NCBI GenBank assembly: GCA_913057675.1
Contig: CAJXOL010000002.1
Coordinates: forward strand, 1-54,283
From: an uncultured Pseudomonadota bacterium
GTDB taxonomy: Bacteria > Pseudomonadota > Gammaproteobacteria > Burkholderiales > Eutrophovitaceae
Reading direction: 5' to 3'
Length of the DNA stretch: 54,283 nucleotides
The translations under genes and the position numbers were made by a program. This document shows positions 1-54,283 of this stretch, one piece after another; position 1 is the first letter of the stretch; every line of letters begins with the position of its first letter. A model generated the notes under the pieces. The model was not told the origin of the DNA. It did no database searches and saw only the letters and a list, made by a program, of their open reading frames with translations.

Positions 1-48
1 CGAGATTTCTGCCTGTCTCGTGGGCTCGGAGATGTGTATAAGAGACAG
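1..48. other. Illumina Nextera adapter residue (P7 tail + i7 index + Read-2 transposase adapter); not genomic
   Basis: The sequence reads exactly CGAGAT / TTCTGCCT / GTCTCGTGGGCTCGGAGATGTGTATAAGAGACAG. This matches the Nextera i7 primer layout CAAGCAGAAGACGGCATACGAGAT[i7]GTCTCGTGGGCTCGG followed by the 19-bp mosaic end. Confidence 0.97.
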
Positions 49-50
49 AG

Positions 51-206
51 GTGGTGCTGACTGAGGATGAAGTCATTGATTTTTGTCGAAAGCACCTTGC
101 ACATTATAAATGTCCGAAAAAGGTGATATTTGGTTCGTTGCCAAAGACGTCAACTGGAAAGATACAAAAAGCGGCACTCAGGGAGAGGCTTCGAGCAGCA
201 GATTAG
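51..206 (+). CDS. Acyl-CoA synthetase / AMP-dependent ligase, C-terminal fragment (5' end cut by the contig/adapter junction)
   Basis: The in-frame translation is VVLTEDEVIDFCRKHLAHYKCPKKVIFGSLPKTSTGKIQKAALRERLRAAD*. It carries the typical AMP-binding C-terminal motif (P-K-T-x-(S/T)-G-K-I). The stop TAG is at 204-206. Confidence 0.8.
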   Translation: MVLTEDEVIDFCRKHLAHYKCPKKVIFGSLPKTSTGKIQKAALRERLRAAD

Positions 207-302
207 TTATGGTGGAGAGAGTGACTTCGCATCAGACGATCCTAGTTTTGGTGGGGTAAAATAAGTTGTGTATTTAATTTTTTATTGAGAAGGCAAAATT
301 TG

Positions 303-1052
303 ATGAAAGTTTTAATTCCGGTGAAGCGCGTTGTTGATTACAACGTCAAGATTAGGGTTAAGTCAGACGAAAGCGGAGTCGAAACGGCTAACGTTAAGAT
401 GTCGATGAATCCATTTGATGAGATTGCTGTTGAAGAGGCAATGCGGCTAAAGGAGGCGGGACTTGTTACCGAAATTGTTGCTGTTTCTGTAGGAGCTGCG
501 GCTTGCCAAGAGACTCTTCGAACTGCGTTGGCGCTTGGTGCAGATCGAGCGATTCATGTTGAGACGGAGCAAGAAACACAGCCTCTGGGTGTCGCCAAGG
601 TTCTGGAAAAGCTAGTCCATAGCGAAGAGCCTAAAGCAGTCATTATGGGTAAACAAGCTATTGATGATGACTTTAATCAAACAGGCCAAATGCTCGCAGC
701 AAAGCTCGGATGGTCTCAGGCTACTTTTGCTTCAAAAGTAGAGATAGACGGTGATGTGGCGTTAGTAACGCGTGAGATTGATGGCGGATTGGAAACGCTA
801 AAGGTAACCCTCCCTACAGTGATCACAACTGATTTAAGACTCAATGAGCCAAGATATGTGACGCTGCCCAACATCATGAAGGCAAAAAAGAAAATCATTG
901 ATAAGGTTACTCCTGAAGAATTGGGAGTGGATATCGCTCCGCGATTAACAACGATTAAGGTGACTGAACCTCCAGAGCGAACTGCGGGTCAGAAGGTCAG
1001 CTCTATAGAAGAGCTTTTGGATAAACTTAAAAATGAAGCGAAGGTGATTTGA
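303..1052 (+). CDS. etfB: Electron transfer flavoprotein beta subunit
   Basis: The ATG at 303 gives [20 protein letters not shown]..., the canonical EtfB N-terminus. The track's TTG at 285 is probably an over-extension. The stop overlaps the etfA start (TGATG). Confidence 0.93.
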
Positions 1053-1981
1053 TGGCCACATTGATTATTGCAGAACACGATAACGCAGCGCTTAAAGGAG
1101 CCGTGCTCAATACAGTTACTGCGGGACAAAAATTAGGCAATGAGATACATGTGCTGGTTGTCGGCTTTAACTGTGCCTCAGTTGCTGAGGCTGCGTCCAA
1201 GCTATCCGGTATCAGCAGGGTGTTGGTGGCTGATGTCGAATGTTTTAAAAATGGGTTGGCGGAAGATGTTGCGGATGTTGCGGTTACTGTCGCGGGAAAT
1301 TATTCTCATATCCTTGGTCCAGCTACGAGTTTTGGGAAAAATGTGATGCCTCGTGTCGCAGCACTGCTTGATGTGGCGCAAATTTCAGATGTTGTAGAGG
1401 TGCAGAGCGAGGATACGTTTGTAAGACCAATCTATGCTGGAAACGCGTTAGCTACGGTGGTGGCATCGGATGCGATTAAAGTGATTACGGTCCGAACAAC
1501 CGGTTTTGATATATGTGTCACTGAAGGTGGGGATGGCATCATTGAGCCCATTGATGTGGTGACGAGTAAAAATTTGAGCGCGTTAATCAGTCAAGAATTG
1601 ACGAAGTCAGCTAGGCCTGAGTTAACCGCCGCTAAAGTGATTGTTTCTGGTGGGCGAGGTATGGGAAGCGCTGAGAATTTTGCACTTTTAGAAGCTCTGG
1701 CTGATAAATTAGGGGCCGCGGTTGGAGCATCACGGGCTGCGGTTGATTCTGGTTTTGTGCCAAATGATTATCAAGTTGGGCAAACCGGAAAAATAGTTGC
1801 ACCGGAACTCTACATTGCGGTCGGTATTTCTGGCGCGATACAACATTTGGCAGGTATGAAAGATAGCAAGATCATTGTGGCTATCAATAAAGATGAGGAA
1901 GCGCCTATTTTCCAAGTGGCTGACTACGGCTTCGTTGGTGACTTGTTTGAGGCCATTCCAGAACTTACGAAGTCAATTTAG
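1052..1981 (+). CDS. etfA: Electron transfer flavoprotein alpha subunit
   Basis: The ORF is ~309 aa and has the ETF-alpha FAD-binding C-terminal region ([19 protein letters not shown]). It lies directly downstream of etfB. Confidence 0.93.
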
Positions 1982-2017
1982 TTGACCTCTAGTTAATTCA
2001 CACAAAGGAATACATTA

Positions 2018-3814
2018 ATGTCGGTTTATCAAGCACCTGCAGCTGATATGGAGTTTGTTGTTAACGAGCTTGTTGGGTTGGCGCCCATACAAGCGTTACC
2101 TGGTAATGAAGAGGTTAACGCTGAGTTGTTGAGCTCCATTATTGAGGAGGCGGGGAAGTTTGCCACTGGTGTGCTGGACCCGTTAAATTGGCCGGGTGAC
2201 CGGGAGGGAGCAAAACTTGAGAACCACGTTGTAACTCCTGCTGCAGGTTTTACCGCGGCATATAAAGCATTCTGTGATGGTGGTTGGGGTGGTCTTGCAA
2301 ATGATCCCCGATGGGGCGGGCAAGGTCTGCCTCATATGTTCCAAGCACTCGCAGCTGAGATGTGGAACTCTTCCTGCATGTCGTTTGCGTTGTGTCCTAT
2401 GCTCACAGCTGGTGCAATTCAAGCTATTAAAAGACACGGATCAGATGGGTTGAAGGAGATCTACTTAAATAAACTAGTCAGTGGTGAGTGGTCTGGAACG
2501 ATGAATCTTACTGAGCCTCAGGCAGGTTCTGACTTATCAGCTGTTCGAGCGAAAGCGGTTCCTGAGGGGGATCATTATCGAATTTTTGGTACTAAAATTT
2601 ATATTACATGGGGTGAGCATACGATGGCCGATAACATCGTCCACCTTGTTCTTGCACGAACTCCAGATGCTCCTGAGGGGGTCAAAGGTATTTCTTTGTT
2701 CGTAGTTCCTAAGTTTCTTGTAAACGCTGATGGCTCAATTGGTGAAAGAAATGATGTGAAGTGTGTATCGATCGAGGAAAAGCTTGGCATTCACGCAAGT
2801 CCCACATGCGTAATGGCCTTCGGTGATGATGATGGGGCCATCGGATACCTTGTTGGGGCAGAGAATCGTGGGCTACAGTATATGTTTACGATGATGAATT
2901 TTGCTCGTTTGGAGGTGGGTATTGAAGGCGTGGCGATCTCGGAGCGTTCGTATCAACGTGCTGCTACATTTGCTAAGGGTCGTGTGCAGGGGCGCAGTAT
3001 TGGCCTTGGATCGGGTGATCGCGTTTCAATTATTCATCATCCCGATGTGAAACGAATGCTCCTCACAATGAAATGTCAAGTTGAAGCGATGCGTGCACTA
3101 GCACTTCAAAACTGTTCTTACCTTGATCGTGCTCTGCATCATCAAGATGAGGCAGAGCGAACGAGGTACCAGAGTATGTTTGACCTTTTGACTCCTGTCG
3201 TAAAGGGTTGGTGTACTGAACAGTCGATAGAGATTACTTCTATGGGTATCCAGGTTCATGGAGGTATGGGGTTCGTCGAGGAAACAGGTGCGGCGCAGTA
3301 TCTACGTGACGCTAGAATCACGCCAATATATGAGGGTACGACGGGAATCCAGGCTAACGATTTAATTGGTCGTAAAGTTGCGACAGAGAATGGAATAACC
3401 GCATTTCAATTAATCGAACAGATGCGCCAAACAATTGAGGATCTCGACGAATTCAAGAGTCATTCGGGCTTATCCAAGATCAGAGATAAATTCCAAATTT
3501 CCGTAGAGGCTCTCGAAGAATCAGTTCAGTGGGTTGTAAATACATACCCCAAGGATCCGCAGAGGGCTTCTGCTGGAGCTGTGCCGCTGTTGAAACTCTT
3601 TGGGACTGTTTGTGGAGGATGGATGCTTGCGAGGTCTGCAATAATTGCGAAGAAGGGGTTAGATGCGGAGAGCCAAAAAGCAAAATTTTATAGGGGTAAA
3701 CTTGCGACTAGTCGATTTTATGCGGAAAATATATTGCCATTAGCCAGCGTATTTAATGATCAAGTCGTGGGTGGACATAAAACGGTCGTCGCTCTTGATG
3801 AGTCCTATTTCTGA
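2018..3814 (+). CDS. Acyl-CoA dehydrogenase, long (~600 aa) form with C-terminal extension
   Basis: Acyl-CoA dehydrogenase motifs are present (LTEPQAGSDLS, IYEGTTGIQANDL). The length and C-terminal domain resemble the AcdA/long FadE-like class. Confidence 0.88.
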   Translation: MSVYQAPAADMEFVVNELVGLAPIQALPGNEEVNAELLSSIIEEAGKFATGVLDPLNWPGDREGAKLENHVVTPAAGFTAAYKAFCDGGWGGLANDPRWGGQGLPHMFQALAAEMWNSSCMSFALCPMLTAGAIQAIKRHGSDGLKEIYLNKLVSGEWSGTMNLTEPQAGSDLSAVRAKAVPEGDHYRIFGTKIYITWGEHTMADNIVHLVLARTPDAPEGVKGISLFVVPKFLVNADGSIGERNDVKCVSIEEKLGIHASPTCVMAFGDDDGAIGYLVGAENRGLQYMFTMMNFARLEVGIEGVAISERSYQRAATFAKGRVQGRSIGLGSGDRVSIIHHPDVKRMLLTMKCQVEAMRALALQNCSYLDRALHHQDEAERTRYQSMFDLLTPVVKGWCTEQSIEITSMGIQVHGGMGFVEETGAAQYLRDARITPIYEGTTGIQANDLIGRKVATENGITAFQLIEQMRQTIEDLDEFKSHSGLSKIRDKFQISVEALEESVQWVVNTYPKDPQRASAGAVPLLKLFGTVCGGWMLARSAIIAKKGLDAESQKAKFYRGKLATSRFYAENILPLASVFNDQVVGGHKTVVALDESYF

Positions 3815-4212
3815 TGGCCGCAGACTTAGACAAAATGTTACCAGTTGGCCGTGATCCGACTCTTCGGGTCGTGCCTATGCCTTCTGATGCAAATTACAGT
3901 GGTGATATTTTTGGTGGTTGGATCATGTCACAAGTGGATATCGCAGGAAGTATTCCAGCGGCCCTTTTAGCTAAAGGAAGAATAGTGACGATTGCAGTGA
4001 ATTCTTTTTTATTCAAGCAGCCAGTCCATATTGGTGATTTAGTCAGTTTCTATGCATCAGTTTCGAAAGTGGGAAAAACATCCATTACGGTTGATGTTGA
4101 GGTTTACGCCCAAAGACGCTCGTTAGATGAAACAGTAAAAGTCACGGATGCAACGCTTACTTATGTGTCGGTTGATGATGAGCGAAAGCCTCGTGCGATT
4201 GAAGGAAGGTGA
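3814..4212 (+). CDS. Acyl-CoA thioesterase, YciA-like hotdog fold
   Basis: The sequence LRVVPMPSDANYSGDIFGGWIMSQVDIAGS... aligns with my recollection of E. coli YciA (MPADTNANGDIFGGWLMSQMDIGG). The start overlaps the upstream stop (TGATG). Confidence 0.82.
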   Translation: MAADLDKMLPVGRDPTLRVVPMPSDANYSGDIFGGWIMSQVDIAGSIPAALLAKGRIVTIAVNSFLFKQPVHIGDLVSFYASVSKVGKTSITVDVEVYAQRRSLDETVKVTDATLTYVSVDDERKPRAIEGR

Positions 4213-4365
4213 CCTCTAGTTAGTGACGCGTCTAACCTGAATATAATTGCTATCGCTACGCAACAGAGATTCTGTAATGCGGAGTTAAGAGGGAGTTTAG
4301 AGCCTAATCGAATCCATTGAGGCCTATACATCCCCCGTCCGCGAATAAAGGCTGTGGTGGACTGA

Positions 4366-5994
4366 TTACATATTGGGATAATTAGGCCCTCCGGCCCCTT
4401 CGGGTGGAACCCAGTTAATGTTTTGCGTGGGATCCTTAATGTCGCACGTTTTGCAGTGAACGCAGTTCTGTGCGTTTATTTGGAGCTTGGGAATGTCTTG
4501 CTCCGTGATTATTTCGTAGACGCCAGCTGGACAATAGCGCTGCTCTGGGGCGTCATACTCGGCCAAGTTAATAGTGATCGGTGTTGATTCATTCTTCAGT
4601 TGCAAATGACATTTTTGGTTTTCTTCGTGGTTGGTGTTGGAAATAAAAACGGAGCTTAATCGATCAAAAGTTAATATGCCATCCGGCTTCGGATAGTCTA
4701 TTTTTTTTGCTTTATTAGCTGGAATGAGCTGCTTATGGTCTTCATGGTGCTTCAATGTCCAAGGTGCCTTTCCACGGAGTATGTAGGTGTCGATTGCGGA
4801 ATAGATCATGCCAATCCAGAACCCCCATTTAAACGATGGCCGTATATTGCGAACTTGTTTGAGTTCCGCCCATAGCCAAGACTTCGATAATCGATAAGTG
4901 TAGTCCAGACTAGCTCTAGTGTCGGTTGACTTAATGGCGTTAATGAGCGATTCCGCCGCCACGATGCCAGACTTCATGGCCGTGTGGGACCCTTTGATTT
5001 TGGGCACATTCAGAAAACCGGCCGTGTCACCGATTAGAAGCCCGCCAGGAAATGAGAGTCGAGGGATGGATTGGTAACCACCTTCTGAGATAGCTCTGGC
5101 ACCGTAGGAGATTCGTCGACCTTTTTCAAAAGTTTTGCAGATATCTGGGTGAGTTTTAAGTTTTTGGAATTCTTCAAACGGAGATAGAAAAGGGTTCTTG
5201 TAATCGAGTCCGATGACGAATCCGACTGCAACTTGATTATTATCGAGGTGATATAAAAAAGAACCCCCATATGTTTGATGGTCAAGTGGCCATCCCGTTG
5301 AATGTATGACGAGGCCCTCTTGGTGATTTTCTGGTGGCACTTCCCAAAGCTCTTTGATGCCGATGCCGTAGGTTTGTGGTTCGACGCCTTTTTTAAGATC
5401 GAAGCGTTCAATCGCTGCTTTGGTTAACGATCCGCGGCACCCTTCCGCGAACACGGTTTGTTTCGCGTGAAGCTCTATTCCCTGTTGGTACCCCTCCGTG
5501 CGTTCCCCGTCCTTTCCGATACCCATATCCCCAGTTGCCACTCCCTTTACCGATCCATCTTCGTTATAAAGTATTTCAGTAGCAGCAAAGCCGGGATAAA
5601 TTTCAACACCTAATTCTTCTGCTTGCTCTCCTAGCCAACGTACGACATTGCCTAAACTCACAATATAGTTTCCGTGATTATTCATGTACGACGGGGTTGG
5701 TAAAGAATAGGATTTAGACGCAGTTAAGTACAACAAACGATCTTCCGTGACTGGGGTATGTAAGGGGGCTCCCAACTCTTTCCAATTAGGTATGAGTTCA
5801 TCTAGCGCTCGAGTTTCAATTACCGCGCCAGATAAAGTATGCGCACCAACCTCGGAACCTTTTTCAACAATGCAGACGGTTAGTTCGTCTTCAGAGTCAT
5901 TTGCTAATTGTTTGAGTTTGATCGCGCATGCTAGACCTGAAGGCCCTGCACCGACAATAACAACGTCATACTCCATTGACTCTCTATCTGACAA
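4366..5994 (-). CDS. Electron transfer flavoprotein-ubiquinone oxidoreductase (ETF-QO)
   Basis: The N-terminus has the FAD motif [13 protein letters not shown]. The C-terminus has a 4Fe-4S ferredoxin-like motif ([13 protein letters not shown]). The 542-aa length is typical. Confidence 0.92.
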
Positions 5995-6102
5995 AACTAA
6001 CTCCTACGATCTCAGGTAACACCTGGGTTAAGTCTGTTATATTCCAGAGGTTAAATGTTAATTCATTTATGACATATTTTCATCTGATTAGAGATTAAAA
6101 AA

Positions 6103-6525
6103 ATGGTTCCTTTAAAAGAGTCGTTGCGATTAGTTAGAACTGATCGAATGAGTATGCGCTGGGGCGAAATGGACAGTCTTGCGCACATGAATAACGTAGC
6201 TTATTTAAGATATTTTGAGGAGTGTCGGGTTGCTTGGTTTGAGGAGTTGGGGATTGATTACAACTCCAAATCAGAGGGTCCTATTCTAGGCACGATCACC
6301 TGTCGTTATGTAAAGTCTGCCGTGTATCCAGCCACATTTTCTGTAACGAGTTATGTTGGAAGGTTGAGCAGAAGTAGTTTTGGTATGTATCACCAACTTG
6401 TAAACTATAGTGATGAATCGGAGGTTTTCGCTGAGGCCGAAGCGATTTTAGTGTGGGCTGATATTTCTTTAGGGAAGTCCAGACCGGTGCCAGATTGGTT
6501 CCGCGCCGTAATTCAAGGTGGGTAA
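6103..6525 (+). CDS. Hotdog-fold acyl-CoA thioesterase (4HBT/YbgC-FadM-like)
   Basis: The 140-aa product contains RWGEMDSLAHMNNVAYLRYFEECRVAWF, typical of the 4HBT thioesterase family. Confidence 0.7.
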   Translation: MVPLKESLRLVRTDRMSMRWGEMDSLAHMNNVAYLRYFEECRVAWFEELGIDYNSKSEGPILGTITCRYVKSAVYPATFSVTSYVGRLSRSSFGMYHQLVNYSDESEVFAEAEAILVWADISLGKSRPVPDWFRAVIQGG

Positions 6526-7265
6526 CTAAAATTTTCACCGCTGGTGTGACTGCTGGAGTCACTCAATAGATAGATGTAGGTTGATAATAGAGAATCTATT
6601 GACCTCAAAAGGTTGCGATCTTCGCCGGGATGTGTTTTTGATCGTAATGGTGAGTTAATGGGTCCGGGTGTGACCACATTTACTCTGTATGGGCGCTCAT
6701 CTTTCCATTCGTTTGATTGTAATGTCGCATAAGCATTGAGAGCCGATTTTGATACGGCGTAACCACCCCAGTATGCATCTAGAGACATTGCATGGGTGTC
6801 GGAAGTAAGAACGACTGAACCAGAACCGGAGGCTTCGAATAGAGGTTCGCAAGCTCGAGTCAAGAGTGCGGGGGCAATGACATTGACCTTAAAAAGATCC
6901 TGCCATTCGGAAAGTCCCAAGTGTCGAATAGGGCCAAGCTCTGTAATGTGGGTTGCGCAATGGACAAACCCGTGAAGAGGCCCGATATTTGTTTTGATAA
7001 CCGTATTAATATTCTTAAATTCTATTTCAGTGGCCTTGCAGAGATCAAGTTCTAAGATGGCCGGTTCCGGATTACCATTTGATTTGATTAGGTCGTAGGT
7101 TTCATTGAGGGCATCTAAATTCCGACCACTTAGCAACACAGTCGCGCCGAGATCGGCACATAAGACCGATAGAGCTCGCCCAATTCCGCTAGAAGCACCG
7201 GTGATTAGAACAGATTTGTTATCGAGTCGAATGTTGGTGTCGAGGATTTCAATTAATGGTTTCAT
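6513..7265 (-). CDS. Short-chain dehydrogenase/reductase (YciK-like), last gene of the hpn operon
   Basis: It has the TGASSGIG Rossmann motif and the YxxxK catalytic motif (YAVSK). Overall it resembles E. coli YciK as I recall it. It shares a 4-nt overlap with hpnE. Confidence 0.8.
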   Translation of the reverse strand: MKPLIEILDTNIRLDNKSVLITGASSGIGRALSVLCADLGATVLLSGRNLDALNETYDLIKSNGNPEPAILELDLCKATEIEFKNINTVIKTNIGPLHGFVHCATHITELGPIRHLGLSEWQDLFKVNVIAPALLTRACEPLFEASGSGSVVLTSDTHAMSLDAYWGGYAVSKSALNAYATLQSNEWKDERPYRVNVVTPGPINSPLRSKTHPGEDRNLLRSIDSLLSTYIYLLSDSSSHTSGENFSYPP

Positions 7266-8548
7266 AATGATTCTAAGATAATTTTTGATGCTTTGATGCC
7301 ACTTCGAACTGCGGCTTCGAGTGTGGCTGGATAGCGTTGATAGGTGTAGTCACCTGCGAGAATAATGCCTTTTTTTTCAGTGATTTGTGCGGGTCGTTTA
7401 AGCCCCGGTGTGCATGAGAAAGTCGCCCGTTTTTCGGCAAGCACTTTGCTCCACAATGGTGTTCCAAAAGAAAATTTTTCATTAAGGATGTCCGCAGATC
7501 TGATCGCTAACTGCTCACTTGTTAAGTCCTGGTGTGGGCCTGATCCACTGATGACAATACCAATAAGGCCCAAATCTTGGTGAGTAATTCCTCGATCGAA
7601 CACCCAATGAGCGTAGGGTGAATTCAGTCCAATCATTCGAGTGTCAGTTGATATATTTTTTGTGTATTGATGATAGATAGTGTAAACGGGTTCGTAGGTA
7701 AATTGGTTGATTAGGTTCAATGTTGCTTGAATCATTGATGACTCTTTAAACACGCTTTGTACATTGTGAGGCGATGTTGCCACCACAATATGAGAAAAAC
7801 ACTTCATCGATCCTTCTATCATTAATTCATTATTTTTTCCTTGCGTAATTCTCGCGCGGCGCCCTAAACAAATTGTTCCTTCACGTTTTTCAATAAATCT
7901 TGCTGCTCGTGACGCGAAGAGCGATGTTAAGTCAACCGTGGGGAATAATAAATCACTGCTATCTTCTGGCCCCAATAGGGCATCTGTAATCACGTTGGTG
8001 AATACCGAGGCGCACCCTCGTTCACACTGAATGTTAAGTGCTGACAGGCAAATAGGGTTCCACAGAAGCTCTATTAATGTCGCTGTTTGTTGATAACGTA
8101 AAAGCAAATCGAGCACAGAATCGGACGGCTCCACGACAAGCTTTCCTCCTTTAACTATCTGCAAAAATTTAAGAGCTGAAAATTTGTCGGCCAGGCTTAG
8201 TCCTCGTGCAAACAGGAACCCCAGCAAGCGTTTTCCCGGAATATAATTGGGTGGTGTGTTGATGTGCAATGGACCATAGGAATATCTAAAAGGCTGTCGG
8301 TCAATATTGAGAGACTCTAGGGGCATCTTTATGCTGTCTAGCAATGAGACTGTCGCCGTATAGGCCCCTGATAGAAGGTGTATGCCATTGTCGACGATTT
8401 GTTCGTTAAGCGTGATCAATCGAGCACGGCCTCCAAGGATCCGTGAAGTTTCAAATAGTGTTGTCTTCACTCCAGAATCCGTCAGCGCAACGCCAGCCGC
8501 AAGTCCAGCCCACCCAGCTCCGATAACTGCAACGTTAGGAGATGTCAT
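7262..8548 (-). CDS. hpnE: Hydroxysqualene dehydroxylase (squalene-associated FAD-dependent desaturase)
   Basis: The N-terminus has the FAD motif VAVIGAGWAGLAAG. It belongs to the amine-oxidase/phytoene-desaturase family. It sits immediately downstream of two squalene-synthase-family genes. Confidence 0.8.
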   Translation of the reverse strand: MTSPNVAVIGAGWAGLAAGVALTDSGVKTTLFETSRILGGRARLITLNEQIVDNGIHLLSGAYTATVSLLDSIKMPLESLNIDRQPFRYSYGPLHINTPPNYIPGKRLLGFLFARGLSLADKFSALKFLQIVKGGKLVVEPSDSVLDLLLRYQQTATLIELLWNPICLSALNIQCERGCASVFTNVITDALLGPEDSSDLLFPTVDLTSLFASRAARFIEKREGTICLGRRARITQGKNNELMIEGSMKCFSHIVVATSPHNVQSVFKESSMIQATLNLINQFTYEPVYTIYHQYTKNISTDTRMIGLNSPYAHWVFDRGITHQDLGLIGIVISGSGPHQDLTSEQLAIRSADILNEKFSFGTPLWSKVLAEKRATFSCTPGLKRPAQITEKKGIILAGDYTYQRYPATLEAAVRSGIKASKIILESL

Positions 8549-8551
8549 TTT

Positions 8552-9385
8552 TTATAGTTTTGACCAAACTCTCCACGCAATCCATAATTTTTGAATTGGT
8601 GTCAACGTTTGGCGCCTGATGAATGAGCGAGAAGGATTGGATGCGATTTTTTGGAGAAGTTTGCGATAAATAGCACTCATGATTAATCCAGCTTTTTGAA
8701 GCTGCCTATCATCTCTGTGCAAATTTGAATGGGCGACATCGAAAAGATCGATAGCAATTTTGACTTGATTTTTGACTAAAGTATCGAAAGATTTTGTTCC
8801 CACGGCACTTAGAATTGTTTCTCTGCTAAGTCCTACGTGTTGCAGCTCTTCAAGTGGTATGTATATCCTGCCACGAGTTAAATCCTCGTTGATGTCTCTC
8901 AAAATATTTGTTAACTGCAGAGCGAGCCCTAACTGCTCAGCATAGATAAGTGTGCTCGGGTGGGAATAGCCAAAAATATTTGCCGAGAGTATACCAACGG
9001 CGCTTGCGGATCGATAACAGTAATGTGTGAGCTGCTCTTTAGTCTCGTATTGCGTTTTATCAAGATCCATCAACATCCCTTCGATAATGAGCTCGAAGTA
9101 TTTCTTCTCCAATTTGTATGGCTCAATAAAGGGAAAGAGTGCTCGCGTGACAGGATGTTGGGGCGATCCTGCCCACATGTTGTTTAGTTCATGGTTCCAC
9201 CAACCTAACTTTGCTCTCGCAACCTGTTCATCGGAGGGTTCATCCACTACGTCGTCAACCTCTCGGCAAAACGCATATAAAGCAGTAATGGCCTCACGTT
9301 TATTTTTTTCAAGAAATAAGAAGCTGTAGTAAAAACTTGATCCGCTTTGTATGGTTTTTTGGGCGCAGTACTCTTGTGGCGTCAT
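8552..9385 (-). CDS. hpnD: Presqualene diphosphate synthase
   Basis: It belongs to the squalene/phytoene synthase family and has both Asp-rich motifs (REVDDVVDE; LRDINEDLTRGRIYIP). It occupies the hpnC-D-E gene order. Confidence 0.85.
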   Translation of the reverse strand: MTPQEYCAQKTIQSGSSFYYSFLFLEKNKREAITALYAFCREVDDVVDEPSDEQVARAKLGWWNHELNNMWAGSPQHPVTRALFPFIEPYKLEKKYFELIIEGMLMDLDKTQYETKEQLTHYCYRSASAVGILSANIFGYSHPSTLIYAEQLGLALQLTNILRDINEDLTRGRIYIPLEELQHVGLSRETILSAVGTKSFDTLVKNQVKIAIDLFDVAHSNLHRDDRQLQKAGLIMSAIYRKLLQKIASNPSRSFIRRQTLTPIQKLWIAWRVWSKL

Positions 9386-10266
9386 TATTTGTGAAAAACC
9401 GTTTGGAGAAGAATGGATACGAAGTCAAATGAGTTGATTTTATGGTTTGTAGCGAAAACATTGCCTCGAGAAGCAGAGAGCTTTCTCGTCACTTGCAAAC
9501 CCGATTTAACGATTGATTTTATTTCGATACCAATTCTGCCAGGAAGTATCTCGTAGAGTTCGGCGCCATCAAGGAGGTATTGATGTGCGCGTTTAATTTG
9601 AAATTCCATAAGATTGAGCCAGCTCAAATCAAACACTTCATTTTTAATGTGGTCCTCAGTGACGCCAAAAGAGATCATCTCGTCTTGAGGGAGGTAGATT
9701 CTTCCTAATTCATAGTCCTCAGAGATATCTTGAAGAAAATTAATGATTTGCAGGCTGGTGCAAATAGAATCTGACCATTTGAGATGGTCGTCGTGAGTAT
9801 AGCCAAACAAGTGCAGCAGAATACGTCCGATTGGGTTAGCTGATCTGTCACAATATAACTTAAGCTGTGTGAAGTTTTCGTATCGTTTGATGGTGAGGTC
9901 CTGCTCAAAAGCATCTAGCAATTGGAAAAATAGGGTAATGGGCAGGTTATGTTGAGCGATCAACGTGCCGAGCTCAGAGAAAAATGTTGTGAGTGGTGGT
10001 TGGTTGCATTGGATTTTCTTCAATTCCTCTCGGAAAAATTCCAAACGCTCTTGTTTAAAGGTGGCGGGTAGTTCGCCGGAGTCAGCGATATCATCTGCTG
10101 ATCGCGCAAAGTTATATATTGTCTCGATTGGGGCCCTTAAATGTTTGGGCAATACTATCGAGGCGATGGGAAAGTTTTCGTAGTGATCAACGGGCAAAGC
10201 GCGATATCCATTAAGTAAAACATGTCTATGGTAATTGAGTGATCGAAAAATTTCACGCTCAAACAA
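9385..10266 (-). CDS. hpnC: Hydroxysqualene synthase
   Basis: It has squalene/phytoene synthase family motifs (VDHYENFPIAS; ARSADDIADSG; LQDISEDYELGRIYLP). The track's ATG at 10329 lies inside tRNA-Leu. I prefer the in-frame TTG at 10266, but the start remains uncertain. Confidence 0.78.
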   Translation of the reverse strand: MFEREIFRSLNYHRHVLLNGYRALPVDHYENFPIASIVLPKHLRAPIETIYNFARSADDIADSGELPATFKQERLEFFREELKKIQCNQPPLTTFFSELGTLIAQHNLPITLFFQLLDAFEQDLTIKRYENFTQLKLYCDRSANPIGRILLHLFGYTHDDHLKWSDSICTSLQIINFLQDISEDYELGRIYLPQDEMISFGVTEDHIKNEVFDLSWLNLMEFQIKRAHQYLLDGAELYEILPGRIGIEIKSIVKSGLQVTRKLSASRGNVFATNHKINSFDFVSILLQTVFHK

Positions 10267-10301
10267 CCGGGATATGTGGATTATAGTAGAATGCGGTGTA
10301 T

Positions 10302-10386
10302 GCGAATGTGGCGGAATTGGTAGACGCACCAGATTTAGGTTCTGGCGCCGAGAGGCGTGAGAGTTCGAGTCTCTCCTTTCGCACCA
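10302..10386 (+). tRNA. tRNA-Leu (anticodon TAG)
   Basis: An 85-nt cloverleaf can be folded by hand. It has acceptor GCGAATG/CTTTCGC with one mismatch, anticodon loop TTTAGGT, a long variable arm, T-loop GTTCGAGTC and an encoded CCA. Confidence 0.92.
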
Positions 10387-10482
10387 AATTTATGTAGTAG
10401 TTCGAGGCGCTAGCTGCGCTGTTTTAACGTAACCGCTCTCTACTCGAGTGAGCGTCTACGCACATTTTTTTTTGGGAATAGT

Positions 10483-11790
10483 ATGGACTCAACGCTTGAG
10501 ACGATCAGCAACTTAGAAAGAAAAATGTCAATTTCAGTGCCAATGGCTGAGATTAACAGTGAGATAATTTCGCGGATAGGCAAGTTATCCAAGACCGTAA
10601 AAGTCGCTGGCTTTAGGCCTGGGAAGGTTCCAGTGAAGATTGTTGAGCAGCAACATGGAAGCCAAGTGCGTAGTGAGGTGATGAGTGACGTTATTGGTAA
10701 GAATTTTGGAGAGGCTTTAGAACAGAAAGAATTGAGGATAGCAGGGCTTCCTAAAATTGATGTCCAAGCGAAGGAAGAGAAAGACGAAAACTTTGTTTTT
10801 ACAGCTACATTCGAGGTTTATCCCTCAGTCGAAATCAAGGACATTGCGAACTGCTCAATTGATAAGCCAACCGTTAAGGTTGGAGATGCTGAAGTTGATT
10901 CAACACTCGGCATCATGCAAAAACAAAGAGCTAACTTTGTGATTAGTGACAAAGCAGCAGAGATTGGCGACCAAGTGAAATTAGATTTTAAAGGCTCTGT
11001 TGACGGTGAGTTCTTTGAAGGGGGCACAGGTGAGGGTGTAGTGATGTCCCTCGGAGAAGGTCGATTAGTAGCTGATTTTGAAAATGCGTTGACGGGATTG
11101 AAAGCTGCCGATGAGAAGTCCTTTGATGTTCAATTTCCCGATGACTATCCTGGAAAGGATTTAGCGGGTAAGAAAGCACAGTTCGAAGTTAAGGTCCACG
11201 AGGTTTTGGGTCCCGTTTTGCCTGAGGTTAATGCAGATTTTGCTAAAGAACTTGGTTTTGAGGATGGTGACGTAGTCAAGCTTCGTGGTGATGTTAAGAA
11301 AAACGTGGATTCTGAGGTTGCTAAGCGACTGGAGTCGCGCCAAAAGGATTTCGTCATGAAGACGTTGCTTGATCAGGCGGAGTTTGATGTGCCTAAAGCT
11401 TTAATCGGTGAAGAGGGGCAGAGGCTTTCTGATCAAATGAAGCAGAATATGGAATCGCGTGGAGTGAAAGTTGGAGACGTTACTCTTCCACAAGAAATGT
11501 TCGCGGAAGAGGCCACGCGTCGCGTCAAGCTGGGTTTAATCATTGCGCACATAGCAGAGAAAAATGAATTGCAACCGAAGCCTGATCAACTCAAAGAAGT
11601 GGTTGAGGAAATGGCGAATGGATATGAAAAACCTCAAGAAGTTCGAGATTGGTACTACAAAAACCCGCAACGATTGAGAGAGATAGAATCGTTCGTGGTT
11701 GAAAAGAATGTGGTGTCTTGGGCGTTAGAAAAAGCGCAAATAACGGAAGTTGAGTTAAGCTTTAACGAACTCATGGGAATAGATAAATGA
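10483..11790 (+). CDS. tig: Trigger factor
   Basis: The 435-aa product contains GFRPGKVP and an FKBP-type central domain. It sits upstream of clpP-clpX-lon. Confidence 0.95.
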
Positions 11791-12410
11791 TTATAAACGG
11801 TAGTGATTACCCAGCACCATCTGCACTTGGAATGGTGCCGATGGTCATTGAGCAAAGTGGCCGAGGAGAGAGGGCCTATGATATTTACTCGCGTCTATTA
11901 AAAGAGCGAGTGATCTTTTTGGTGGGCCCGGTAAATGAGTTAACTGCTAACTTGGTGGTTGCACAGCTTTTGTTTTTGGAGTCTGAGAATCCTGATAAGG
12001 ACATTTCTCTATATATCAACTCGCCCGGGGGGGTCGTTTCGGCAGGCATGGCCATTTACGACACGATGCAGTTTATCAAGCCCGATGTAAGCACGTTGTG
12101 CATTGGTCAGGCAGCGAGTATGGGAGCATTCTTGCTTACAGCTGGTCAAAAAGGTAAACGATTCGTGCTTCCTAACTCGCGTGTGATGATTCATCAGCCA
12201 CTTGGTGGTTTCCAAGGACAAGCGTCTGATATTGAAATTCACGCAAAAGAGATTCTTTATCTGAAAGATCGTTTGAATCGCTTGTTGTCCGACCATACTG
12301 GGCAGTCCATTGAGTCGATCAAAAATGATACCGATCGAGATAATTTTCTCGGAGCCGAAGAAGCGGTCACGTACGGTTTAGTTGATGAGGTGCTGTCTAA
12401 AAGAATTTAG
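11787..12410 (+). CDS. clpP: ATP-dependent Clp protease proteolytic subunit
   Basis: The product contains [29 protein letters not shown], active-site GQAASMGA, and the IHQPLGG motif. Its start overlaps the tig stop (ATGA). Confidence 0.95.
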
Positions 12411-12482
12411 AACTTGATGCGTTTAATCGGGTCTATCGTTTTCTTAGAAATATTTAAATACGAAAAAATAAAATAGTGTTTC

Positions 12483-13766
12483 ATGACTGAAAATAACGAC
12501 AGCAATACAGAAAAGCTTCTTTACTGTTCTTTTTGTGGCAAGAGTCAACAAGAGGTGAAGAAGTTAATAGCAGGGCCCTCTGTGTTCATCTGTGATGAAT
12601 GCATAGAGCTGTGTAACGATATAATTATAGAAGAAGCTCTGGCTGAGACAGGGGTCGATGATAAGACATCGTCATTACCTGTTCCCAAGAAAATTAGGGA
12701 GAGTCTTGACGACTACGTTATTGGGCAGGAGTTAGCGAAACGTATTTTATCAGTTGCAGTCTATAACCACTATCGACGTTTGCATGAGACCACCAACGAC
12801 GACGTTGAGTTGTCCAAATCCAATATTTTGTTAGTCGGTCCGACTGGTTCAGGAAAAACATTACTTGCTCAAACGCTTGCGCGTTTGTTAAATGTTCCAT
12901 TTGTGATGGCCGATGCTACGACCCTTACCGAAGCAGGGTATGTAGGGGAGGATGTCGAAAACATCATACAAAAGCTCTTGCAGAAATGTGACTATGACGT
13001 TGACCGTGCTCAGCGAGGTATAGTTTACATAGATGAAATTGATAAGGTGTCGCGAAAAACGGATAATCCATCCATTACCCGAGATGTTTCCGGGGAGGGT
13101 GTCCAACAAGCGCTGTTGAAGCTTATTGAGGGGACGATTGCATCCGTGCCACCGCAGGGGGGGCGCAAACATCCAAACCAAGAGTTCGTCCAAGTCGACA
13201 CCAGTAATATTTTGTTTATTTGTGGCGGAGCTTTTGATGGGCTAGAAAAAATTATACGTGATCGCTCAGATAAAAGCGGTATTGGTTTCGGTGCTGAGGT
13301 TAAGCCTAAGAACGCCGCACGAGATCTTGGTGACGTGTTGAAGAGTGTCGAACCGGGGGATCTTATTAAGTTCGGATTGATTCCTGAGTTTGTCGGAAGG
13401 TTACCTGTGTTGGCAACTTTGGAGGAATTGGATGAAAATGCATTGATCCAAATCCTAACTGAGCCTAAAAATTCATTGCTCAAACAGTACAAAAAAATGT
13501 TTGCGATGGAGGGGGCTGACTTAGATATTAGATCTGATGCGCTTTCCGTGATAGCTCGCAAGTCAGTTCAACGAAAAACGGGCGCACGCGGCCTGAGGTC
13601 TATCATTGAGAGCGTGCTGCTTGATGTGATGTATGAACTTCCATCATTAAAAAATGTTGAGAAGGTTGTTGTTGACGGAAGCACTGTGTCGGAAGGAACG
13701 AAGCCACTTTTGATTTACTCGGATCAAGATAGTACGTCTTCTCACTCTCTAGCATCAAACGCATAA
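12483..13766 (+). CDS. clpX: ATP-dependent Clp protease ATP-binding subunit ClpX
   Basis: It has the N-terminal zinc finger CSFCGKSQ...CDECIELC, Walker A GPTGSGKT and the IYIDEIDK motif. Confidence 0.97.
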
Positions 13767-13840
13767 TAAGCAGTTGGTCTTGAATTTTTGTATTTAGTCT
13801 CAATGTATTGAGTTAGTGTGATAACTTAAAAGGTCCAAAC

Positions 13841-16258
13841 ATGAGTGAGAAAACCCAGGAAAACGAGACAAATAGTGCCTACCCCCTAATTCCTCTTAGA
13901 GATGTGGTTGTGTTTCCTCACATGGTGATACCGCTTTTCGTTGGTCGGGCAAAATCAAATAAAGCTTTGGAAGTTGCTATGGAGGCAGGCAAGCATGTCA
14001 TGCTTGTGGCTCAAAAAACCGCAGCCAAAGATGATCCTGATGCTTCTGATTTATATCAAGTCGGCAGTATTGCGAATATCCTGCAAATGCTCAAGCTCCC
14101 AGATGGTACCGTGAAGGTCCTAGTTGAGGGGGTCAAGCGAGCGCGCCTAGAGCATGTGGTGGATGAGGAAACACATCTGAGTTGCGATATCCAAGAAATA
14201 GAGTCGTCTCCGGGCGATCCATCAAAGTTGGAGGGGATGCGCAGAGCTCTAGTCACCCAATTCGAGCAGTACGTTAAAGTTAACAAGAAAATACCACCAG
14301 AGATCTTAACTTCTCTAGCAGGAGTTGATGAGGCTGGTAGGTTGGCCGACACTGTAGCGGCCCACTTACCATTAAAAATCGTTCAGAAGCAAGAGGTGTT
14401 GGAGTTGGCTGATGTTAAAGCGCGACTTGAGCACCTGCTGGGCTTGTTGGAGTCTGAATTAGATATTATGCAAGTCGAGCGCCGCATTCGTGGTCGTGTC
14501 AAACGTCAAATGGAGAAAAGTCAGCGAGAGTATTATTTAAATGAGCAAGTTAAGGCGATTCAAAAAGAGCTTGGTGACTCAGAAGACGGTGCAGACATAG
14601 AGGAACTTGAGAAAAAAATTAAATTAGCCAGAATGCCTAAAGAGGCAAAAAGTAAGGTTGATGGGGAGTTGAAAAAGTTAAAATTAATGTCTCCAATGTC
14701 TGCAGAAGCGTCAGTCGTTAGGAATTATATAGAGACCTTAATTGGTTTGCCTTGGAAGAAGAAAAGTAAAGTTTCGGCTGATCTTAAAGCGGCCGAAAAG
14801 ATCCTCAACGAAGATCATTATGGGTTGGACAAAGTCAAAGAACGAATCATTGAGTATCTAGCGGTGCAGCAGCGTGTAGATAAACTCAAGGCTCCCATTA
14901 TTTGTCTTGTGGGACCTCCGGGCGTTGGAAAAACCTCCTTAGGGCAGTCAATCGCCAAAGCAACTAATCGCTTATTTACTCGAATGTCTCTAGGCGGTGT
15001 TAGAGATGAATCTGAAATTCGAGGGCATAGAAGGACATATATCGGTTCGATGCCCGGCAAAATTCTGCAAAATATGGGAAAAGTTGGCGTCCGAAATCCC
15101 TTATTTCTTCTCGATGAGGTAGATAAAATGGGAATGGACTTCCGTGGCGATCCCTCATCGGCACTTCTTGAGGTTTTGGATCCAGAGCAAAACGATAAGT
15201 TTGCAGATCATTATGTGGAAGTCGACTACGACTTGTCAGATGTCATGTTTGTGGCTACTGCTAACTCCATGAATATTCCTGGCCCTTTGCTGGATCGCAT
15301 GGAGGTCATTCGATTGGCTGGGTATACAGAAGACGAAAAAATAAATATCGCAATACGTTATTTGTTACCAAAGCAACTAAAAAATAATGGCGTTGGTGAA
15401 AGTGAGATCTCAATTTCGGATGGTGCAATTAGGGACATTGTTAGGTACTACACACGAGAGGCTGGTGTGCGTTCATTAGAAAGAGAAATTTCAAAAATCT
15501 GCCGAAAAGTGGTAACTGCGATTTCGGTAAACAAGCTATCAAAAAAAGTAAGTGTCACGGCCAAAAACTTAGATAAATACTTGGGCGTGCGTAAATTTAG
15601 TTTTGGACTTGCTGAAAAGAAAAACCAAATTGGCCAGGTTACTGGGTTGGCCTGGACAGAAGTGGGAGGTGAGTTACTCACCATTGAGTCAGTTATTCTC
15701 CCTGGAAAAGGAAACATACAACGCACAGGTTCGCTTGGTGATGTAATGAAGGAGTCTGTTGAGGCTGCACGCTCAGTTGTGCGTTCTAGAGCCCATGTCT
15801 TAGGTATCGCTGATGATGTCTTTGAGAAGCACGATATTCATGTCCACGTTCCAGAGGGCGCTACCCCTAAGGATGGTCCATCGGCTGGTGTAGCGATGAC
15901 TATCGCTTTGGTCTCTTCAATTACTAAGATACCCGTCCGATGCGATGTCGCGATGACGGGGGAAATTACTCTGCGAGGTGAAGTGCTTGCTATTGGCGGC
16001 TTAAAAGAAAAATTATTGGCAGCCCATAGAGGCGGTATCAAAACAGTACTTATACCTCAGGAAAATATTAAAGATTTAGTCGACATACCGGAAAACATAA
16101 AAGGTAAAATAGAAATACGCCCGATGAAATGGATCGACGAAGCCCTTGATATTGCTCTAGAACATCGGCCAATCTCTCTACCAATAGATCAGTCTAGCGA
16201 GGCGGCCATCCCACCTGGTGAAACTAACGGTGGGAAGCCTACTCGAGTTAAGCACTAA
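13841..16258 (+). CDS. lon: Lon protease
   Basis: The 805-aa product has Walker A GPPGVGKTS and the catalytic serine motif PKDGPSAG. Confidence 0.97.
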   Translation: MSEKTQENETNSAYPLIPLRDVVVFPHMVIPLFVGRAKSNKALEVAMEAGKHVMLVAQKTAAKDDPDASDLYQVGSIANILQMLKLPDGTVKVLVEGVKRARLEHVVDEETHLSCDIQEIESSPGDPSKLEGMRRALVTQFEQYVKVNKKIPPEILTSLAGVDEAGRLADTVAAHLPLKIVQKQEVLELADVKARLEHLLGLLESELDIMQVERRIRGRVKRQMEKSQREYYLNEQVKAIQKELGDSEDGADIEELEKKIKLARMPKEAKSKVDGELKKLKLMSPMSAEASVVRNYIETLIGLPWKKKSKVSADLKAAEKILNEDHYGLDKVKERIIEYLAVQQRVDKLKAPIICLVGPPGVGKTSLGQSIAKATNRLFTRMSLGGVRDESEIRGHRRTYIGSMPGKILQNMGKVGVRNPLFLLDEVDKMGMDFRGDPSSALLEVLDPEQNDKFADHYVEVDYDLSDVMFVATANSMNIPGPLLDRMEVIRLAGYTEDEKINIAIRYLLPKQLKNNGVGESEISISDGAIRDIVRYYTREAGVRSLEREISKICRKVVTAISVNKLSKKVSVTAKNLDKYLGVRKFSFGLAEKKNQIGQVTGLAWTEVGGELLTIESVILPGKGNIQRTGSLGDVMKESVEAARSVVRSRAHVLGIADDVFEKHDIHVHVPEGATPKDGPSAGVAMTIALVSSITKIPVRCDVAMTGEITLRGEVLAIGGLKEKLLAAHRGGIKTVLIPQENIKDLVDIPENIKGKIEIRPMKWIDEALDIALEHRPISLPIDQSSEAAIPPGETNGGKPTRVKH

Positions 16259-16313
16259 ACTGGGGCATAACGCCTGATTTTCGGTTTTTATTACAACTTT
16301 TAGTCGTGTATGC

Positions 16314-16343
16314 TTGACACCAACAATTTACAGTTGCTATAAA
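16314..16343 (+). promoter_or_regulatory. Candidate sigma70 promoter for hupB (TTGACA-18 nt-TATAAA)
   Basis: A perfect -35 TTGACA lies at 16314-16319 and TATAAA lies at 16338-16343. This would give a leader of roughly 125 nt. Confidence 0.45.
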
Positions 16344-16473
16344 TGCATGGGAGCTATGAAGGGTTCTGATGAGACCTTTGAAACGCTCCTTTAATGAGAG
16401 ATTTTGAGAGACGGGTTAAGGTAGATAATTGACTCGTTAATTTTTTATAATAATTAAAACGAAAGGATTTGAT

Positions 16474-16746
16474 GTGAATAAATCAGAATTAGTAGAAGCA
16501 ATGGCCGCAGCTGCCGACATTTCTAAAGCAGCTGCAGAGCGCGCCTTAGACGGAGCGACATCAGCTATTACTGGTGCCCTGAAGGGTGGGGATCAAGTCA
16601 CAATCGTTGGGTTTGGGAGCTTCCTAGTTGGCGAAAGAGGTGAGCGTATGGGTAGAAATCCTCGCACAGGTGAAAGCATTAAAATTAAAGCTTCCAAGTC
16701 TCCTAAATTTCGGGCTGGTAAAGCGCTCAAGGATGCAGTAAACTAG
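16474..16746 (+). CDS. hupB: DNA-binding protein HU-beta
   Basis: The 90-aa product [11 protein letters not shown]...GFGSF...RNPRTGE is the HU/IHF signature. It has a GTG start and sits downstream of lon, as in E. coli. Confidence 0.92.
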
Positions 16747-16810
16747 CGCGCTTTTCGCAATTAGCACGGTACAGTTTCTCGGAAGCTTAAGTTAAGTCTT
16801 GAGATTCTTC

Positions 16811-16886
16811 GGGTGCTTAGCTCAGCTGGTAGAGCGTCGCCCTTACAAGGCGAATGTCGGGAGTTCGAGCCTCTCAGCACCCACCA
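16811..16886 (+). tRNA. tRNA-Val (anticodon TAC)
   Basis: The 76-nt sequence has acceptor GGGTGCT/AGCACCC, anticodon loop CTTACAA, T-loop GTTCGAGCC and an encoded CCA. Confidence 0.95.
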
Positions 16887-16898
16887 GACCGATGTTAA

Positions 16899-16975
16899 GG
16901 AGTGGTAGTTCAGTTGGTTAGAATACCGGCCTGTCACGCCGGGGGTCGCGGGTTCGAGTCCCGTCCACTCCGCCA
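16899..16975 (+). tRNA. tRNA-Asp (anticodon GTC)
   Basis: The 77-nt sequence has acceptor GGAGTGG/CCACTCC, anticodon loop CTGTCAC, T-loop GGTTCGAGTCC and an encoded CCA. Confidence 0.95.
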
Positions 16976-16985
16976 ATATGAAAAA

Positions 16986-17009
16986 GGCGAACGCAAGTTC
17001 GCCTTTTTT
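16986..17009 (+). terminator. Rho-independent terminator after tRNA-Asp
   Basis: A perfect 7-bp stem GGCGAAC/GTTCGCC closes a GCAA tetraloop and is followed by T6. An A5 run lies upstream. Confidence 0.8.
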
Positions 17010-17057
17010 GTTAATCTACGTCTTTGATAATTTGACACCGTTTGTTAGGTCCTCCAC

Positions 17058-18974
17058 ATGTTCGAGTTCTTAAGTAAGTACAAAATATTTTCCCAGGCGA
17101 TATTGGTTTTGATCGTTCTAACGTTCGCATCCATTGGGGTGGGTTCCTATTTTAGCGCTGGCAATTCATCGGAAATTATTGCGCAAGTTGGTAATTCCGT
17201 AATCTCGCGACAAGAATTAGCCATGATGGTCAGTCAAGAGCAAGACCGGCTCCGGCCTCAGACTCAGGCGAATCCGCAAGCCGCTGAGTATCTGCAAACT
17301 GATGAGTTTAAAGCTTCGATACTGAATAATATTATTCAGCGTCGTCTGTTACTGAATCAGGCAAGAAGCATGGGCATGATGGTGTCTCCTGAGGAACTGA
17401 CAGAGGTCATTGGAGGGGTGCCAGCATTCTTTGATGATTCAGGTGTGTTTTCCGTTGAGAAGTATGAGCGCCTCTTACGCGCTCAAAACTTGGTGCCAGC
17501 CGAATTCGAAACTCAGATTGAGCAAGATCTATTGGTAGGTCGCCTACAAAATGTCATTACGCAAAGTGCAATTGTCTCAGACTCAGTAGTGCGTCGACTG
17601 GTAAAGCAGCGGGGCCAGCAGCGAGAGGTCAGTCAGTTAATTTTCTCACCTGCGACCTACCGTGAGTCCATTTCTGTAACTGATGAAGATGTTCGACAAT
17701 ATTTTGATGACAATGTGAATCTCTTCAAGCTTCCTGAGCGAGCAAAGGTGGAGTATTTAGTTCTCAATGAAGAGTCAGCTGGATCTTCGGTTTCTATATC
17801 TGATGAGGAATTACGTCAGTCCTATGAAGATCGTATAGCAGAATTTCAGGGAATTGAAGAACGTAAGGCGAGTCATATTCTAATTTCTGTCGTAGAAGAC
17901 GGCTCTGATGCTGAAAAAAATGTGGCTCGTGAGCGTGCTACGGAGTTACTCGAGATCGTAAAGAAAGATCCTTCTCAGTTTGGAGCCTTAGCCCAAGAGT
18001 TTTCAAATGATCCTGGGTCAGCCGAAAATGATGGTGACCTCGGTTTTCTCCAACGGGGACTCATGGTTGAGTCTTTTGATAAAGCACTGTTTGAATCTGC
18101 GAAAGGCTCTATCGTAGGTCCGATCGAAACACCATACGGATATCATATTGTGCGCGTTGATGACATTAAGGAAGTAAACACAACGTCCTTTGAAGATGCG
18201 AAAGAAGCCATTGAAAAAGACGTGCGTCAGTCCAAGGTTGAGGAAACATATCTCAGTGCATCACAAACATTTAGTGACAGGGTATATACGGATTACGACA
18301 GTTTGTCTCCGGTAGCCGACGAGCTAGGCCTTACGATTCAAACAAGCGATTGGGTGACCCGTGATAGCGCAGGTTACAATACGCTACTGGCAAAACCAGA
18401 ACTTCTTCAAGCTATATTCTCTGCGGAATCACTTGAAGAGAAACGCAATACTGAGGCTTTTGAAGTGCAACCTAAAACAATGGTGGCTGCGCGCGTGGTT
18501 GAATACGCACTTGAAGAAGATATGCCGTTCGAAGATGTTGCTGGGGAGATCGGGGATTTTTTAAAGTCTCAAGGATCTCTCGACAAAGTTGTCGCGGAAG
18601 GTGAATCTACTCTTGCGACCATTCAAGCCGGGCAGGAGGTCATCAGTGAAGAGTGGTCTAAGCCGGGCATGGTAACATTAGTCAAAAGGCAGGGGCTGCA
18701 TCCAGAGGGCTTGAGAGCCATTTTTGGAGTCTCTAAAGAGGATTTGCCAGCGCATGTTGGGATGACCATAGACGATGGTCGCTATGTCATCTTTCGGGTC
18801 ACTAAGGTTGTTGATTTGGACGAGGTGACGGAAGATGATTTGAGCACGGCCAAAAGACAATTAGAGCAAATGCTCATGCAGCAACAAATGGGCGCATATA
18901 TTGCGAGCCTGCGTGAAAACGGTCATGTCCGTATTAAAAGCGACGAAGCTGACCCGGACAATCTAACTAATTAA
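17058..18974 (+). CDS. ppiD: Periplasmic chaperone / peptidyl-prolyl isomerase PpiD
   Basis: It has an N-terminal membrane anchor, a SurA-N-like region and a parvulin domain (ASHILI...GDLGF...GYHIV). It occupies the position after hupB. Confidence 0.87.
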   Translation: MFEFLSKYKIFSQAILVLIVLTFASIGVGSYFSAGNSSEIIAQVGNSVISRQELAMMVSQEQDRLRPQTQANPQAAEYLQTDEFKASILNNIIQRRLLLNQARSMGMMVSPEELTEVIGGVPAFFDDSGVFSVEKYERLLRAQNLVPAEFETQIEQDLLVGRLQNVITQSAIVSDSVVRRLVKQRGQQREVSQLIFSPATYRESISVTDEDVRQYFDDNVNLFKLPERAKVEYLVLNEESAGSSVSISDEELRQSYEDRIAEFQGIEERKASHILISVVEDGSDAEKNVARERATELLEIVKKDPSQFGALAQEFSNDPGSAENDGDLGFLQRGLMVESFDKALFESAKGSIVGPIETPYGYHIVRVDDIKEVNTTSFEDAKEAIEKDVRQSKVEETYLSASQTFSDRVYTDYDSLSPVADELGLTIQTSDWVTRDSAGYNTLLAKPELLQAIFSAESLEEKRNTEAFEVQPKTMVAARVVEYALEEDMPFEDVAGEIGDFLKSQGSLDKVVAEGESTLATIQAGQEVISEEWSKPGMVTLVKRQGLHPEGLRAIFGVSKEDLPAHVGMTIDDGRYVIFRVTKVVDLDEVTEDDLSTAKRQLEQMLMQQQMGAYIASLRENGHVRIKSDEADPDNLTN

Positions 18975-18986
18975 TTGTTTATTGAC

Positions 18987-19775
18987 TTAGTCTAACGGGG
19001 CTACTCCTGACGTATTGAAGCCTGCATCTACGTAGGTGATTTCACCGGTGATACCGCTAGCTAAATCACTTAGTAGGAAGGCGGCCGCATTCCCCACCTC
19101 ATCAATGGTGATATTTCGTTTTAATGGAGCCGTTTTGGCTGCAAATGACAACAGTTTCGAGAAGCTCCCAATTCCTGCAGCCGCTAGCGTTTTTATAGGG
19201 CCCGCAGAGATTGCGTTGACCCGTATATTGTCAGAGCCGAGGCTATGAGCCATATATCGCACATTAGCTTCTAGACTGGCCTTGGCCAAACCCATAACAT
19301 TGTAACTTGGAAAAGCTCGCTGAGAGCCAAGGTACGTCAACGCTAAGAGAGCGGCGTTTCGGCCTATCATTAGAGGATGAGCTGCTTGGGCCAGTGCTGA
19401 GAAGCTGTAGGAGCTGATATCGTGAGCAATGTGGAAGGCCTCCCTCGTAACCGAGTCAAGATAGTTACCACTTAGGGCTTCCCTTGGCGCAAATGCAATT
19501 GAGTGGACCAGTCCATCGAGGTGGCCCCACTCAGTCTTCAGTGATGCGCACATCGCATATATTTCTTCATCGCTGCCGACATCGCAGGGAAAGACAAGAT
19601 CGGTCTCAAAGTCCTGAGCCAGATTTCTAACTCTTTTTTCTATTTTCTCTCCGCCTGCATAACTGAATGCAAGAGTGGCTCCTTCCCGAATAGCCGCTTT
19701 AGCAATGCCATAGGCAATTGAACGGTTACTGAGAAGTCCAGTAATTAATAGCTTTTTGTCAGTAAGGATTCCCAT
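18987..19775 (-). CDS. fabI: Enoyl-[acyl-carrier-protein] reductase (NADH)
   Basis: The 262-aa product MGILTDKKLLITGLLSNRSIAYGIAKA... is the FabI N-terminal signature. The Y-x6-K catalytic region is present. Confidence 0.93.
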   Translation of the reverse strand: MGILTDKKLLITGLLSNRSIAYGIAKAAIREGATLAFSYAGGEKIEKRVRNLAQDFETDLVFPCDVGSDEEIYAMCASLKTEWGHLDGLVHSIAFAPREALSGNYLDSVTREAFHIAHDISSYSFSALAQAAHPLMIGRNAALLALTYLGSQRAFPSYNVMGLAKASLEANVRYMAHSLGSDNIRVNAISAGPIKTLAAAGIGSFSKLLSFAAKTAPLKRNITIDEVGNAAAFLLSDLASGITGEITYVDAGFNTSGVAPLD

Positions 19776-19807
19776 TGGTGTGCCATTTTGTAATTGTGAT
19801 GATTATT

Positions 19808-21418
19808 TTACCGCTCTAGTATCTTTGAGACACTGGGAATGGCAAGGTTTTTATAAATCTTTATTTTCTGATTCACTCGAATGATAGATCCGTTAATTTT
19901 ATTCCACTTTCTGAGGCCTTTGATGGACACTCCATAACGTTTAGCAATACCCGAGAGCGTATCTCCTCGCTTTACTCGATAAACGATTTTTTTTCCATAA
20001 ATGGAGTTAGGTTGAGAAAACTCAGGTAGTTGCCAGGTTTCATTCAAGTTCGACGAATCCGATGAAGAGGGTAAAGGTACGAGTACCGATTGACCTACTT
20101 GAATAGGGAAATATGGATCTAAACTATTAATGGCGCGAAGTTTATCGAGATTGATGTTGAAATTTTTAGCCGTTTGAGAGAGCGTGTCTCCGTTTTTGAA
20201 TTTGTAGGTTCCCCAACTCAGAAAGGAATCAGTATGTTCGTTTAAATTATCGTTAAACCTTTCCATTCGATCGCTTGGAATGAGCATCAAGCCCTCACCA
20301 TTGGTCGTAAAAACTGGGCGATTATGAGATGGGTTTAGCATTTCAAATTCCTCTACGTCAATTTCTGCAAATTCAGCTGCTAATTTTATATCTATCAGAT
20401 GAGGAATCGGTACTGATGTGAAATATGCATAGTCTGCAACGTGAGGCAGATTCAGGTTGCCCGCATTTGCTTCACGGACAATGTTTTTAATAGCTTGCAA
20501 TTTAGGGACGTAATTTCTAGTCTCTTTCGGCATCTTTAAGTCGAAGTATGTGACTCCTTTTCCTCGACCTTTATTTCGTTTAATCGATCGCCTCAACCCA
20601 TTTTCACCCCAATTGTAAGCAGCCAAAGCAAGTTGCCAGTCATTAAATTCAGCATGTAATACTTGCAGGTAATCTAGTGCAGCCTTGGTTGATGCGATTA
20701 CATCTCGACGCTCATCGCGCCACCATGTTTGCTCTAAACCGTAGTTCTTTCCAGTGGAAGGTATGAATTGCCACAAGCCTGCAGCGTGTGCTCGAGAATA
20801 AGCAACCGGGTAGTAGGCACTCTCGACCATAGGTAATAGAGCTAATTCGGTTGGCATATTTCTTTTTTCTAGTTCACCTAGAATGAAATGTATGTACTTT
20901 TGACTACGATTGAAAATCCTACTTAGATAGGCGATATTATTTTTATACCGTTTTTCGAAATTTATTACACGTTTGCCTTGAGCATTTCTATGAATGAATA
21001 ATTTCTGACCTATTCGTATGATGGATCCGTTTATTTTATTCCGAGCCTTTAGCGCTTTCACGGAGACTCCGTAGCGCTCAGAAAGACCAGAGAGCGTGTC
21101 GCCTCTTTTTACCACGTGGGTGATCTCTTTTTTGCCATAAACGATTTCAGGGATACCAAAACCGTTGATGAGACGAGGCCAAATGCTGGGCATTGAGACC
21201 AATGATATGTGCTGAGGTGCGAGGTTCGACTGCGGATATATATAGTTGAAGGACCAAAAGCTCACTGTTTTGATATCATTTCCACTGATGAATTTCTCAA
21301 TAGCCTCTTTGTCATCTGAGATTGGATCTGCGCGAGCAGTATTCAGTATGAAACAAGCAATGAGGGTGGCCAATAACATTAATGTATTGTGGTTTCGCAT
21401 AACTGTGACGTCACTCAA
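19808..21418 (-). CDS. mltD: Membrane-bound lytic murein transglycosylase D-like protein with three LysM domains
   Basis: It has a signal peptide and an SLT catalytic region (ESAYYPVAYSRAHAAGLWQFIPSTG). One LysM lies on the N-terminal side of the SLT domain and two lie on the C-terminal side. It is adjacent to gloB, as in E. coli. Confidence 0.85.
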   Translation of the reverse strand: MSDVTVMRNHNTLMLLATLIACFILNTARADPISDDKEAIEKFISGNDIKTVSFWSFNYIYPQSNLAPQHISLVSMPSIWPRLINGFGIPEIVYGKKEITHVVKRGDTLSGLSERYGVSVKALKARNKINGSIIRIGQKLFIHRNAQGKRVINFEKRYKNNIAYLSRIFNRSQKYIHFILGELEKRNMPTELALLPMVESAYYPVAYSRAHAAGLWQFIPSTGKNYGLEQTWWRDERRDVIASTKAALDYLQVLHAEFNDWQLALAAYNWGENGLRRSIKRNKGRGKGVTYFDLKMPKETRNYVPKLQAIKNIVREANAGNLNLPHVADYAYFTSVPIPHLIDIKLAAEFAEIDVEEFEMLNPSHNRPVFTTNGEGLMLIPSDRMERFNDNLNEHTDSFLSWGTYKFKNGDTLSQTAKNFNINLDKLRAINSLDPYFPIQVGQSVLVPLPSSSDSSNLNETWQLPEFSQPNSIYGKKIVYRVKRGDTLSGIAKRYGVSIKGLRKWNKINGSIIRVNQKIKIYKNLAIPSVSKILER

Positions 21419-21433
21419 TTAGCGCTTGTGAAC

Positions 21434-22204
21434 TTAAAAATCATTTTTCCATTCTCGGATCGCAGCAAATACCTCAGTCGGGCTAAACAGAGGCTTATGC
21501 GCCTGATTTTGCGCTGTACTTATAACTGTTGGTTCGTCACATCGCAGGAATGGATTTACTGATTTTTCGAATCCAATTGAAGTAGGGAGGGAAATTTTTT
21601 GATCAGATAATTTGGAGTTAATGAGGTCCTCATAATCTATCAATATTGTATTATTCGGTTCTACAACTCGAGCAAATTTAATATTGGCTAACGTGTACTC
21701 GTGTGTGCAGTAAACCTCAGTAGCATCAGGTAAATGAGCAAGCTTTTCTAAGGAGTTAAACATTTGTGGCGGCGTGCCTTCAAAGATTCTCCCACAACCA
21801 CACGAGAACAGAGTGTCGCCACAAAACACCCGTTGGTCATCAAAATAAGCGATGTGTCCCGAGGTATGCCCAGGTATGTCAAGGACAGTAAACGAGAGAC
21901 CTAATTGCTCTAATCTCACTTCGTCGCCTTCAACGAGTTTGTGAGAAATGTTAGGGATATTTTCAGTTTTTGGACCATAAACAGGAACATCGTGTTTACC
22001 AATGATGTTTTTTATCCCTCCAATATGATCGGCGTGATGGTGCGTGATCAAAATCCCAGATAGGCTAAGATCATTCGAGTCTAAAAAATCCAGAACTGGC
22101 TGCGAGTCACCCGGATCAACAATCACTGCGTGCGTTTGGTTGTGTATTGTCCAAATGTAATTGTCTTGGAAGGCCTTAACCGGATAGACTTGCGTATTAT
22201 TCAT
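21434..22204 (-). CDS. gloB: Hydroxyacylglutathione hydrolase (glyoxalase II)
   Basis: It has the metallo-beta-lactamase motif THHHADHIGG and the sequence FQDNYIW. The 256-aa length fits. Confidence 0.9.
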   Translation of the reverse strand: MNNTQVYPVKAFQDNYIWTIHNQTHAVIVDPGDSQPVLDFLDSNDLSLSGILITHHHADHIGGIKNIIGKHDVPVYGPKTENIPNISHKLVEGDEVRLEQLGLSFTVLDIPGHTSGHIAYFDDQRVFCGDTLFSCGCGRIFEGTPPQMFNSLEKLAHLPDATEVYCTHEYTLANIKFARVVEPNNTILIDYEDLINSKLSDQKISLPTSIGFEKSVNPFLRCDEPTVISTAQNQAHKPLFSPTEVFAAIREWKNDF

Positions 22205-22234
22205 ATACTCTTATCTTTAATGCCAGTAGATTAA

Positions 22235-22990
22235 ATGTCAACACGTGAGGATAAAGTAAATTTAGTAGATTGTTTTTCGGGCTCATTAGGTAAAGATTTA
22301 CTGAGCGTGGAGCGGCCAATTATTGACGGTATGATTTCAGATGTCTTTGGATTTAATGCCGTTCAAATTGGCTCGCCAGAGTACGACTTTTTGGCTCATA
22401 GTCGTATTCCTAATAAATTTTTAATGTCTGAATCTTCCCTAAGTCATATCTGCGGTCTGTCTCATCAAAATCCCATAAAATCTAACTCTATAGACTTGGT
22501 GGTTTTGCCACACGGTCTAGAGTTCAGTATAAATCCACACAGTGTTGTGAGAGAGATTGAGAGAATTTTGGTTCCTGGTGGGTCTTTAGTTTTATCAGGA
22601 TTTAACCCCATGAGCTTTTGGGGCGCGCGTTACTTGTTAAATAAATACATAGTTAAGAGAAATGGTGTCCCAGCAGAGTTATTAAGCTTGTGGCGAGTTA
22701 AGGATTGGTTAAAGCTGTTGAGTATCGAAATTGAGGCTGGCCGTTGGGGTTTTTATCGACCAGCCATACAATCGGACAAGTGGCGTGAACGTTTTCTATT
22801 TTTGGAGTCGGCGGGGGATCGGTGGTGGCCTATATTAGGCAGCATTTATATGCTTAAAGGTGTTAAAAAAGTTCGAGGGATGCGTTTATCAATAGATCGT
22901 TGGTCTTCTTATGGGTCGGTTCGACCAGCGGTCAGATCAACGAATAAGGAGACAGCAAAATTGATTGACTTTCGTGAGGTGGATGAGTGA
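22235..22990 (+). CDS. Class I SAM-dependent methyltransferase (YafS-like)
   Basis: It sits between gloB and rnhA, where yafS-type genes occur. The region LVLPHGLEF...[15 protein letters not shown] fits a methyltransferase fold. Confidence 0.65.
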
Positions 22991-23424
22991 AAGTTAGCAG
23001 CACAATTGACATATATACTGATGGGGCTTGTAAAGGCAATCCTGGTCCTGGTGGTTGGGGTGCCTATCTGCTTTCAGGGGTACATGAAAAGGAGATTTTT
23101 GGGGGAGAGGCTGAAACCACTAATAATAGAATGGAACTGACAGCGGTAATAGAGGCGCTACGAACGTTGAAAAATCCCTCAAAAATTCGTTTATTTATCG
23201 ATTCGCAATATGTTAAAAATGGTATCAATCTGTGGATTGAGAATTGGAAAAAGACAGGTTGGAAAACCAGTAATAAAAAACCAGTGAAAAATGTGGACTT
23301 ATGGATGATGCTTGATGCGCTTGTCCCTCGGCATGAGATCGAATGGATATGGGTAAAAGGACACGCTGGAAATTTAGGTAATGAGCGTGCTGATGCCCTT
23401 GCAAATCGGGGAGTCCCGATTTGA
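22987..23424 (+). CDS. rnhA: Ribonuclease HI
   Basis: The product contains [17 protein letters not shown]...TNNRMEL...DSQYV...[14 protein letters not shown]. The GTG start overlaps the upstream stop. Confidence 0.92.
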
Positions 23425-23458
23425 ACCGAATAAATAGCATTAGACTAAGGAGTATTGA

Positions 23459-24160
23459 GTGCGTTACGTCATTTTAGATACCGAGACCACAGGACTTAGC
23501 CCAGCAAACGGTCATCGAATTATAGAAATTGCTGCGATTGAAGTGGATGGTCGAAATGTCACGAATAATACTTTTCAGGTTTATTTGAATCCACAGCGTC
23601 TCGTAGAGCCTGAGGCATTCAAAGTTCACGGGTTAAGTGATCAATTTTTAGAAGATAAACCAAAATTTAGCGCTATCGTTGACGATTTTTTGATGTTCGT
23701 TAAAGACAGTCATGTTGTGATTCACAATGCTCCTTTTGATATTGGGTTCTTGAATATGGAGCTCGAGAATTCTGGATTTGGTAAGTTTGCTGACTACTGT
23801 GATGATATTATCGATTCTCTTGTTCTGGCGCGACGCTTGCACCCTGGGCGGAGAAATTCACTCGATGCATTGTGTGAGCGGTATGCTGTAGATCGCTCGT
23901 CCCGAACGCTTCATGGCGCATTGATAGATACTCAATTACTTGCTCAGGTCTACTTATCTATGACGCGGGGTCAGGATAGTTTGTTAAGTGACGATGCTGA
24001 TGAGGCAGAGTCGTTATCAGATCATAGGCCTGAAGGTTTCGAAAAACATGTTGTGGTCGTTAAGGCATCGAAACAAGAGCTAAGTGCTCATGCTGACTAT
24101 TTAGAGAAATTAGCAAGCGCTGAGAGTGTTCAACCGATATGGACAAGCGGAACTGAATAA
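23459..24160 (+). CDS. dnaQ: DNA polymerase III epsilon subunit (3'-5' proofreading exonuclease)
   Basis: The Exo I (ILDTETTG), Exo II (HNAPFDIGFL) and Exo III (HGALIDTQLLAQVY) motifs are all present. It has a GTG start. Confidence 0.9.
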   Translation: MRYVILDTETTGLSPANGHRIIEIAAIEVDGRNVTNNTFQVYLNPQRLVEPEAFKVHGLSDQFLEDKPKFSAIVDDFLMFVKDSHVVIHNAPFDIGFLNMELENSGFGKFADYCDDIIDSLVLARRLHPGRRNSLDALCERYAVDRSSRTLHGALIDTQLLAQVYLSMTRGQDSLLSDDADEAESLSDHRPEGFEKHVVVVKASKQELSAHADYLEKLASAESVQPIWTSGTE

Positions 24161-24328
24161 ATGGGTCAATCAGTTAAGGTTCAGCGTTCGACCTATAAAA
24201 AATCGAACCTGCCGTCAAAACAATGTCTCGTTTGCCAAAAGTCATTTTCATGGCGCAAGAAATGGGAGCGGGACTGGGAACAGGTGAAGTATTGCTCGGA
24301 GCGCTGTCGTCGCTCAACGGTGTCTTGA
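24161..24328 (+). CDS. DUF2256 small zinc-ribbon-like protein (55 aa; below the ORF-track size cut-off)
   Basis: My own translation is [55 protein letters not shown]. This matches the DUF2256 pattern (C..C...F.WRKKW.RDW..V.YCS.RCR). The ORF starts right after the dnaQ stop. Confidence 0.75.
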
Positions 24329-24335
24329 GTTGATT

Positions 24336-25862
24336 ATGAGACAGTTGCGCCTTATCTTGGGAGACCAGCTCAATTTAAATCACTCTTGGTTTAATTCGAT
24401 CGACAGTGAAGTGATCTACCTGATGATGGAGGTTAAGTCGGAGGCGAATCGGTCTCCTCTGCATGCGCAAAAAATATTAGGCACATTCGCAGCTATGCGA
24501 TTTTTTTCAAAAACGTTGATTGATCGAGGCCATCATGTCGAATATGTTGATATCAACGCGAGCGAAAATCATCACAGCTTTAGCGGTAATTTAGGACATT
24601 TCTGTCACAAATTAGCGATCAAGAAATTTGTTTGGCAAGAGCCCGATTCTTGGTATGTCGATCAGGAGTTGAATGGTTTTCTTGATAGGTCCGAGCTATC
24701 CGGCGGCAGTGTCCCGTCAGAGCATTTTTTCGAGGAGCGGGGCGCACTGGCATTTTTCATGGAAGAGAAAAAGTCTTGGAAAATGGAGAATTGGTATCGG
24801 CATTTACGACTCAAACATGATGTCTTAATGAGTGAATCTAAGCCCGTAGGAGGGGCTTGGAATTTTGACAAGGAAAATCGAAAAAACTGGCGTGGTGAGC
24901 CTGCACCTAATTCTTTGCGGAGACCGAAGCATGACCATACAAAATTATGGGGTGAAATAGTAGAGTCTGGTATCACTACGTTCGGCAATCCAACCTCTGA
25001 AGCCTTTCAATGGCCACTGAGTCGTGAGGAGTCATTGGTAATGCTTAAGGACTTCTGCTCTGCGAATGTAAGGTTCTTTGGTGATTATCAGGATGCAATG
25101 TCAGTTAAGCATCAGACACTTTTTCATTCGCTCCTCTCGTTCTCGTTAAATCTGAAAATGATTTCACCTCAAGAGGTAATTGACACGGTAGTGCAGGAGC
25201 TGGCTGAGGATTGGGAGAATATCGCAAGTATTGAGGGATTTGTGAGGCAAGTACTTGGGTGGAGAGAGTACATTCGTGGTATCTACTGGGCAAAAATGCC
25301 CGATTACTTGAAGAGTAATCACTTTCTATTTACCAGAGAGCTACCCAGTTGGTTCTGGACTGGTGATGTTGGGATGAATTGTTTAAGCACAACCATTAAA
25401 CAATCGTTGAATACGGCTTATGCGCACCACATACAGCGATTAATGATTGTCGGTAATTTCTCGTTGCTGGCGGGATTGAATCCTCGCGACGTTCACCATT
25501 GGTATTTAGGTATTTATATTGACGCACTAGAGTGGGTTGAGGTACCTAATACGATTGGGATGAGTCAGTATGCGGATGGGGGTGTGCTTGCGACCAAGCC
25601 ATATGTTTCTAGTAGCGCTTACATTCATCGGATGAGTGATTACTGTAAGGGTTGCCAATATAGCCGTAAAGAAAAGCACAACGCAAAATCCTGTCCATTC
25701 GACACTCTATATTGGGATTTTTTGTCGAGTCAAAGACGGTTTTTTGATAAAAACCCAAGAATGGCTATGATGCTAAAGAATTTGGATCGAAAATCAGATG
25801 AGGAGAAGAGTTTAATTGCGAATCACGCTAAGGTGTTGCGTGAGGATATTGAGAAGTTATAA
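24336..25862 (+). CDS. Fe-S bacterial cryptochrome/photolyase (FeS-BCP, PhrB-like (6-4) photolyase family)
   Basis: The N-terminus MRQLRLILGDQL resembles PhrB/CryB. It has a cysteine set including CKGC-x12-C (C-x2-C-x12-C) plus an upstream MNC, matching the 4Fe-4S ligand spacing I recall for A. tumefaciens PhrB. I prefer the ATG at 24336 over the TTG at 24330. Confidence 0.85.
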   Translation: MRQLRLILGDQLNLNHSWFNSIDSEVIYLMMEVKSEANRSPLHAQKILGTFAAMRFFSKTLIDRGHHVEYVDINASENHHSFSGNLGHFCHKLAIKKFVWQEPDSWYVDQELNGFLDRSELSGGSVPSEHFFEERGALAFFMEEKKSWKMENWYRHLRLKHDVLMSESKPVGGAWNFDKENRKNWRGEPAPNSLRRPKHDHTKLWGEIVESGITTFGNPTSEAFQWPLSREESLVMLKDFCSANVRFFGDYQDAMSVKHQTLFHSLLSFSLNLKMISPQEVIDTVVQELAEDWENIASIEGFVRQVLGWREYIRGIYWAKMPDYLKSNHFLFTRELPSWFWTGDVGMNCLSTTIKQSLNTAYAHHIQRLMIVGNFSLLAGLNPRDVHHWYLGIYIDALEWVEVPNTIGMSQYADGGVLATKPYVSSSAYIHRMSDYCKGCQYSRKEKHNAKSCPFDTLYWDFLSSQRRFFDKNPRMAMMLKNLDRKSDEEKSLIANHAKVLREDIEKL

Positions 25863-25915
25863 GTTTTTTTAGACCTTTATCATGTTTTTTGAGCGTATAT
25901 TTTGGGGGTGTTAGT

Positions 25916-26260
25916 ATGCTGATGATGCGTAATTTATTACTAATTTTTCTGGGGATGGTGCCTTATCAGTTGGCAAGTGCTTGGAGTAGTGATGTTCAGG
26001 CGTCTGGTTCGTTCAAAGCGACTGTTGCTTATGAGACTCAAAACACATATCAGGTTCATATGTCTCCTGTGTCTAACTTACACTGGATAACTACAGAAGC
26101 GTGTGATTTAGAGTTGTTGTTTGACGACGTTGTTGTTGAGATTTACGAAAAAAATGGTCAGCGTTTTGGTGCTGTGTTCAAACTCGTGACAGAGGGAAGT
26201 ACTCAAGAAGACTGGGCTACCTGTTCGGTAACAGGCTTATATAGTGAAGCGCCGAAATAA
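25916..26260 (+). CDS. Hypothetical exported protein
   Basis: The ATG at 25916 follows a GGGGTG Shine-Dalgarno-like sequence and gives a signal-peptide-like N-terminus (MLMMRNLLLIFLGMVPYQLASA). I recognise no family. Confidence 0.5.
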   Translation: MLMMRNLLLIFLGMVPYQLASAWSSDVQASGSFKATVAYETQNTYQVHMSPVSNLHWITTEACDLELLFDDVVVEIYEKNGQRFGAVFKLVTEGSTQEDWATCSVTGLYSEAPK

Positions 26261-26276
26261 TTGAGTCTCCATAGGG

Positions 26277-26933
26277 TTATGGCTGATTTTTTATTTTTTT
26301 GGTCAAATCTACGCTGATGCTATGCTTGAGCAATATACTCAGTGTTGGGTTTCTTGTAAGCAATTTCTCTAAAGACTGTCGATCCCATGTGATTACTTGT
26401 GTTCGTGTGCGTGTGATTGTTGTGGCAGACGCGCTGCTGTTATTGACAAGAGACATTTCCCCAATGAAGTTGCCATCAGAGATTTTAGCAATTTCGTGAG
26501 TATTTTTCATGATGGAAACTGTGCCATTTTGAATGAAATATAGTTTTTTAGGGACTTCATTCTGCGTTGTAAGTGTGATGTTTTTGTCTACGGTTTCCCA
26601 TTGACCTGAGCGCATTAGTTTCGCAAACTCAACCCGGTTGAAATTTGAAAAACTGGTATCTAACATTTCGAGTTCGATATCACTTAATGAGATTTTAGAT
26701 TGTTCCGTATACATTTGGTACACGCGCCATACGTTAATGAGTGCAAACACTATGCACCAGGACAGAGGTAGCCAATCTGGAGACCCCATCGGGTGAAAGT
26801 AATTGTAAATGATGGCCCCGCAAGAACTAAATATCGCAAGAATTCTTAGTGCGACAATATCCTTGACGGCAAATGAGAGTGCAGTCAGAAAGAATGCCAG
26901 ATGTCCGACGATGGAGACAAGGGATAGTGACAT
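26277..26933 (-). CDS. Small membrane protein: three TM helices plus a C-terminal CAP-fold cyclic-nucleotide-binding-like domain (Popeye/POPDC-like architecture)
   Basis: Three hydrophobic helices lie in residues ~5-75. They are followed by LYFIQNGTVSIMKN...DGNFIGEMSLV...ASATTIT, a cNMP-binding beta-barrel in which the canonical phosphate-binding Arg is replaced. Confidence 0.7.
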   Translation of the reverse strand: MSLSLVSIVGHLAFFLTALSFAVKDIVALRILAIFSSCGAIIYNYFHPMGSPDWLPLSWCIVFALINVWRVYQMYTEQSKISLSDIELEMLDTSFSNFNRVEFAKLMRSGQWETVDKNITLTTQNEVPKKLYFIQNGTVSIMKNTHEIAKISDGNFIGEMSLVNNSSASATTITRTRTQVITWDRQSLEKLLTRNPTLSILLKHSISVDLTKKIKNQP

Positions 26934-27007
26934 GGGAAGGTTCCAGTTATCTTATTAGCGAGGTATCATACCGTTGTTCTTGCTAAGCAACTAAGGATGT
27001 TGGCCGT

Positions 27008-27022
27008 TGATGACTGTCATCA
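27008..27022. promoter_or_regulatory. Perfect 15-bp palindrome TGATGAC-T-GTCATCA in a divergent promoter region (candidate operator)
   Basis: A 7-bp inverted repeat with a 1-nt spacer lies between the divergently transcribed 26277-26933 gene and the aldehyde dehydrogenase gene. Confidence 0.25.
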
Positions 27023-27096
27023 TTGCTGATTTGATAGAATCTTTATTGGCTTGAATCTAGTTGTTTACATAGTAATATTTTATTCGGGGTGCATTA

Positions 27097-28527
27097 ATGC
27101 GTAATGAAACAGATTTTTTTATCGATGGCGCTTGGGTAAAACCCAATTCTGATCGAACTTTATCCGTAATTAATCCATCTACGGAGGATTCAATTTCAGT
27201 AATTACGCTAGGTGATGAGACAGATTTAAACCGAGCCGTATCGGCTGCTAAAAGTGCTCAAGCGGATTGGTCTGAGACGTCTGTGGAAGAGAGAAAATCC
27301 TTGCTTGAAAAACTACTAGGGATTTATAAACTGAAGATGAATGAAATGGCAGCGATTATCTCTTCGGAAATGGGTGCGCCGCTCTCAATGGCTCAAGCTG
27401 CACAATCTGGTGCTGGATACGCGCATCTGAGACAAACGATTAAAACGTTGGAGACTTTCAGTTTTGTGACGGAAGTTGCAAAGAAAGAGGGAGTAGATCA
27501 CGTATTTCATGAGTCCATTGGGGTGGTCGGATTAATTACACCTTGGAATTGGCCTATGAATCAAGTGATGCTGAAGGTGGCTCCGGCACTGGCTGCAGGA
27601 TGCACAGTTATTTTAAAGCCCTCAGAAATAGCCCCTCTGTCTTCTATGTTGCTGGCCGATATGATTGAGGAAGCAAAGTTTCCGAAAGGAGTGTTCAATC
27701 TCATTAACGGTGATGGAGCTGGCGTTGGAACGTGGTTAACTCAGCATCCTGATGTGGCGGCGATTTCTTTTACTGGATCAACCCGTGCTGGGAGATTAAT
27801 TATGAGTGCGGCCAGCGATCAGGTGAAACCTGTTTGTCTCGAATTGGGTGGCAAGGGCGCGAATATTATTTTTGCAGATGCAGATGAAAAAGCGGTGGGG
27901 CGCGGCGTGCGCCAGTGTTTCTTAAACAGTGGCCAATCGTGTAATGCACCAACTAGGATGCTCGTGGAGGAATCAATTTACGATAAGGCTGTGGAAGAAG
28001 CGCGTGCTATGGCTATCAAAACGACGGTTGGTTATGCTCATGAAGAGGGACGGCATATAGGGCCTGTCGCATCAGCTACTCAGTATGAGAAAGTACAAGC
28101 ACTCATTCGAACGGGCATTCAGCAGGGTGCTAAGCTTGTCAGTGGTGGAGAAGGTAGGCCAGAGGGTTTAGATAAAGGTTATTTTGTTAAACCTACAGTG
28201 TTTGCTGATGTAACCACTGACATGGATATATTCAAAGAAGAAATATTCGGTCCCGTACTCTCAATTACCCCATTTAAGAATCAGGCTCATGCTATCGAGC
28301 TTGCAAATGACACACCATATGGTCTCACCAATTATGTGCAAACGGCTGATATATCTCGGGCGCGTGACTTAGCTCGGAAATTGAAATCAGGTATGGTTGA
28401 GGTGAACGGACAACTCTTGAGCCCAGCAACGCCCTTTGGTGGGGTTGGTCTGTCCGGTGTGGGTCGCGAGGGTGGCGTGTGGGGGATAGAACAATTCCTA
28501 TACACGAAAGCGGTTAGTGGTATCTGA
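27097..28527 (+). CDS. NAD(P)+-dependent aldehyde dehydrogenase family protein
   Basis: The 476-aa product has the ALDH motifs ELGGKG and GQSCNAPTR (catalytic Cys) and FTGSTRAG. Substrate is not assignable. Confidence 0.9.
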   Translation: MRNETDFFIDGAWVKPNSDRTLSVINPSTEDSISVITLGDETDLNRAVSAAKSAQADWSETSVEERKSLLEKLLGIYKLKMNEMAAIISSEMGAPLSMAQAAQSGAGYAHLRQTIKTLETFSFVTEVAKKEGVDHVFHESIGVVGLITPWNWPMNQVMLKVAPALAAGCTVILKPSEIAPLSSMLLADMIEEAKFPKGVFNLINGDGAGVGTWLTQHPDVAAISFTGSTRAGRLIMSAASDQVKPVCLELGGKGANIIFADADEKAVGRGVRQCFLNSGQSCNAPTRMLVEESIYDKAVEEARAMAIKTTVGYAHEEGRHIGPVASATQYEKVQALIRTGIQQGAKLVSGGEGRPEGLDKGYFVKPTVFADVTTDMDIFKEEIFGPVLSITPFKNQAHAIELANDTPYGLTNYVQTADISRARDLARKLKSGMVEVNGQLLSPATPFGGVGLSGVGREGGVWGIEQFLYTKAVSGI

Positions 28528-28588
28528 ACGTTTTTTTATTGGATTAGACCGTATGTCCAATGTCTGACGTTCATAGGTTAAATTACGT

Positions 28589-29017
28589 TTGAACCAGAGA
28601 CAAATACAGGCTCTAGGATATGGTGGCCTCATACCGTTTTTTGGATGTGTACTGTTATCCTATCGGTCGGATCAACCAGACTTTTGGGTTTTCTCGCTTC
28701 ATGTCTATGCAGTGATGATAGCCTCGTTTCTCGGCGCTATCTCGTGGGGCTTAGTACTCTCGTATAAAGAGATGTCAATGCCACAAAGACGGTGGTTGGT
28801 GTATTGGGGGGTGACACCGGCAATTCTTGGATGGATATGTATACTTTTGCCACAGGCAATACAGGTTGGCCCGCTGGTAGCGCTATTTGCATTGATTCTA
28901 GTCGTAGATAGGTATATTTATCGGCAGCAAGGCTTGCCGGTATTTTGGCTGAAATTAAGATTCAGGTTAACTTTTGGTGTGACCTTAGCTTTAATTCTTG
29001 CTGAGTTCGTTCAGTAG
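28589..29017 (+). CDS. DUF3429-like integral membrane protein
   Basis: The product has four hydrophobic segments and the N-terminal motif LGYGGLIPF, which is typical of DUF3429. Only a TTG start is available. Confidence 0.6.
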   Translation: MNQRQIQALGYGGLIPFFGCVLLSYRSDQPDFWVFSLHVYAVMIASFLGAISWGLVLSYKEMSMPQRRWLVYWGVTPAILGWICILLPQAIQVGPLVALFALILVVDRYIYRQQGLPVFWLKLRFRLTFGVTLALILAEFVQ

Positions 29018-29148
29018 CCCGCAACACTAATTGTCTTAGTCCTTAGTGACAACTTAAGGTCGTTGTGACTTGATTACGATAAGCGCATCTCGCGAGATTT
29101 AGTGTTCATTATGAATAAAGCAACTGACATCCCATCAAAGAATTGCAG

Positions 29149-29958
29149 TCAAAGGTGAGAGTACATTTTGGAGACAATACTTCTACCCTCGCTCGTTTCT
29201 CTCAAAAGTAAAATTTCTTCACCTACGTCAGGATATAAACGTTCCCAAAAATATTGGACCCATTTGCCTCGAAATTCAGCAAGATTTTTAAATATTGATT
29301 TGTCTATTAAGTCGGCTTCTTTCGCTGATAAATAGAACTCTACCATTTTGCGTTGATAGTTTTGATCTGACATCAGAGTTATAACCTGAATGGCTCGAAC
29401 GTATTTAGCTGTGTCGCTCACATCTTTGTCGTCTGTTCTGATTGTTGCCTTTTGCGCAAAGAAATCCGAGTAATCGATGGCGCGACTAACCTCCTTAAAA
29501 TTCGTATTTGTATCCAAAAAAGATACGTCTTGAATGAATTTTTTACTTCGGAATGCTTTGTACTCCCACATCGCTGAATCGGTGAAATCAGTATCTACGA
29601 ACTGAGGTTTTTGATCATTTAATTTTTGGAGGTCACCTTCATCTTCGTCTAGAACTCCCTTAAGAATACCGACGTTACAGAAGAGTACAGATGCCATGAG
29701 ATTTATTATTTGCTCCGGCATGATCAGGCCATCTCGACATCGCATCGCGTTTAGAAGGTGTAATCCGATGATTGATGTGGAAAGTGTGTGACCTAATGAA
29801 AAATAGAGGCTATTTGACTTAGCGAATCTGGTGAATGAGATCAACGCCATATTTTTGATTATGTCTGATGCCCTCATCACATCGGAATCTTGATGCTCAA
29901 TCGACTCAGAGAGAACTTTCTCGAATTCATGCCTTGCAATTCGTGTGAAATTAATCAT
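29149..29958 (-). CDS. Catalytically degenerate paralog of the HD domain of the upstream HD-GAF protein
   Basis: A hand alignment to residues ~45-270 of the 453-aa neighbour shows shared blocks (LY....H, LLF..(I/V)G, D.A..V......D..Y......FY, P(N/D)VG....L..T.EG(K/R)S.VS). The HD metal motifs YHDIEH and FHDIGY are replaced by YFSLGH and FCNVGI. Its start overlaps the upstream stop (ATGA). Confidence 0.7.
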   Translation of the reverse strand: MINFTRIARHEFEKVLSESIEHQDSDVMRASDIIKNMALISFTRFAKSNSLYFSLGHTLSTSIIGLHLLNAMRCRDGLIMPEQIINLMASVLFCNVGILKGVLDEDEGDLQKLNDQKPQFVDTDFTDSAMWEYKAFRSKKFIQDVSFLDTNTNFKEVSRAIDYSDFFAQKATIRTDDKDVSDTAKYVRAIQVITLMSDQNYQRKMVEFYLSAKEADLIDKSIFKNLAEFRGKWVQYFWERLYPDVGEEILLLRETSEGRSIVSKMYSHL

Positions 29959-31316
29959 ATTCGATGAGTCCCTTCCTCAAAGCCTTTGCTGATGTAACTA
30001 CTAACGTTTTTTAGCAACTCTAATACCGAGGGGTCCAGGGTTTCAGGTTCTGGACTAAAAAATTCCAGCACCCACCTGACACCCAAGCCATCATTTAAGG
30101 GGAATGAAAAGGCGCCACGAACCCCGATATCATTCGCTAACTTAGCGCGCGGAAAGTTAGGGTCTAGTGTAACGTCATAAATTGTTTGTACTGCTCCCGT
30201 TTCACACACTCTGCCAGGAAGGCCTTCGCCACTTTTGAAAATATAGCTCTCGCTAATAGCCTTGAATTGTTCAGTTGAGTCATCTTCTGCCGGTGCATGC
30301 CATATTTTCATTGATTTGAGGAATGACTGATCATTATTACGCTGCACGAGGTATGCGTGGCCAAGTGGCCAATCTTTGTAGTTACAAACTTTTTCTAAAA
30401 TGAGGCGAATTAAATCTTCAACCTTATAATTTCTAGCGGTTATTTTTGTGATTTCACTTAATAGCTCGATGCCGCTTTTCTCGAGCTCAGCTTTGTGGCT
30501 TTGTGAGAAGACGTGATAATTTAAGCTAGAAACCCAAGACTTACCTTCGTCAGTTACTTGTAAATACTTAAGGGCAGAACCGACATTTGGTCTAACGAAA
30601 TTGATAAAAAAGCTTGGGTAGCCAGCGCGAAGGTCGGCTGGTGTGTTGTATCCCATTTTGGTCGCTGATCCAGTTTCGTTAAATTCGTAAAACAACCTAG
30701 GTATTTTTACGTCATACATTGGGTCGGCTAGTTGTCCTATTAAATCCGCTGAGCCCACTAAGCTTGCCAGATCCCGAAATTTTACTTCTTCTTGTGTATT
30801 CGCCTCGCCACGGTTAGGTATCGGAAACTGAGTGTAACTAATGAGATCACACAGTAGTTCTCGGTCAACGTCTTGATGCCAGTTTCTCTGGTTTATGAAA
30901 AGTTTTCCGCGCTCAACGTGATACGGCGTTAGAGATGCATCAGTATCACCTTCTTGCAACTCATGGAGTGCTCCGCTCTTATCAATTAGCTGACCTTTAA
31001 CGCCATCACCAACAAGTATATTTCTAACGTATCCGATGTCATGAAAGAGAAGCGCGAGAGTGAAGTGAAGCCAGTCGGCTGAGTTAAGTTCGCCTTCTAG
31101 GATTTTTTTTCCGGCAAAAATCTCCTGGCCGCACAACGTTACCATGCACGTATGTTCGATGTCATGGTATAGAGCGTCAGATCCGCTGATGAGGTTCATC
31201 GAAGTATGAACCGCATCAGCTACGATGTTTAAATATTCTGGTGGGCTTTGAGGAAGTATTTCTTTTCTTTTTTGCTCTAACCTTTGAATGAAATCAATTT
31301 TTATGTTTTTGAGCAT
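29955..31316 (-). CDS. HD-domain phosphohydrolase fused to a C-terminal GAF domain
   Basis: The N-terminal part has the HD motifs LYHDIEH and LLFHDIGY. The C-terminal ~150 aa look like a GAF domain (GEGLPGRVCETGAVQTIYDVTLDPNFPRAKLANDIGVRGAFSFPL). Confidence 0.8.
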   Translation of the reverse strand: MLKNIKIDFIQRLEQKRKEILPQSPPEYLNIVADAVHTSMNLISGSDALYHDIEHTCMVTLCGQEIFAGKKILEGELNSADWLHFTLALLFHDIGYVRNILVGDGVKGQLIDKSGALHELQEGDTDASLTPYHVERGKLFINQRNWHQDVDRELLCDLISYTQFPIPNRGEANTQEEVKFRDLASLVGSADLIGQLADPMYDVKIPRLFYEFNETGSATKMGYNTPADLRAGYPSFFINFVRPNVGSALKYLQVTDEGKSWVSSLNYHVFSQSHKAELEKSGIELLSEITKITARNYKVEDLIRLILEKVCNYKDWPLGHAYLVQRNNDQSFLKSMKIWHAPAEDDSTEQFKAISESYIFKSGEGLPGRVCETGAVQTIYDVTLDPNFPRAKLANDIGVRGAFSFPLNDGLGVRWVLEFFSPEPETLDPSVLELLKNVSSYISKGFEEGTHRI

Positions 31317-31467
31317 TTTTTAGTTTGATTTTTATATAGGATCGTAATTTCTTATACCACTTCGACGACAAACGATCAAATGATTGCATGGCGCACTCCA
31401 TGATCATTATTTAGTGGGTCGGTAACCTATTCGCTTGATTAAGGGCTGGTACTTGACGGCATCTCGA

Positions 31468-32286
31468 TTATTCAGATAATTGCAGGTCTACAAGTTTTGG
31501 TAGCCCGAAAGAATGGGCCGCAGGCGTTGAGAACTTGGCGATATTAGCTAAAAAATATTTTCGCCCACCTGGTGACATTACACCCTCGGCGGACATTGGG
31601 TCTAATTTTCTCCACTCATTTGCCAGGCTCATAGTTAATTTTTTTTGAAATTGGGGTAGAGAGCTGGCAAGAATATCAGCTTCTTGACAAATAACTGCCT
31701 GCCAAACGGGCTTTTTTAAATCAAAACCATCGGTGGATTTGGCGCCATTATGTAATCGTGCATACAGTGTTGGGTCGGTACTCCAAATGATGCATTTAAT
31801 GGCGTATATATCACGCTCATCGCAATTAGCAGCTTCTAATAGAGGTTGTATTAATCGGAATGATCGAGATTCTAGTTGACACACATGGGCATTTCGACTG
31901 CCATTGTGCCCTGCATCATGTCCTGCCATCGCAACAAGAACAAGTATCTCTTCTCTAGTAATATTGTTTGAGTTTTTTTTGTTTAGTCTGCGTTGCTCTA
32001 ATAAAAGTGCCGTGAGACTCCTGATGACAACTGCTGTGTGTAGTCGCGAATGATAATTGGGTTCTTTTCCACTTCTAGCCATTTTCTTGCAAGAGTGTTC
32101 AATAAAATTTGCGACAGCTAATCCAGCAGTTATTAAGTTCGATTTTCTGCTTGCGTCAGCATCATCGTCGTTAATTTGACCTAAATTTTGGACGCATGAC
32201 TCAAAAACTTGCCGAACGCTGGTCCAATTGTCAGACCATTTGGAGTTTAATTCGTTTATCTGATCAATCAGTAATGGTAGCGTCAT
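31468..32286 (-). CDS. Compact class-I (PDEase_I-like) cyclic-nucleotide phosphodiesterase homolog
   Basis: The order and spacing of motifs mirror the eukaryotic PDE catalytic core. YHSRLHTAVV corresponds to YHNxxHAxDV. AGHDAGHNGSRN corresponds to HDxxHPGxxN. LESRS corresponds to LENHH. WSTD corresponds to LATD. EADILASS corresponds to CADLSNP. Confidence 0.68.
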   Translation of the reverse strand: MTLPLLIDQINELNSKWSDNWTSVRQVFESCVQNLGQINDDDADASRKSNLITAGLAVANFIEHSCKKMARSGKEPNYHSRLHTAVVIRSLTALLLEQRRLNKKNSNNITREEILVLVAMAGHDAGHNGSRNAHVCQLESRSFRLIQPLLEAANCDERDIYAIKCIIWSTDPTLYARLHNGAKSTDGFDLKKPVWQAVICQEADILASSLPQFQKKLTMSLANEWRKLDPMSAEGVMSPGGRKYFLANIAKFSTPAAHSFGLPKLVDLQLSE

Positions 32287-32472
32287 GTGTCTCGTGATAT
32301 GAATGAGCTGAAAATAAAACTTATTAATTTTAATCTATAGAACAGATGTTTTTTTTAAGCATAATCATCTGCGTAAGTTTTTCGCGTATGCATTTTATAG
32401 TACTGCAAGTTATGTTGTGCCTATTTAGTATTGTCACGTAAACTATAACTTTTTTATTTTCGGTTTATAAAT

Positions 32473-33867
32473 ATGATTCGTACTCGTTTCGCGCCCAGTC
32501 CGACTGGATATTTACATATTGGGGGTGCCCGCACAGCGCTTTATGCTTGGGCCTATGCAAGGAAGCATGGAGGCCAGTTTATATTGCGTGTTGAGGATAC
32601 CGATCAGGAAAGATCTTCCCAGGCTTCTGTGCAAGCAATACTTGATTCGATGACTTGGTTGGGCCTCGACTGGGATGAGGGGCCGATTTTTCAAATGGAT
32701 CGACTTTCACGTTATCGAGAAGTTGCCGATATGTTAATTGCATCTAGAAATGCTTACTGGTGTTATGCAACTCCTGAGGAGTTGACGGTGATGCGTGAAA
32801 CGCAGCGAAAATCCGGTTTGAAGCCACGATATGATGGTCGATGGCGTCCGGATAATGCTGTAGGTCAAGTGCCACCTGAAGGCGTGGCGCCAGTACTGCG
32901 GTTTAAAAATCCAGATGCTGGAGATGTCTCATGGAACGATCTGGTGAAGGGCATCATTACAGTATCAAATGCGGAACTCGATGATTTTGTTTTGCTTCGC
33001 GGGGATGGAACGCCTACCTATAATTTTGGAGTCGTTGTAGATGATCATGATATGAATCTCACTCACGTTATACGAGGCGATGATCATGTGAACAACACGC
33101 CCAGACAAATTAATGTTTATCGAGCGTTGAATTTTAAATTACCTGATTTTGGGCACGTCCCTATGATTCTAGGTGATGATGGTGAGCGTTTATCCAAGCG
33201 GCATGGTGCGGTCAGTGTGATGCAGTACAGAGATGACGGCTTTTTGCCGGATGCCGTTTTGAATTACTTAGCACGCTTAGGGTGGTCCCACGGGGATGAC
33301 GAGATATTCACGCGAGAGCAGTTTGTGGAGTGGTTTGATCTTGATCACGTTAATCGGTCTCCTGCTAAATTTGATGGTACAAAACTCAGTTGGACAAATG
33401 GCGAGCACATCAAGTTGTCGGATGACACGTTTTTAGCCGATCTTATTCGAGCAAACTATAATAAAAAGACCATCAATTGGCAAAACGGTCCAGAGTTGTC
33501 TGAATTAATTAAGTTATTGAAAGATCGAGCAACATCGCTTAATGATCTGTCTGATTCGGCCTTAATGTATTTTCGAGACATTCAGATTAGTCAGGAAGAT
33601 CGACTACAGTTTTTAACTGTAGATAAAAAGCCGATCTTAATTCACTTTACGGAATCGTTACGATCGGTCGAATGGGAGCGCCAACAAATCGCCAGCTGTA
33701 TTAAGTTTAGTTTAAAAGAGTTCCAACTTAAGATGCCCCAGTTGGCTATGCCATTGAGGCTTTTGTTGACTGGACAAACTCAAACGCCAGCCATTGACGC
33801 CATCATTGAATTATTGGGTCGTGATAGGGCGTTAGCTCGATTAGATGCTGGTTTGTCTGAGCTTTAG
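32473..33867 (+). CDS. gltX: Glutamate--tRNA ligase
   Basis: It has the class I aaRS motifs: HIGG (RFAPSPTGYLHIGGARTA) and KLSKR-type (RLSKRHG). The length is 464 aa. Confidence 0.96.
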   Translation: MIRTRFAPSPTGYLHIGGARTALYAWAYARKHGGQFILRVEDTDQERSSQASVQAILDSMTWLGLDWDEGPIFQMDRLSRYREVADMLIASRNAYWCYATPEELTVMRETQRKSGLKPRYDGRWRPDNAVGQVPPEGVAPVLRFKNPDAGDVSWNDLVKGIITVSNAELDDFVLLRGDGTPTYNFGVVVDDHDMNLTHVIRGDDHVNNTPRQINVYRALNFKLPDFGHVPMILGDDGERLSKRHGAVSVMQYRDDGFLPDAVLNYLARLGWSHGDDEIFTREQFVEWFDLDHVNRSPAKFDGTKLSWTNGEHIKLSDDTFLADLIRANYNKKTINWQNGPELSELIKLLKDRATSLNDLSDSALMYFRDIQISQEDRLQFLTVDKKPILIHFTESLRSVEWERQQIASCIKFSLKEFQLKMPQLAMPLRLLLTGQTQTPAIDAIIELLGRDRALARLDAGLSEL

Positions 33868-33885
33868 GGGATGTAGACAAAAAGC

Positions 33886-33914
33886 TTTACACAATTAAAG
33901 TCACTCCGTATAAT
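33886..33914 (+). promoter_or_regulatory. Sigma70 promoter for the tRNA-Ala/tRNA-Glu unit (TTTACA-17 nt-TATAAT, GC-rich discriminator)
   Basis: The -35 TTTACA lies at 33886-33891, followed by an exact 17-nt spacer and a perfect -10 TATAAT at 33909-33914. TCAGCGCTCG follows, and tRNA-Ala begins at 33931. Confidence 0.6.
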
Positions 33915-33930
33915 TCAGCGCTCGTTTGCT

Positions 33931-34006
<76 letters not shown>

Positions 34007-34027
34007 AGCACAGCGAAGACGAATTAA

Positions 34028-34103
34028 GACCCCATCGTCTAGAGGCCTAGGACACTGCCCTTTCACGGCGGCGACAGGGGTTCGAATCCCCTTGGGGTCG
34101 CCA
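34028..34103 (+). tRNA. tRNA-Glu (anticodon TTC)
   Basis: The 76-nt sequence is nearly identical in pattern to E. coli tRNA-Glu (..CGTCTAGAGGCCTAGGACA..CCCTTTCACGG..GGGGTTCGAATCCCC..). The acceptor is GACCCCA/TGGGGTC. Confidence 0.95.
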
Positions 34104-34110
34104 TAAAATC

Positions 34111-34143
34111 AAGGACTTAGCAATTTGCTAAGTCCTTTTTTTT
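34111..34143 (+). terminator. Rho-independent terminator after tRNA-Glu
   Basis: A perfect 12-bp stem AAGGACTTAGCA/TGCTAAGTCCTT closes a 3-nt loop and is followed by a T-run extending to 34143. Confidence 0.85.
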
Positions 34144-34181
34144 GCCTGATACCGCCAGAATGTGCCATGATTTAATATTAA

Positions 34182-34331
34182 TGGTGGACAAATGGCGACG
34201 TTAAATTGGCTCCACTGCCTCACGATCTACTGTCTGAAATATTAAACAGAATCATAAACGAAGTGGAAGGCATCAATCGCGTTGTATATGACATCTCGGC
34301 TGAGTCTTCTGCGACTATTGAGCGCGAATAA
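34182..34331 (+). pseudogene. guaA: Decayed 3'-terminal fragment of GMP synthase (guaA), with no upstream coding body
   Basis: The open frame begins right after a TAA (34179-34181) and reads [49 protein letters not shown]. The E. coli GuaA C-terminus as I recall it is ..[39 protein letters not shown]. There is no ATG, and the N-terminal ~470 aa are absent. Confidence 0.7.
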
Positions 34332-34392
34332 ATCTCAATTATATCAATAACTTATTGAAATATCTTAATAAATTTTGATGGATTTTAAATAA

Positions 34393-34722
34393 ATGTATTT
34401 ATCGGTAACGGGAATTAAACCAAAAGGCTTAATTGGTTGGATAAGGTTCTGGACATTAACAATGCCTGCGTCAAAGGGTGCCCAAAAAGCTGAAGGAATA
34501 TTGCACTGTGCGTTCAATTCACGTAGTGGATTCCAACACACATTAACTGTGTGGAAATCAAAAAAAGACATGTTAGGTTATTTAACATCTCCACCCCATT
34601 TGAAGGCTATGAAAAACCTTTCTAAGATTGGTAAAGGAAAAGTTTATGGCTACGAAGCTGGTCGTATTCCAAGTTGGGAAGATGCATTTACCGAGTGGGA
34701 TAAAAATGGGCGTATTTATTGA
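34393..34722 (+). CDS. DUF3291-like (spheroidene-monooxygenase-related / ABM-fold) small protein
   Basis: The 109-aa product has blocks TLTVWKSKKDMLGYLTSPPHLKAM and GRIPSWEDAFTEW. These resemble the DUF3291 pattern (..SVWES.EAL..FVY...H...M...G.IPT..EA...L). Confidence 0.5.
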   Translation: MYLSVTGIKPKGLIGWIRFWTLTMPASKGAQKAEGILHCAFNSRSGFQHTLTVWKSKKDMLGYLTSPPHLKAMKNLSKIGKGKVYGYEAGRIPSWEDAFTEWDKNGRIY

Positions 34723-34872
34723 GAAATTTTTACAAGGAAGCTACAAAGTAATTTTAAATATACGTATTGAAATGATAGGTCTGGATAGAACGATTGGCTG
34801 GGAATAAAATACTGTGATCAACTTACTAATTTTATTTAGTAATGTCGTTGGTAAGGTGTTACAGAGTTAGAT

Positions 34873-34901
34873 AGCCAATGGTTAATTCTATTGGCTTTTT
34901 T
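34873..34901 (+). terminator. Candidate rho-independent terminator ~150 nt downstream of the DUF3291-like gene
   Basis: A 7-bp stem AGCCAAT/ATTGGCT closes a 10-nt loop and is followed by T6. Confidence 0.4.
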
Positions 34902-34933
34902 GCATCAAACTTCCAAAGAATTAGGGGATCAAT

Positions 34934-35632
34934 ATGTCCGAGTCGATATATAAAATTGGAATTCTTATTTTTCCAGGTGTCACGCAACTTGACTTTACTG
35001 GACCCGCTGAAGTTTTAGCGCGCATGCCAGATACCGAAATCTCTCTAGTTTGGAAAACGCTAGATCCAGTCACTAGCCAATTTGGGTTGAAATATTACCC
35101 AGACGCTAAAATTACTGAAAATGTGAACTACGATCTAATCCTCGTTCCTGGCGGTTTTGATTGCGCACGAATCATGATTGACCCGGAGGTCCTGATATGG
35201 CTTCAAGAGCAATCGAGGTCAGCAGAATATTTGACTAGTGTTTGTACCGGTTCATTGGTTTTAGCGGCTGCCGGATTACTTAATGGCTACAATGCGGGAT
35301 GTCATTGGGGCTGGGCCGAGCATTTGAAGAAGTTTGGGGCAAATCCAACTCGAGAGCGAGTCGTCATTGATGGTAACCGTATCACCGCAGGCGGCGTCAC
35401 GTCTGGCATTGACTTTGCATTGCACATTGTTGAGAGAAAATGTGGTCGTGAGCTCGCTGAGCAGATCGTTCTAAGCATCGAGTATGACCCCGCTCCAATC
35501 TCAGGCGGGGTTCCAGAGACTGCTCGAACGGAAGTTTTTGATATGGCTAAAAATAGAATAGCGACCCTAAATAAATCTGGGGGGCACATCAACATGATTG
35601 ATGAAGCTGCCTCTAAACTCTTTGCGATCTAG
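34934..35632 (+). CDS. DJ-1/PfpI family protein (isonitrile-hydratase/amidotransferase-like)
   Basis: It has the N-terminal beta-strand IGILIFPGVTQLDFTGP and the nucleophile-elbow sequence SVCTGSLVLAAAGLL. Confidence 0.8.
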   Translation: MSESIYKIGILIFPGVTQLDFTGPAEVLARMPDTEISLVWKTLDPVTSQFGLKYYPDAKITENVNYDLILVPGGFDCARIMIDPEVLIWLQEQSRSAEYLTSVCTGSLVLAAAGLLNGYNAGCHWGWAEHLKKFGANPTRERVVIDGNRITAGGVTSGIDFALHIVERKCGRELAEQIVLSIEYDPAPISGGVPETARTEVFDMAKNRIATLNKSGGHINMIDEAASKLFAI

Positions 35633-35691
35633 AATGAATGACAAGGCCGAACTAAAAAATAATCGTTTGACAACGACTAAAGGAGGCCAAA

Positions 35692-36507
35692 TTGAAGGAA
35701 GCGAATGATTTTAAAATAGAATCTGATGCGCTTTATGCAGTTATGAGCAACCTAGGTGACGCAGATTTTAGAGAGTCAACCCAGTTCAAGGGTTGGACAT
35801 TGAATGACGTTTTGGAACATCTGCATATGTGGAATTGGGCGGCAAATGAATCTTATGTTAACGAAGGAGGTTTTTCGACGTTCATTGACACTGTTATTAC
35901 TGAGACCAAGGGTGGTAGCTTAAAACCTTTTGAGCGTAAATGGATCGACGGTTTATCTGGAAGTGATTTACTTGAGACATGGCGTGTGTTCTATACCAAA
36001 ATGGCTTTAACGTTTGAGAGTGTAGATCCAAAAATACGGCTGAAGTGGGCTGGACCGACTATGAGTGCGCGCTCCTCCATTTCTGCACGACTCATGGAAA
36101 CATGGGCACACGGCCAGGAGGTTTTTGACCATCTGGGTGTTGTGAGGAGGGACGGAGATCATATTAAAAGCATCGTAGTACTGGGTATTAATACCTTTGA
36201 ATGGACTTATGTCACGCGATGTGAGGTGACCCCCGGTCCTTTACCTTATGTTCGACTGACCTCGCCATTCGGAGAGCTTTGGGAGTTTGGCAGCGTGTCG
36301 AACACCGAATTTGTAGAAGGGCTAGCGACCGAGTTTTGCGAGGTGGTGACCCAGGTGCGCAATGTAGCTGACACTCGTCTTCGCGTGGCGGGTGGTGTCG
36401 CACTCGATTGGATGTCAAAAGCGCAGTGTTTTGCTGGAGGGGCGGAGTCACCGCCGCGGCCTGGCACGCGTTTTCGACAGGTAAAATCTGATATTGGCGT
36501 GAGTTGA
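35692..36507 (+). CDS. DinB-fold / maleylpyruvate-isomerase-N-terminal family metal-binding protein (TIGR03084-like)
   Basis: It contains GWTLNDVLEHLHMWNW...ETWAHGQEVFD, typical of the mycothiol-maleylpyruvate-isomerase N-terminal (DinB_2) superfamily. It has a TTG start. Confidence 0.62.
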   Translation: MKEANDFKIESDALYAVMSNLGDADFRESTQFKGWTLNDVLEHLHMWNWAANESYVNEGGFSTFIDTVITETKGGSLKPFERKWIDGLSGSDLLETWRVFYTKMALTFESVDPKIRLKWAGPTMSARSSISARLMETWAHGQEVFDHLGVVRRDGDHIKSIVVLGINTFEWTYVTRCEVTPGPLPYVRLTSPFGELWEFGSVSNTEFVEGLATEFCEVVTQVRNVADTRLRVAGGVALDWMSKAQCFAGGAESPPRPGTRFRQVKSDIGVS

Positions 36508-36754
36508 CGTCGGCTCTGGCGAGTGGTCAAACAATGGTCATTACGTCGACCGTTTATTTGATACAACCCGTTGATTTAACGAATCAGGGTGGTTTTTGTC
36601 CAAGTGTGATTAACGACCCTGACGCAACATTATGATGTACGATAAGCAATATCCATCTTTGCTTCGTGCCACGCACTCAAAGTCAAGTAGACCACTTTTC
36701 TTTAACGCCTGTAGCGTTGCGACAAGCATGAAGGCTTTATGTTAACGGGATCAA

Positions 36755-37798
36755 ATGATGAGACTCACACAACGCACACTATGTACGGCATTAGCTAGCG
36801 TAGCATTTCTAGGCGTGACGACGACCACAGTATTTTCCCAAGAATTTACTTTTACAATACATCATTTTTTAAGCCCAAAAGCGCCAGCCCAAACAGTTCT
36901 GATTGAACCATGGGCTAAGAAAATTGAAGCTGAATCTGGTGGCCGCATAAAATTCGAAATTTTTCCATCTATGTCGATGGGTGGAAAACCACGAGATTTA
37001 TACAAGCAGGTGCGTGATGGAGTCGCTGATATTGTTTGGACATCACCTGGTTATACGCCAGGGGTGTTTCCGCGTGTTGAAGTTTTCGAATTGCCGGGTG
37101 TTCATAACGGTGACGCCAAAGCAACAAATTTAGCAATACAAGACATGATGGGGGAAATTGGGGAAGATCTAAAAAAAATCAAACCGCTATTGATCCATGT
37201 ACATGCTGGCAATGCACTTCATACCGTTTCAAAAGATATAAAATATTTTGAAGACTTAAAAGGTCTAAAACTCCGTTCCCCTTCGCGAACAGGTGCATGG
37301 ATGGTTGAGAGTTGGGGCGCAGAGCCTGTAGGCATGCCAGTTCCAGCACTGCCTCAAGCCCTGGCAAAGAATGCAATCGATGGAGCTCTTATCCCATTTG
37401 AAGTGGCCATACCTTTAAAAATAGCAGAACTTACTGATTTTTCAGTCGAAATGCATGGTGGTGAGCGGTTTGGAACAGCAACATTTATGTTTGCAATGAA
37501 CCAAAACAGCTTTAATTCTTTGCCTGATGATTTAAAAAAAATCATCGATGATAATTCTGGTGCTGCGATTGCGCCCGCAGTGGGCGAAGCATGGAACAAT
37601 ATCGAGCCTATCGGCAAGAAAGTTGCCACTGATAAAGGTAAGAGCGTTAGTCAATTATCTGCTGCAGAATCTGCAAAATTTTCTGCTGCCAGTGCTACAG
37701 TGATTGATCGCTGGATTGGTGAAGTAAAAGGCAACAGCATTGACGGCAGAGGCCTAGTAACTAGGGCTCAGGAAGCTATAGCCAAGCATAGCAAGTAA
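36755..37798 (+). CDS. TRAP transporter substrate-binding protein (DctP family)
   Basis: It has a signal peptide and the DctP-family length and pattern. It is followed by small and large TRAP permease genes. Confidence 0.88.
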   Translation: MMRLTQRTLCTALASVAFLGVTTTTVFSQEFTFTIHHFLSPKAPAQTVLIEPWAKKIEAESGGRIKFEIFPSMSMGGKPRDLYKQVRDGVADIVWTSPGYTPGVFPRVEVFELPGVHNGDAKATNLAIQDMMGEIGEDLKKIKPLLIHVHAGNALHTVSKDIKYFEDLKGLKLRSPSRTGAWMVESWGAEPVGMPVPALPQALAKNAIDGALIPFEVAIPLKIAELTDFSVEMHGGERFGTATFMFAMNQNSFNSLPDDLKKIIDDNSGAAIAPAVGEAWNNIEPIGKKVATDKGKSVSQLSAAESAKFSAASATVIDRWIGEVKGNSIDGRGLVTRAQEAIAKHSK

Positions 37799-37864
37799 AT
37801 TTCAACTGACATGACATGTTATTTGCCATGCCAGCATATTCAAACTTGAGTTAGGACTATTGTT

Positions 37865-38386
37865 ATGCGTTTTTTTATTGAAAAATGCATTAATGCTTGG
37901 GCATTTTTTGGCGGTCTATTGCTTCTGGGTGCTGTCCTTCTGACTGGCGTGAACGTATTGGGTTTTGGCCTTGATCGTATATTGCGTCTTTTCGAAAATT
38001 CGTTTTCAGGTATTTCTGGGTATGAAGATATCGTTACACTGGCAATTGGTGTCACTGCACTAACTATGCTGCCTTATTGCCAATTGAAAGATGGAAATGT
38101 GGCAGTTGACTTATTCATGAATAAGGCACCATTCTGGGTGCAAAACCTCGTCGATCGCATCACCTCAATCTTGATGATCATTGTCGTCGCATTTTTGTCA
38201 TGCATGCTTGCGTATGGCGTGCTTGAGGTGAAATCTGATGGGGATCTTACACAGGTACTTGGCATTCCTATCTGGCCCTTCATGTGTATATCAATCATAT
38301 CCTGCTTGCTTTGGTTGGCTGCCAGTGTGCTTAGTTTATTTCCAATTAAAAGTTGCAAAAAAAATGTAGAGCAAGATCATGGGTGA
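37865..38386 (+). CDS. TRAP transporter small permease (DctQ family)
   Basis: The 173-aa product has four hydrophobic helices. It lies between the DctP and DctM genes and overlaps the DctM start. Confidence 0.8.
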   Translation: MRFFIEKCINAWAFFGGLLLLGAVLLTGVNVLGFGLDRILRLFENSFSGISGYEDIVTLAIGVTALTMLPYCQLKDGNVAVDLFMNKAPFWVQNLVDRITSILMIIVVAFLSCMLAYGVLEVKSDGDLTQVLGIPIWPFMCISIISCLLWLAASVLSLFPIKSCKKNVEQDHG

Positions 38387-39770
38387 GCGCGAACTCGTCG
38401 GCCTTGCAGGCCTCCTTTTTTTATTTATGCTCATTGGATCTCGAATCCCTGTTGCTTTATCAATGTTAGTTACAGGCATTGTGGGTTCTTTTGCGCTTAG
38501 CATCGCTGCTCCGTTTTTGAAATTCGGCCCCTATATGCTTCAGTTTAAATCTGCTCTTTGGAGTAATGTTGCAAATTATGATTTATCCGTAGTTCCTCTA
38601 TTTATTTTCATGGGGTTTTTAGCTGCTGAGGCTGGTTTGAGTCGGGATTTATTTGCTGGGTTTAGTGCGCTCTTTGGTAAAATTAGGGGTGGTGTTGCAA
38701 TGGCGGCTATTGGCGCATGCGCAGGCTTTGGCGCGGTGAGTGGTTCATCTATCGCAACGGCCAGCACGATGAGTAAAGTGTCACTTCCAGAGTTGCGCAA
38801 ACTTAAATACGATGATGGCCTTGCTACTGGAGCCCTCGCTGCAGGCGGCACGTTAGGTATTTTAATACCGCCATCGGTCGCATTAGTAATTTATGCAATC
38901 GTTGTGGAAGGCTCAATTATTGAAATGTTTCAAGCTGCGGTCTTGCCTGGATTTTTAGCGGTTGTATTTTTCATTTTTGTTATTTGGTTACGTGTTCACC
39001 TAAATCCTGAGCTGGCGCCTAAGGCAAAGGTATTGAGCAAAATTGAGCGAAATGAAGCACTTTGGCGCCTCGTTCCAGTGCTACTGATTTTTGGCACAAT
39101 CATTATGGGACTGGGCATAGGATTGTTTACGCCAACGCCAGCAGCAGCCATGGGGGTGTTGGTCATCTTGTTGTATGGTTTTATTTCTCGCTTTTTTTCG
39201 CAAACGTACCTAACACTTTCAAAACTAAGAAATTCAATTTTATCTACAGCGAAAACAGCCGGCATGATTTATTTCATTTTGTTTGCTGCAGATGTCTTGA
39301 AGGGGTTTTTCGCGCGTTCCGGTCTGCCCGTTGCACTTACAGATTTAGTGGCTAATTCAGGTTTCGAACCATATTTCATACTTGTATTAATGCTTCTTCT
39401 GCTAATCGTATTGGGCTGCTTCATGGAGTCACTATCCATGATATTGGTTGTCGTTCCATTTTTCTGGCCAACTCTGATTGAACTTAATGGAGGGGATTAC
39501 GTTACTGCGGCAGACGCAGCATTTGGCATGACAGCAGATCAGTTGATAATTTGGTTCGGTATATTAGCTCTTGTGGTCGTGGAATTAGGTCTCATCACGC
39601 CTCCTGTTGGCCTCAATGTTTTTGTTATCAAATCATTTGTACCAGACACACCTATGTCTACTATTTTTAGAGGTGTAATGCCATTTTTTGCAATTGAACT
39701 TTTGCGTGTTGCATTGCTTTTGTTATTTCCAACGTTGTGTCTTTTTCTTCCAACATATTTATCTGGGTGA
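38379..39770 (+). CDS. TRAP transporter large permease (DctM family)
   Basis: The 463-aa polytopic membrane protein has typical DctM-like composition and length. Confidence 0.9.
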   Translation: MGERELVGLAGLLFLFMLIGSRIPVALSMLVTGIVGSFALSIAAPFLKFGPYMLQFKSALWSNVANYDLSVVPLFIFMGFLAAEAGLSRDLFAGFSALFGKIRGGVAMAAIGACAGFGAVSGSSIATASTMSKVSLPELRKLKYDDGLATGALAAGGTLGILIPPSVALVIYAIVVEGSIIEMFQAAVLPGFLAVVFFIFVIWLRVHLNPELAPKAKVLSKIERNEALWRLVPVLLIFGTIIMGLGIGLFTPTPAAAMGVLVILLYGFISRFFSQTYLTLSKLRNSILSTAKTAGMIYFILFAADVLKGFFARSGLPVALTDLVANSGFEPYFILVLMLLLLIVLGCFMESLSMILVVVPFFWPTLIELNGGDYVTAADAAFGMTADQLIIWFGILALVVVELGLITPPVGLNVFVIKSFVPDTPMSTIFRGVMPFFAIELLRVALLLLFPTLCLFLPTYLSG

Positions 39771-39851
39771 AATTTTTAATTATGAGGCACAGTTCTGATG
39801 CTATCCATTCATCTAGTCCCTTAATAAACCCAAATGTGTTTTGCATAAAAC

Positions 39852-41054
39852 ATGAAGAGGCCAGTCAAAGTGAAATATAAAAAAACACAAGTGATTATTG
39901 TTGGTTCTGGGCCAGCAGGTCTTTTGTTGTCTCAACTTCTTCATAATGAAGGAATCTCTAGCATTATCGTAGATAGGCAAAGTCGTGAACGGATCGAAGG
40001 GCGAGTGCGCGCTGGTGTGCTGGAGTGGGGGAGTGTCCAGGCCTTAGAAGAGGCAAAGATTGGTGAACGGATGCACCGCGAAGGGTTGCCGCATGAAGGG
40101 TTTGATCTAGCCTTCGATGGTGAATTTCATCGTATTGATGTGGGTGGACTCACAGGTAAAAAAGTTATGGTTTACGGCCAAACTGAATTAACCATGGATT
40201 TGATTGCTCAGCGTTTAGAACAGGGTTGTGAGATTGTATTTTCTGCTGGAGATGTTCAACCAACAGATGTAACTTCCAACACGCCAAAAATACAATACAC
40301 CAAGGATGGTGAAACGGTTGAAATTGAAGGTGATTATATTACGGGATGCGATGGTTTTCACGGCGTTTGCCGTCAAACAATACCCAGCACTGTACTGAAA
40401 ACATATGAAAAGGTTTATCCTTTCGGATGGCTTGGTGTTCTAGTTGAAAAGCCACCTGTTTCTGACGAGTTAATCTATGCAAACCATCAACGTGGATTTG
40501 CCTTGTGTTCCATGCGCTCCAAAACGCGTAGCCGATATTATATTCAGTGTCCATTAACTGATAACGTTGAAGATTGGTCTGATCAGCGGTTTTGGGATGA
40601 GTTGTCACTTCGTGTTGGGCCTGATGTCGCAAGAAATTTGGAAACGGGTGACAGTTTTGAAAAGTCAATCGCACCTTTACGCAGTTTCGTTGCTGAACCG
40701 ATGCGTTATGGCAATATGTTTTTGGCAGGTGATGCAGCCCATATCGTACCTCCGACAGGAGCAAAGGGACTTAACCTTGCTATTGCAGATATCCGCGTTT
40801 TGTCTCGAGGATTGATTGAGCACTATAAAAAATCTAATAATCATTATTTGGAACGTTATTCTGATATTTGTTTGAAGCGTGTTTGGAAAGTCGAGCGATT
40901 TTCATGGTTTATGTCGACCATGCTGCATCAGTTTCCTGAGTTCAGTGCATTTGAAAAACGCATGCAGCGGGCAGAATTTGATCACATACAAGGATCAGAA
41001 ACAGCTTCAAGTTCTATTGCTGAAAACTATGTTGGGTTACCTTTAGAAATGTAA
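39852..41054 (+). CDS. pobA: 4-hydroxybenzoate 3-monooxygenase
   Basis: The sequence KTQVIIVGSGPAGLLLSQLLH...RVRAGVLE...FLAGDAAHIVPPTGAKGLNLA matches PobA throughout. An alternative GTG start at 39870 is possible. Confidence 0.92.
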   Translation: MKRPVKVKYKKTQVIIVGSGPAGLLLSQLLHNEGISSIIVDRQSRERIEGRVRAGVLEWGSVQALEEAKIGERMHREGLPHEGFDLAFDGEFHRIDVGGLTGKKVMVYGQTELTMDLIAQRLEQGCEIVFSAGDVQPTDVTSNTPKIQYTKDGETVEIEGDYITGCDGFHGVCRQTIPSTVLKTYEKVYPFGWLGVLVEKPPVSDELIYANHQRGFALCSMRSKTRSRYYIQCPLTDNVEDWSDQRFWDELSLRVGPDVARNLETGDSFEKSIAPLRSFVAEPMRYGNMFLAGDAAHIVPPTGAKGLNLAIADIRVLSRGLIEHYKKSNNHYLERYSDICLKRVWKVERFSWFMSTMLHQFPEFSAFEKRMQRAEFDHIQGSETASSSIAENYVGLPLEM

Positions 41055-41080
41055 GGCTATAAACGGCAGGAGTGAAATAA

Positions 41081-41461
41081 ATGACGGATATTCGCAAAAA
41101 GGGAATGGCAACACGGCGTGAAGTACTCGGCAATACTCACGTAGATAAAGCAGAACGGAATAAGACATCATTTGATAAACCGTTCCAGGCAATGATTACC
41201 GAGAGCGCATGGGGGCATGTATGGTCTAGTGATGGTTTCACTAAAAGGGAACGCTCTATCGTTACAATTGCGCTGTTGGCAGGGCTTGGTCACTATGAAG
41301 AGTTGGAAATGCACATAAGAGCGACCGTAAATACGGGTGCCACGCCTGATGACATTCGCGAGGCACTAATGCATGTGGCGATTTATGCCGGTGTGCCTAA
41401 TGCAAATCACGCGATAAAAATTGCGAAAAAGGTTTTTCAAGAAATGGGAGAAGACTGTTGA
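41081..41461 (+). CDS. pcaC: 4-carboxymuconolactone decarboxylase
   Basis: The 126-aa product has a carboxymuconolactone decarboxylase domain ([27 protein letters not shown]...EL.MH). It sits within the pca cluster. Confidence 0.88.
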
Positions 41462-42192
41462 TGGAGCGCTCAAACCAAAGTTTTTCGAAACGAAATTATT
41501 CTTCTCAACCAAAAGCCAATTATCCTGACTATCGTTCAACGATTTTGCGCCACCAAGAGCACAAACTTGTTGCGTTACCACAAACGCTAGCAGATACAAG
41601 AGGTCCTGCATTTGGTCATATGGCGTTAGGAGACAGCGATCATGATTTGATCATTAATTATGCCTCGACGGGTTTGGGCGCAATTGGTGAACGTATTGTA
41701 GTGGCTGGAAAGGTTTTAGATGAGTCAGGCAAGCCAGTTCCTAACGCACTGATTGAAGTATGGCAGGCCAATGCGGGAGGACGATATCGTCATAAAAATG
41801 ACACATATCTAGCGCCTCTTGATCCAAATTTTGGCGGTTGTGGACGCTGTTTGACTGACCAAGAAGGTAATTATGTTTTTCGTACGATTAAGCCGGGAGC
41901 GTACCCTTGGCCAAACGGCGGCAATGACTGGCGTCCTGCACACATTCATTTTTCGATCTTTGGTCAAGCCTTTGCTCAGCGCCTCATGACACAAATGTAT
42001 TTTGAAGGCGATCCACATATTCAAATTTGCCCGATCCTGCAATCGATTGGAGATACACGAGCGGTAAATCAATTGGTAGCTCGTCTCGACATGGCGCATT
42101 CTGTTCCAATGGATTTGATAGCTTATCGATTTGATCTCATTTTACGCGGACCAAACGCCACAATGTTTGAAAACAACTTGGAGGGCATTTGA
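41458..42192 (+). CDS. pcaH: Protocatechuate 3,4-dioxygenase beta subunit
   Basis: It contains [16 protein letters not shown]...[19 protein letters not shown], the intradiol dioxygenase signature with its Tyr/His ligands. Confidence 0.93.
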
Positions 42193-42193
42193 T

Positions 42194-42796
42194 ATGGAGT
42201 CTCTAGACATTCGTCGCGCGCGTCCTGCTAAAACCAATGCTGAAATTCCACTGCGCGAAACTGCATTTCAAACCGCTGGGCCATATGTACATATCGGTTG
42301 CTTACCTAATAGCGTGGGAGTTAAAGGCATCTATGCGGATGATCTTACATGTAACAAACCTTTGACAAATGCACCCATGACAATTAGCGGAAAAGTGTTC
42401 GAGGGTGAAAGCGTTGTCTGTAAAGATATGATGCTTGAGTTTTGGCATGCGGATGAAAAAGGTTGCTATGACAATGGCATATGGCACCGCTCAAGCACCA
42501 ATTTAGACAGTGGTATATTCTCGATCAAAACACAGATGCCAGGTAAAACACAAACTGCTGAAGGTAAAGTGCTCGCTCCTTTTATATCAGTTTGGATCAC
42601 GGCGCGAGGTATAAATGTCGGGCTCCTAACTCGTATCTATTTCCCGGAACATGAAAGCATATTCAACGAAGATCCGCATATGGCACTGGTATCTGAAAAT
42701 CGTCGAAGCACATTGCTGGCAAAGGCGGTGGATGGCGGATATCATTTTGATATTCATTTGCAGGGAGCGGCTGAGACCGTGTTTTTTGATGTGTGA
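42194..42796 (+). CDS. pcaG: Protocatechuate 3,4-dioxygenase alpha subunit
   Basis: The ATG at 42194 lies directly after the pcaH stop. The sequence TAFQTAGPYVHIG...EFWHADEKG...TRIYFPE is typical of PcaG. Confidence 0.9.
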   Translation: MESLDIRRARPAKTNAEIPLRETAFQTAGPYVHIGCLPNSVGVKGIYADDLTCNKPLTNAPMTISGKVFEGESVVCKDMMLEFWHADEKGCYDNGIWHRSSTNLDSGIFSIKTQMPGKTQTAEGKVLAPFISVWITARGINVGLLTRIYFPEHESIFNEDPHMALVSENRRSTLLAKAVDGGYHFDIHLQGAAETVFFDV

Positions 42797-42868
42797 TTGC
42801 TATGAATGAAACTCTTAAACCCTTGGTGTCTGCTGTCTCACCTATTCGTGATGGAGGGCGCATGAATT

Positions 42869-43675
42869 ATGCTAAAAACCATAAAGATTAATGCTCACTA
42901 CGTCCATTATGAATATCTTAAAACTGATCCTGAAAAATCAACATTGGTGTTCATCAATTCACTAGGAACGGATCATAGGATATGGTCGTATGTGGTGGCA
43001 GAGTTGGGTCAAAATTTCAATATTTTGAAGTATGACAAACAGGGGCATGGATTATCTGAGCAAACGAGCAAGAGGCTCTCTATCAGCGACTATGCTGATG
43101 ATTTGATAGCTCTCGTCTCTGCACTTTCTATAGATAGAGTGATACCAATAGGCTTGTCTATTGGCGGATTAATTGCACAAGAGCTCTATCGAAAGCGATG
43201 TGACTTGGTGGAAAAACTCATACTCACAAATACCGCAACTATCATAGGTTCTAAGGTGGGTTGGAATCAACGCATTCAGGCCGTTGAGGATAATGGATTA
43301 GCTAGCATTTCTGATCTAATTTTGAGCAAATGGTTCGGGCCTGGTTTTGCTATAAAAAATCCAGACCGCTTTGCGGTTGCTAAAGGGATATTGTTGCAAA
43401 CCCCTGATGCAGGATATATAGCCGCCTGCGAAGCTTTGTCCAATGCCGATCTGACAGCGTTCGCTCCTAATATACAGGTGCCAACTCTTTGCATTGCAGG
43501 GGGAGATGACCAAGCAACGCCAACTGGTGTTGTGAGGGCTATGGCCAATTTAATTCCACAAAGCGATTTTTATGAATTGTCTGGTGTTGGACATATTCCA
43601 TGCCTTGAAGCTGAGCAGGAGTTCGCCCAAGTGGTACAAAACTTTTTGGGTAAACATGGGGGAACCGATTTATGA
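42869..43675 (+). CDS. pcaD: 3-oxoadipate enol-lactonase
   Basis: It has an alpha/beta-hydrolase fold with the nucleophile elbow GLSIGG and a C-terminal His (GVGHIP). It sits in the pca cluster. Confidence 0.85.
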   Translation: MLKTIKINAHYVHYEYLKTDPEKSTLVFINSLGTDHRIWSYVVAELGQNFNILKYDKQGHGLSEQTSKRLSISDYADDLIALVSALSIDRVIPIGLSIGGLIAQELYRKRCDLVEKLILTNTATIIGSKVGWNQRIQAVEDNGLASISDLILSKWFGPGFAIKNPDRFAVAKGILLQTPDAGYIAACEALSNADLTAFAPNIQVPTLCIAGGDDQATPTGVVRAMANLIPQSDFYELSGVGHIPCLEAEQEFAQVVQNFLGKHGGTDL

Positions 43676-44727
43676 GTTACGCAATAGGCTCTGGTCATCT
43701 TATGTTTGCATTCTCACAAGAGAAAAATGTTCAGGAGCTATTCAGCGTTAATACTGATATGTCTGCAATGATTGCTTTTGAAAAGGCCTTGACTACTGCT
43801 CTCAGTCGGTATGATCTCATTCCATCAAAAAATGCACAGCAAATCATGGATGTGCTGGATAAGTTCGTACCTGATATGGATAACATACAGAATGAGTTTA
43901 AACGTGACGGCGTTGCACCACCTGCTCTAGTTCACCAAATTCGTAATCAATTAAATGATGAGTCTAAAACCAGTTTTCATTATGGTGCGACCAGTCAAGA
44001 CTTAATCGATACCAGCGTGATGATGCGCATGAGAGATAGCGTAGCTATTATTTCTCAAAATTTGAAAGATTTAAATTTGAAATTAAAAGAACTTGCCTCT
44101 TCGCATTCCAATGACAAAGTGTTGATGGCAAGAACCCGAATGCAAAATGCTTTACCCATTTCAGTGCCAGAAAAAATAGGTAATTGGCAGTCTCAAATAG
44201 AAGTTTTACTTACATCAATGCCGCAAAAATTTTTTCTCCAGTTGGGAGGTCCCGAAGGGGCAGCAAGACAATTTGGCGATAGTTATCATGATATTTCAAA
44301 CGATATGGCTTCAACATTAGGACTAACAGCTGCAAAGCATGCTTGGCATACAGACCGTCAACAAGTAACAAACATCTGTTTTTGGTTTACCCAAGCCGCT
44401 ACTGTAATGGGGAAAATTGCCCAAGACGTTTTATTTATGGCTCAAAGTGATGTGGGCGAAGCACGTATTGAAGACGGGGGCTCTTCTTCTGCTATGAATC
44501 ACAAAAAAAATCCCGTCTTAGCAGAGGTTATACTTGCACAAGCTCAATATTGTCATACTCAGATGAGCGGACTAAATACAGCATCTATCCATGAAAATGA
44601 ACGTTCAGGAACTGCATGGACCTTGGAATGGATGCTTGTTCCAGCATTGCTCATAACAAGTGCTAATACTGTGGTGAACACGAAGGAGTTGATTAAAAAT
44701 ATTACGATACAATCAGCTACTTATTAG
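43672..44727 (+). CDS. pcaB: 3-carboxy-cis,cis-muconate cycloisomerase (short ~350-aa form)
   Basis: It has the fumarate-lyase superfamily signature GSSSAMNHKKNP and the sequence ATSQDLIDT. Its start overlaps the pcaD stop (ATGA). Confidence 0.85.
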   Translation: MSYAIGSGHLMFAFSQEKNVQELFSVNTDMSAMIAFEKALTTALSRYDLIPSKNAQQIMDVLDKFVPDMDNIQNEFKRDGVAPPALVHQIRNQLNDESKTSFHYGATSQDLIDTSVMMRMRDSVAIISQNLKDLNLKLKELASSHSNDKVLMARTRMQNALPISVPEKIGNWQSQIEVLLTSMPQKFFLQLGGPEGAARQFGDSYHDISNDMASTLGLTAAKHAWHTDRQQVTNICFWFTQAATVMGKIAQDVLFMAQSDVGEARIEDGGSSSAMNHKKNPVLAEVILAQAQYCHTQMSGLNTASIHENERSGTAWTLEWMLVPALLITSANTVVNTKELIKNITIQSATY

Positions 44728-44829
44728 GTTTATAAGTCATTTTCCCCATCAGCATCCTCACTAATTAGAAAAATACAGTGTTGTCTCGTAAAAATTCATC
44801 CGTTAGATCGATATTCATCGATTCGGTTA

Positions 44830-45228
44830 CTACTCAATCGGTGCAATAGTCTCGGTTGTGAAAGTCACTTGTTTCAGGTTGGGAGCTCCACCAGATTGAA
44901 TTGAGCCCGTTACAGAAACATTTACCCCAATCAATTCATTAAATTTTAAGGCTGATTCATCAGTATTAAATTTGAGAAATACAAATTTAATGTTTGGTAT
45001 CGATGGGCAATTAGCAATCTCTGCATCCTCTAAAATGGTGAGGTCAGCTTGTAAACGAAGCAATGGCTGTTGAGTGTCGGCATTGATGAATCCTTCTCCA
45101 ACCAACGTGACTTCGTTTAGACAGGTAGTCACGACCGGGTCATATGGATATTTTGGCGTCATCGCGGAGACACTCAAAATCACAGTTGAGGTGCAGTATA
45201 TTAAAAGAGTTTGCAATAGCTTTACCAT
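44830..45228 (-). CDS. Hypothetical exported protein
   Basis: The ATG at 45228 is preceded by AGGA and gives a signal-like N-terminus (MVKLLQTLLIYCTSTVILSVSA). I recognise no family. Confidence 0.5.
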   Translation of the reverse strand: MVKLLQTLLIYCTSTVILSVSAMTPKYPYDPVVTTCLNEVTLVGEGFINADTQQPLLRLQADLTILEDAEIANCPSIPNIKFVFLKFNTDESALKFNELIGVNVSVTGSIQSGGAPNLKQVTFTTETIAPIE

Positions 45229-45320
45229 ATCAAATCCTGTGGGGCGTTCTTGCACTGTGTTATTCGGTTTACACTAGTTAAACAACATTATCGCCTAAAA
45301 CTTAAATAATAATCGAACTG

Positions 45321-47132
45321 ATGAAACGTATCCCTTGGCCAGCCCCCATTGTGCCGGCAGATTATGAAATCCGAGATGGGGATATTTATTCTCGTGTTTA
45401 CGATGATGTGTATTTTCAGAAATCTGGTGGTCTGGCAGAGAAACGTTATGTTTTTGTGGAGACGAACAATCTTAATGAGAGGTTTCGTAACGCACATAAA
45501 ATCACAATACTAGAACTTGGATTTGGTCTTGGTTTGAATTTGTTGGCAACATTGGATGCTCACACATCTGTTGGTAATGGGTGCGTTTTAGATTACGTGG
45601 CGTTTGAAAAACATCCTTTTGATAAAGACTCATTACGACAGTGTTTGCGAAAGGTCATTGGTGATCATGCGCATGCGGATGTCATCATCAATAATCTACC
45701 TCCAGTATTGTCGGGTTTCCATCGCATTCGCCTTTACCCGAAGGTGATGCTCACTCTTATTTACGGAGAGGCTCTGTCTGCTATCAAAGAGCTTGAGGCA
45801 TCTGTGGACGTGTTTTATTTAGACGGTTTCTCTCCTCAGAAAAATGAGGATTTATGGGCAGCGCGATTATTTTCCAGTTTTAGACGTCTTGCGGCTGAGG
45901 GTGCAACCTTTAGCACTTACAGCAGTGCGAGTGACGTACGACGCGGTATGACTCACGCCGGATTTGACGTTAAGAGAAAGCGGGGCTTCGGGCTAAAGCG
46001 AGAAATGCTCTTCGGTACTATTTCTCACAAAGCACAACAAATGCGAAAGGCTTTCGATCCGGTCACGGTTGTTGGGGCTGGAATTGCTGGTTGTTCTGTG
46101 GCGCTGCGTACCAGTGAGTTGGGTGTCGATACAACAATCATTGAGTCGGGCCAGACGATAATGGGGCAGGGTTCGAGTAATCCCTTGCCGCTTGTTCGCC
46201 CATTAGTATCGCTTGATTTTGGTCCCAGAGGTCAGTTTAGTTGGTACGCATACTTCTATGCGATTCAATTTTACCGCTCGCTGTCGCGTGTGCACCCAAT
46301 TGGGTGGTCCGAAACAGGCGCAATTCAAGTGCCTCAGTCCGATAGTGAGTGGCAAAAGATGTGTGATGCAATGATGCGTCTAGATCTTGGTGAGGAAGTA
46401 CTAAGCATGCTTAATGATGCTAGTGATGATCTCCGGGGTTTCGGTGATTGTGGTATTGGAATGACTGCAGCTGGTCAACTGCGAGAGTGCCAAATTGGTC
46501 TTGCCAATCTATTGCGCAAGCAATCTGTGGAGTTGTTGATAGATTCCCCTGTTTCAAGGCTGTTTAAACGCGATAATCATTTTGAGCTCGATGTCGCGGG
46601 TCGTTCGCTTGATGTGACAAGTCCTTTGGTTTTAGCTAACGCCCAGAGTGTGCAACAGTTATTACCTCACGTTAATATGAGGTTGCAAAATATTCGTGGT
46701 CAATCGACCAAAATATCTGGTTTGAATCTCACTCTTGATTCGGCAGTGTGTGGTGATGGTTACATTGCGGGACTGGGTGAAGGGAGCGTGTGGTCATCTG
46801 GAACCTTTGATGTGGATAGCGACTCAATAGAGTGTCGCGACGAAGATAATGCAGAGAATATGCAGCGTTTAGATCGTGTGTTAGGTTCGGTTTATCGCGG
46901 CGCGCAGGAAACGGTTACTGATGCTTGGGTGGGTGTTCGATATGCCACGCATGATCGAATGCCTCATGTGGGGTTTGTTGACGATGGCCTATACGCGCTA
47001 ACAGGACTTGGGTCTAGAGGTTTTACCTGGGGGCCTTTAGCTGCAGAAGTGCTGGTGTCTGAATTGCTCGGGCTGTCTTGTCCGGTCGAGCGCAGCTTAA
47101 AGGCACGTATGAATCCGCTGAGATTTAGATGA
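45321..47132 (+). CDS. mnmC: Bifunctional tRNA (mnm5s2U34) methyltransferase / FAD-dependent cmnm5s2U34 oxidoreductase
   Basis: The N-terminal half is MnmC-type methyltransferase (SRVYDDVYFQKSGGLAEKRYVF...FYLDGFSPQKNEDLW). The C-terminal half is a DAO domain (VTVVGAGIAGCSVA). Confidence 0.88.
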   Translation: MKRIPWPAPIVPADYEIRDGDIYSRVYDDVYFQKSGGLAEKRYVFVETNNLNERFRNAHKITILELGFGLGLNLLATLDAHTSVGNGCVLDYVAFEKHPFDKDSLRQCLRKVIGDHAHADVIINNLPPVLSGFHRIRLYPKVMLTLIYGEALSAIKELEASVDVFYLDGFSPQKNEDLWAARLFSSFRRLAAEGATFSTYSSASDVRRGMTHAGFDVKRKRGFGLKREMLFGTISHKAQQMRKAFDPVTVVGAGIAGCSVALRTSELGVDTTIIESGQTIMGQGSSNPLPLVRPLVSLDFGPRGQFSWYAYFYAIQFYRSLSRVHPIGWSETGAIQVPQSDSEWQKMCDAMMRLDLGEEVLSMLNDASDDLRGFGDCGIGMTAAGQLRECQIGLANLLRKQSVELLIDSPVSRLFKRDNHFELDVAGRSLDVTSPLVLANAQSVQQLLPHVNMRLQNIRGQSTKISGLNLTLDSAVCGDGYIAGLGEGSVWSSGTFDVDSDSIECRDEDNAENMQRLDRVLGSVYRGAQETVTDAWVGVRYATHDRMPHVGFVDDGLYALTGLGSRGFTWGPLAAEVLVSELLGLSCPVERSLKARMNPLRFR

Positions 47133-47163
47133 GTGATAATGTAGAAAATATAATGGAAATGTC

Positions 47164-47751
47164 ATGGCTAAAAAAGATTTAAAAATATTAGGTTTATCAG
47201 GAAGTCTCCGTGAGGGATCTTTCAACAAAAAGCTTCTGGCGTTAGTGCTCAGAAGCGCAGAGCGTCATGGTGCGTTGGTATCTGAAATAGATTTAAATAA
47301 AACACCTCTGCCTTTTTATGATGCTGATTTAGAGGCGCGTGAGGGCATACCCAGCAACGTTCAGGCGTTCAAGAAAAAATTTTTAGACGCCGATGGACTG
47401 ATGATTGCGACGCCTGAATATAATGGCTTTTTCCCTGGGGTATTAAAAAACTGTTTAGACTGGTTATCGAGACGCAGCAGTATTGAAGATCCAATATTGT
47501 CTTCCTACAGCGGTAAGGTAGCTGGACTGATGTCCGCAACCGTTGGTGGAAGCGGTGGGATAAGGTCTTTGACTGCTTTAACGACTCAGTTGCAATATCT
47601 TGGTGTCATGGTACTTCCTCGGCCATTTTCCTTGGTGCACGCGGCTAAAGCTTTTTCCGATGGAGGAACATTGTCGCCAGAATATCTATCCTCAATCGAT
47701 GAGATGACTTCATCGCTTATCGATACACTCCAAAAACTTAAACAAGACTGA
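47164..47751 (+). CDS. NADPH-dependent FMN reductase family protein
   Basis: It contains ILGLSGSLREGSFNKKL...ATPEYNGFFPGVLKNCLDW, the FMN_red signature. Confidence 0.8.
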   Translation: MAKKDLKILGLSGSLREGSFNKKLLALVLRSAERHGALVSEIDLNKTPLPFYDADLEAREGIPSNVQAFKKKFLDADGLMIATPEYNGFFPGVLKNCLDWLSRRSSIEDPILSSYSGKVAGLMSATVGGSGGIRSLTALTTQLQYLGVMVLPRPFSLVHAAKAFSDGGTLSPEYLSSIDEMTSSLIDTLQKLKQD

Positions 47752-47769
47752 CGGCAAAGAGGTAAATCT

Positions 47770-48174
47770 ATGCGTTTAAACTATTTGATTTCTATATTAC
47801 TTTTCTTTCCTTTTTTTGCGACAGCAGAAACATGGGTTGACGTGGGTGCAGATACTGAGGCCAAGTACTATGTAGACCTTGATTCGATAAAGGTTGAAGG
47901 TGCCAACACCAATGTCATGAAAAAAGGGATCTATACGAACGTTATGGGAGAAAAACTCGATGGGGAGAAGCTGGTGGTGTTTAAGATCACTATGGCTCGT
48001 CTTGAGTTAGATTGTGCGCGTGAACTGAATCGTGTGACGCAAATTGATATGTTAAGTGAGAGCGATGAGATTGTATGGTCTTCTGGTTACATGTCTAGAA
48101 GGGTGTGGTTGTCAATTAAAGATCAGGGGCATGCGCGTACCACCTATGACTTGATTTGCGCTCAAGTCAGATAA
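47770..48174 (+). CDS. Exported protein, possibly surface-adhesin-protein-E-like fold
   Basis: It has a signal peptide. The blocks YYVDLDSIKVE, LELDCARELNRVTQID and TYDLICA resemble H. influenzae protein E as I recall it. Confidence 0.45.
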   Translation: MRLNYLISILLFFPFFATAETWVDVGADTEAKYYVDLDSIKVEGANTNVMKKGIYTNVMGEKLDGEKLVVFKITMARLELDCARELNRVTQIDMLSESDEIVWSSGYMSRRVWLSIKDQGHARTTYDLICAQVR

Positions 48175-48177
48175 ATT

Positions 48178-48207
48178 ACAAAAGGCCGGATGTCACCGAC
48201 CTTTTGT
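48178..48207. terminator. Bidirectional hairpin terminator between convergent genes
   Basis: The stem ACAAAAGGCCGG/CCGACCTTTTGT pairs at 11 of 12 positions around a 6-nt loop. Its ends are A/T-rich on both strands. Confidence 0.6.
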
Positions 48208-48214
48208 AACAAGA

Positions 48215-48718
48215 CTATCGTTGATAGTTTGGGTCGTCTTCTGGGTTAATCCATGACATATCTGTTGGTCCAAATCCAGACTCTTGAAGAATTACTTCGG
48301 TTCTTGCCCAGGCGTAATGCGCGGTGTTGGCGTCTGTAATGTAGAACGACCCTTCTTCCATTGTTTTCATGGGTCGCATATCGAATTGATCTCCACTTCC
48401 GATCCAGTATGTTCCCTTTAAAACGGTCACTGTGCGTTGATCCTTGTGTTTGTGTGGAGGGAGTTTATAGCCGGATGGCATTTTTACACGGAAAGTGTAG
48501 GGCCCGGCTTTTTGTGGATCTCCGTGTATCACTATCATGCGCATACCCCATGGTGTATGGCGATTGCGCTCCCACTTCATTGTCTCTGGGTCGGCGGTGA
48601 CAAGATCACTTCTCATCATCACCGTGCTGCCGCTGTGATGATCAGCGCTGGCTGATTGCGCCATCATTGTGAGTACTGCGGCTAAAGGAATTAGTCCTAG
48701 AACTTTCAAAAACCTCAT
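48215..48718 (-). CDS. Exported cupin-domain protein
   Basis: The ATG at 48718 is preceded by a strong AGGAGG and gives MRFLKVLGLIPLAAVLTMMAQSASA. The cupin core is HKHKDQRTVTVLKG...AHY. Confidence 0.65.
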   Translation of the reverse strand: MRFLKVLGLIPLAAVLTMMAQSASADHHSGSTVMMRSDLVTADPETMKWERNRHTPWGMRMIVIHGDPQKAGPYTFRVKMPSGYKLPPHKHKDQRTVTVLKGTYWIGSGDQFDMRPMKTMEEGSFYITDANTAHYAWARTEVILQESGFGPTDMSWINPEDDPNYQR

Positions 48719-49034
48719 GCTTCCTCCTTTTGAATATTTTATTTTTTTAAGAGCTACTTTGATAAGTTGTGACAATAAATTTTAGTTTATTTTGAATTTT
48801 GCTGTTGATTTACTTGTTTTCTGAAGGTGAGGCCTGCCGCTTGGATGATTCTGTTTACTCGAAGCTGCACGTGACTGCCTCTGATACTCAATGCCTATTT
48901 GATTCATCTAGGCAGTAAATGCGCAAGAGGGGGTTCTACTAAGCATCTGTTTTTGATAGGATAAATAATTCGATGAGTTGATGTTGCATCAGGTTAAGTA
49001 ATCTTTTTATTTTGTTTTCTGATGGGAATCGGTT

Positions 49035-49274
49035 ATGGGGATGAACATACGTAAATGCTTATTGATTTTAACAATCGCCTTACTGTGTGCGTCGGTATCA
49101 CACGCGGAAGATAAGGTGGTCTGTGACTGTCATGTTAAAAATGACAAGACATCGTGCGAGGTCAGTAGAGAGGTCAAGCCGGGAAACGAATGTGCTTGTG
49201 TGAAAAAAACTATGTACGGAAAACGTAAATTTAAGGCTGAGACCTGCGTCTTTGATGATTCAAGCGCACAATAG
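49035..49274 (+). CDS. Small exported cysteine-rich protein (six Cys in the ~55-aa mature part)
   Basis: The signal peptide ends VSHA. The mature sequence is EDKVVCDCHVKNDKTSCEV...ECACVKK...ETCVF. The gene ends 31 nt upstream of the U32 gene start. Confidence 0.5.
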   Translation: MGMNIRKCLLILTIALLCASVSHAEDKVVCDCHVKNDKTSCEVSREVKPGNECACVKKTMYGKRKFKAETCVFDDSSAQ

Positions 49275-49305
49275 CGTTGTTTAAATTAGTTTTTAGGAGT
49301 TGAGT

Positions 49306-50979
49306 ATGGAAAATATGCCGGTACGTCGTTCAGAACTGCTGATGCCTGCGGGTTCGCTGGAGCGGCTGAAAGTAGGTGTCCTATATGGAGCAGATGCTAT
49401 TTATCTGGGCACACCGGATATGTCTATGCGAACTAAATCTCAGTTCAACCTTGAGGACATTAAGGAAGGAATCAGTTTCGCGCACGAACGTAATGTTCGC
49501 GTTTATTTGACGCTGAATATTTTTACGCACAATAAAGATATTCCGAAGCTAGACGCGTATATCAATACTTTGAAAGAGGTGCGCCCGGATGGAGTTATTG
49601 TTTCGGATCCTGGTGTCTTTCATTATCTGCGGGAACACGCTCCAGAGTTTAATATTCACATTTCTACGCAGGCGAACGTTTGCTCCTGGATGACCGTTAA
49701 GTTCTGGAAAGATCAGGGTGCTGAGCTAATTGTTCTTGCGCGCGAAGTGACGTTTGCTGAGCTTGAAGAGATTCGGGAAAAATGTACGGATGTTCGTCTT
49801 GAAACGTTTGTTCACGGCGCTATGTGTATGACGTATTCAGGCCGTTGTTTGCTCTCAAATTTTATGGCTGAAAGAGGAGCCAATCAGGGCAATTGCGCCA
49901 ACAGTTGTCGGTGGCAATATAAGGTCCACTTGCGCTTAAATGATGGCACTATTAAAGAGCTCGAACTCTCAGAAGAAAATATGAAGCTCTTTGAGTTCGT
50001 GCTCGAAGAAGGGCATCGCCCAGGTGATTTAATGCCGATTGAGGAGGATGATCGCGGTTCATACATACTCAATTCAAAGGATTTATGTTTGATGCCGAAG
50101 CTCAATGACTACTTAAGAATTGGAGTGGATAGCCTCAAGATAGAAGGTCGGGGTAAGAGTCCTTATTATTTAGCGACTACCGCACGCGCTTATCGACGGG
50201 CCATTGATGATTACTATGAGGATCCAGAAGCTTGGGATTATCGTCCGTACATGCGTGAACTTGAAATGACCGGTAATCGTGGTTACACACTCGCTTTTCA
50301 TGAGGGGCGCGTCACAAATTACGCACACAATTATGAGAATACGAATAGTGTTGCTGCTTGGGAATTTGGCGGTATTGTGCGCTCAGTTACAGAAGACACA
50401 TTAATTATGGAGGTTAAGAACAAACTCCGATCAGGAGATGTGCTCGAGTTCATCCCACCGAACCCAAAGGATGAGCCAGTGTTGCTGCGTTTGTATGAGT
50501 TCGACGTGGTGGGTATGGAAGGCCCACAAGAAGTGATTCATGGGGGCCCTCAATGCAAAATACGGATCCCATTATCAGCGTTTGATCGCGAGATTTCTGA
50601 GGATATGCTGAGAAAATTTCCGGAATTCACTGTCGTGAGAAAAGAGTCTTTATTGACCGAGGAGGAGTGGGAGCGCATACGTCTGGATCAGTTGACGCAG
50701 AAAATCGAGTTAGGCCGATCCTCTCCTGAGCGCTATGGAGATGCCGTGCAGCGCCTTAAAAACACCATTAGTACTGAAACGCTGGATAAGCGTGCCAAGA
50801 CGACAAGTAAAGGGCTTCATGGATGCTGTGGACGAGGGTGTAATGGTTGTTTGATGTTTTGGAATGATCCTAAGTATGAGACAGCACGGGCTTTAATGGC
50901 AGGCAAAAAATCCGGAGAGATGTTGAGTCAAAATATGAGGGATGATGTCATCGAGGCGCGGGCTGCTATAGGCGCCTAA
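49306..50979 (+). CDS. trhP: U32-family protein of the TrhP/YegQ type (prephenate-dependent tRNA ho5U34 hydroxylase family) with a ~100-aa C-terminal extension carrying a CCGxGCxGC motif
   Basis: Long collinear similarity to E. coli YegQ as I recall it (FVHGAMCMTYSGRCLLSNFMAERGANQGNCANSCRWQY; NSKDL...LKIEGRGKSPYY). The Fe-S motif C-x6-C-x15-C-x3-C is intact. The ATG at 49306 lies 6 nt after AGGAG. Confidence 0.78.
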   Translation: MENMPVRRSELLMPAGSLERLKVGVLYGADAIYLGTPDMSMRTKSQFNLEDIKEGISFAHERNVRVYLTLNIFTHNKDIPKLDAYINTLKEVRPDGVIVSDPGVFHYLREHAPEFNIHISTQANVCSWMTVKFWKDQGAELIVLAREVTFAELEEIREKCTDVRLETFVHGAMCMTYSGRCLLSNFMAERGANQGNCANSCRWQYKVHLRLNDGTIKELELSEENMKLFEFVLEEGHRPGDLMPIEEDDRGSYILNSKDLCLMPKLNDYLRIGVDSLKIEGRGKSPYYLATTARAYRRAIDDYYEDPEAWDYRPYMRELEMTGNRGYTLAFHEGRVTNYAHNYENTNSVAAWEFGGIVRSVTEDTLIMEVKNKLRSGDVLEFIPPNPKDEPVLLRLYEFDVVGMEGPQEVIHGGPQCKIRIPLSAFDREISEDMLRKFPEFTVVRKESLLTEEEWERIRLDQLTQKIELGRSSPERYGDAVQRLKNTISTETLDKRAKTTSKGLHGCCGRGCNGCLMFWNDPKYETARALMAGKKSGEMLSQNMRDDVIEARAAIGA

Positions 50980-51002
50980 TTCAAAGAGGTGGTGATAGAT
51001 TT

Positions 51003-51860
51003 CTATGGTAGATCGCGAACGACTCTAAATCCAAGATCTTCCTCGTTAGAAGTTAAATCTTTGAACCGGGTTGATTCAGTCAAATAATAAGGCTCGTTGG
51101 ATAACCATGAGCTACCGCGATACCCACGCAACGAGCAATCGCCTGCGAGCCATGGTTTGCCGGTAGTTGGAAATCTTCCGCGACCCTGACCACCCGGACT
51201 AGGGCAATCCTCTGTCCATTCGTATGCGTTGCCAATGGTGTCGTATAAACCGAACTCATTTGCTGCGAATTGTCCGACCTCAGATAAGGTGACTTGGCCA
51301 TCGTCACACGGCAGGGTATCGAGGCCGTAACCCAGTTCCGACTCGGCACTTTGGTCGTAGACGTTACCATAGGCACATACGTCCTCAGGTTCGATGTTGA
51401 AGTATCGATTCATACCTAGATCACCCCTCGCGGCATATTCCCACTCTGTATTGGAGGGGAGTCGATAGTTAAATCCGGTTCTTTTGGACAGCCATTTTGT
51501 ATATTTGATGGCCTGTTTCCAATTCAGCTGCGTGACGGGGTGTTGTCCCAAGAGTGTTGTGTCAGCATCTATGCGGTCGCATCCTTCGTCTTCGATGCAA
51601 GCCTGCCACTGACTGTTGGTCACTTGATGGACACCCACAGCGAATGGTTGGGGGAAAATAACACGCATATACCAACCAACATTATGCCCTCGGCCTGATG
51701 GGCCTGGGGGAAGTCGTATGTCTATTTCTCCAGCAGGGATGATCGCAAGAGTGGGGCACACATTGCAATCTGAAATAAGTTTTGAGTCAGCGTTTGCATG
51801 GCTGACTGCGAGAGTCATGCAGCAAATTAATAACGAGGCTACTGATAAGTGTGTAGACAT
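51003..51860 (-). CDS. Exported formylglycine-generating-enzyme (SUMF1/FGE-sulfatase) family protein
   Basis: It has a signal peptide and the FGE-family blocks HPVTQLNWKQAIKYTKWLS, RLPSNTEWEYAARG, NEFGLYDTIGNAYEWTED and YRGSSW. Confidence 0.8.
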   Translation of the reverse strand: MSTHLSVASLLICCMTLAVSHANADSKLISDCNVCPTLAIIPAGEIDIRLPPGPSGRGHNVGWYMRVIFPQPFAVGVHQVTNSQWQACIEDEGCDRIDADTTLLGQHPVTQLNWKQAIKYTKWLSKRTGFNYRLPSNTEWEYAARGDLGMNRYFNIEPEDVCAYGNVYDQSAESELGYGLDTLPCDDGQVTLSEVGQFAANEFGLYDTIGNAYEWTEDCPSPGGQGRGRFPTTGKPWLAGDCSLRGYRGSSWLSNEPYYLTESTRFKDLTSNEEDLGFRVVRDLP

Positions 51861-52162
51861 GTAGGCAAAGTTTACTCTAAAGCCATAAATCTTGGCAACG
51901 GCCTCTCTTGAGTCTGTTGATTTTTGTTATGAGGTCTTTTGAGGATAAATAGATAGAGGTTGGTAATAACTTGATTTTGCATCTTGAGGTTCTTGTCCAC
52001 GTTTTCTATAACGATATGTTTTATATCTTGTGAATGAAAGTAAGTAAAAATAGATTTATTCACACCATCTTAAATAAATGTCCGTTGTAGCTAGCGTCAA
52101 CTGCTTTGTGTGGTTGGCTTTTTTTATTGCTACGTGTTCGTACTCAAGTGGTGGTGCGTAGA

Positions 52163-52606
52163 TTAGGTTGCTATTAATCGGGTCATACGATCTTTGGCTT
52201 CTGGAGATTGCGCATCTTCCCACGCTTGCTCTTCGCCGGGCTCGGGTAGCACGGCTCCGAATTCAGCAACTTGGTTAGCTGGGATGTCGGTCAAATAAAC
52301 TTGTAGGCTTGACTTGTCTGCGCCAGTTTCGTGAGCTACGGTATGCAGAATATCAGTGATGATTTGTTGCTTTGACTCGAGCGTTCGTCCGCCGCGTATG
52401 TGGGCATGGACGTAAATGTTGTCTTCCTCTAATGGTTTACCCGCTAGAAAATAGTTTTCCGCAGGCACATCATTAAATAAGATCTGTACAAAGTACCTAG
52501 GAGCTCCAGTAACCGAGCAATGAATGTTAGTGATCTGTTTGGCAATATTCGCTTTGTGTGCTTTCGTGAGTCTCTGTGGTGTTGAAGTTACGACATACGT
52601 TGGCAT
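52163..52606 (-). CDS. Tautomerase-superfamily protein (Tautomerase_3-like, N-terminal Pro-1)
   Basis: The ATG at 52606 follows AAGAGGAAA and gives MPTYVV.... Pro follows the initiator Met, as in 4-OT family enzymes. TGAP.YFVQ and PEPGEEQAW blocks are present. Confidence 0.68.
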   Translation of the reverse strand: MPTYVVTSTPQRLTKAHKANIAKQITNIHCSVTGAPRYFVQILFNDVPAENYFLAGKPLEEDNIYVHAHIRGGRTLESKQQIITDILHTVAHETGADKSSLQVYLTDIPANQVAEFGAVLPEPGEEQAWEDAQSPEAKDRMTRLIAT

Positions 52607-53578
52607 TTTATTTTCCTCTTTGTTGTTAGAAATAATGGCCAAAATAATAACTCTAACGCAAATTATTCAGATGTGCTCTTCTTTAGTTCAAAGACTATAG
52701 CGTACATATTTGGGCGCTAAACAGCACATCAACAATTAATAATAATCGAATATAACGTAATGTTTTATAGTGCGGAGTAATTTATAGTTCGATGTAAATA
52801 GTAGGTGACGAGATGGCACATCTTTCACGGTATACAAAAAAATTTTCAACCAAGCGTCACGTCTAGATTGGCTCAATGGCTCACGGGGCGAATAGTATCG
52901 TGCATGTGGGAAACCCGCTCCAGCGATATAAATAGTGCTATAGATCATGAATTTCGGGAGTCATGCAGTGGGACTTCAATCATGCCACTTAATACTTATA
53001 GTCACCTGTCATCCGACTGTGTTTTCCGGTACCTCGAATAATTAACATTGTTCCAGTACCACCACACCCGAGATCAGTAGCCCCATTCCAACGCTCTGAA
53101 AATGAAATCAACTCAACACACGAGGTATTCTTTTCAACTCCAGCTGGCTGCGTATTCTGGTGATGGTTCCACCTGCCAACACGTAAGCCTCAAGTCAACA
53201 TGCGTGCATCTTTAGGCGCCGGTTCAGCTGTTGCCATGGACTTCACCCACTATCGTCAAAATGATGACCACCAATGTCTTACTGTTCGACGGCATTTCTT
53301 GCAAGTCTTGCTTGAATGCTTTAACTGTTTTAAACGTTATGTTCGCATGAATCCAGGGGCTCAACCTTAGTAACCATCTAAAAACCCAGGCCTTCTATCA
53401 CTCGCATCGTATTCATTGCATCGCGTTAGTGCATGGGCGATCAAAAGTGTTCACATCCAGTGCGAGGTTCTAATTTACCCCCTAATAAAGCCCCAAAAAA
53501 TAATTGGCACGCTAATTGCTTAATACCAAGTGGGGACCAAATTTACTTCTTTTTTTCAAATCACGGAGAAACAGCACA

Positions 53579-54247
53579 ATGAAAAAGTACACGTTAACCA
53601 CAGCAACCCTCCTAACCGCCCTATCAAGCACGGCCATGGCCGCGGACGTTGGTGGTGGTTTTGACCTCAGTGGTAACCTCGGAATGGTATCTGAATACTA
53701 TTGGAGGGGACAGGATCAAAATAGCGGTGATCCTGCGGTCCAGGGCGGTTTCGATTTAGGTCATGAATCTGGGCTTTACTTTGGTATTTGGAGCTCTGCT
53801 GCCAGCGGCACTGCTTCCTCGGAAGTAGATTACTACGGTGGGTATGCCGGTGAAATGGGTGCCGTGGCTTATGATGTAGGTATGATCACGTATCAGTATC
53901 CTGGTGTAGACTCGGCGGCCAACGGAAGTCCAAGCTTTGAAGAAGCCTACCTCAGCCTAGGAACCACCCTTGGCATGGTCGATATCGGCGTAACTCACTA
54001 CGCAGCAGCATCAGACGACAATGACGCGACCGAATTCAGTATCGGCACGACCTTCGCCGGGATTGGTGCCTCATATACTATGGGGGACTATGACAAAACT
54101 GGAGATTACTATTCTTTTACCCTGTCGAAGGAAGTCTTGGAGGCATATCCAATTGAACTAGCGCTGTCGTATACCGAGATGGACTTTGATGATGCTTCGG
54201 CAACAGATGACGACGCAATCATCTTCGGCATCTCTAAGGGGTTCTAA
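53579..54247 (+). CDS. TorF-family (TIGR02001-like) putative outer-membrane porin
   Basis: The ATG at 53579 follows GGAGA. It has a signal peptide ending AMA. The sequence GNLGMVSEYYWRGQDQN and a beta-rich alternating pattern ending in F are typical of this family. Confidence 0.68.
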   Translation: MKKYTLTTATLLTALSSTAMAADVGGGFDLSGNLGMVSEYYWRGQDQNSGDPAVQGGFDLGHESGLYFGIWSSAASGTASSEVDYYGGYAGEMGAVAYDVGMITYQYPGVDSAANGSPSFEEAYLSLGTTLGMVDIGVTHYAAASDDNDATEFSIGTTFAGIGASYTMGDYDKTGDYYSFTLSKEVLEAYPIELALSYTEMDFDDASATDDDAIIFGISKGF

Positions 54248-54269
54248 GTCATCGTTATAAGTATTTAAC

Positions 54270-54283
54270 CTGTCTCTTATACA
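54270..54283. other. Illumina Nextera mosaic-end read-through (CTGTCTCTTATACA...); not genomic
   Basis: The last 14 nt equal the first 14 nt of CTGTCTCTTATACACATCT, the reverse complement of the Tn5 mosaic end. Confidence 0.9.

Follow-up and report, generated by a model that had tools for sequence, protein, structure and literature searches.

A compact class-I-PDE-like gene beside a coupled pair of HD–GAF and degenerate HD genes in an uncultured Burkholderiales bacterium

Genes of the locus

The window analysed here is a 54,283 nt stretch of contig CAJXOL010000002.1 (assembly GCA_913057675.1) from an uncultured Pseudomonadota bacterium of the Burkholderiales (Eutrophovitaceae). Its ORF listing contains three co-oriented minus-strand ORFs, referred to here as g1 (31468–32286; 272 aa), g2 (29955–31316; 453 aa) and g3 (29149–29958; 269 aa). 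g1 encodes a predicted compact class-I-PDE-like HD phosphodiesterase. g2 encodes an HD–GAF protein, comprising an N-terminal HD domain of the Npun_R2479 family (residues 8–274; 30495–31295) and a C-terminal GAF domain (residues 299–443; 29988–30422), and g3 encodes an apparently degenerate paralogue of this HD domain. The stop codon of g2 and the start codon of g3 share an ATGA overlap (29955–29958), read directly from the sequence. g1 and g2 are separated by a spacer of 151 bp (31317–31467), which in an alignment of loci carrying all three genes is poorly conserved except for an A-rich stretch ahead of the g2 start; it has no match in Rfam and no terminator-like site on the minus strand, and its promoter matches are no better than chance. 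The ORF, domain and residue features of all three genes are backed by homology and are not chance motif matches. The individual descriptions in the initial annotation (the ORFs and their overlap, a class I PDE-like motif order in g1, an intact HD domain followed by a GAF domain in g2 and, in g3, a coupled paralogue with its metal-binding His/Asp replaced) are upheld, the coordinates exactly, whereas its proposal that the three genes form one module is not.

A further minus-strand gene of the window (26277–26933) encodes a Popeye-like membrane protein with a cNMP-binding (CNB) domain (Pfam cNMP_binding, 1.8e-14; POPDC1-3, 3.4e-11), a candidate cNMP receptor. An ad hoc profile for class III cyclases detects none among 44 selected ORFs of the window (of at least 150 aa, plus one shorter). 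Both the presence of the binding protein and the absence of a cyclase had been noted initially. The Popeye-like gene and g1 belong to different operons.

The class-I-PDE-like protein g1 and its neighbours

g1 matches the Pfam PDEase_I profile with an E value of 5.5e-05 and 23.4 bits, over profile positions 1–60 only and short of the gathering score of 24.8. The g1 family, as collected by profile search (E ≤ 1e-3), comprises 731 cluster representatives, bacterial and compact, and PDEase_I is matched by 48 of 54 diverse members, several of them above the gathering score (P0298, 38.1 bits; P0290, 33.7 bits; P0265, 32.4 bits). Searched against the PDB, the family profile (A1) retrieves 97 sequences at E values of up to 1, the best being PDE8A (4.2e-05); all 60 of the 97 matches that were listed are phosphodiesterases, nearly all of them named class I PDEs, and the similarity covers approximately the first 60 profile positions only. 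An hhalign comparison of the family with PDE4D (approximate query sequence) aligns residues 74–135 only, with the glutamine-switch/purine-recognition region and the hydrophobic clamp lying outside, and the stretch from H79 to N132 of g1 aligns with the motifs of both PDE8A and PDE4D. The AF2 model of g1 (pLDDT 94.3, pTM 0.93) contains 14 predicted helices, and in a Foldseek search of the PDB its best 44 matches are exclusively class I PDE catalytic domains (TMq 0.48–0.68), the next fold following at an E value of 0.16. The assignment of g1 as class-I-PDE-like is supported at both the profile and the fold level.

The motifs of g1 are Y78-H79…H83, H123-D124-x-x-H127…N132 (the H123-D124 codons lie at 31920–31915) and E202-x-D204. 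Among the 54 diverse members, H79, H83, H123, D124, H127, E139 and D204 are invariant, and Y78, G129, N132, T170 and R242-x-x-F245 are nearly so, the last lying beyond the residues aligned with PDE4D. From this pattern, H83, H123, D124 and D204 are the putative metal ligands and H79 the putative general acid, the assignment of D204 being made by motif and fold analogy and not by residue-level superposition. A His/His-Asp/Asp Zn site has been described in PDE4B, and the conserved residues of g1 agree with it. The PROSITE signature PS00126 reads H-D-[LIVMFY]-x-H-x-[AG]-x2-[NQ]-x-[LIVMFY]; the corresponding segment of g1, H123-D-A-G-H-N-G-S-R-N-A-H134, fails it at positions 3 (A125) and 12 (H134), while its H, D, H, G and N fit.

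g1 shares with the eukaryotic class I PDE catalytic domains (PF00233; PDE1B, PDE8A, PDE10A and Trypanosoma cruzi PDEC1) the all-helical fold, the Y-H-x3-H and H-D-x2-H-x-G-x2-N motifs and the Asp of a later E-x-D. It differs in being approximately 60 residues shorter, with the 14 predicted helices set against the typical 16, and in being a bacterial, stand-alone protein without regulatory N-terminal domains; class I PDEs are treated as eukaryotic in reviews. The resemblance extends to genomic context, in which cyclases and CNB domains lie near members of the g1 family. At distant g1 loci a CNB gene is directly adjacent in 42 of 63 cases, often encoding a stand-alone domain of 116 aa and overlapping by 4 bp; 25 of the loci have a class III cyclase and 53 one or other of the two. 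Grouping of the g1 genes at 70% identity leaves 29 clusters, of which 19 show a neighbouring CNB gene or a cyclase, and in two loci (L006 and L007) the g1-like gene is followed after 4–10 bp by the gene for a 400-aa CNB protein. Across the g1 family, it is cNMP-binding proteins and class III cyclases that recur as conserved partners; HD–GAF genes do not. Closer to the window, a Popeye-like CNB gene lies 2.0–4.5 kb from g1 in L008, L009, L091, L094, L096, L098, L101 and L104–L106. Because the CNB gene of the window itself is 4.5 kb from g1, with g2, g3 and two opposite-strand genes between them, the local link is one of lineage synteny only.

In one family member, P0265, a Response_reg domain, a Guanylate_cyc domain and a g1-like domain lie on one chain. 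The streptophyte protein CAPE is described as likewise combining a class III adenylyl cyclase with a class I PDE, the PDE being N-terminal (PMC8115329). Set against that account, P0265 is similar in carrying both activities' domains on a single chain and differs in being bacterial-type, in having a receiver domain and in placing the cyclase before the PDE; the g1 of the window, unlike CAPE as described there, is not a fusion.

The HD–GAF protein g2 and its degenerate partner g3

Residues 8–274 of g2 match the NCBIfam model NF045583, 'Npun_R2479 family HD domain-containing metalloprotein', with an E value of 3.8e-78 over model positions 10–274 of 275, and residues 30–268 of g3 match it with 2.3e-30; both proteins score under the equivalog cut-off of 400 bits. 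PF28239 is the precomputed Pfam assignment of the clusters of g2 and g3 homologues. The profile searches proposed initially as a check return PDEase_I for g1 (below the cut-off) and GAF_2 for the C-terminal part of g2, and place the HD domains of g2 and g3 in this NF045583/PF28239 family, which is uncharacterised. The family occurs at at least 579 loci in Proteobacteria, Cyanobacteria, Chloroflexi and others, with the conserved residues Y-H-[DN]-x-H…H-D…H-x2-R…D-x3-Q-x2-D; neither a solved structure nor a characterised relative of its HD domain was found. In g2 the full conserved set is intact (Y50, H51, H55, H92, D93, H133, R136, D191, Q195 and D198; the H92-D93 codons lie at 31043–31038). 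The homologues of g2 are approximately 450 aa long and 33–99% identical, and the AF2 model of g2 has a pLDDT of 85. Typical Npun_R2479 members are stand-alone proteins of approximately 280 aa; g2 is distinguished from them by its GAF domain and g3 by the loss of metal ligands.

The GAF domain of g2 matches Pfam GAF_2 (4.5e-10, 40.3 bits; cut-off 28.6) and, by profile and Foldseek (TMt ~0.7–0.8), GAF structures, the fold matches including the GAF domains of PDE2A, 5A, 6 and 10A as well as fRMsr, PtsP and Nlh2. A reading of the translation finds no contiguous NKFDE-like string in it. Like animal PDE2/5/6/10/11, g2 joins a GAF domain and an HD-type phosphohydrolase domain in a single polypeptide; unlike in these enzymes, its HD domain precedes the GAF domain, which is single and not tandem, and its catalytic domain is of the Npun_R2479 type and not PF00233. 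The analogy with GAF-regulated PDEs drawn in the initial annotation holds at most within g2 and not across the genes: since the GAF domain is part of the same protein as an intact HD domain, it most plausibly regulates the HD site of g2 and not g1.

g3 aligns with the HD domain of g2 over 242 residues (BLASTP, 21% identity, E = 4e-14) and, in g2 numbering, carries the substitutions H51>F, H92>C, D93>N and D191>Q, C94-N95 (codons 29679–29674) standing in place of His-Asp. Three of the four canonical metal ligands are missing, and only the Tyr, H55, R136 and D198 of the conserved set are kept. Orthologues of g3 form 64 clusters, mostly of 264–281 aa with approximately 13 shorter fragments, and down to 40% identity they retain a near-invariant C94, a conserved Asn95, a conserved C-terminus and many other near-invariant positions. 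These features support the reading of g3 as a conserved, probably catalytically degenerate paralogue of the g2 HD domain.

Degenerate copies accompany active ones consistently. Among the complete HD–GAF genes inspected together with downstream sequence, 18 of 18 are followed by a degenerate paralogue (the window, L001, L003, L010–L013, L026, L091, L094, L096–L099, L101, L105 and L106), and the junction is tight in other loci as well, the ORF coordinates giving anything from ~8 bp of overlap to a gap of 10 bp; L009, a frameshifted assembly, shows this arrangement in pieces. In another seven loci a degenerate copy is paired with an active HD protein that lacks a GAF domain. In the site table all 15 degenerate copies adjoin an active copy, and all but one of the non-degenerate copies retain the complete ligand set; among the second copies of pairs H92 is absent from all, D93 is kept only in L057 and none has an Asp at D191. 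The identities of g2 and g3 drop in parallel across loci, and g3-type copies always adjoin an active copy in genomes labelled Alpha-, Beta- and Gammaproteobacteria. Lost catalytic residues, long-term conservation and obligate co-occurrence with an active copy are the marks of a pseudoenzyme partner, and g3 shows all three. Degenerate regulators are familiar among signalling enzymes, such as the YN-GYP variant of HD-GYP (Pseudomonas aeruginosa PA2572), RelA, whose hydrolase domain is inactive in contrast to that of SpoT, and the EAL/GGDEF-dead receptors LapD and FimX. By analogy, g3 may be a comparable inactive version of a hydrolase fold for nucleotide messengers, maintained by selection beside active copies; it differs from them in being a separate, translationally coupled gene always located beside its active paralogue. 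No characterised close relative was found for g1, g2 or g3.

Association of the two units and their possible functions

Among informative loci with a g1 at least 60% identical to that of the window, 15 of 16 keep the trio, with a spacer of ~130–150 bp; the three-gene adjacency put forward initially as a check is borne out to this extent and not beyond close relatives. Three syntenic close relatives (L008, L092 and L104) keep the order gltX–g1–DUF3429 and lack g2 and g3, and at all loci outside the window clade (L001, L003, L010–L013 and L026) the pair occurs without g1, never with one within 6–10 kb. An Npun_R2479 gene neighbours g1 in four of 29 g1 clusters, all from the window's own clade, and in none of the 24 distant 70% clusters. 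Since the pair is found without g1 elsewhere and g1 without the pair in syntenic relatives, the trio is lineage-specific, confined to g1 orthologues of at least 60% identity: it consists of two units that stand together only in one narrow lineage and is not one conserved system.

The explanation that we consider rather probable as a whole combines three parts: g1 as a cNMP phosphodiesterase, g2/g3 as a separate mobile cassette of an active and a dead copy, and their juxtaposition through gain or loss of this cassette. g1 would be a compact, soluble bacterial protein related to the eukaryotic class I 3′,5′-cyclic-nucleotide phosphodiesterases; most likely it would cleave cAMP and/or cGMP at its His/His-Asp/Asp metal site, H79 donating the proton. 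In the lineage of the window its probable role would be to clear the signal sensed by the Popeye-like cNMP-binding membrane protein encoded nearby, with the cyclase of the pathway encoded outside the window. g2 and g3 would form a two-gene, translationally coupled and horizontally mobile cassette; the pair is present in L010 and L011 at identities of 75–77% and 70%, with otherwise no synteny to the window. g2 would act as a metal-dependent HD phosphohydrolase whose activity is probably controlled through binding of a small molecule by the GAF domain on the same chain, and g3 most likely as its non-catalytic partner, either a heterodimer subunit or a ligand-binding decoy. The leading guess for the substrate is a nucleotide phosphodiester, which may be a cyclic nucleotide. 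The cassette would have been gained or lost between g1 and the DUF3429 gene within a single shallow clade of marine bacteria that resemble Burkholderiales.

The pair may instead have no connection with second messengers, g2 being a metabolite-regulated HD phosphohydrolase (a nucleotidase, a phosphonate/phosphoester hydrolase or an enzyme of other HD chemistry) and its GAF domain a metabolite sensor. We regard this as unlikely, though to be taken seriously. The neighbourhoods of the wider Npun_R2479 family are heterogeneous and mostly metabolic or envelope-related (GT4 glycosyltransferases are the commonest at 6/57, followed by HlyD at 4/57, with NUDIX, thioredoxin and AIR synthase-like genes, including L004), the closest GAF folds include the non-cNMP binders fRMsr, PtsP and Nlh2, and the HD domain resembles PDEs with little statistical support (hhalign probability 15% against the g1 family and 0.8% against PDE4D). 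Against this, the closest Pfam family is PDEase_I for 13 of 24 members (best E = 0.0017) and generic HD for three, and the Y-H-x-x-x-H, H-D and A-D-[LI] motifs can be aligned with their counterparts in the g1/PDE family. A class III cyclase or CNB gene also lies 0.1–4 kb from the pair in the window, L001, L010, L012 and L015, and in L052 a cyclase has a family member on each side. Genes related to cNMPs occur near 5/15 pair loci and 10/68 singleton loci, a difference that is not significant; the link of g2/g3 to cNMP genes is no more than suggestive.

It is improbable that g1, g2 and g3 act together on one nucleotide messenger in a regulated hydrolase complex or pathway, with g1 controlled by the pseudo-enzyme g3 and by the GAF domain carried on g2. 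The retention of the trio in close relatives at constant spacing, the shared orientation without an intervening terminator-like site and the PDE-like HD character of all three proteins, to some degree, would suit such an arrangement. The pair and g1 nevertheless occur separately outside the shallow clade and in the three syntenic relatives, the spacer sequence is not conserved and the intact site of g2 offers the GAF domain a target in cis. A functional link between g1 and g2/g3 specific to this lineage may exist.

Two further readings of the cassette compare poorly with that of a mobile active/dead pair. HD domains are effectors in several defence systems, and the movement of the cassette among unrelated genomic contexts at high identity would suit an anti-phage or conflict system in which the HD domain is a nuclease or signal-degrading effector and the GAF domain its sensor; PADLOC models match none of the three genes, the flanks contain no repeats or mobility genes and the cassette is bordered by housekeeping genes and not by defence islands, so that this reading is very improbable. 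The idea that g3 is a duplicate in decay, on its way to becoming a pseudogene and functionless by itself, is scarcely credible: the missing ligands and a rate of change exceeding that of the accompanying g2 (for instance, identities of 45% for g3 against 60% for g2 in L001, and of 38% against 57% in L012) would fit, but the idea is contradicted by the conservation of the orthologues, by their constant position beside an active copy and by the conserved start/stop coupling.

Layout of the block and its division into two units

The block consists of three minus-strand genes, the class-I-phosphodiesterase-like gene g1 (31468–32286, 272 aa), the HD-GAF gene g2 (29955–31316, 453 aa) and the degenerate HD paralog g3 (29149–29958, 269 aa), whose coordinates in the initial annotation were exactly reproduced by the ORF listing. 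The proposed ATGA overlap, common to the stop of g2 and the start of g3, was seen in the reverse-strand sequence at 29955–29958, and g1 is separated from g2 by a spacer of 151 bp. The neighbours are chromosomal housekeeping genes, namely gltX followed by tRNA-Ala and tRNA-Glu, an aldehyde dehydrogenase, DUF3429, the photolyase-related DPRP and RNase T, and the base composition is flat across the three genes, with no anomaly. A search of the g1–g2 spacer for a conserved regulatory element or riboswitch revealed poor conservation and no Rfam match, and a local sequence scan gave promoter-like matches at chance level and no minus-strand terminator-like site; neither flanking repeats nor mobility genes marking an insertion of the g2/g3 pair were found. 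The tRNA-Ala(GGC) and tRNA-Glu(TTC) genes occupy 33931–34103, directly downstream of gltX (glutamyl-tRNA synthetase, 32473–33867), so that this synthetase adjoins its own tRNA.

The three genes had been proposed to form one module. This reading does not hold, since the pair occurs without g1, and g1 occurs without the pair in the same synteny. Two loci from MAGs labelled alphaproteobacterial (L010 and L011) carry the pair at 75–77% (g2) and 70% (g3) identity and share no other gene with the window, and five loci (L001, L003, L012, L013 and L026) have no g1 homolog within 6–10 kb of the pair. Conversely, g1 is followed directly by DUF3429, with no pair, at L008 and L104 (g1 56–57% identical) and at L092 (66%), L008 also showing gltX, the aldehyde dehydrogenase and the gene for a cNMP-binding (CNB) protein in the same order. 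Adjacency in related genomes is kept where g1 orthologs are at least 60% identical, the trio being present in 15 of 16 informative loci, but not beyond the window's own clade: a neighbour of the Npun_R2479 family, the HD family of g3 and the g2 N-terminus, was found in 4 of 29 g1 clusters (70% identity clustering), all four from this clade. Judged from these gene orders, g1 and g2/g3 are two units with separate histories, which stand side by side in a shallow clade only. The initial observation is confirmed and its interpretation partly supported, with a caution on adjacency: three similar-looking neighbouring genes can be two units.

A class-I-type phosphodiesterase relative and its gene context

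Against Pfam PDEase_I, g1 scored 23.4 bits (E = 5.5e-05), below the gathering score of 24.8 and over profile positions 1–60 only. At E up to 1, the family profile A1, derived from 16 g1 relatives, matched 97 distinct PDB sequences; of these, the 60 listed were all phosphodiesterases (PDEs), nearly all of them named class I PDEs, and PDE8A (4.2e-05) was the best match among those listed. With 1.84 billion searched, the same profile retrieved 731 cluster representatives (50% identity) at E ≤ 1e-3 and 115 at ≤ 1e-30, the family members being nearly all stand-alone proteins of 260–300 aa. Among 54 diverse members, 48 matched PDEase_I (best 6.8e-13, several above the Pfam threshold); H79, H83, H123, D124, H127, E139 and D204 are invariant, and Y78, G129, N132 and T170 near-invariant. 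The Zn site of class I PDEs is formed by His, His-Asp and Asp (review), and their arrangement Y-H-x3-H / H-D-x2-H-x-G-x2-N / Asp is reproduced in the g1 family. The AlphaFold model of g1 (pLDDT 94.3, pTM 0.93, 14 helices) gave class I PDE catalytic domains as all of its best 44 PDB fold matches (TMq up to 0.68), including PDE1B, T. cruzi PDEC1, PDE3B, PDE10A and T. brucei PDEB, and the first match beyond them was an unrelated fold with an E of 0.16. The resemblance of g1 to the class I PDE core that had been noted earlier is thus borne out at both the sequence-profile and the fold level, by the family profile matches, the invariant residues and the fold matches of the model.

Compared with the eukaryotic class I PDE domain, g1 is an outlier of compact size: it has about 60 residues fewer and departs from the classical signature at two positions. 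Alignment of the g1 family with PDE4D by hhalign covered the N-terminal motifs alone and not the nucleotide-recognition region. A near-invariant R-x-x-F is located at g1 residues 242–245 in the C-terminal helix of the family (window about 31552–31563), and may correspond to the Q-x-x-F glutamine switch that class I PDEs carry in this region. Fold, metal ligands and gene context agree with class I PDEs, whereas g1 itself falls short of the Pfam threshold and of the PROSITE-type signature. Sequence and model together indicate that g1 is related to class I PDEs distantly, as an outlier that would work like them, and it is a new member of the bacterial class-I-type PDE branch.

In a distant set of 63 loci, with g1 homologs 30–41% identical, a CNB gene directly adjoins the g1 homolog in 42, typically encoding a stand-alone domain of 116 aa and overlapping the g1-like start with its stop by 4 bp; a class III cyclase is present in 25, and a cyclase or an adjacent CNB gene in 53. 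Pfam confirmed the CNB domains and revealed CHASE2-cyclase, dCache-cyclase and cyclase-Sel1 neighbours. A 400-aa CNB protein is encoded 4–10 bp after the g1-like gene at L006 and L007, with a receiver-cyclase also nearby at L006, and a single polypeptide, the family representative P0265 (669 aa), combines a receiver and a class III cyclase with a g1-like PDE domain. This context makes a strong guilt-by-association case for cNMP hydrolysis as the predicted activity of the g1 family. Across L107–L169, stand-alone CNB proteins of 115–134 aa are translationally coupled to g1-like PDE genes by a 4-bp overlap or a gap of 0–5 bp (examples are L108 1028–1378, L111 5567–5971 and L144 5603–5950), often with a CHASE2-, dCache- or Sel1-linked class III cyclase next door; the arrangement is a compact sensor–PDE–cyclase operon.

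The nearest CNB protein to g1 in the window's lineage is encoded at 26277–26933 on the minus strand. With 218 aa, three N-terminal hydrophobic segments, a C-terminal CNB domain and a match to POPDC1–3, it is a candidate bacterial Popeye-like cNMP receptor. In every relative whose sequence extends far enough, its gene is kept at 2.0–4.5 kb from g1, and the two genes do not share an operon. In PADLOC the protein also matches Pycsar/TIR effector models in their CNB part, at the domain level only.

To our knowledge, the enzymes that terminate cAMP and cGMP signals in many environmental bacteria are largely unknown, and the g1 family offers concrete candidates for them. A sizeable bacterial class-I-type family is also relevant to how the eukaryotic PDE domain arose and runs against the statement, found in reviews and textbook accounts, that class I PDEs occur in eukaryotes only. 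One further representative, P0331 (377 aa), carries a HECT ubiquitin-ligase domain together with the g1-like PDE domain and may be either a chimeric gene call or an effector of eukaryote-like kind.

The HD-GAF gene and its degenerate paralog

Residues 8–274 of g2 match NCBIfam NF045583, 'Npun_R2479 family HD domain-containing metalloprotein' (3.8e-78), and contain the full set of extremely conserved residues (Y50, H51, H55, H92, D93, H133, R136, D191, Q195 and D198), while residues 299–443 form a GAF_2 domain scoring above threshold, in agreement with the earlier description of an intact HD domain fused to GAF. Its homologs share this architecture at a length of about 450 aa, with identities from 99% down to 33%, and come mostly from marine metagenomes, the closest named ones being from Burkholderiales and Betaproteobacteria MAGs. 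As had been proposed, g3 is a dead paralog of this domain: it matches NF045583 (2.3e-30), aligns with the g2 HD domain end to end and carries F for H51, C94-N95 for the H92-D93 dyad and Q for D191. That g3 is a decaying gene is ruled out by its orthologs, which form 64 clusters, mostly full-length at 264–281 aa (about 13 are shorter fragments), down to 40% identity, with C94 almost invariant, Asn95 in nearly all (Asp in one) and many other positions conserved; such a pattern indicates a conserved pseudo-enzyme. The Cys-Asn of the g3 clade (window 29674–29679, alignment A3) stands almost invariably in place of His-Asp, and other degenerate clades carry unrelated residues at the dyad (AH, FS, FG, FA, CF, VY, AT, IH and ID). 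In a neighbour-joining tree of HD copies, 14 of 15 dead copies fall on one side of the midpoint root, a grouping possibly due to long-branch attraction, so that one common origin of the dead copies is not asserted.

A degenerate paralog follows each of the 18 complete HD-GAF genes examined whose downstream sequence was long enough (HD-GAF loci: the window, L001, L003, L010–L013, L026, L091, L094, L096–L099, L101, L105 and L106), the junction varying between an overlap of about 8 bp and a gap of 10 bp, and the divergence of g2 and g3 co-varies across genomes. The two genes are a conserved unit in which the dead paralog is obligately adjacent and translationally coupled. The frameshifted assembly L009 has the same gene order in fragments; at 9074–11115 of this 162-kb ENA scaffold five short ORFs make up the g2/g3 orthologs, with the aldehyde dehydrogenase also broken up, which most likely reflects an error of assembly or a frameshift and not genuine pseudogenisation. 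At seven further loci (L015, L016, L017, L019, L040, L049 and L057) the active HD gene has no GAF and stands in tandem with a degenerate copy. In these and in the HD-GAF pairs alike, every second copy lacks H92 (D93 is kept only in L057) and none has Asp at D191. Across 80 genome loci, every other Npun_R2479 member retains the complete ligand set, except in part at L052. There, at 2542–6087, two Npun_R2479 HD genes in divergent orientation enclose a class III cyclase; one of the two has Val in place of D191 and may represent an intermediate stage of active/dead pairing.

Dead messenger-enzyme folds are kept as regulators in the YN-GYP protein PA2572, the RelA hydrolase domain and EAL-dead receptors, and the g2/g3 pair is analogous in retaining the dead copy. 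Although widespread, the Npun_R2479 family lacks an assigned function; the literature searched contained no paper on its function, no characterisation of Npun_R2479, bacterial class I PDEs, PDEase_I or HD-GAF pseudoenzymes, and no description of an obligate, translationally coupled active/dead two-gene form in this family. The active HD-GAF protein with its dead paralog is a new form of HD phosphohydrolase organisation, and the recurrent active and dead twins, with or without GAF, provide a clean, testable case of a bacterial pseudo-enzyme partner. Neither unit is categorically new; both are uncharacterised, widespread and directly testable.

Predicted mechanism and substrate of the pair

We consider it fairly probable that the pair is a GAF-gated HD hydrolase with a pseudo-enzyme partner, in which g2 would be a metal-dependent phosphohydrolase controlled through the GAF domain on the same chain, and g3 its non-catalytic partner. 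The likeness of g2 to animal GAF-PDEs is one of logic only. Its GAF domain resembles GAFs of different ligand classes (Nlh2, fRMsr, PtsP, cAMP-bound Lcd1 and PDE2/5/6/10), a spread that points to no single ligand, and Foldseek with the full g2 model returned GAF matches only among the best 50 listed. The HD domain profile had no match in the PDB even at an E of 10, and single-sequence searches of the PDB gave nothing informative.

Weak pointers would lead to a (cyclic) nucleotide phosphodiester as the substrate of g2/g3. The best Pfam match of Npun_R2479 members is PDEase_I (weak) in 13 of 24 and generic HD in three. A GAF-cyclase lies 1.2 kb upstream of the pair at L001; at L012 the dead HD gene is followed downstream after 118 bp, on the same strand, by an ammonium-transporter/class III cyclase fusion (12263–14251, plus strand); CNB proteins stand on both sides of the pair at L015 and a 128-aa CNB protein is found 3.7 kb away at L010; in the window, g1 itself is the cNMP-related gene near the pair. 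The cyclase between two family members at L052 and the motif alignment with the g1 family given below are further such pointers. Genes for cNMP functions are commoner near pair loci (5/15) than near singleton loci (10/68), but not significantly so, and the same-strand neighbours of 57 Npun_R2479 genes are heterogeneous, with no dominant partner. A cyclic-nucleotide substrate is accordingly entertained here as a tentative and rather doubtful assignment. Still less probable is the broader scheme in which HD-GAF and dead HD would form a previously unrecognised heteromeric, ligand-gated PDE for cNMP or another nucleotide messenger, with the pseudo-enzyme as the messenger-binding or regulatory half, and in which this cassette was recruited in this lineage to a place beside a bacterial class-I-type PDE and a Popeye-like cNMP receptor to yield a multi-layered cNMP-degrading node. 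A specific kinship of the Npun_R2479 family with PDEs is not claimed: Y-H-x3-H, H-D and A-D-[LI] line up with the g1 family in hhalign with support too weak for it (E 0.0017, probability 15%), and the alignment with the PDE4D catalytic sequence is at noise level (probability 0.8%). PADLOC gave no support for an anti-phage or defence role of g1–g3. At L026, an encapsulin shell gene (Linocin_M18; 12207–13010, minus strand) lies immediately beside the HD-GAF/dead-HD pair on the opposite strand.
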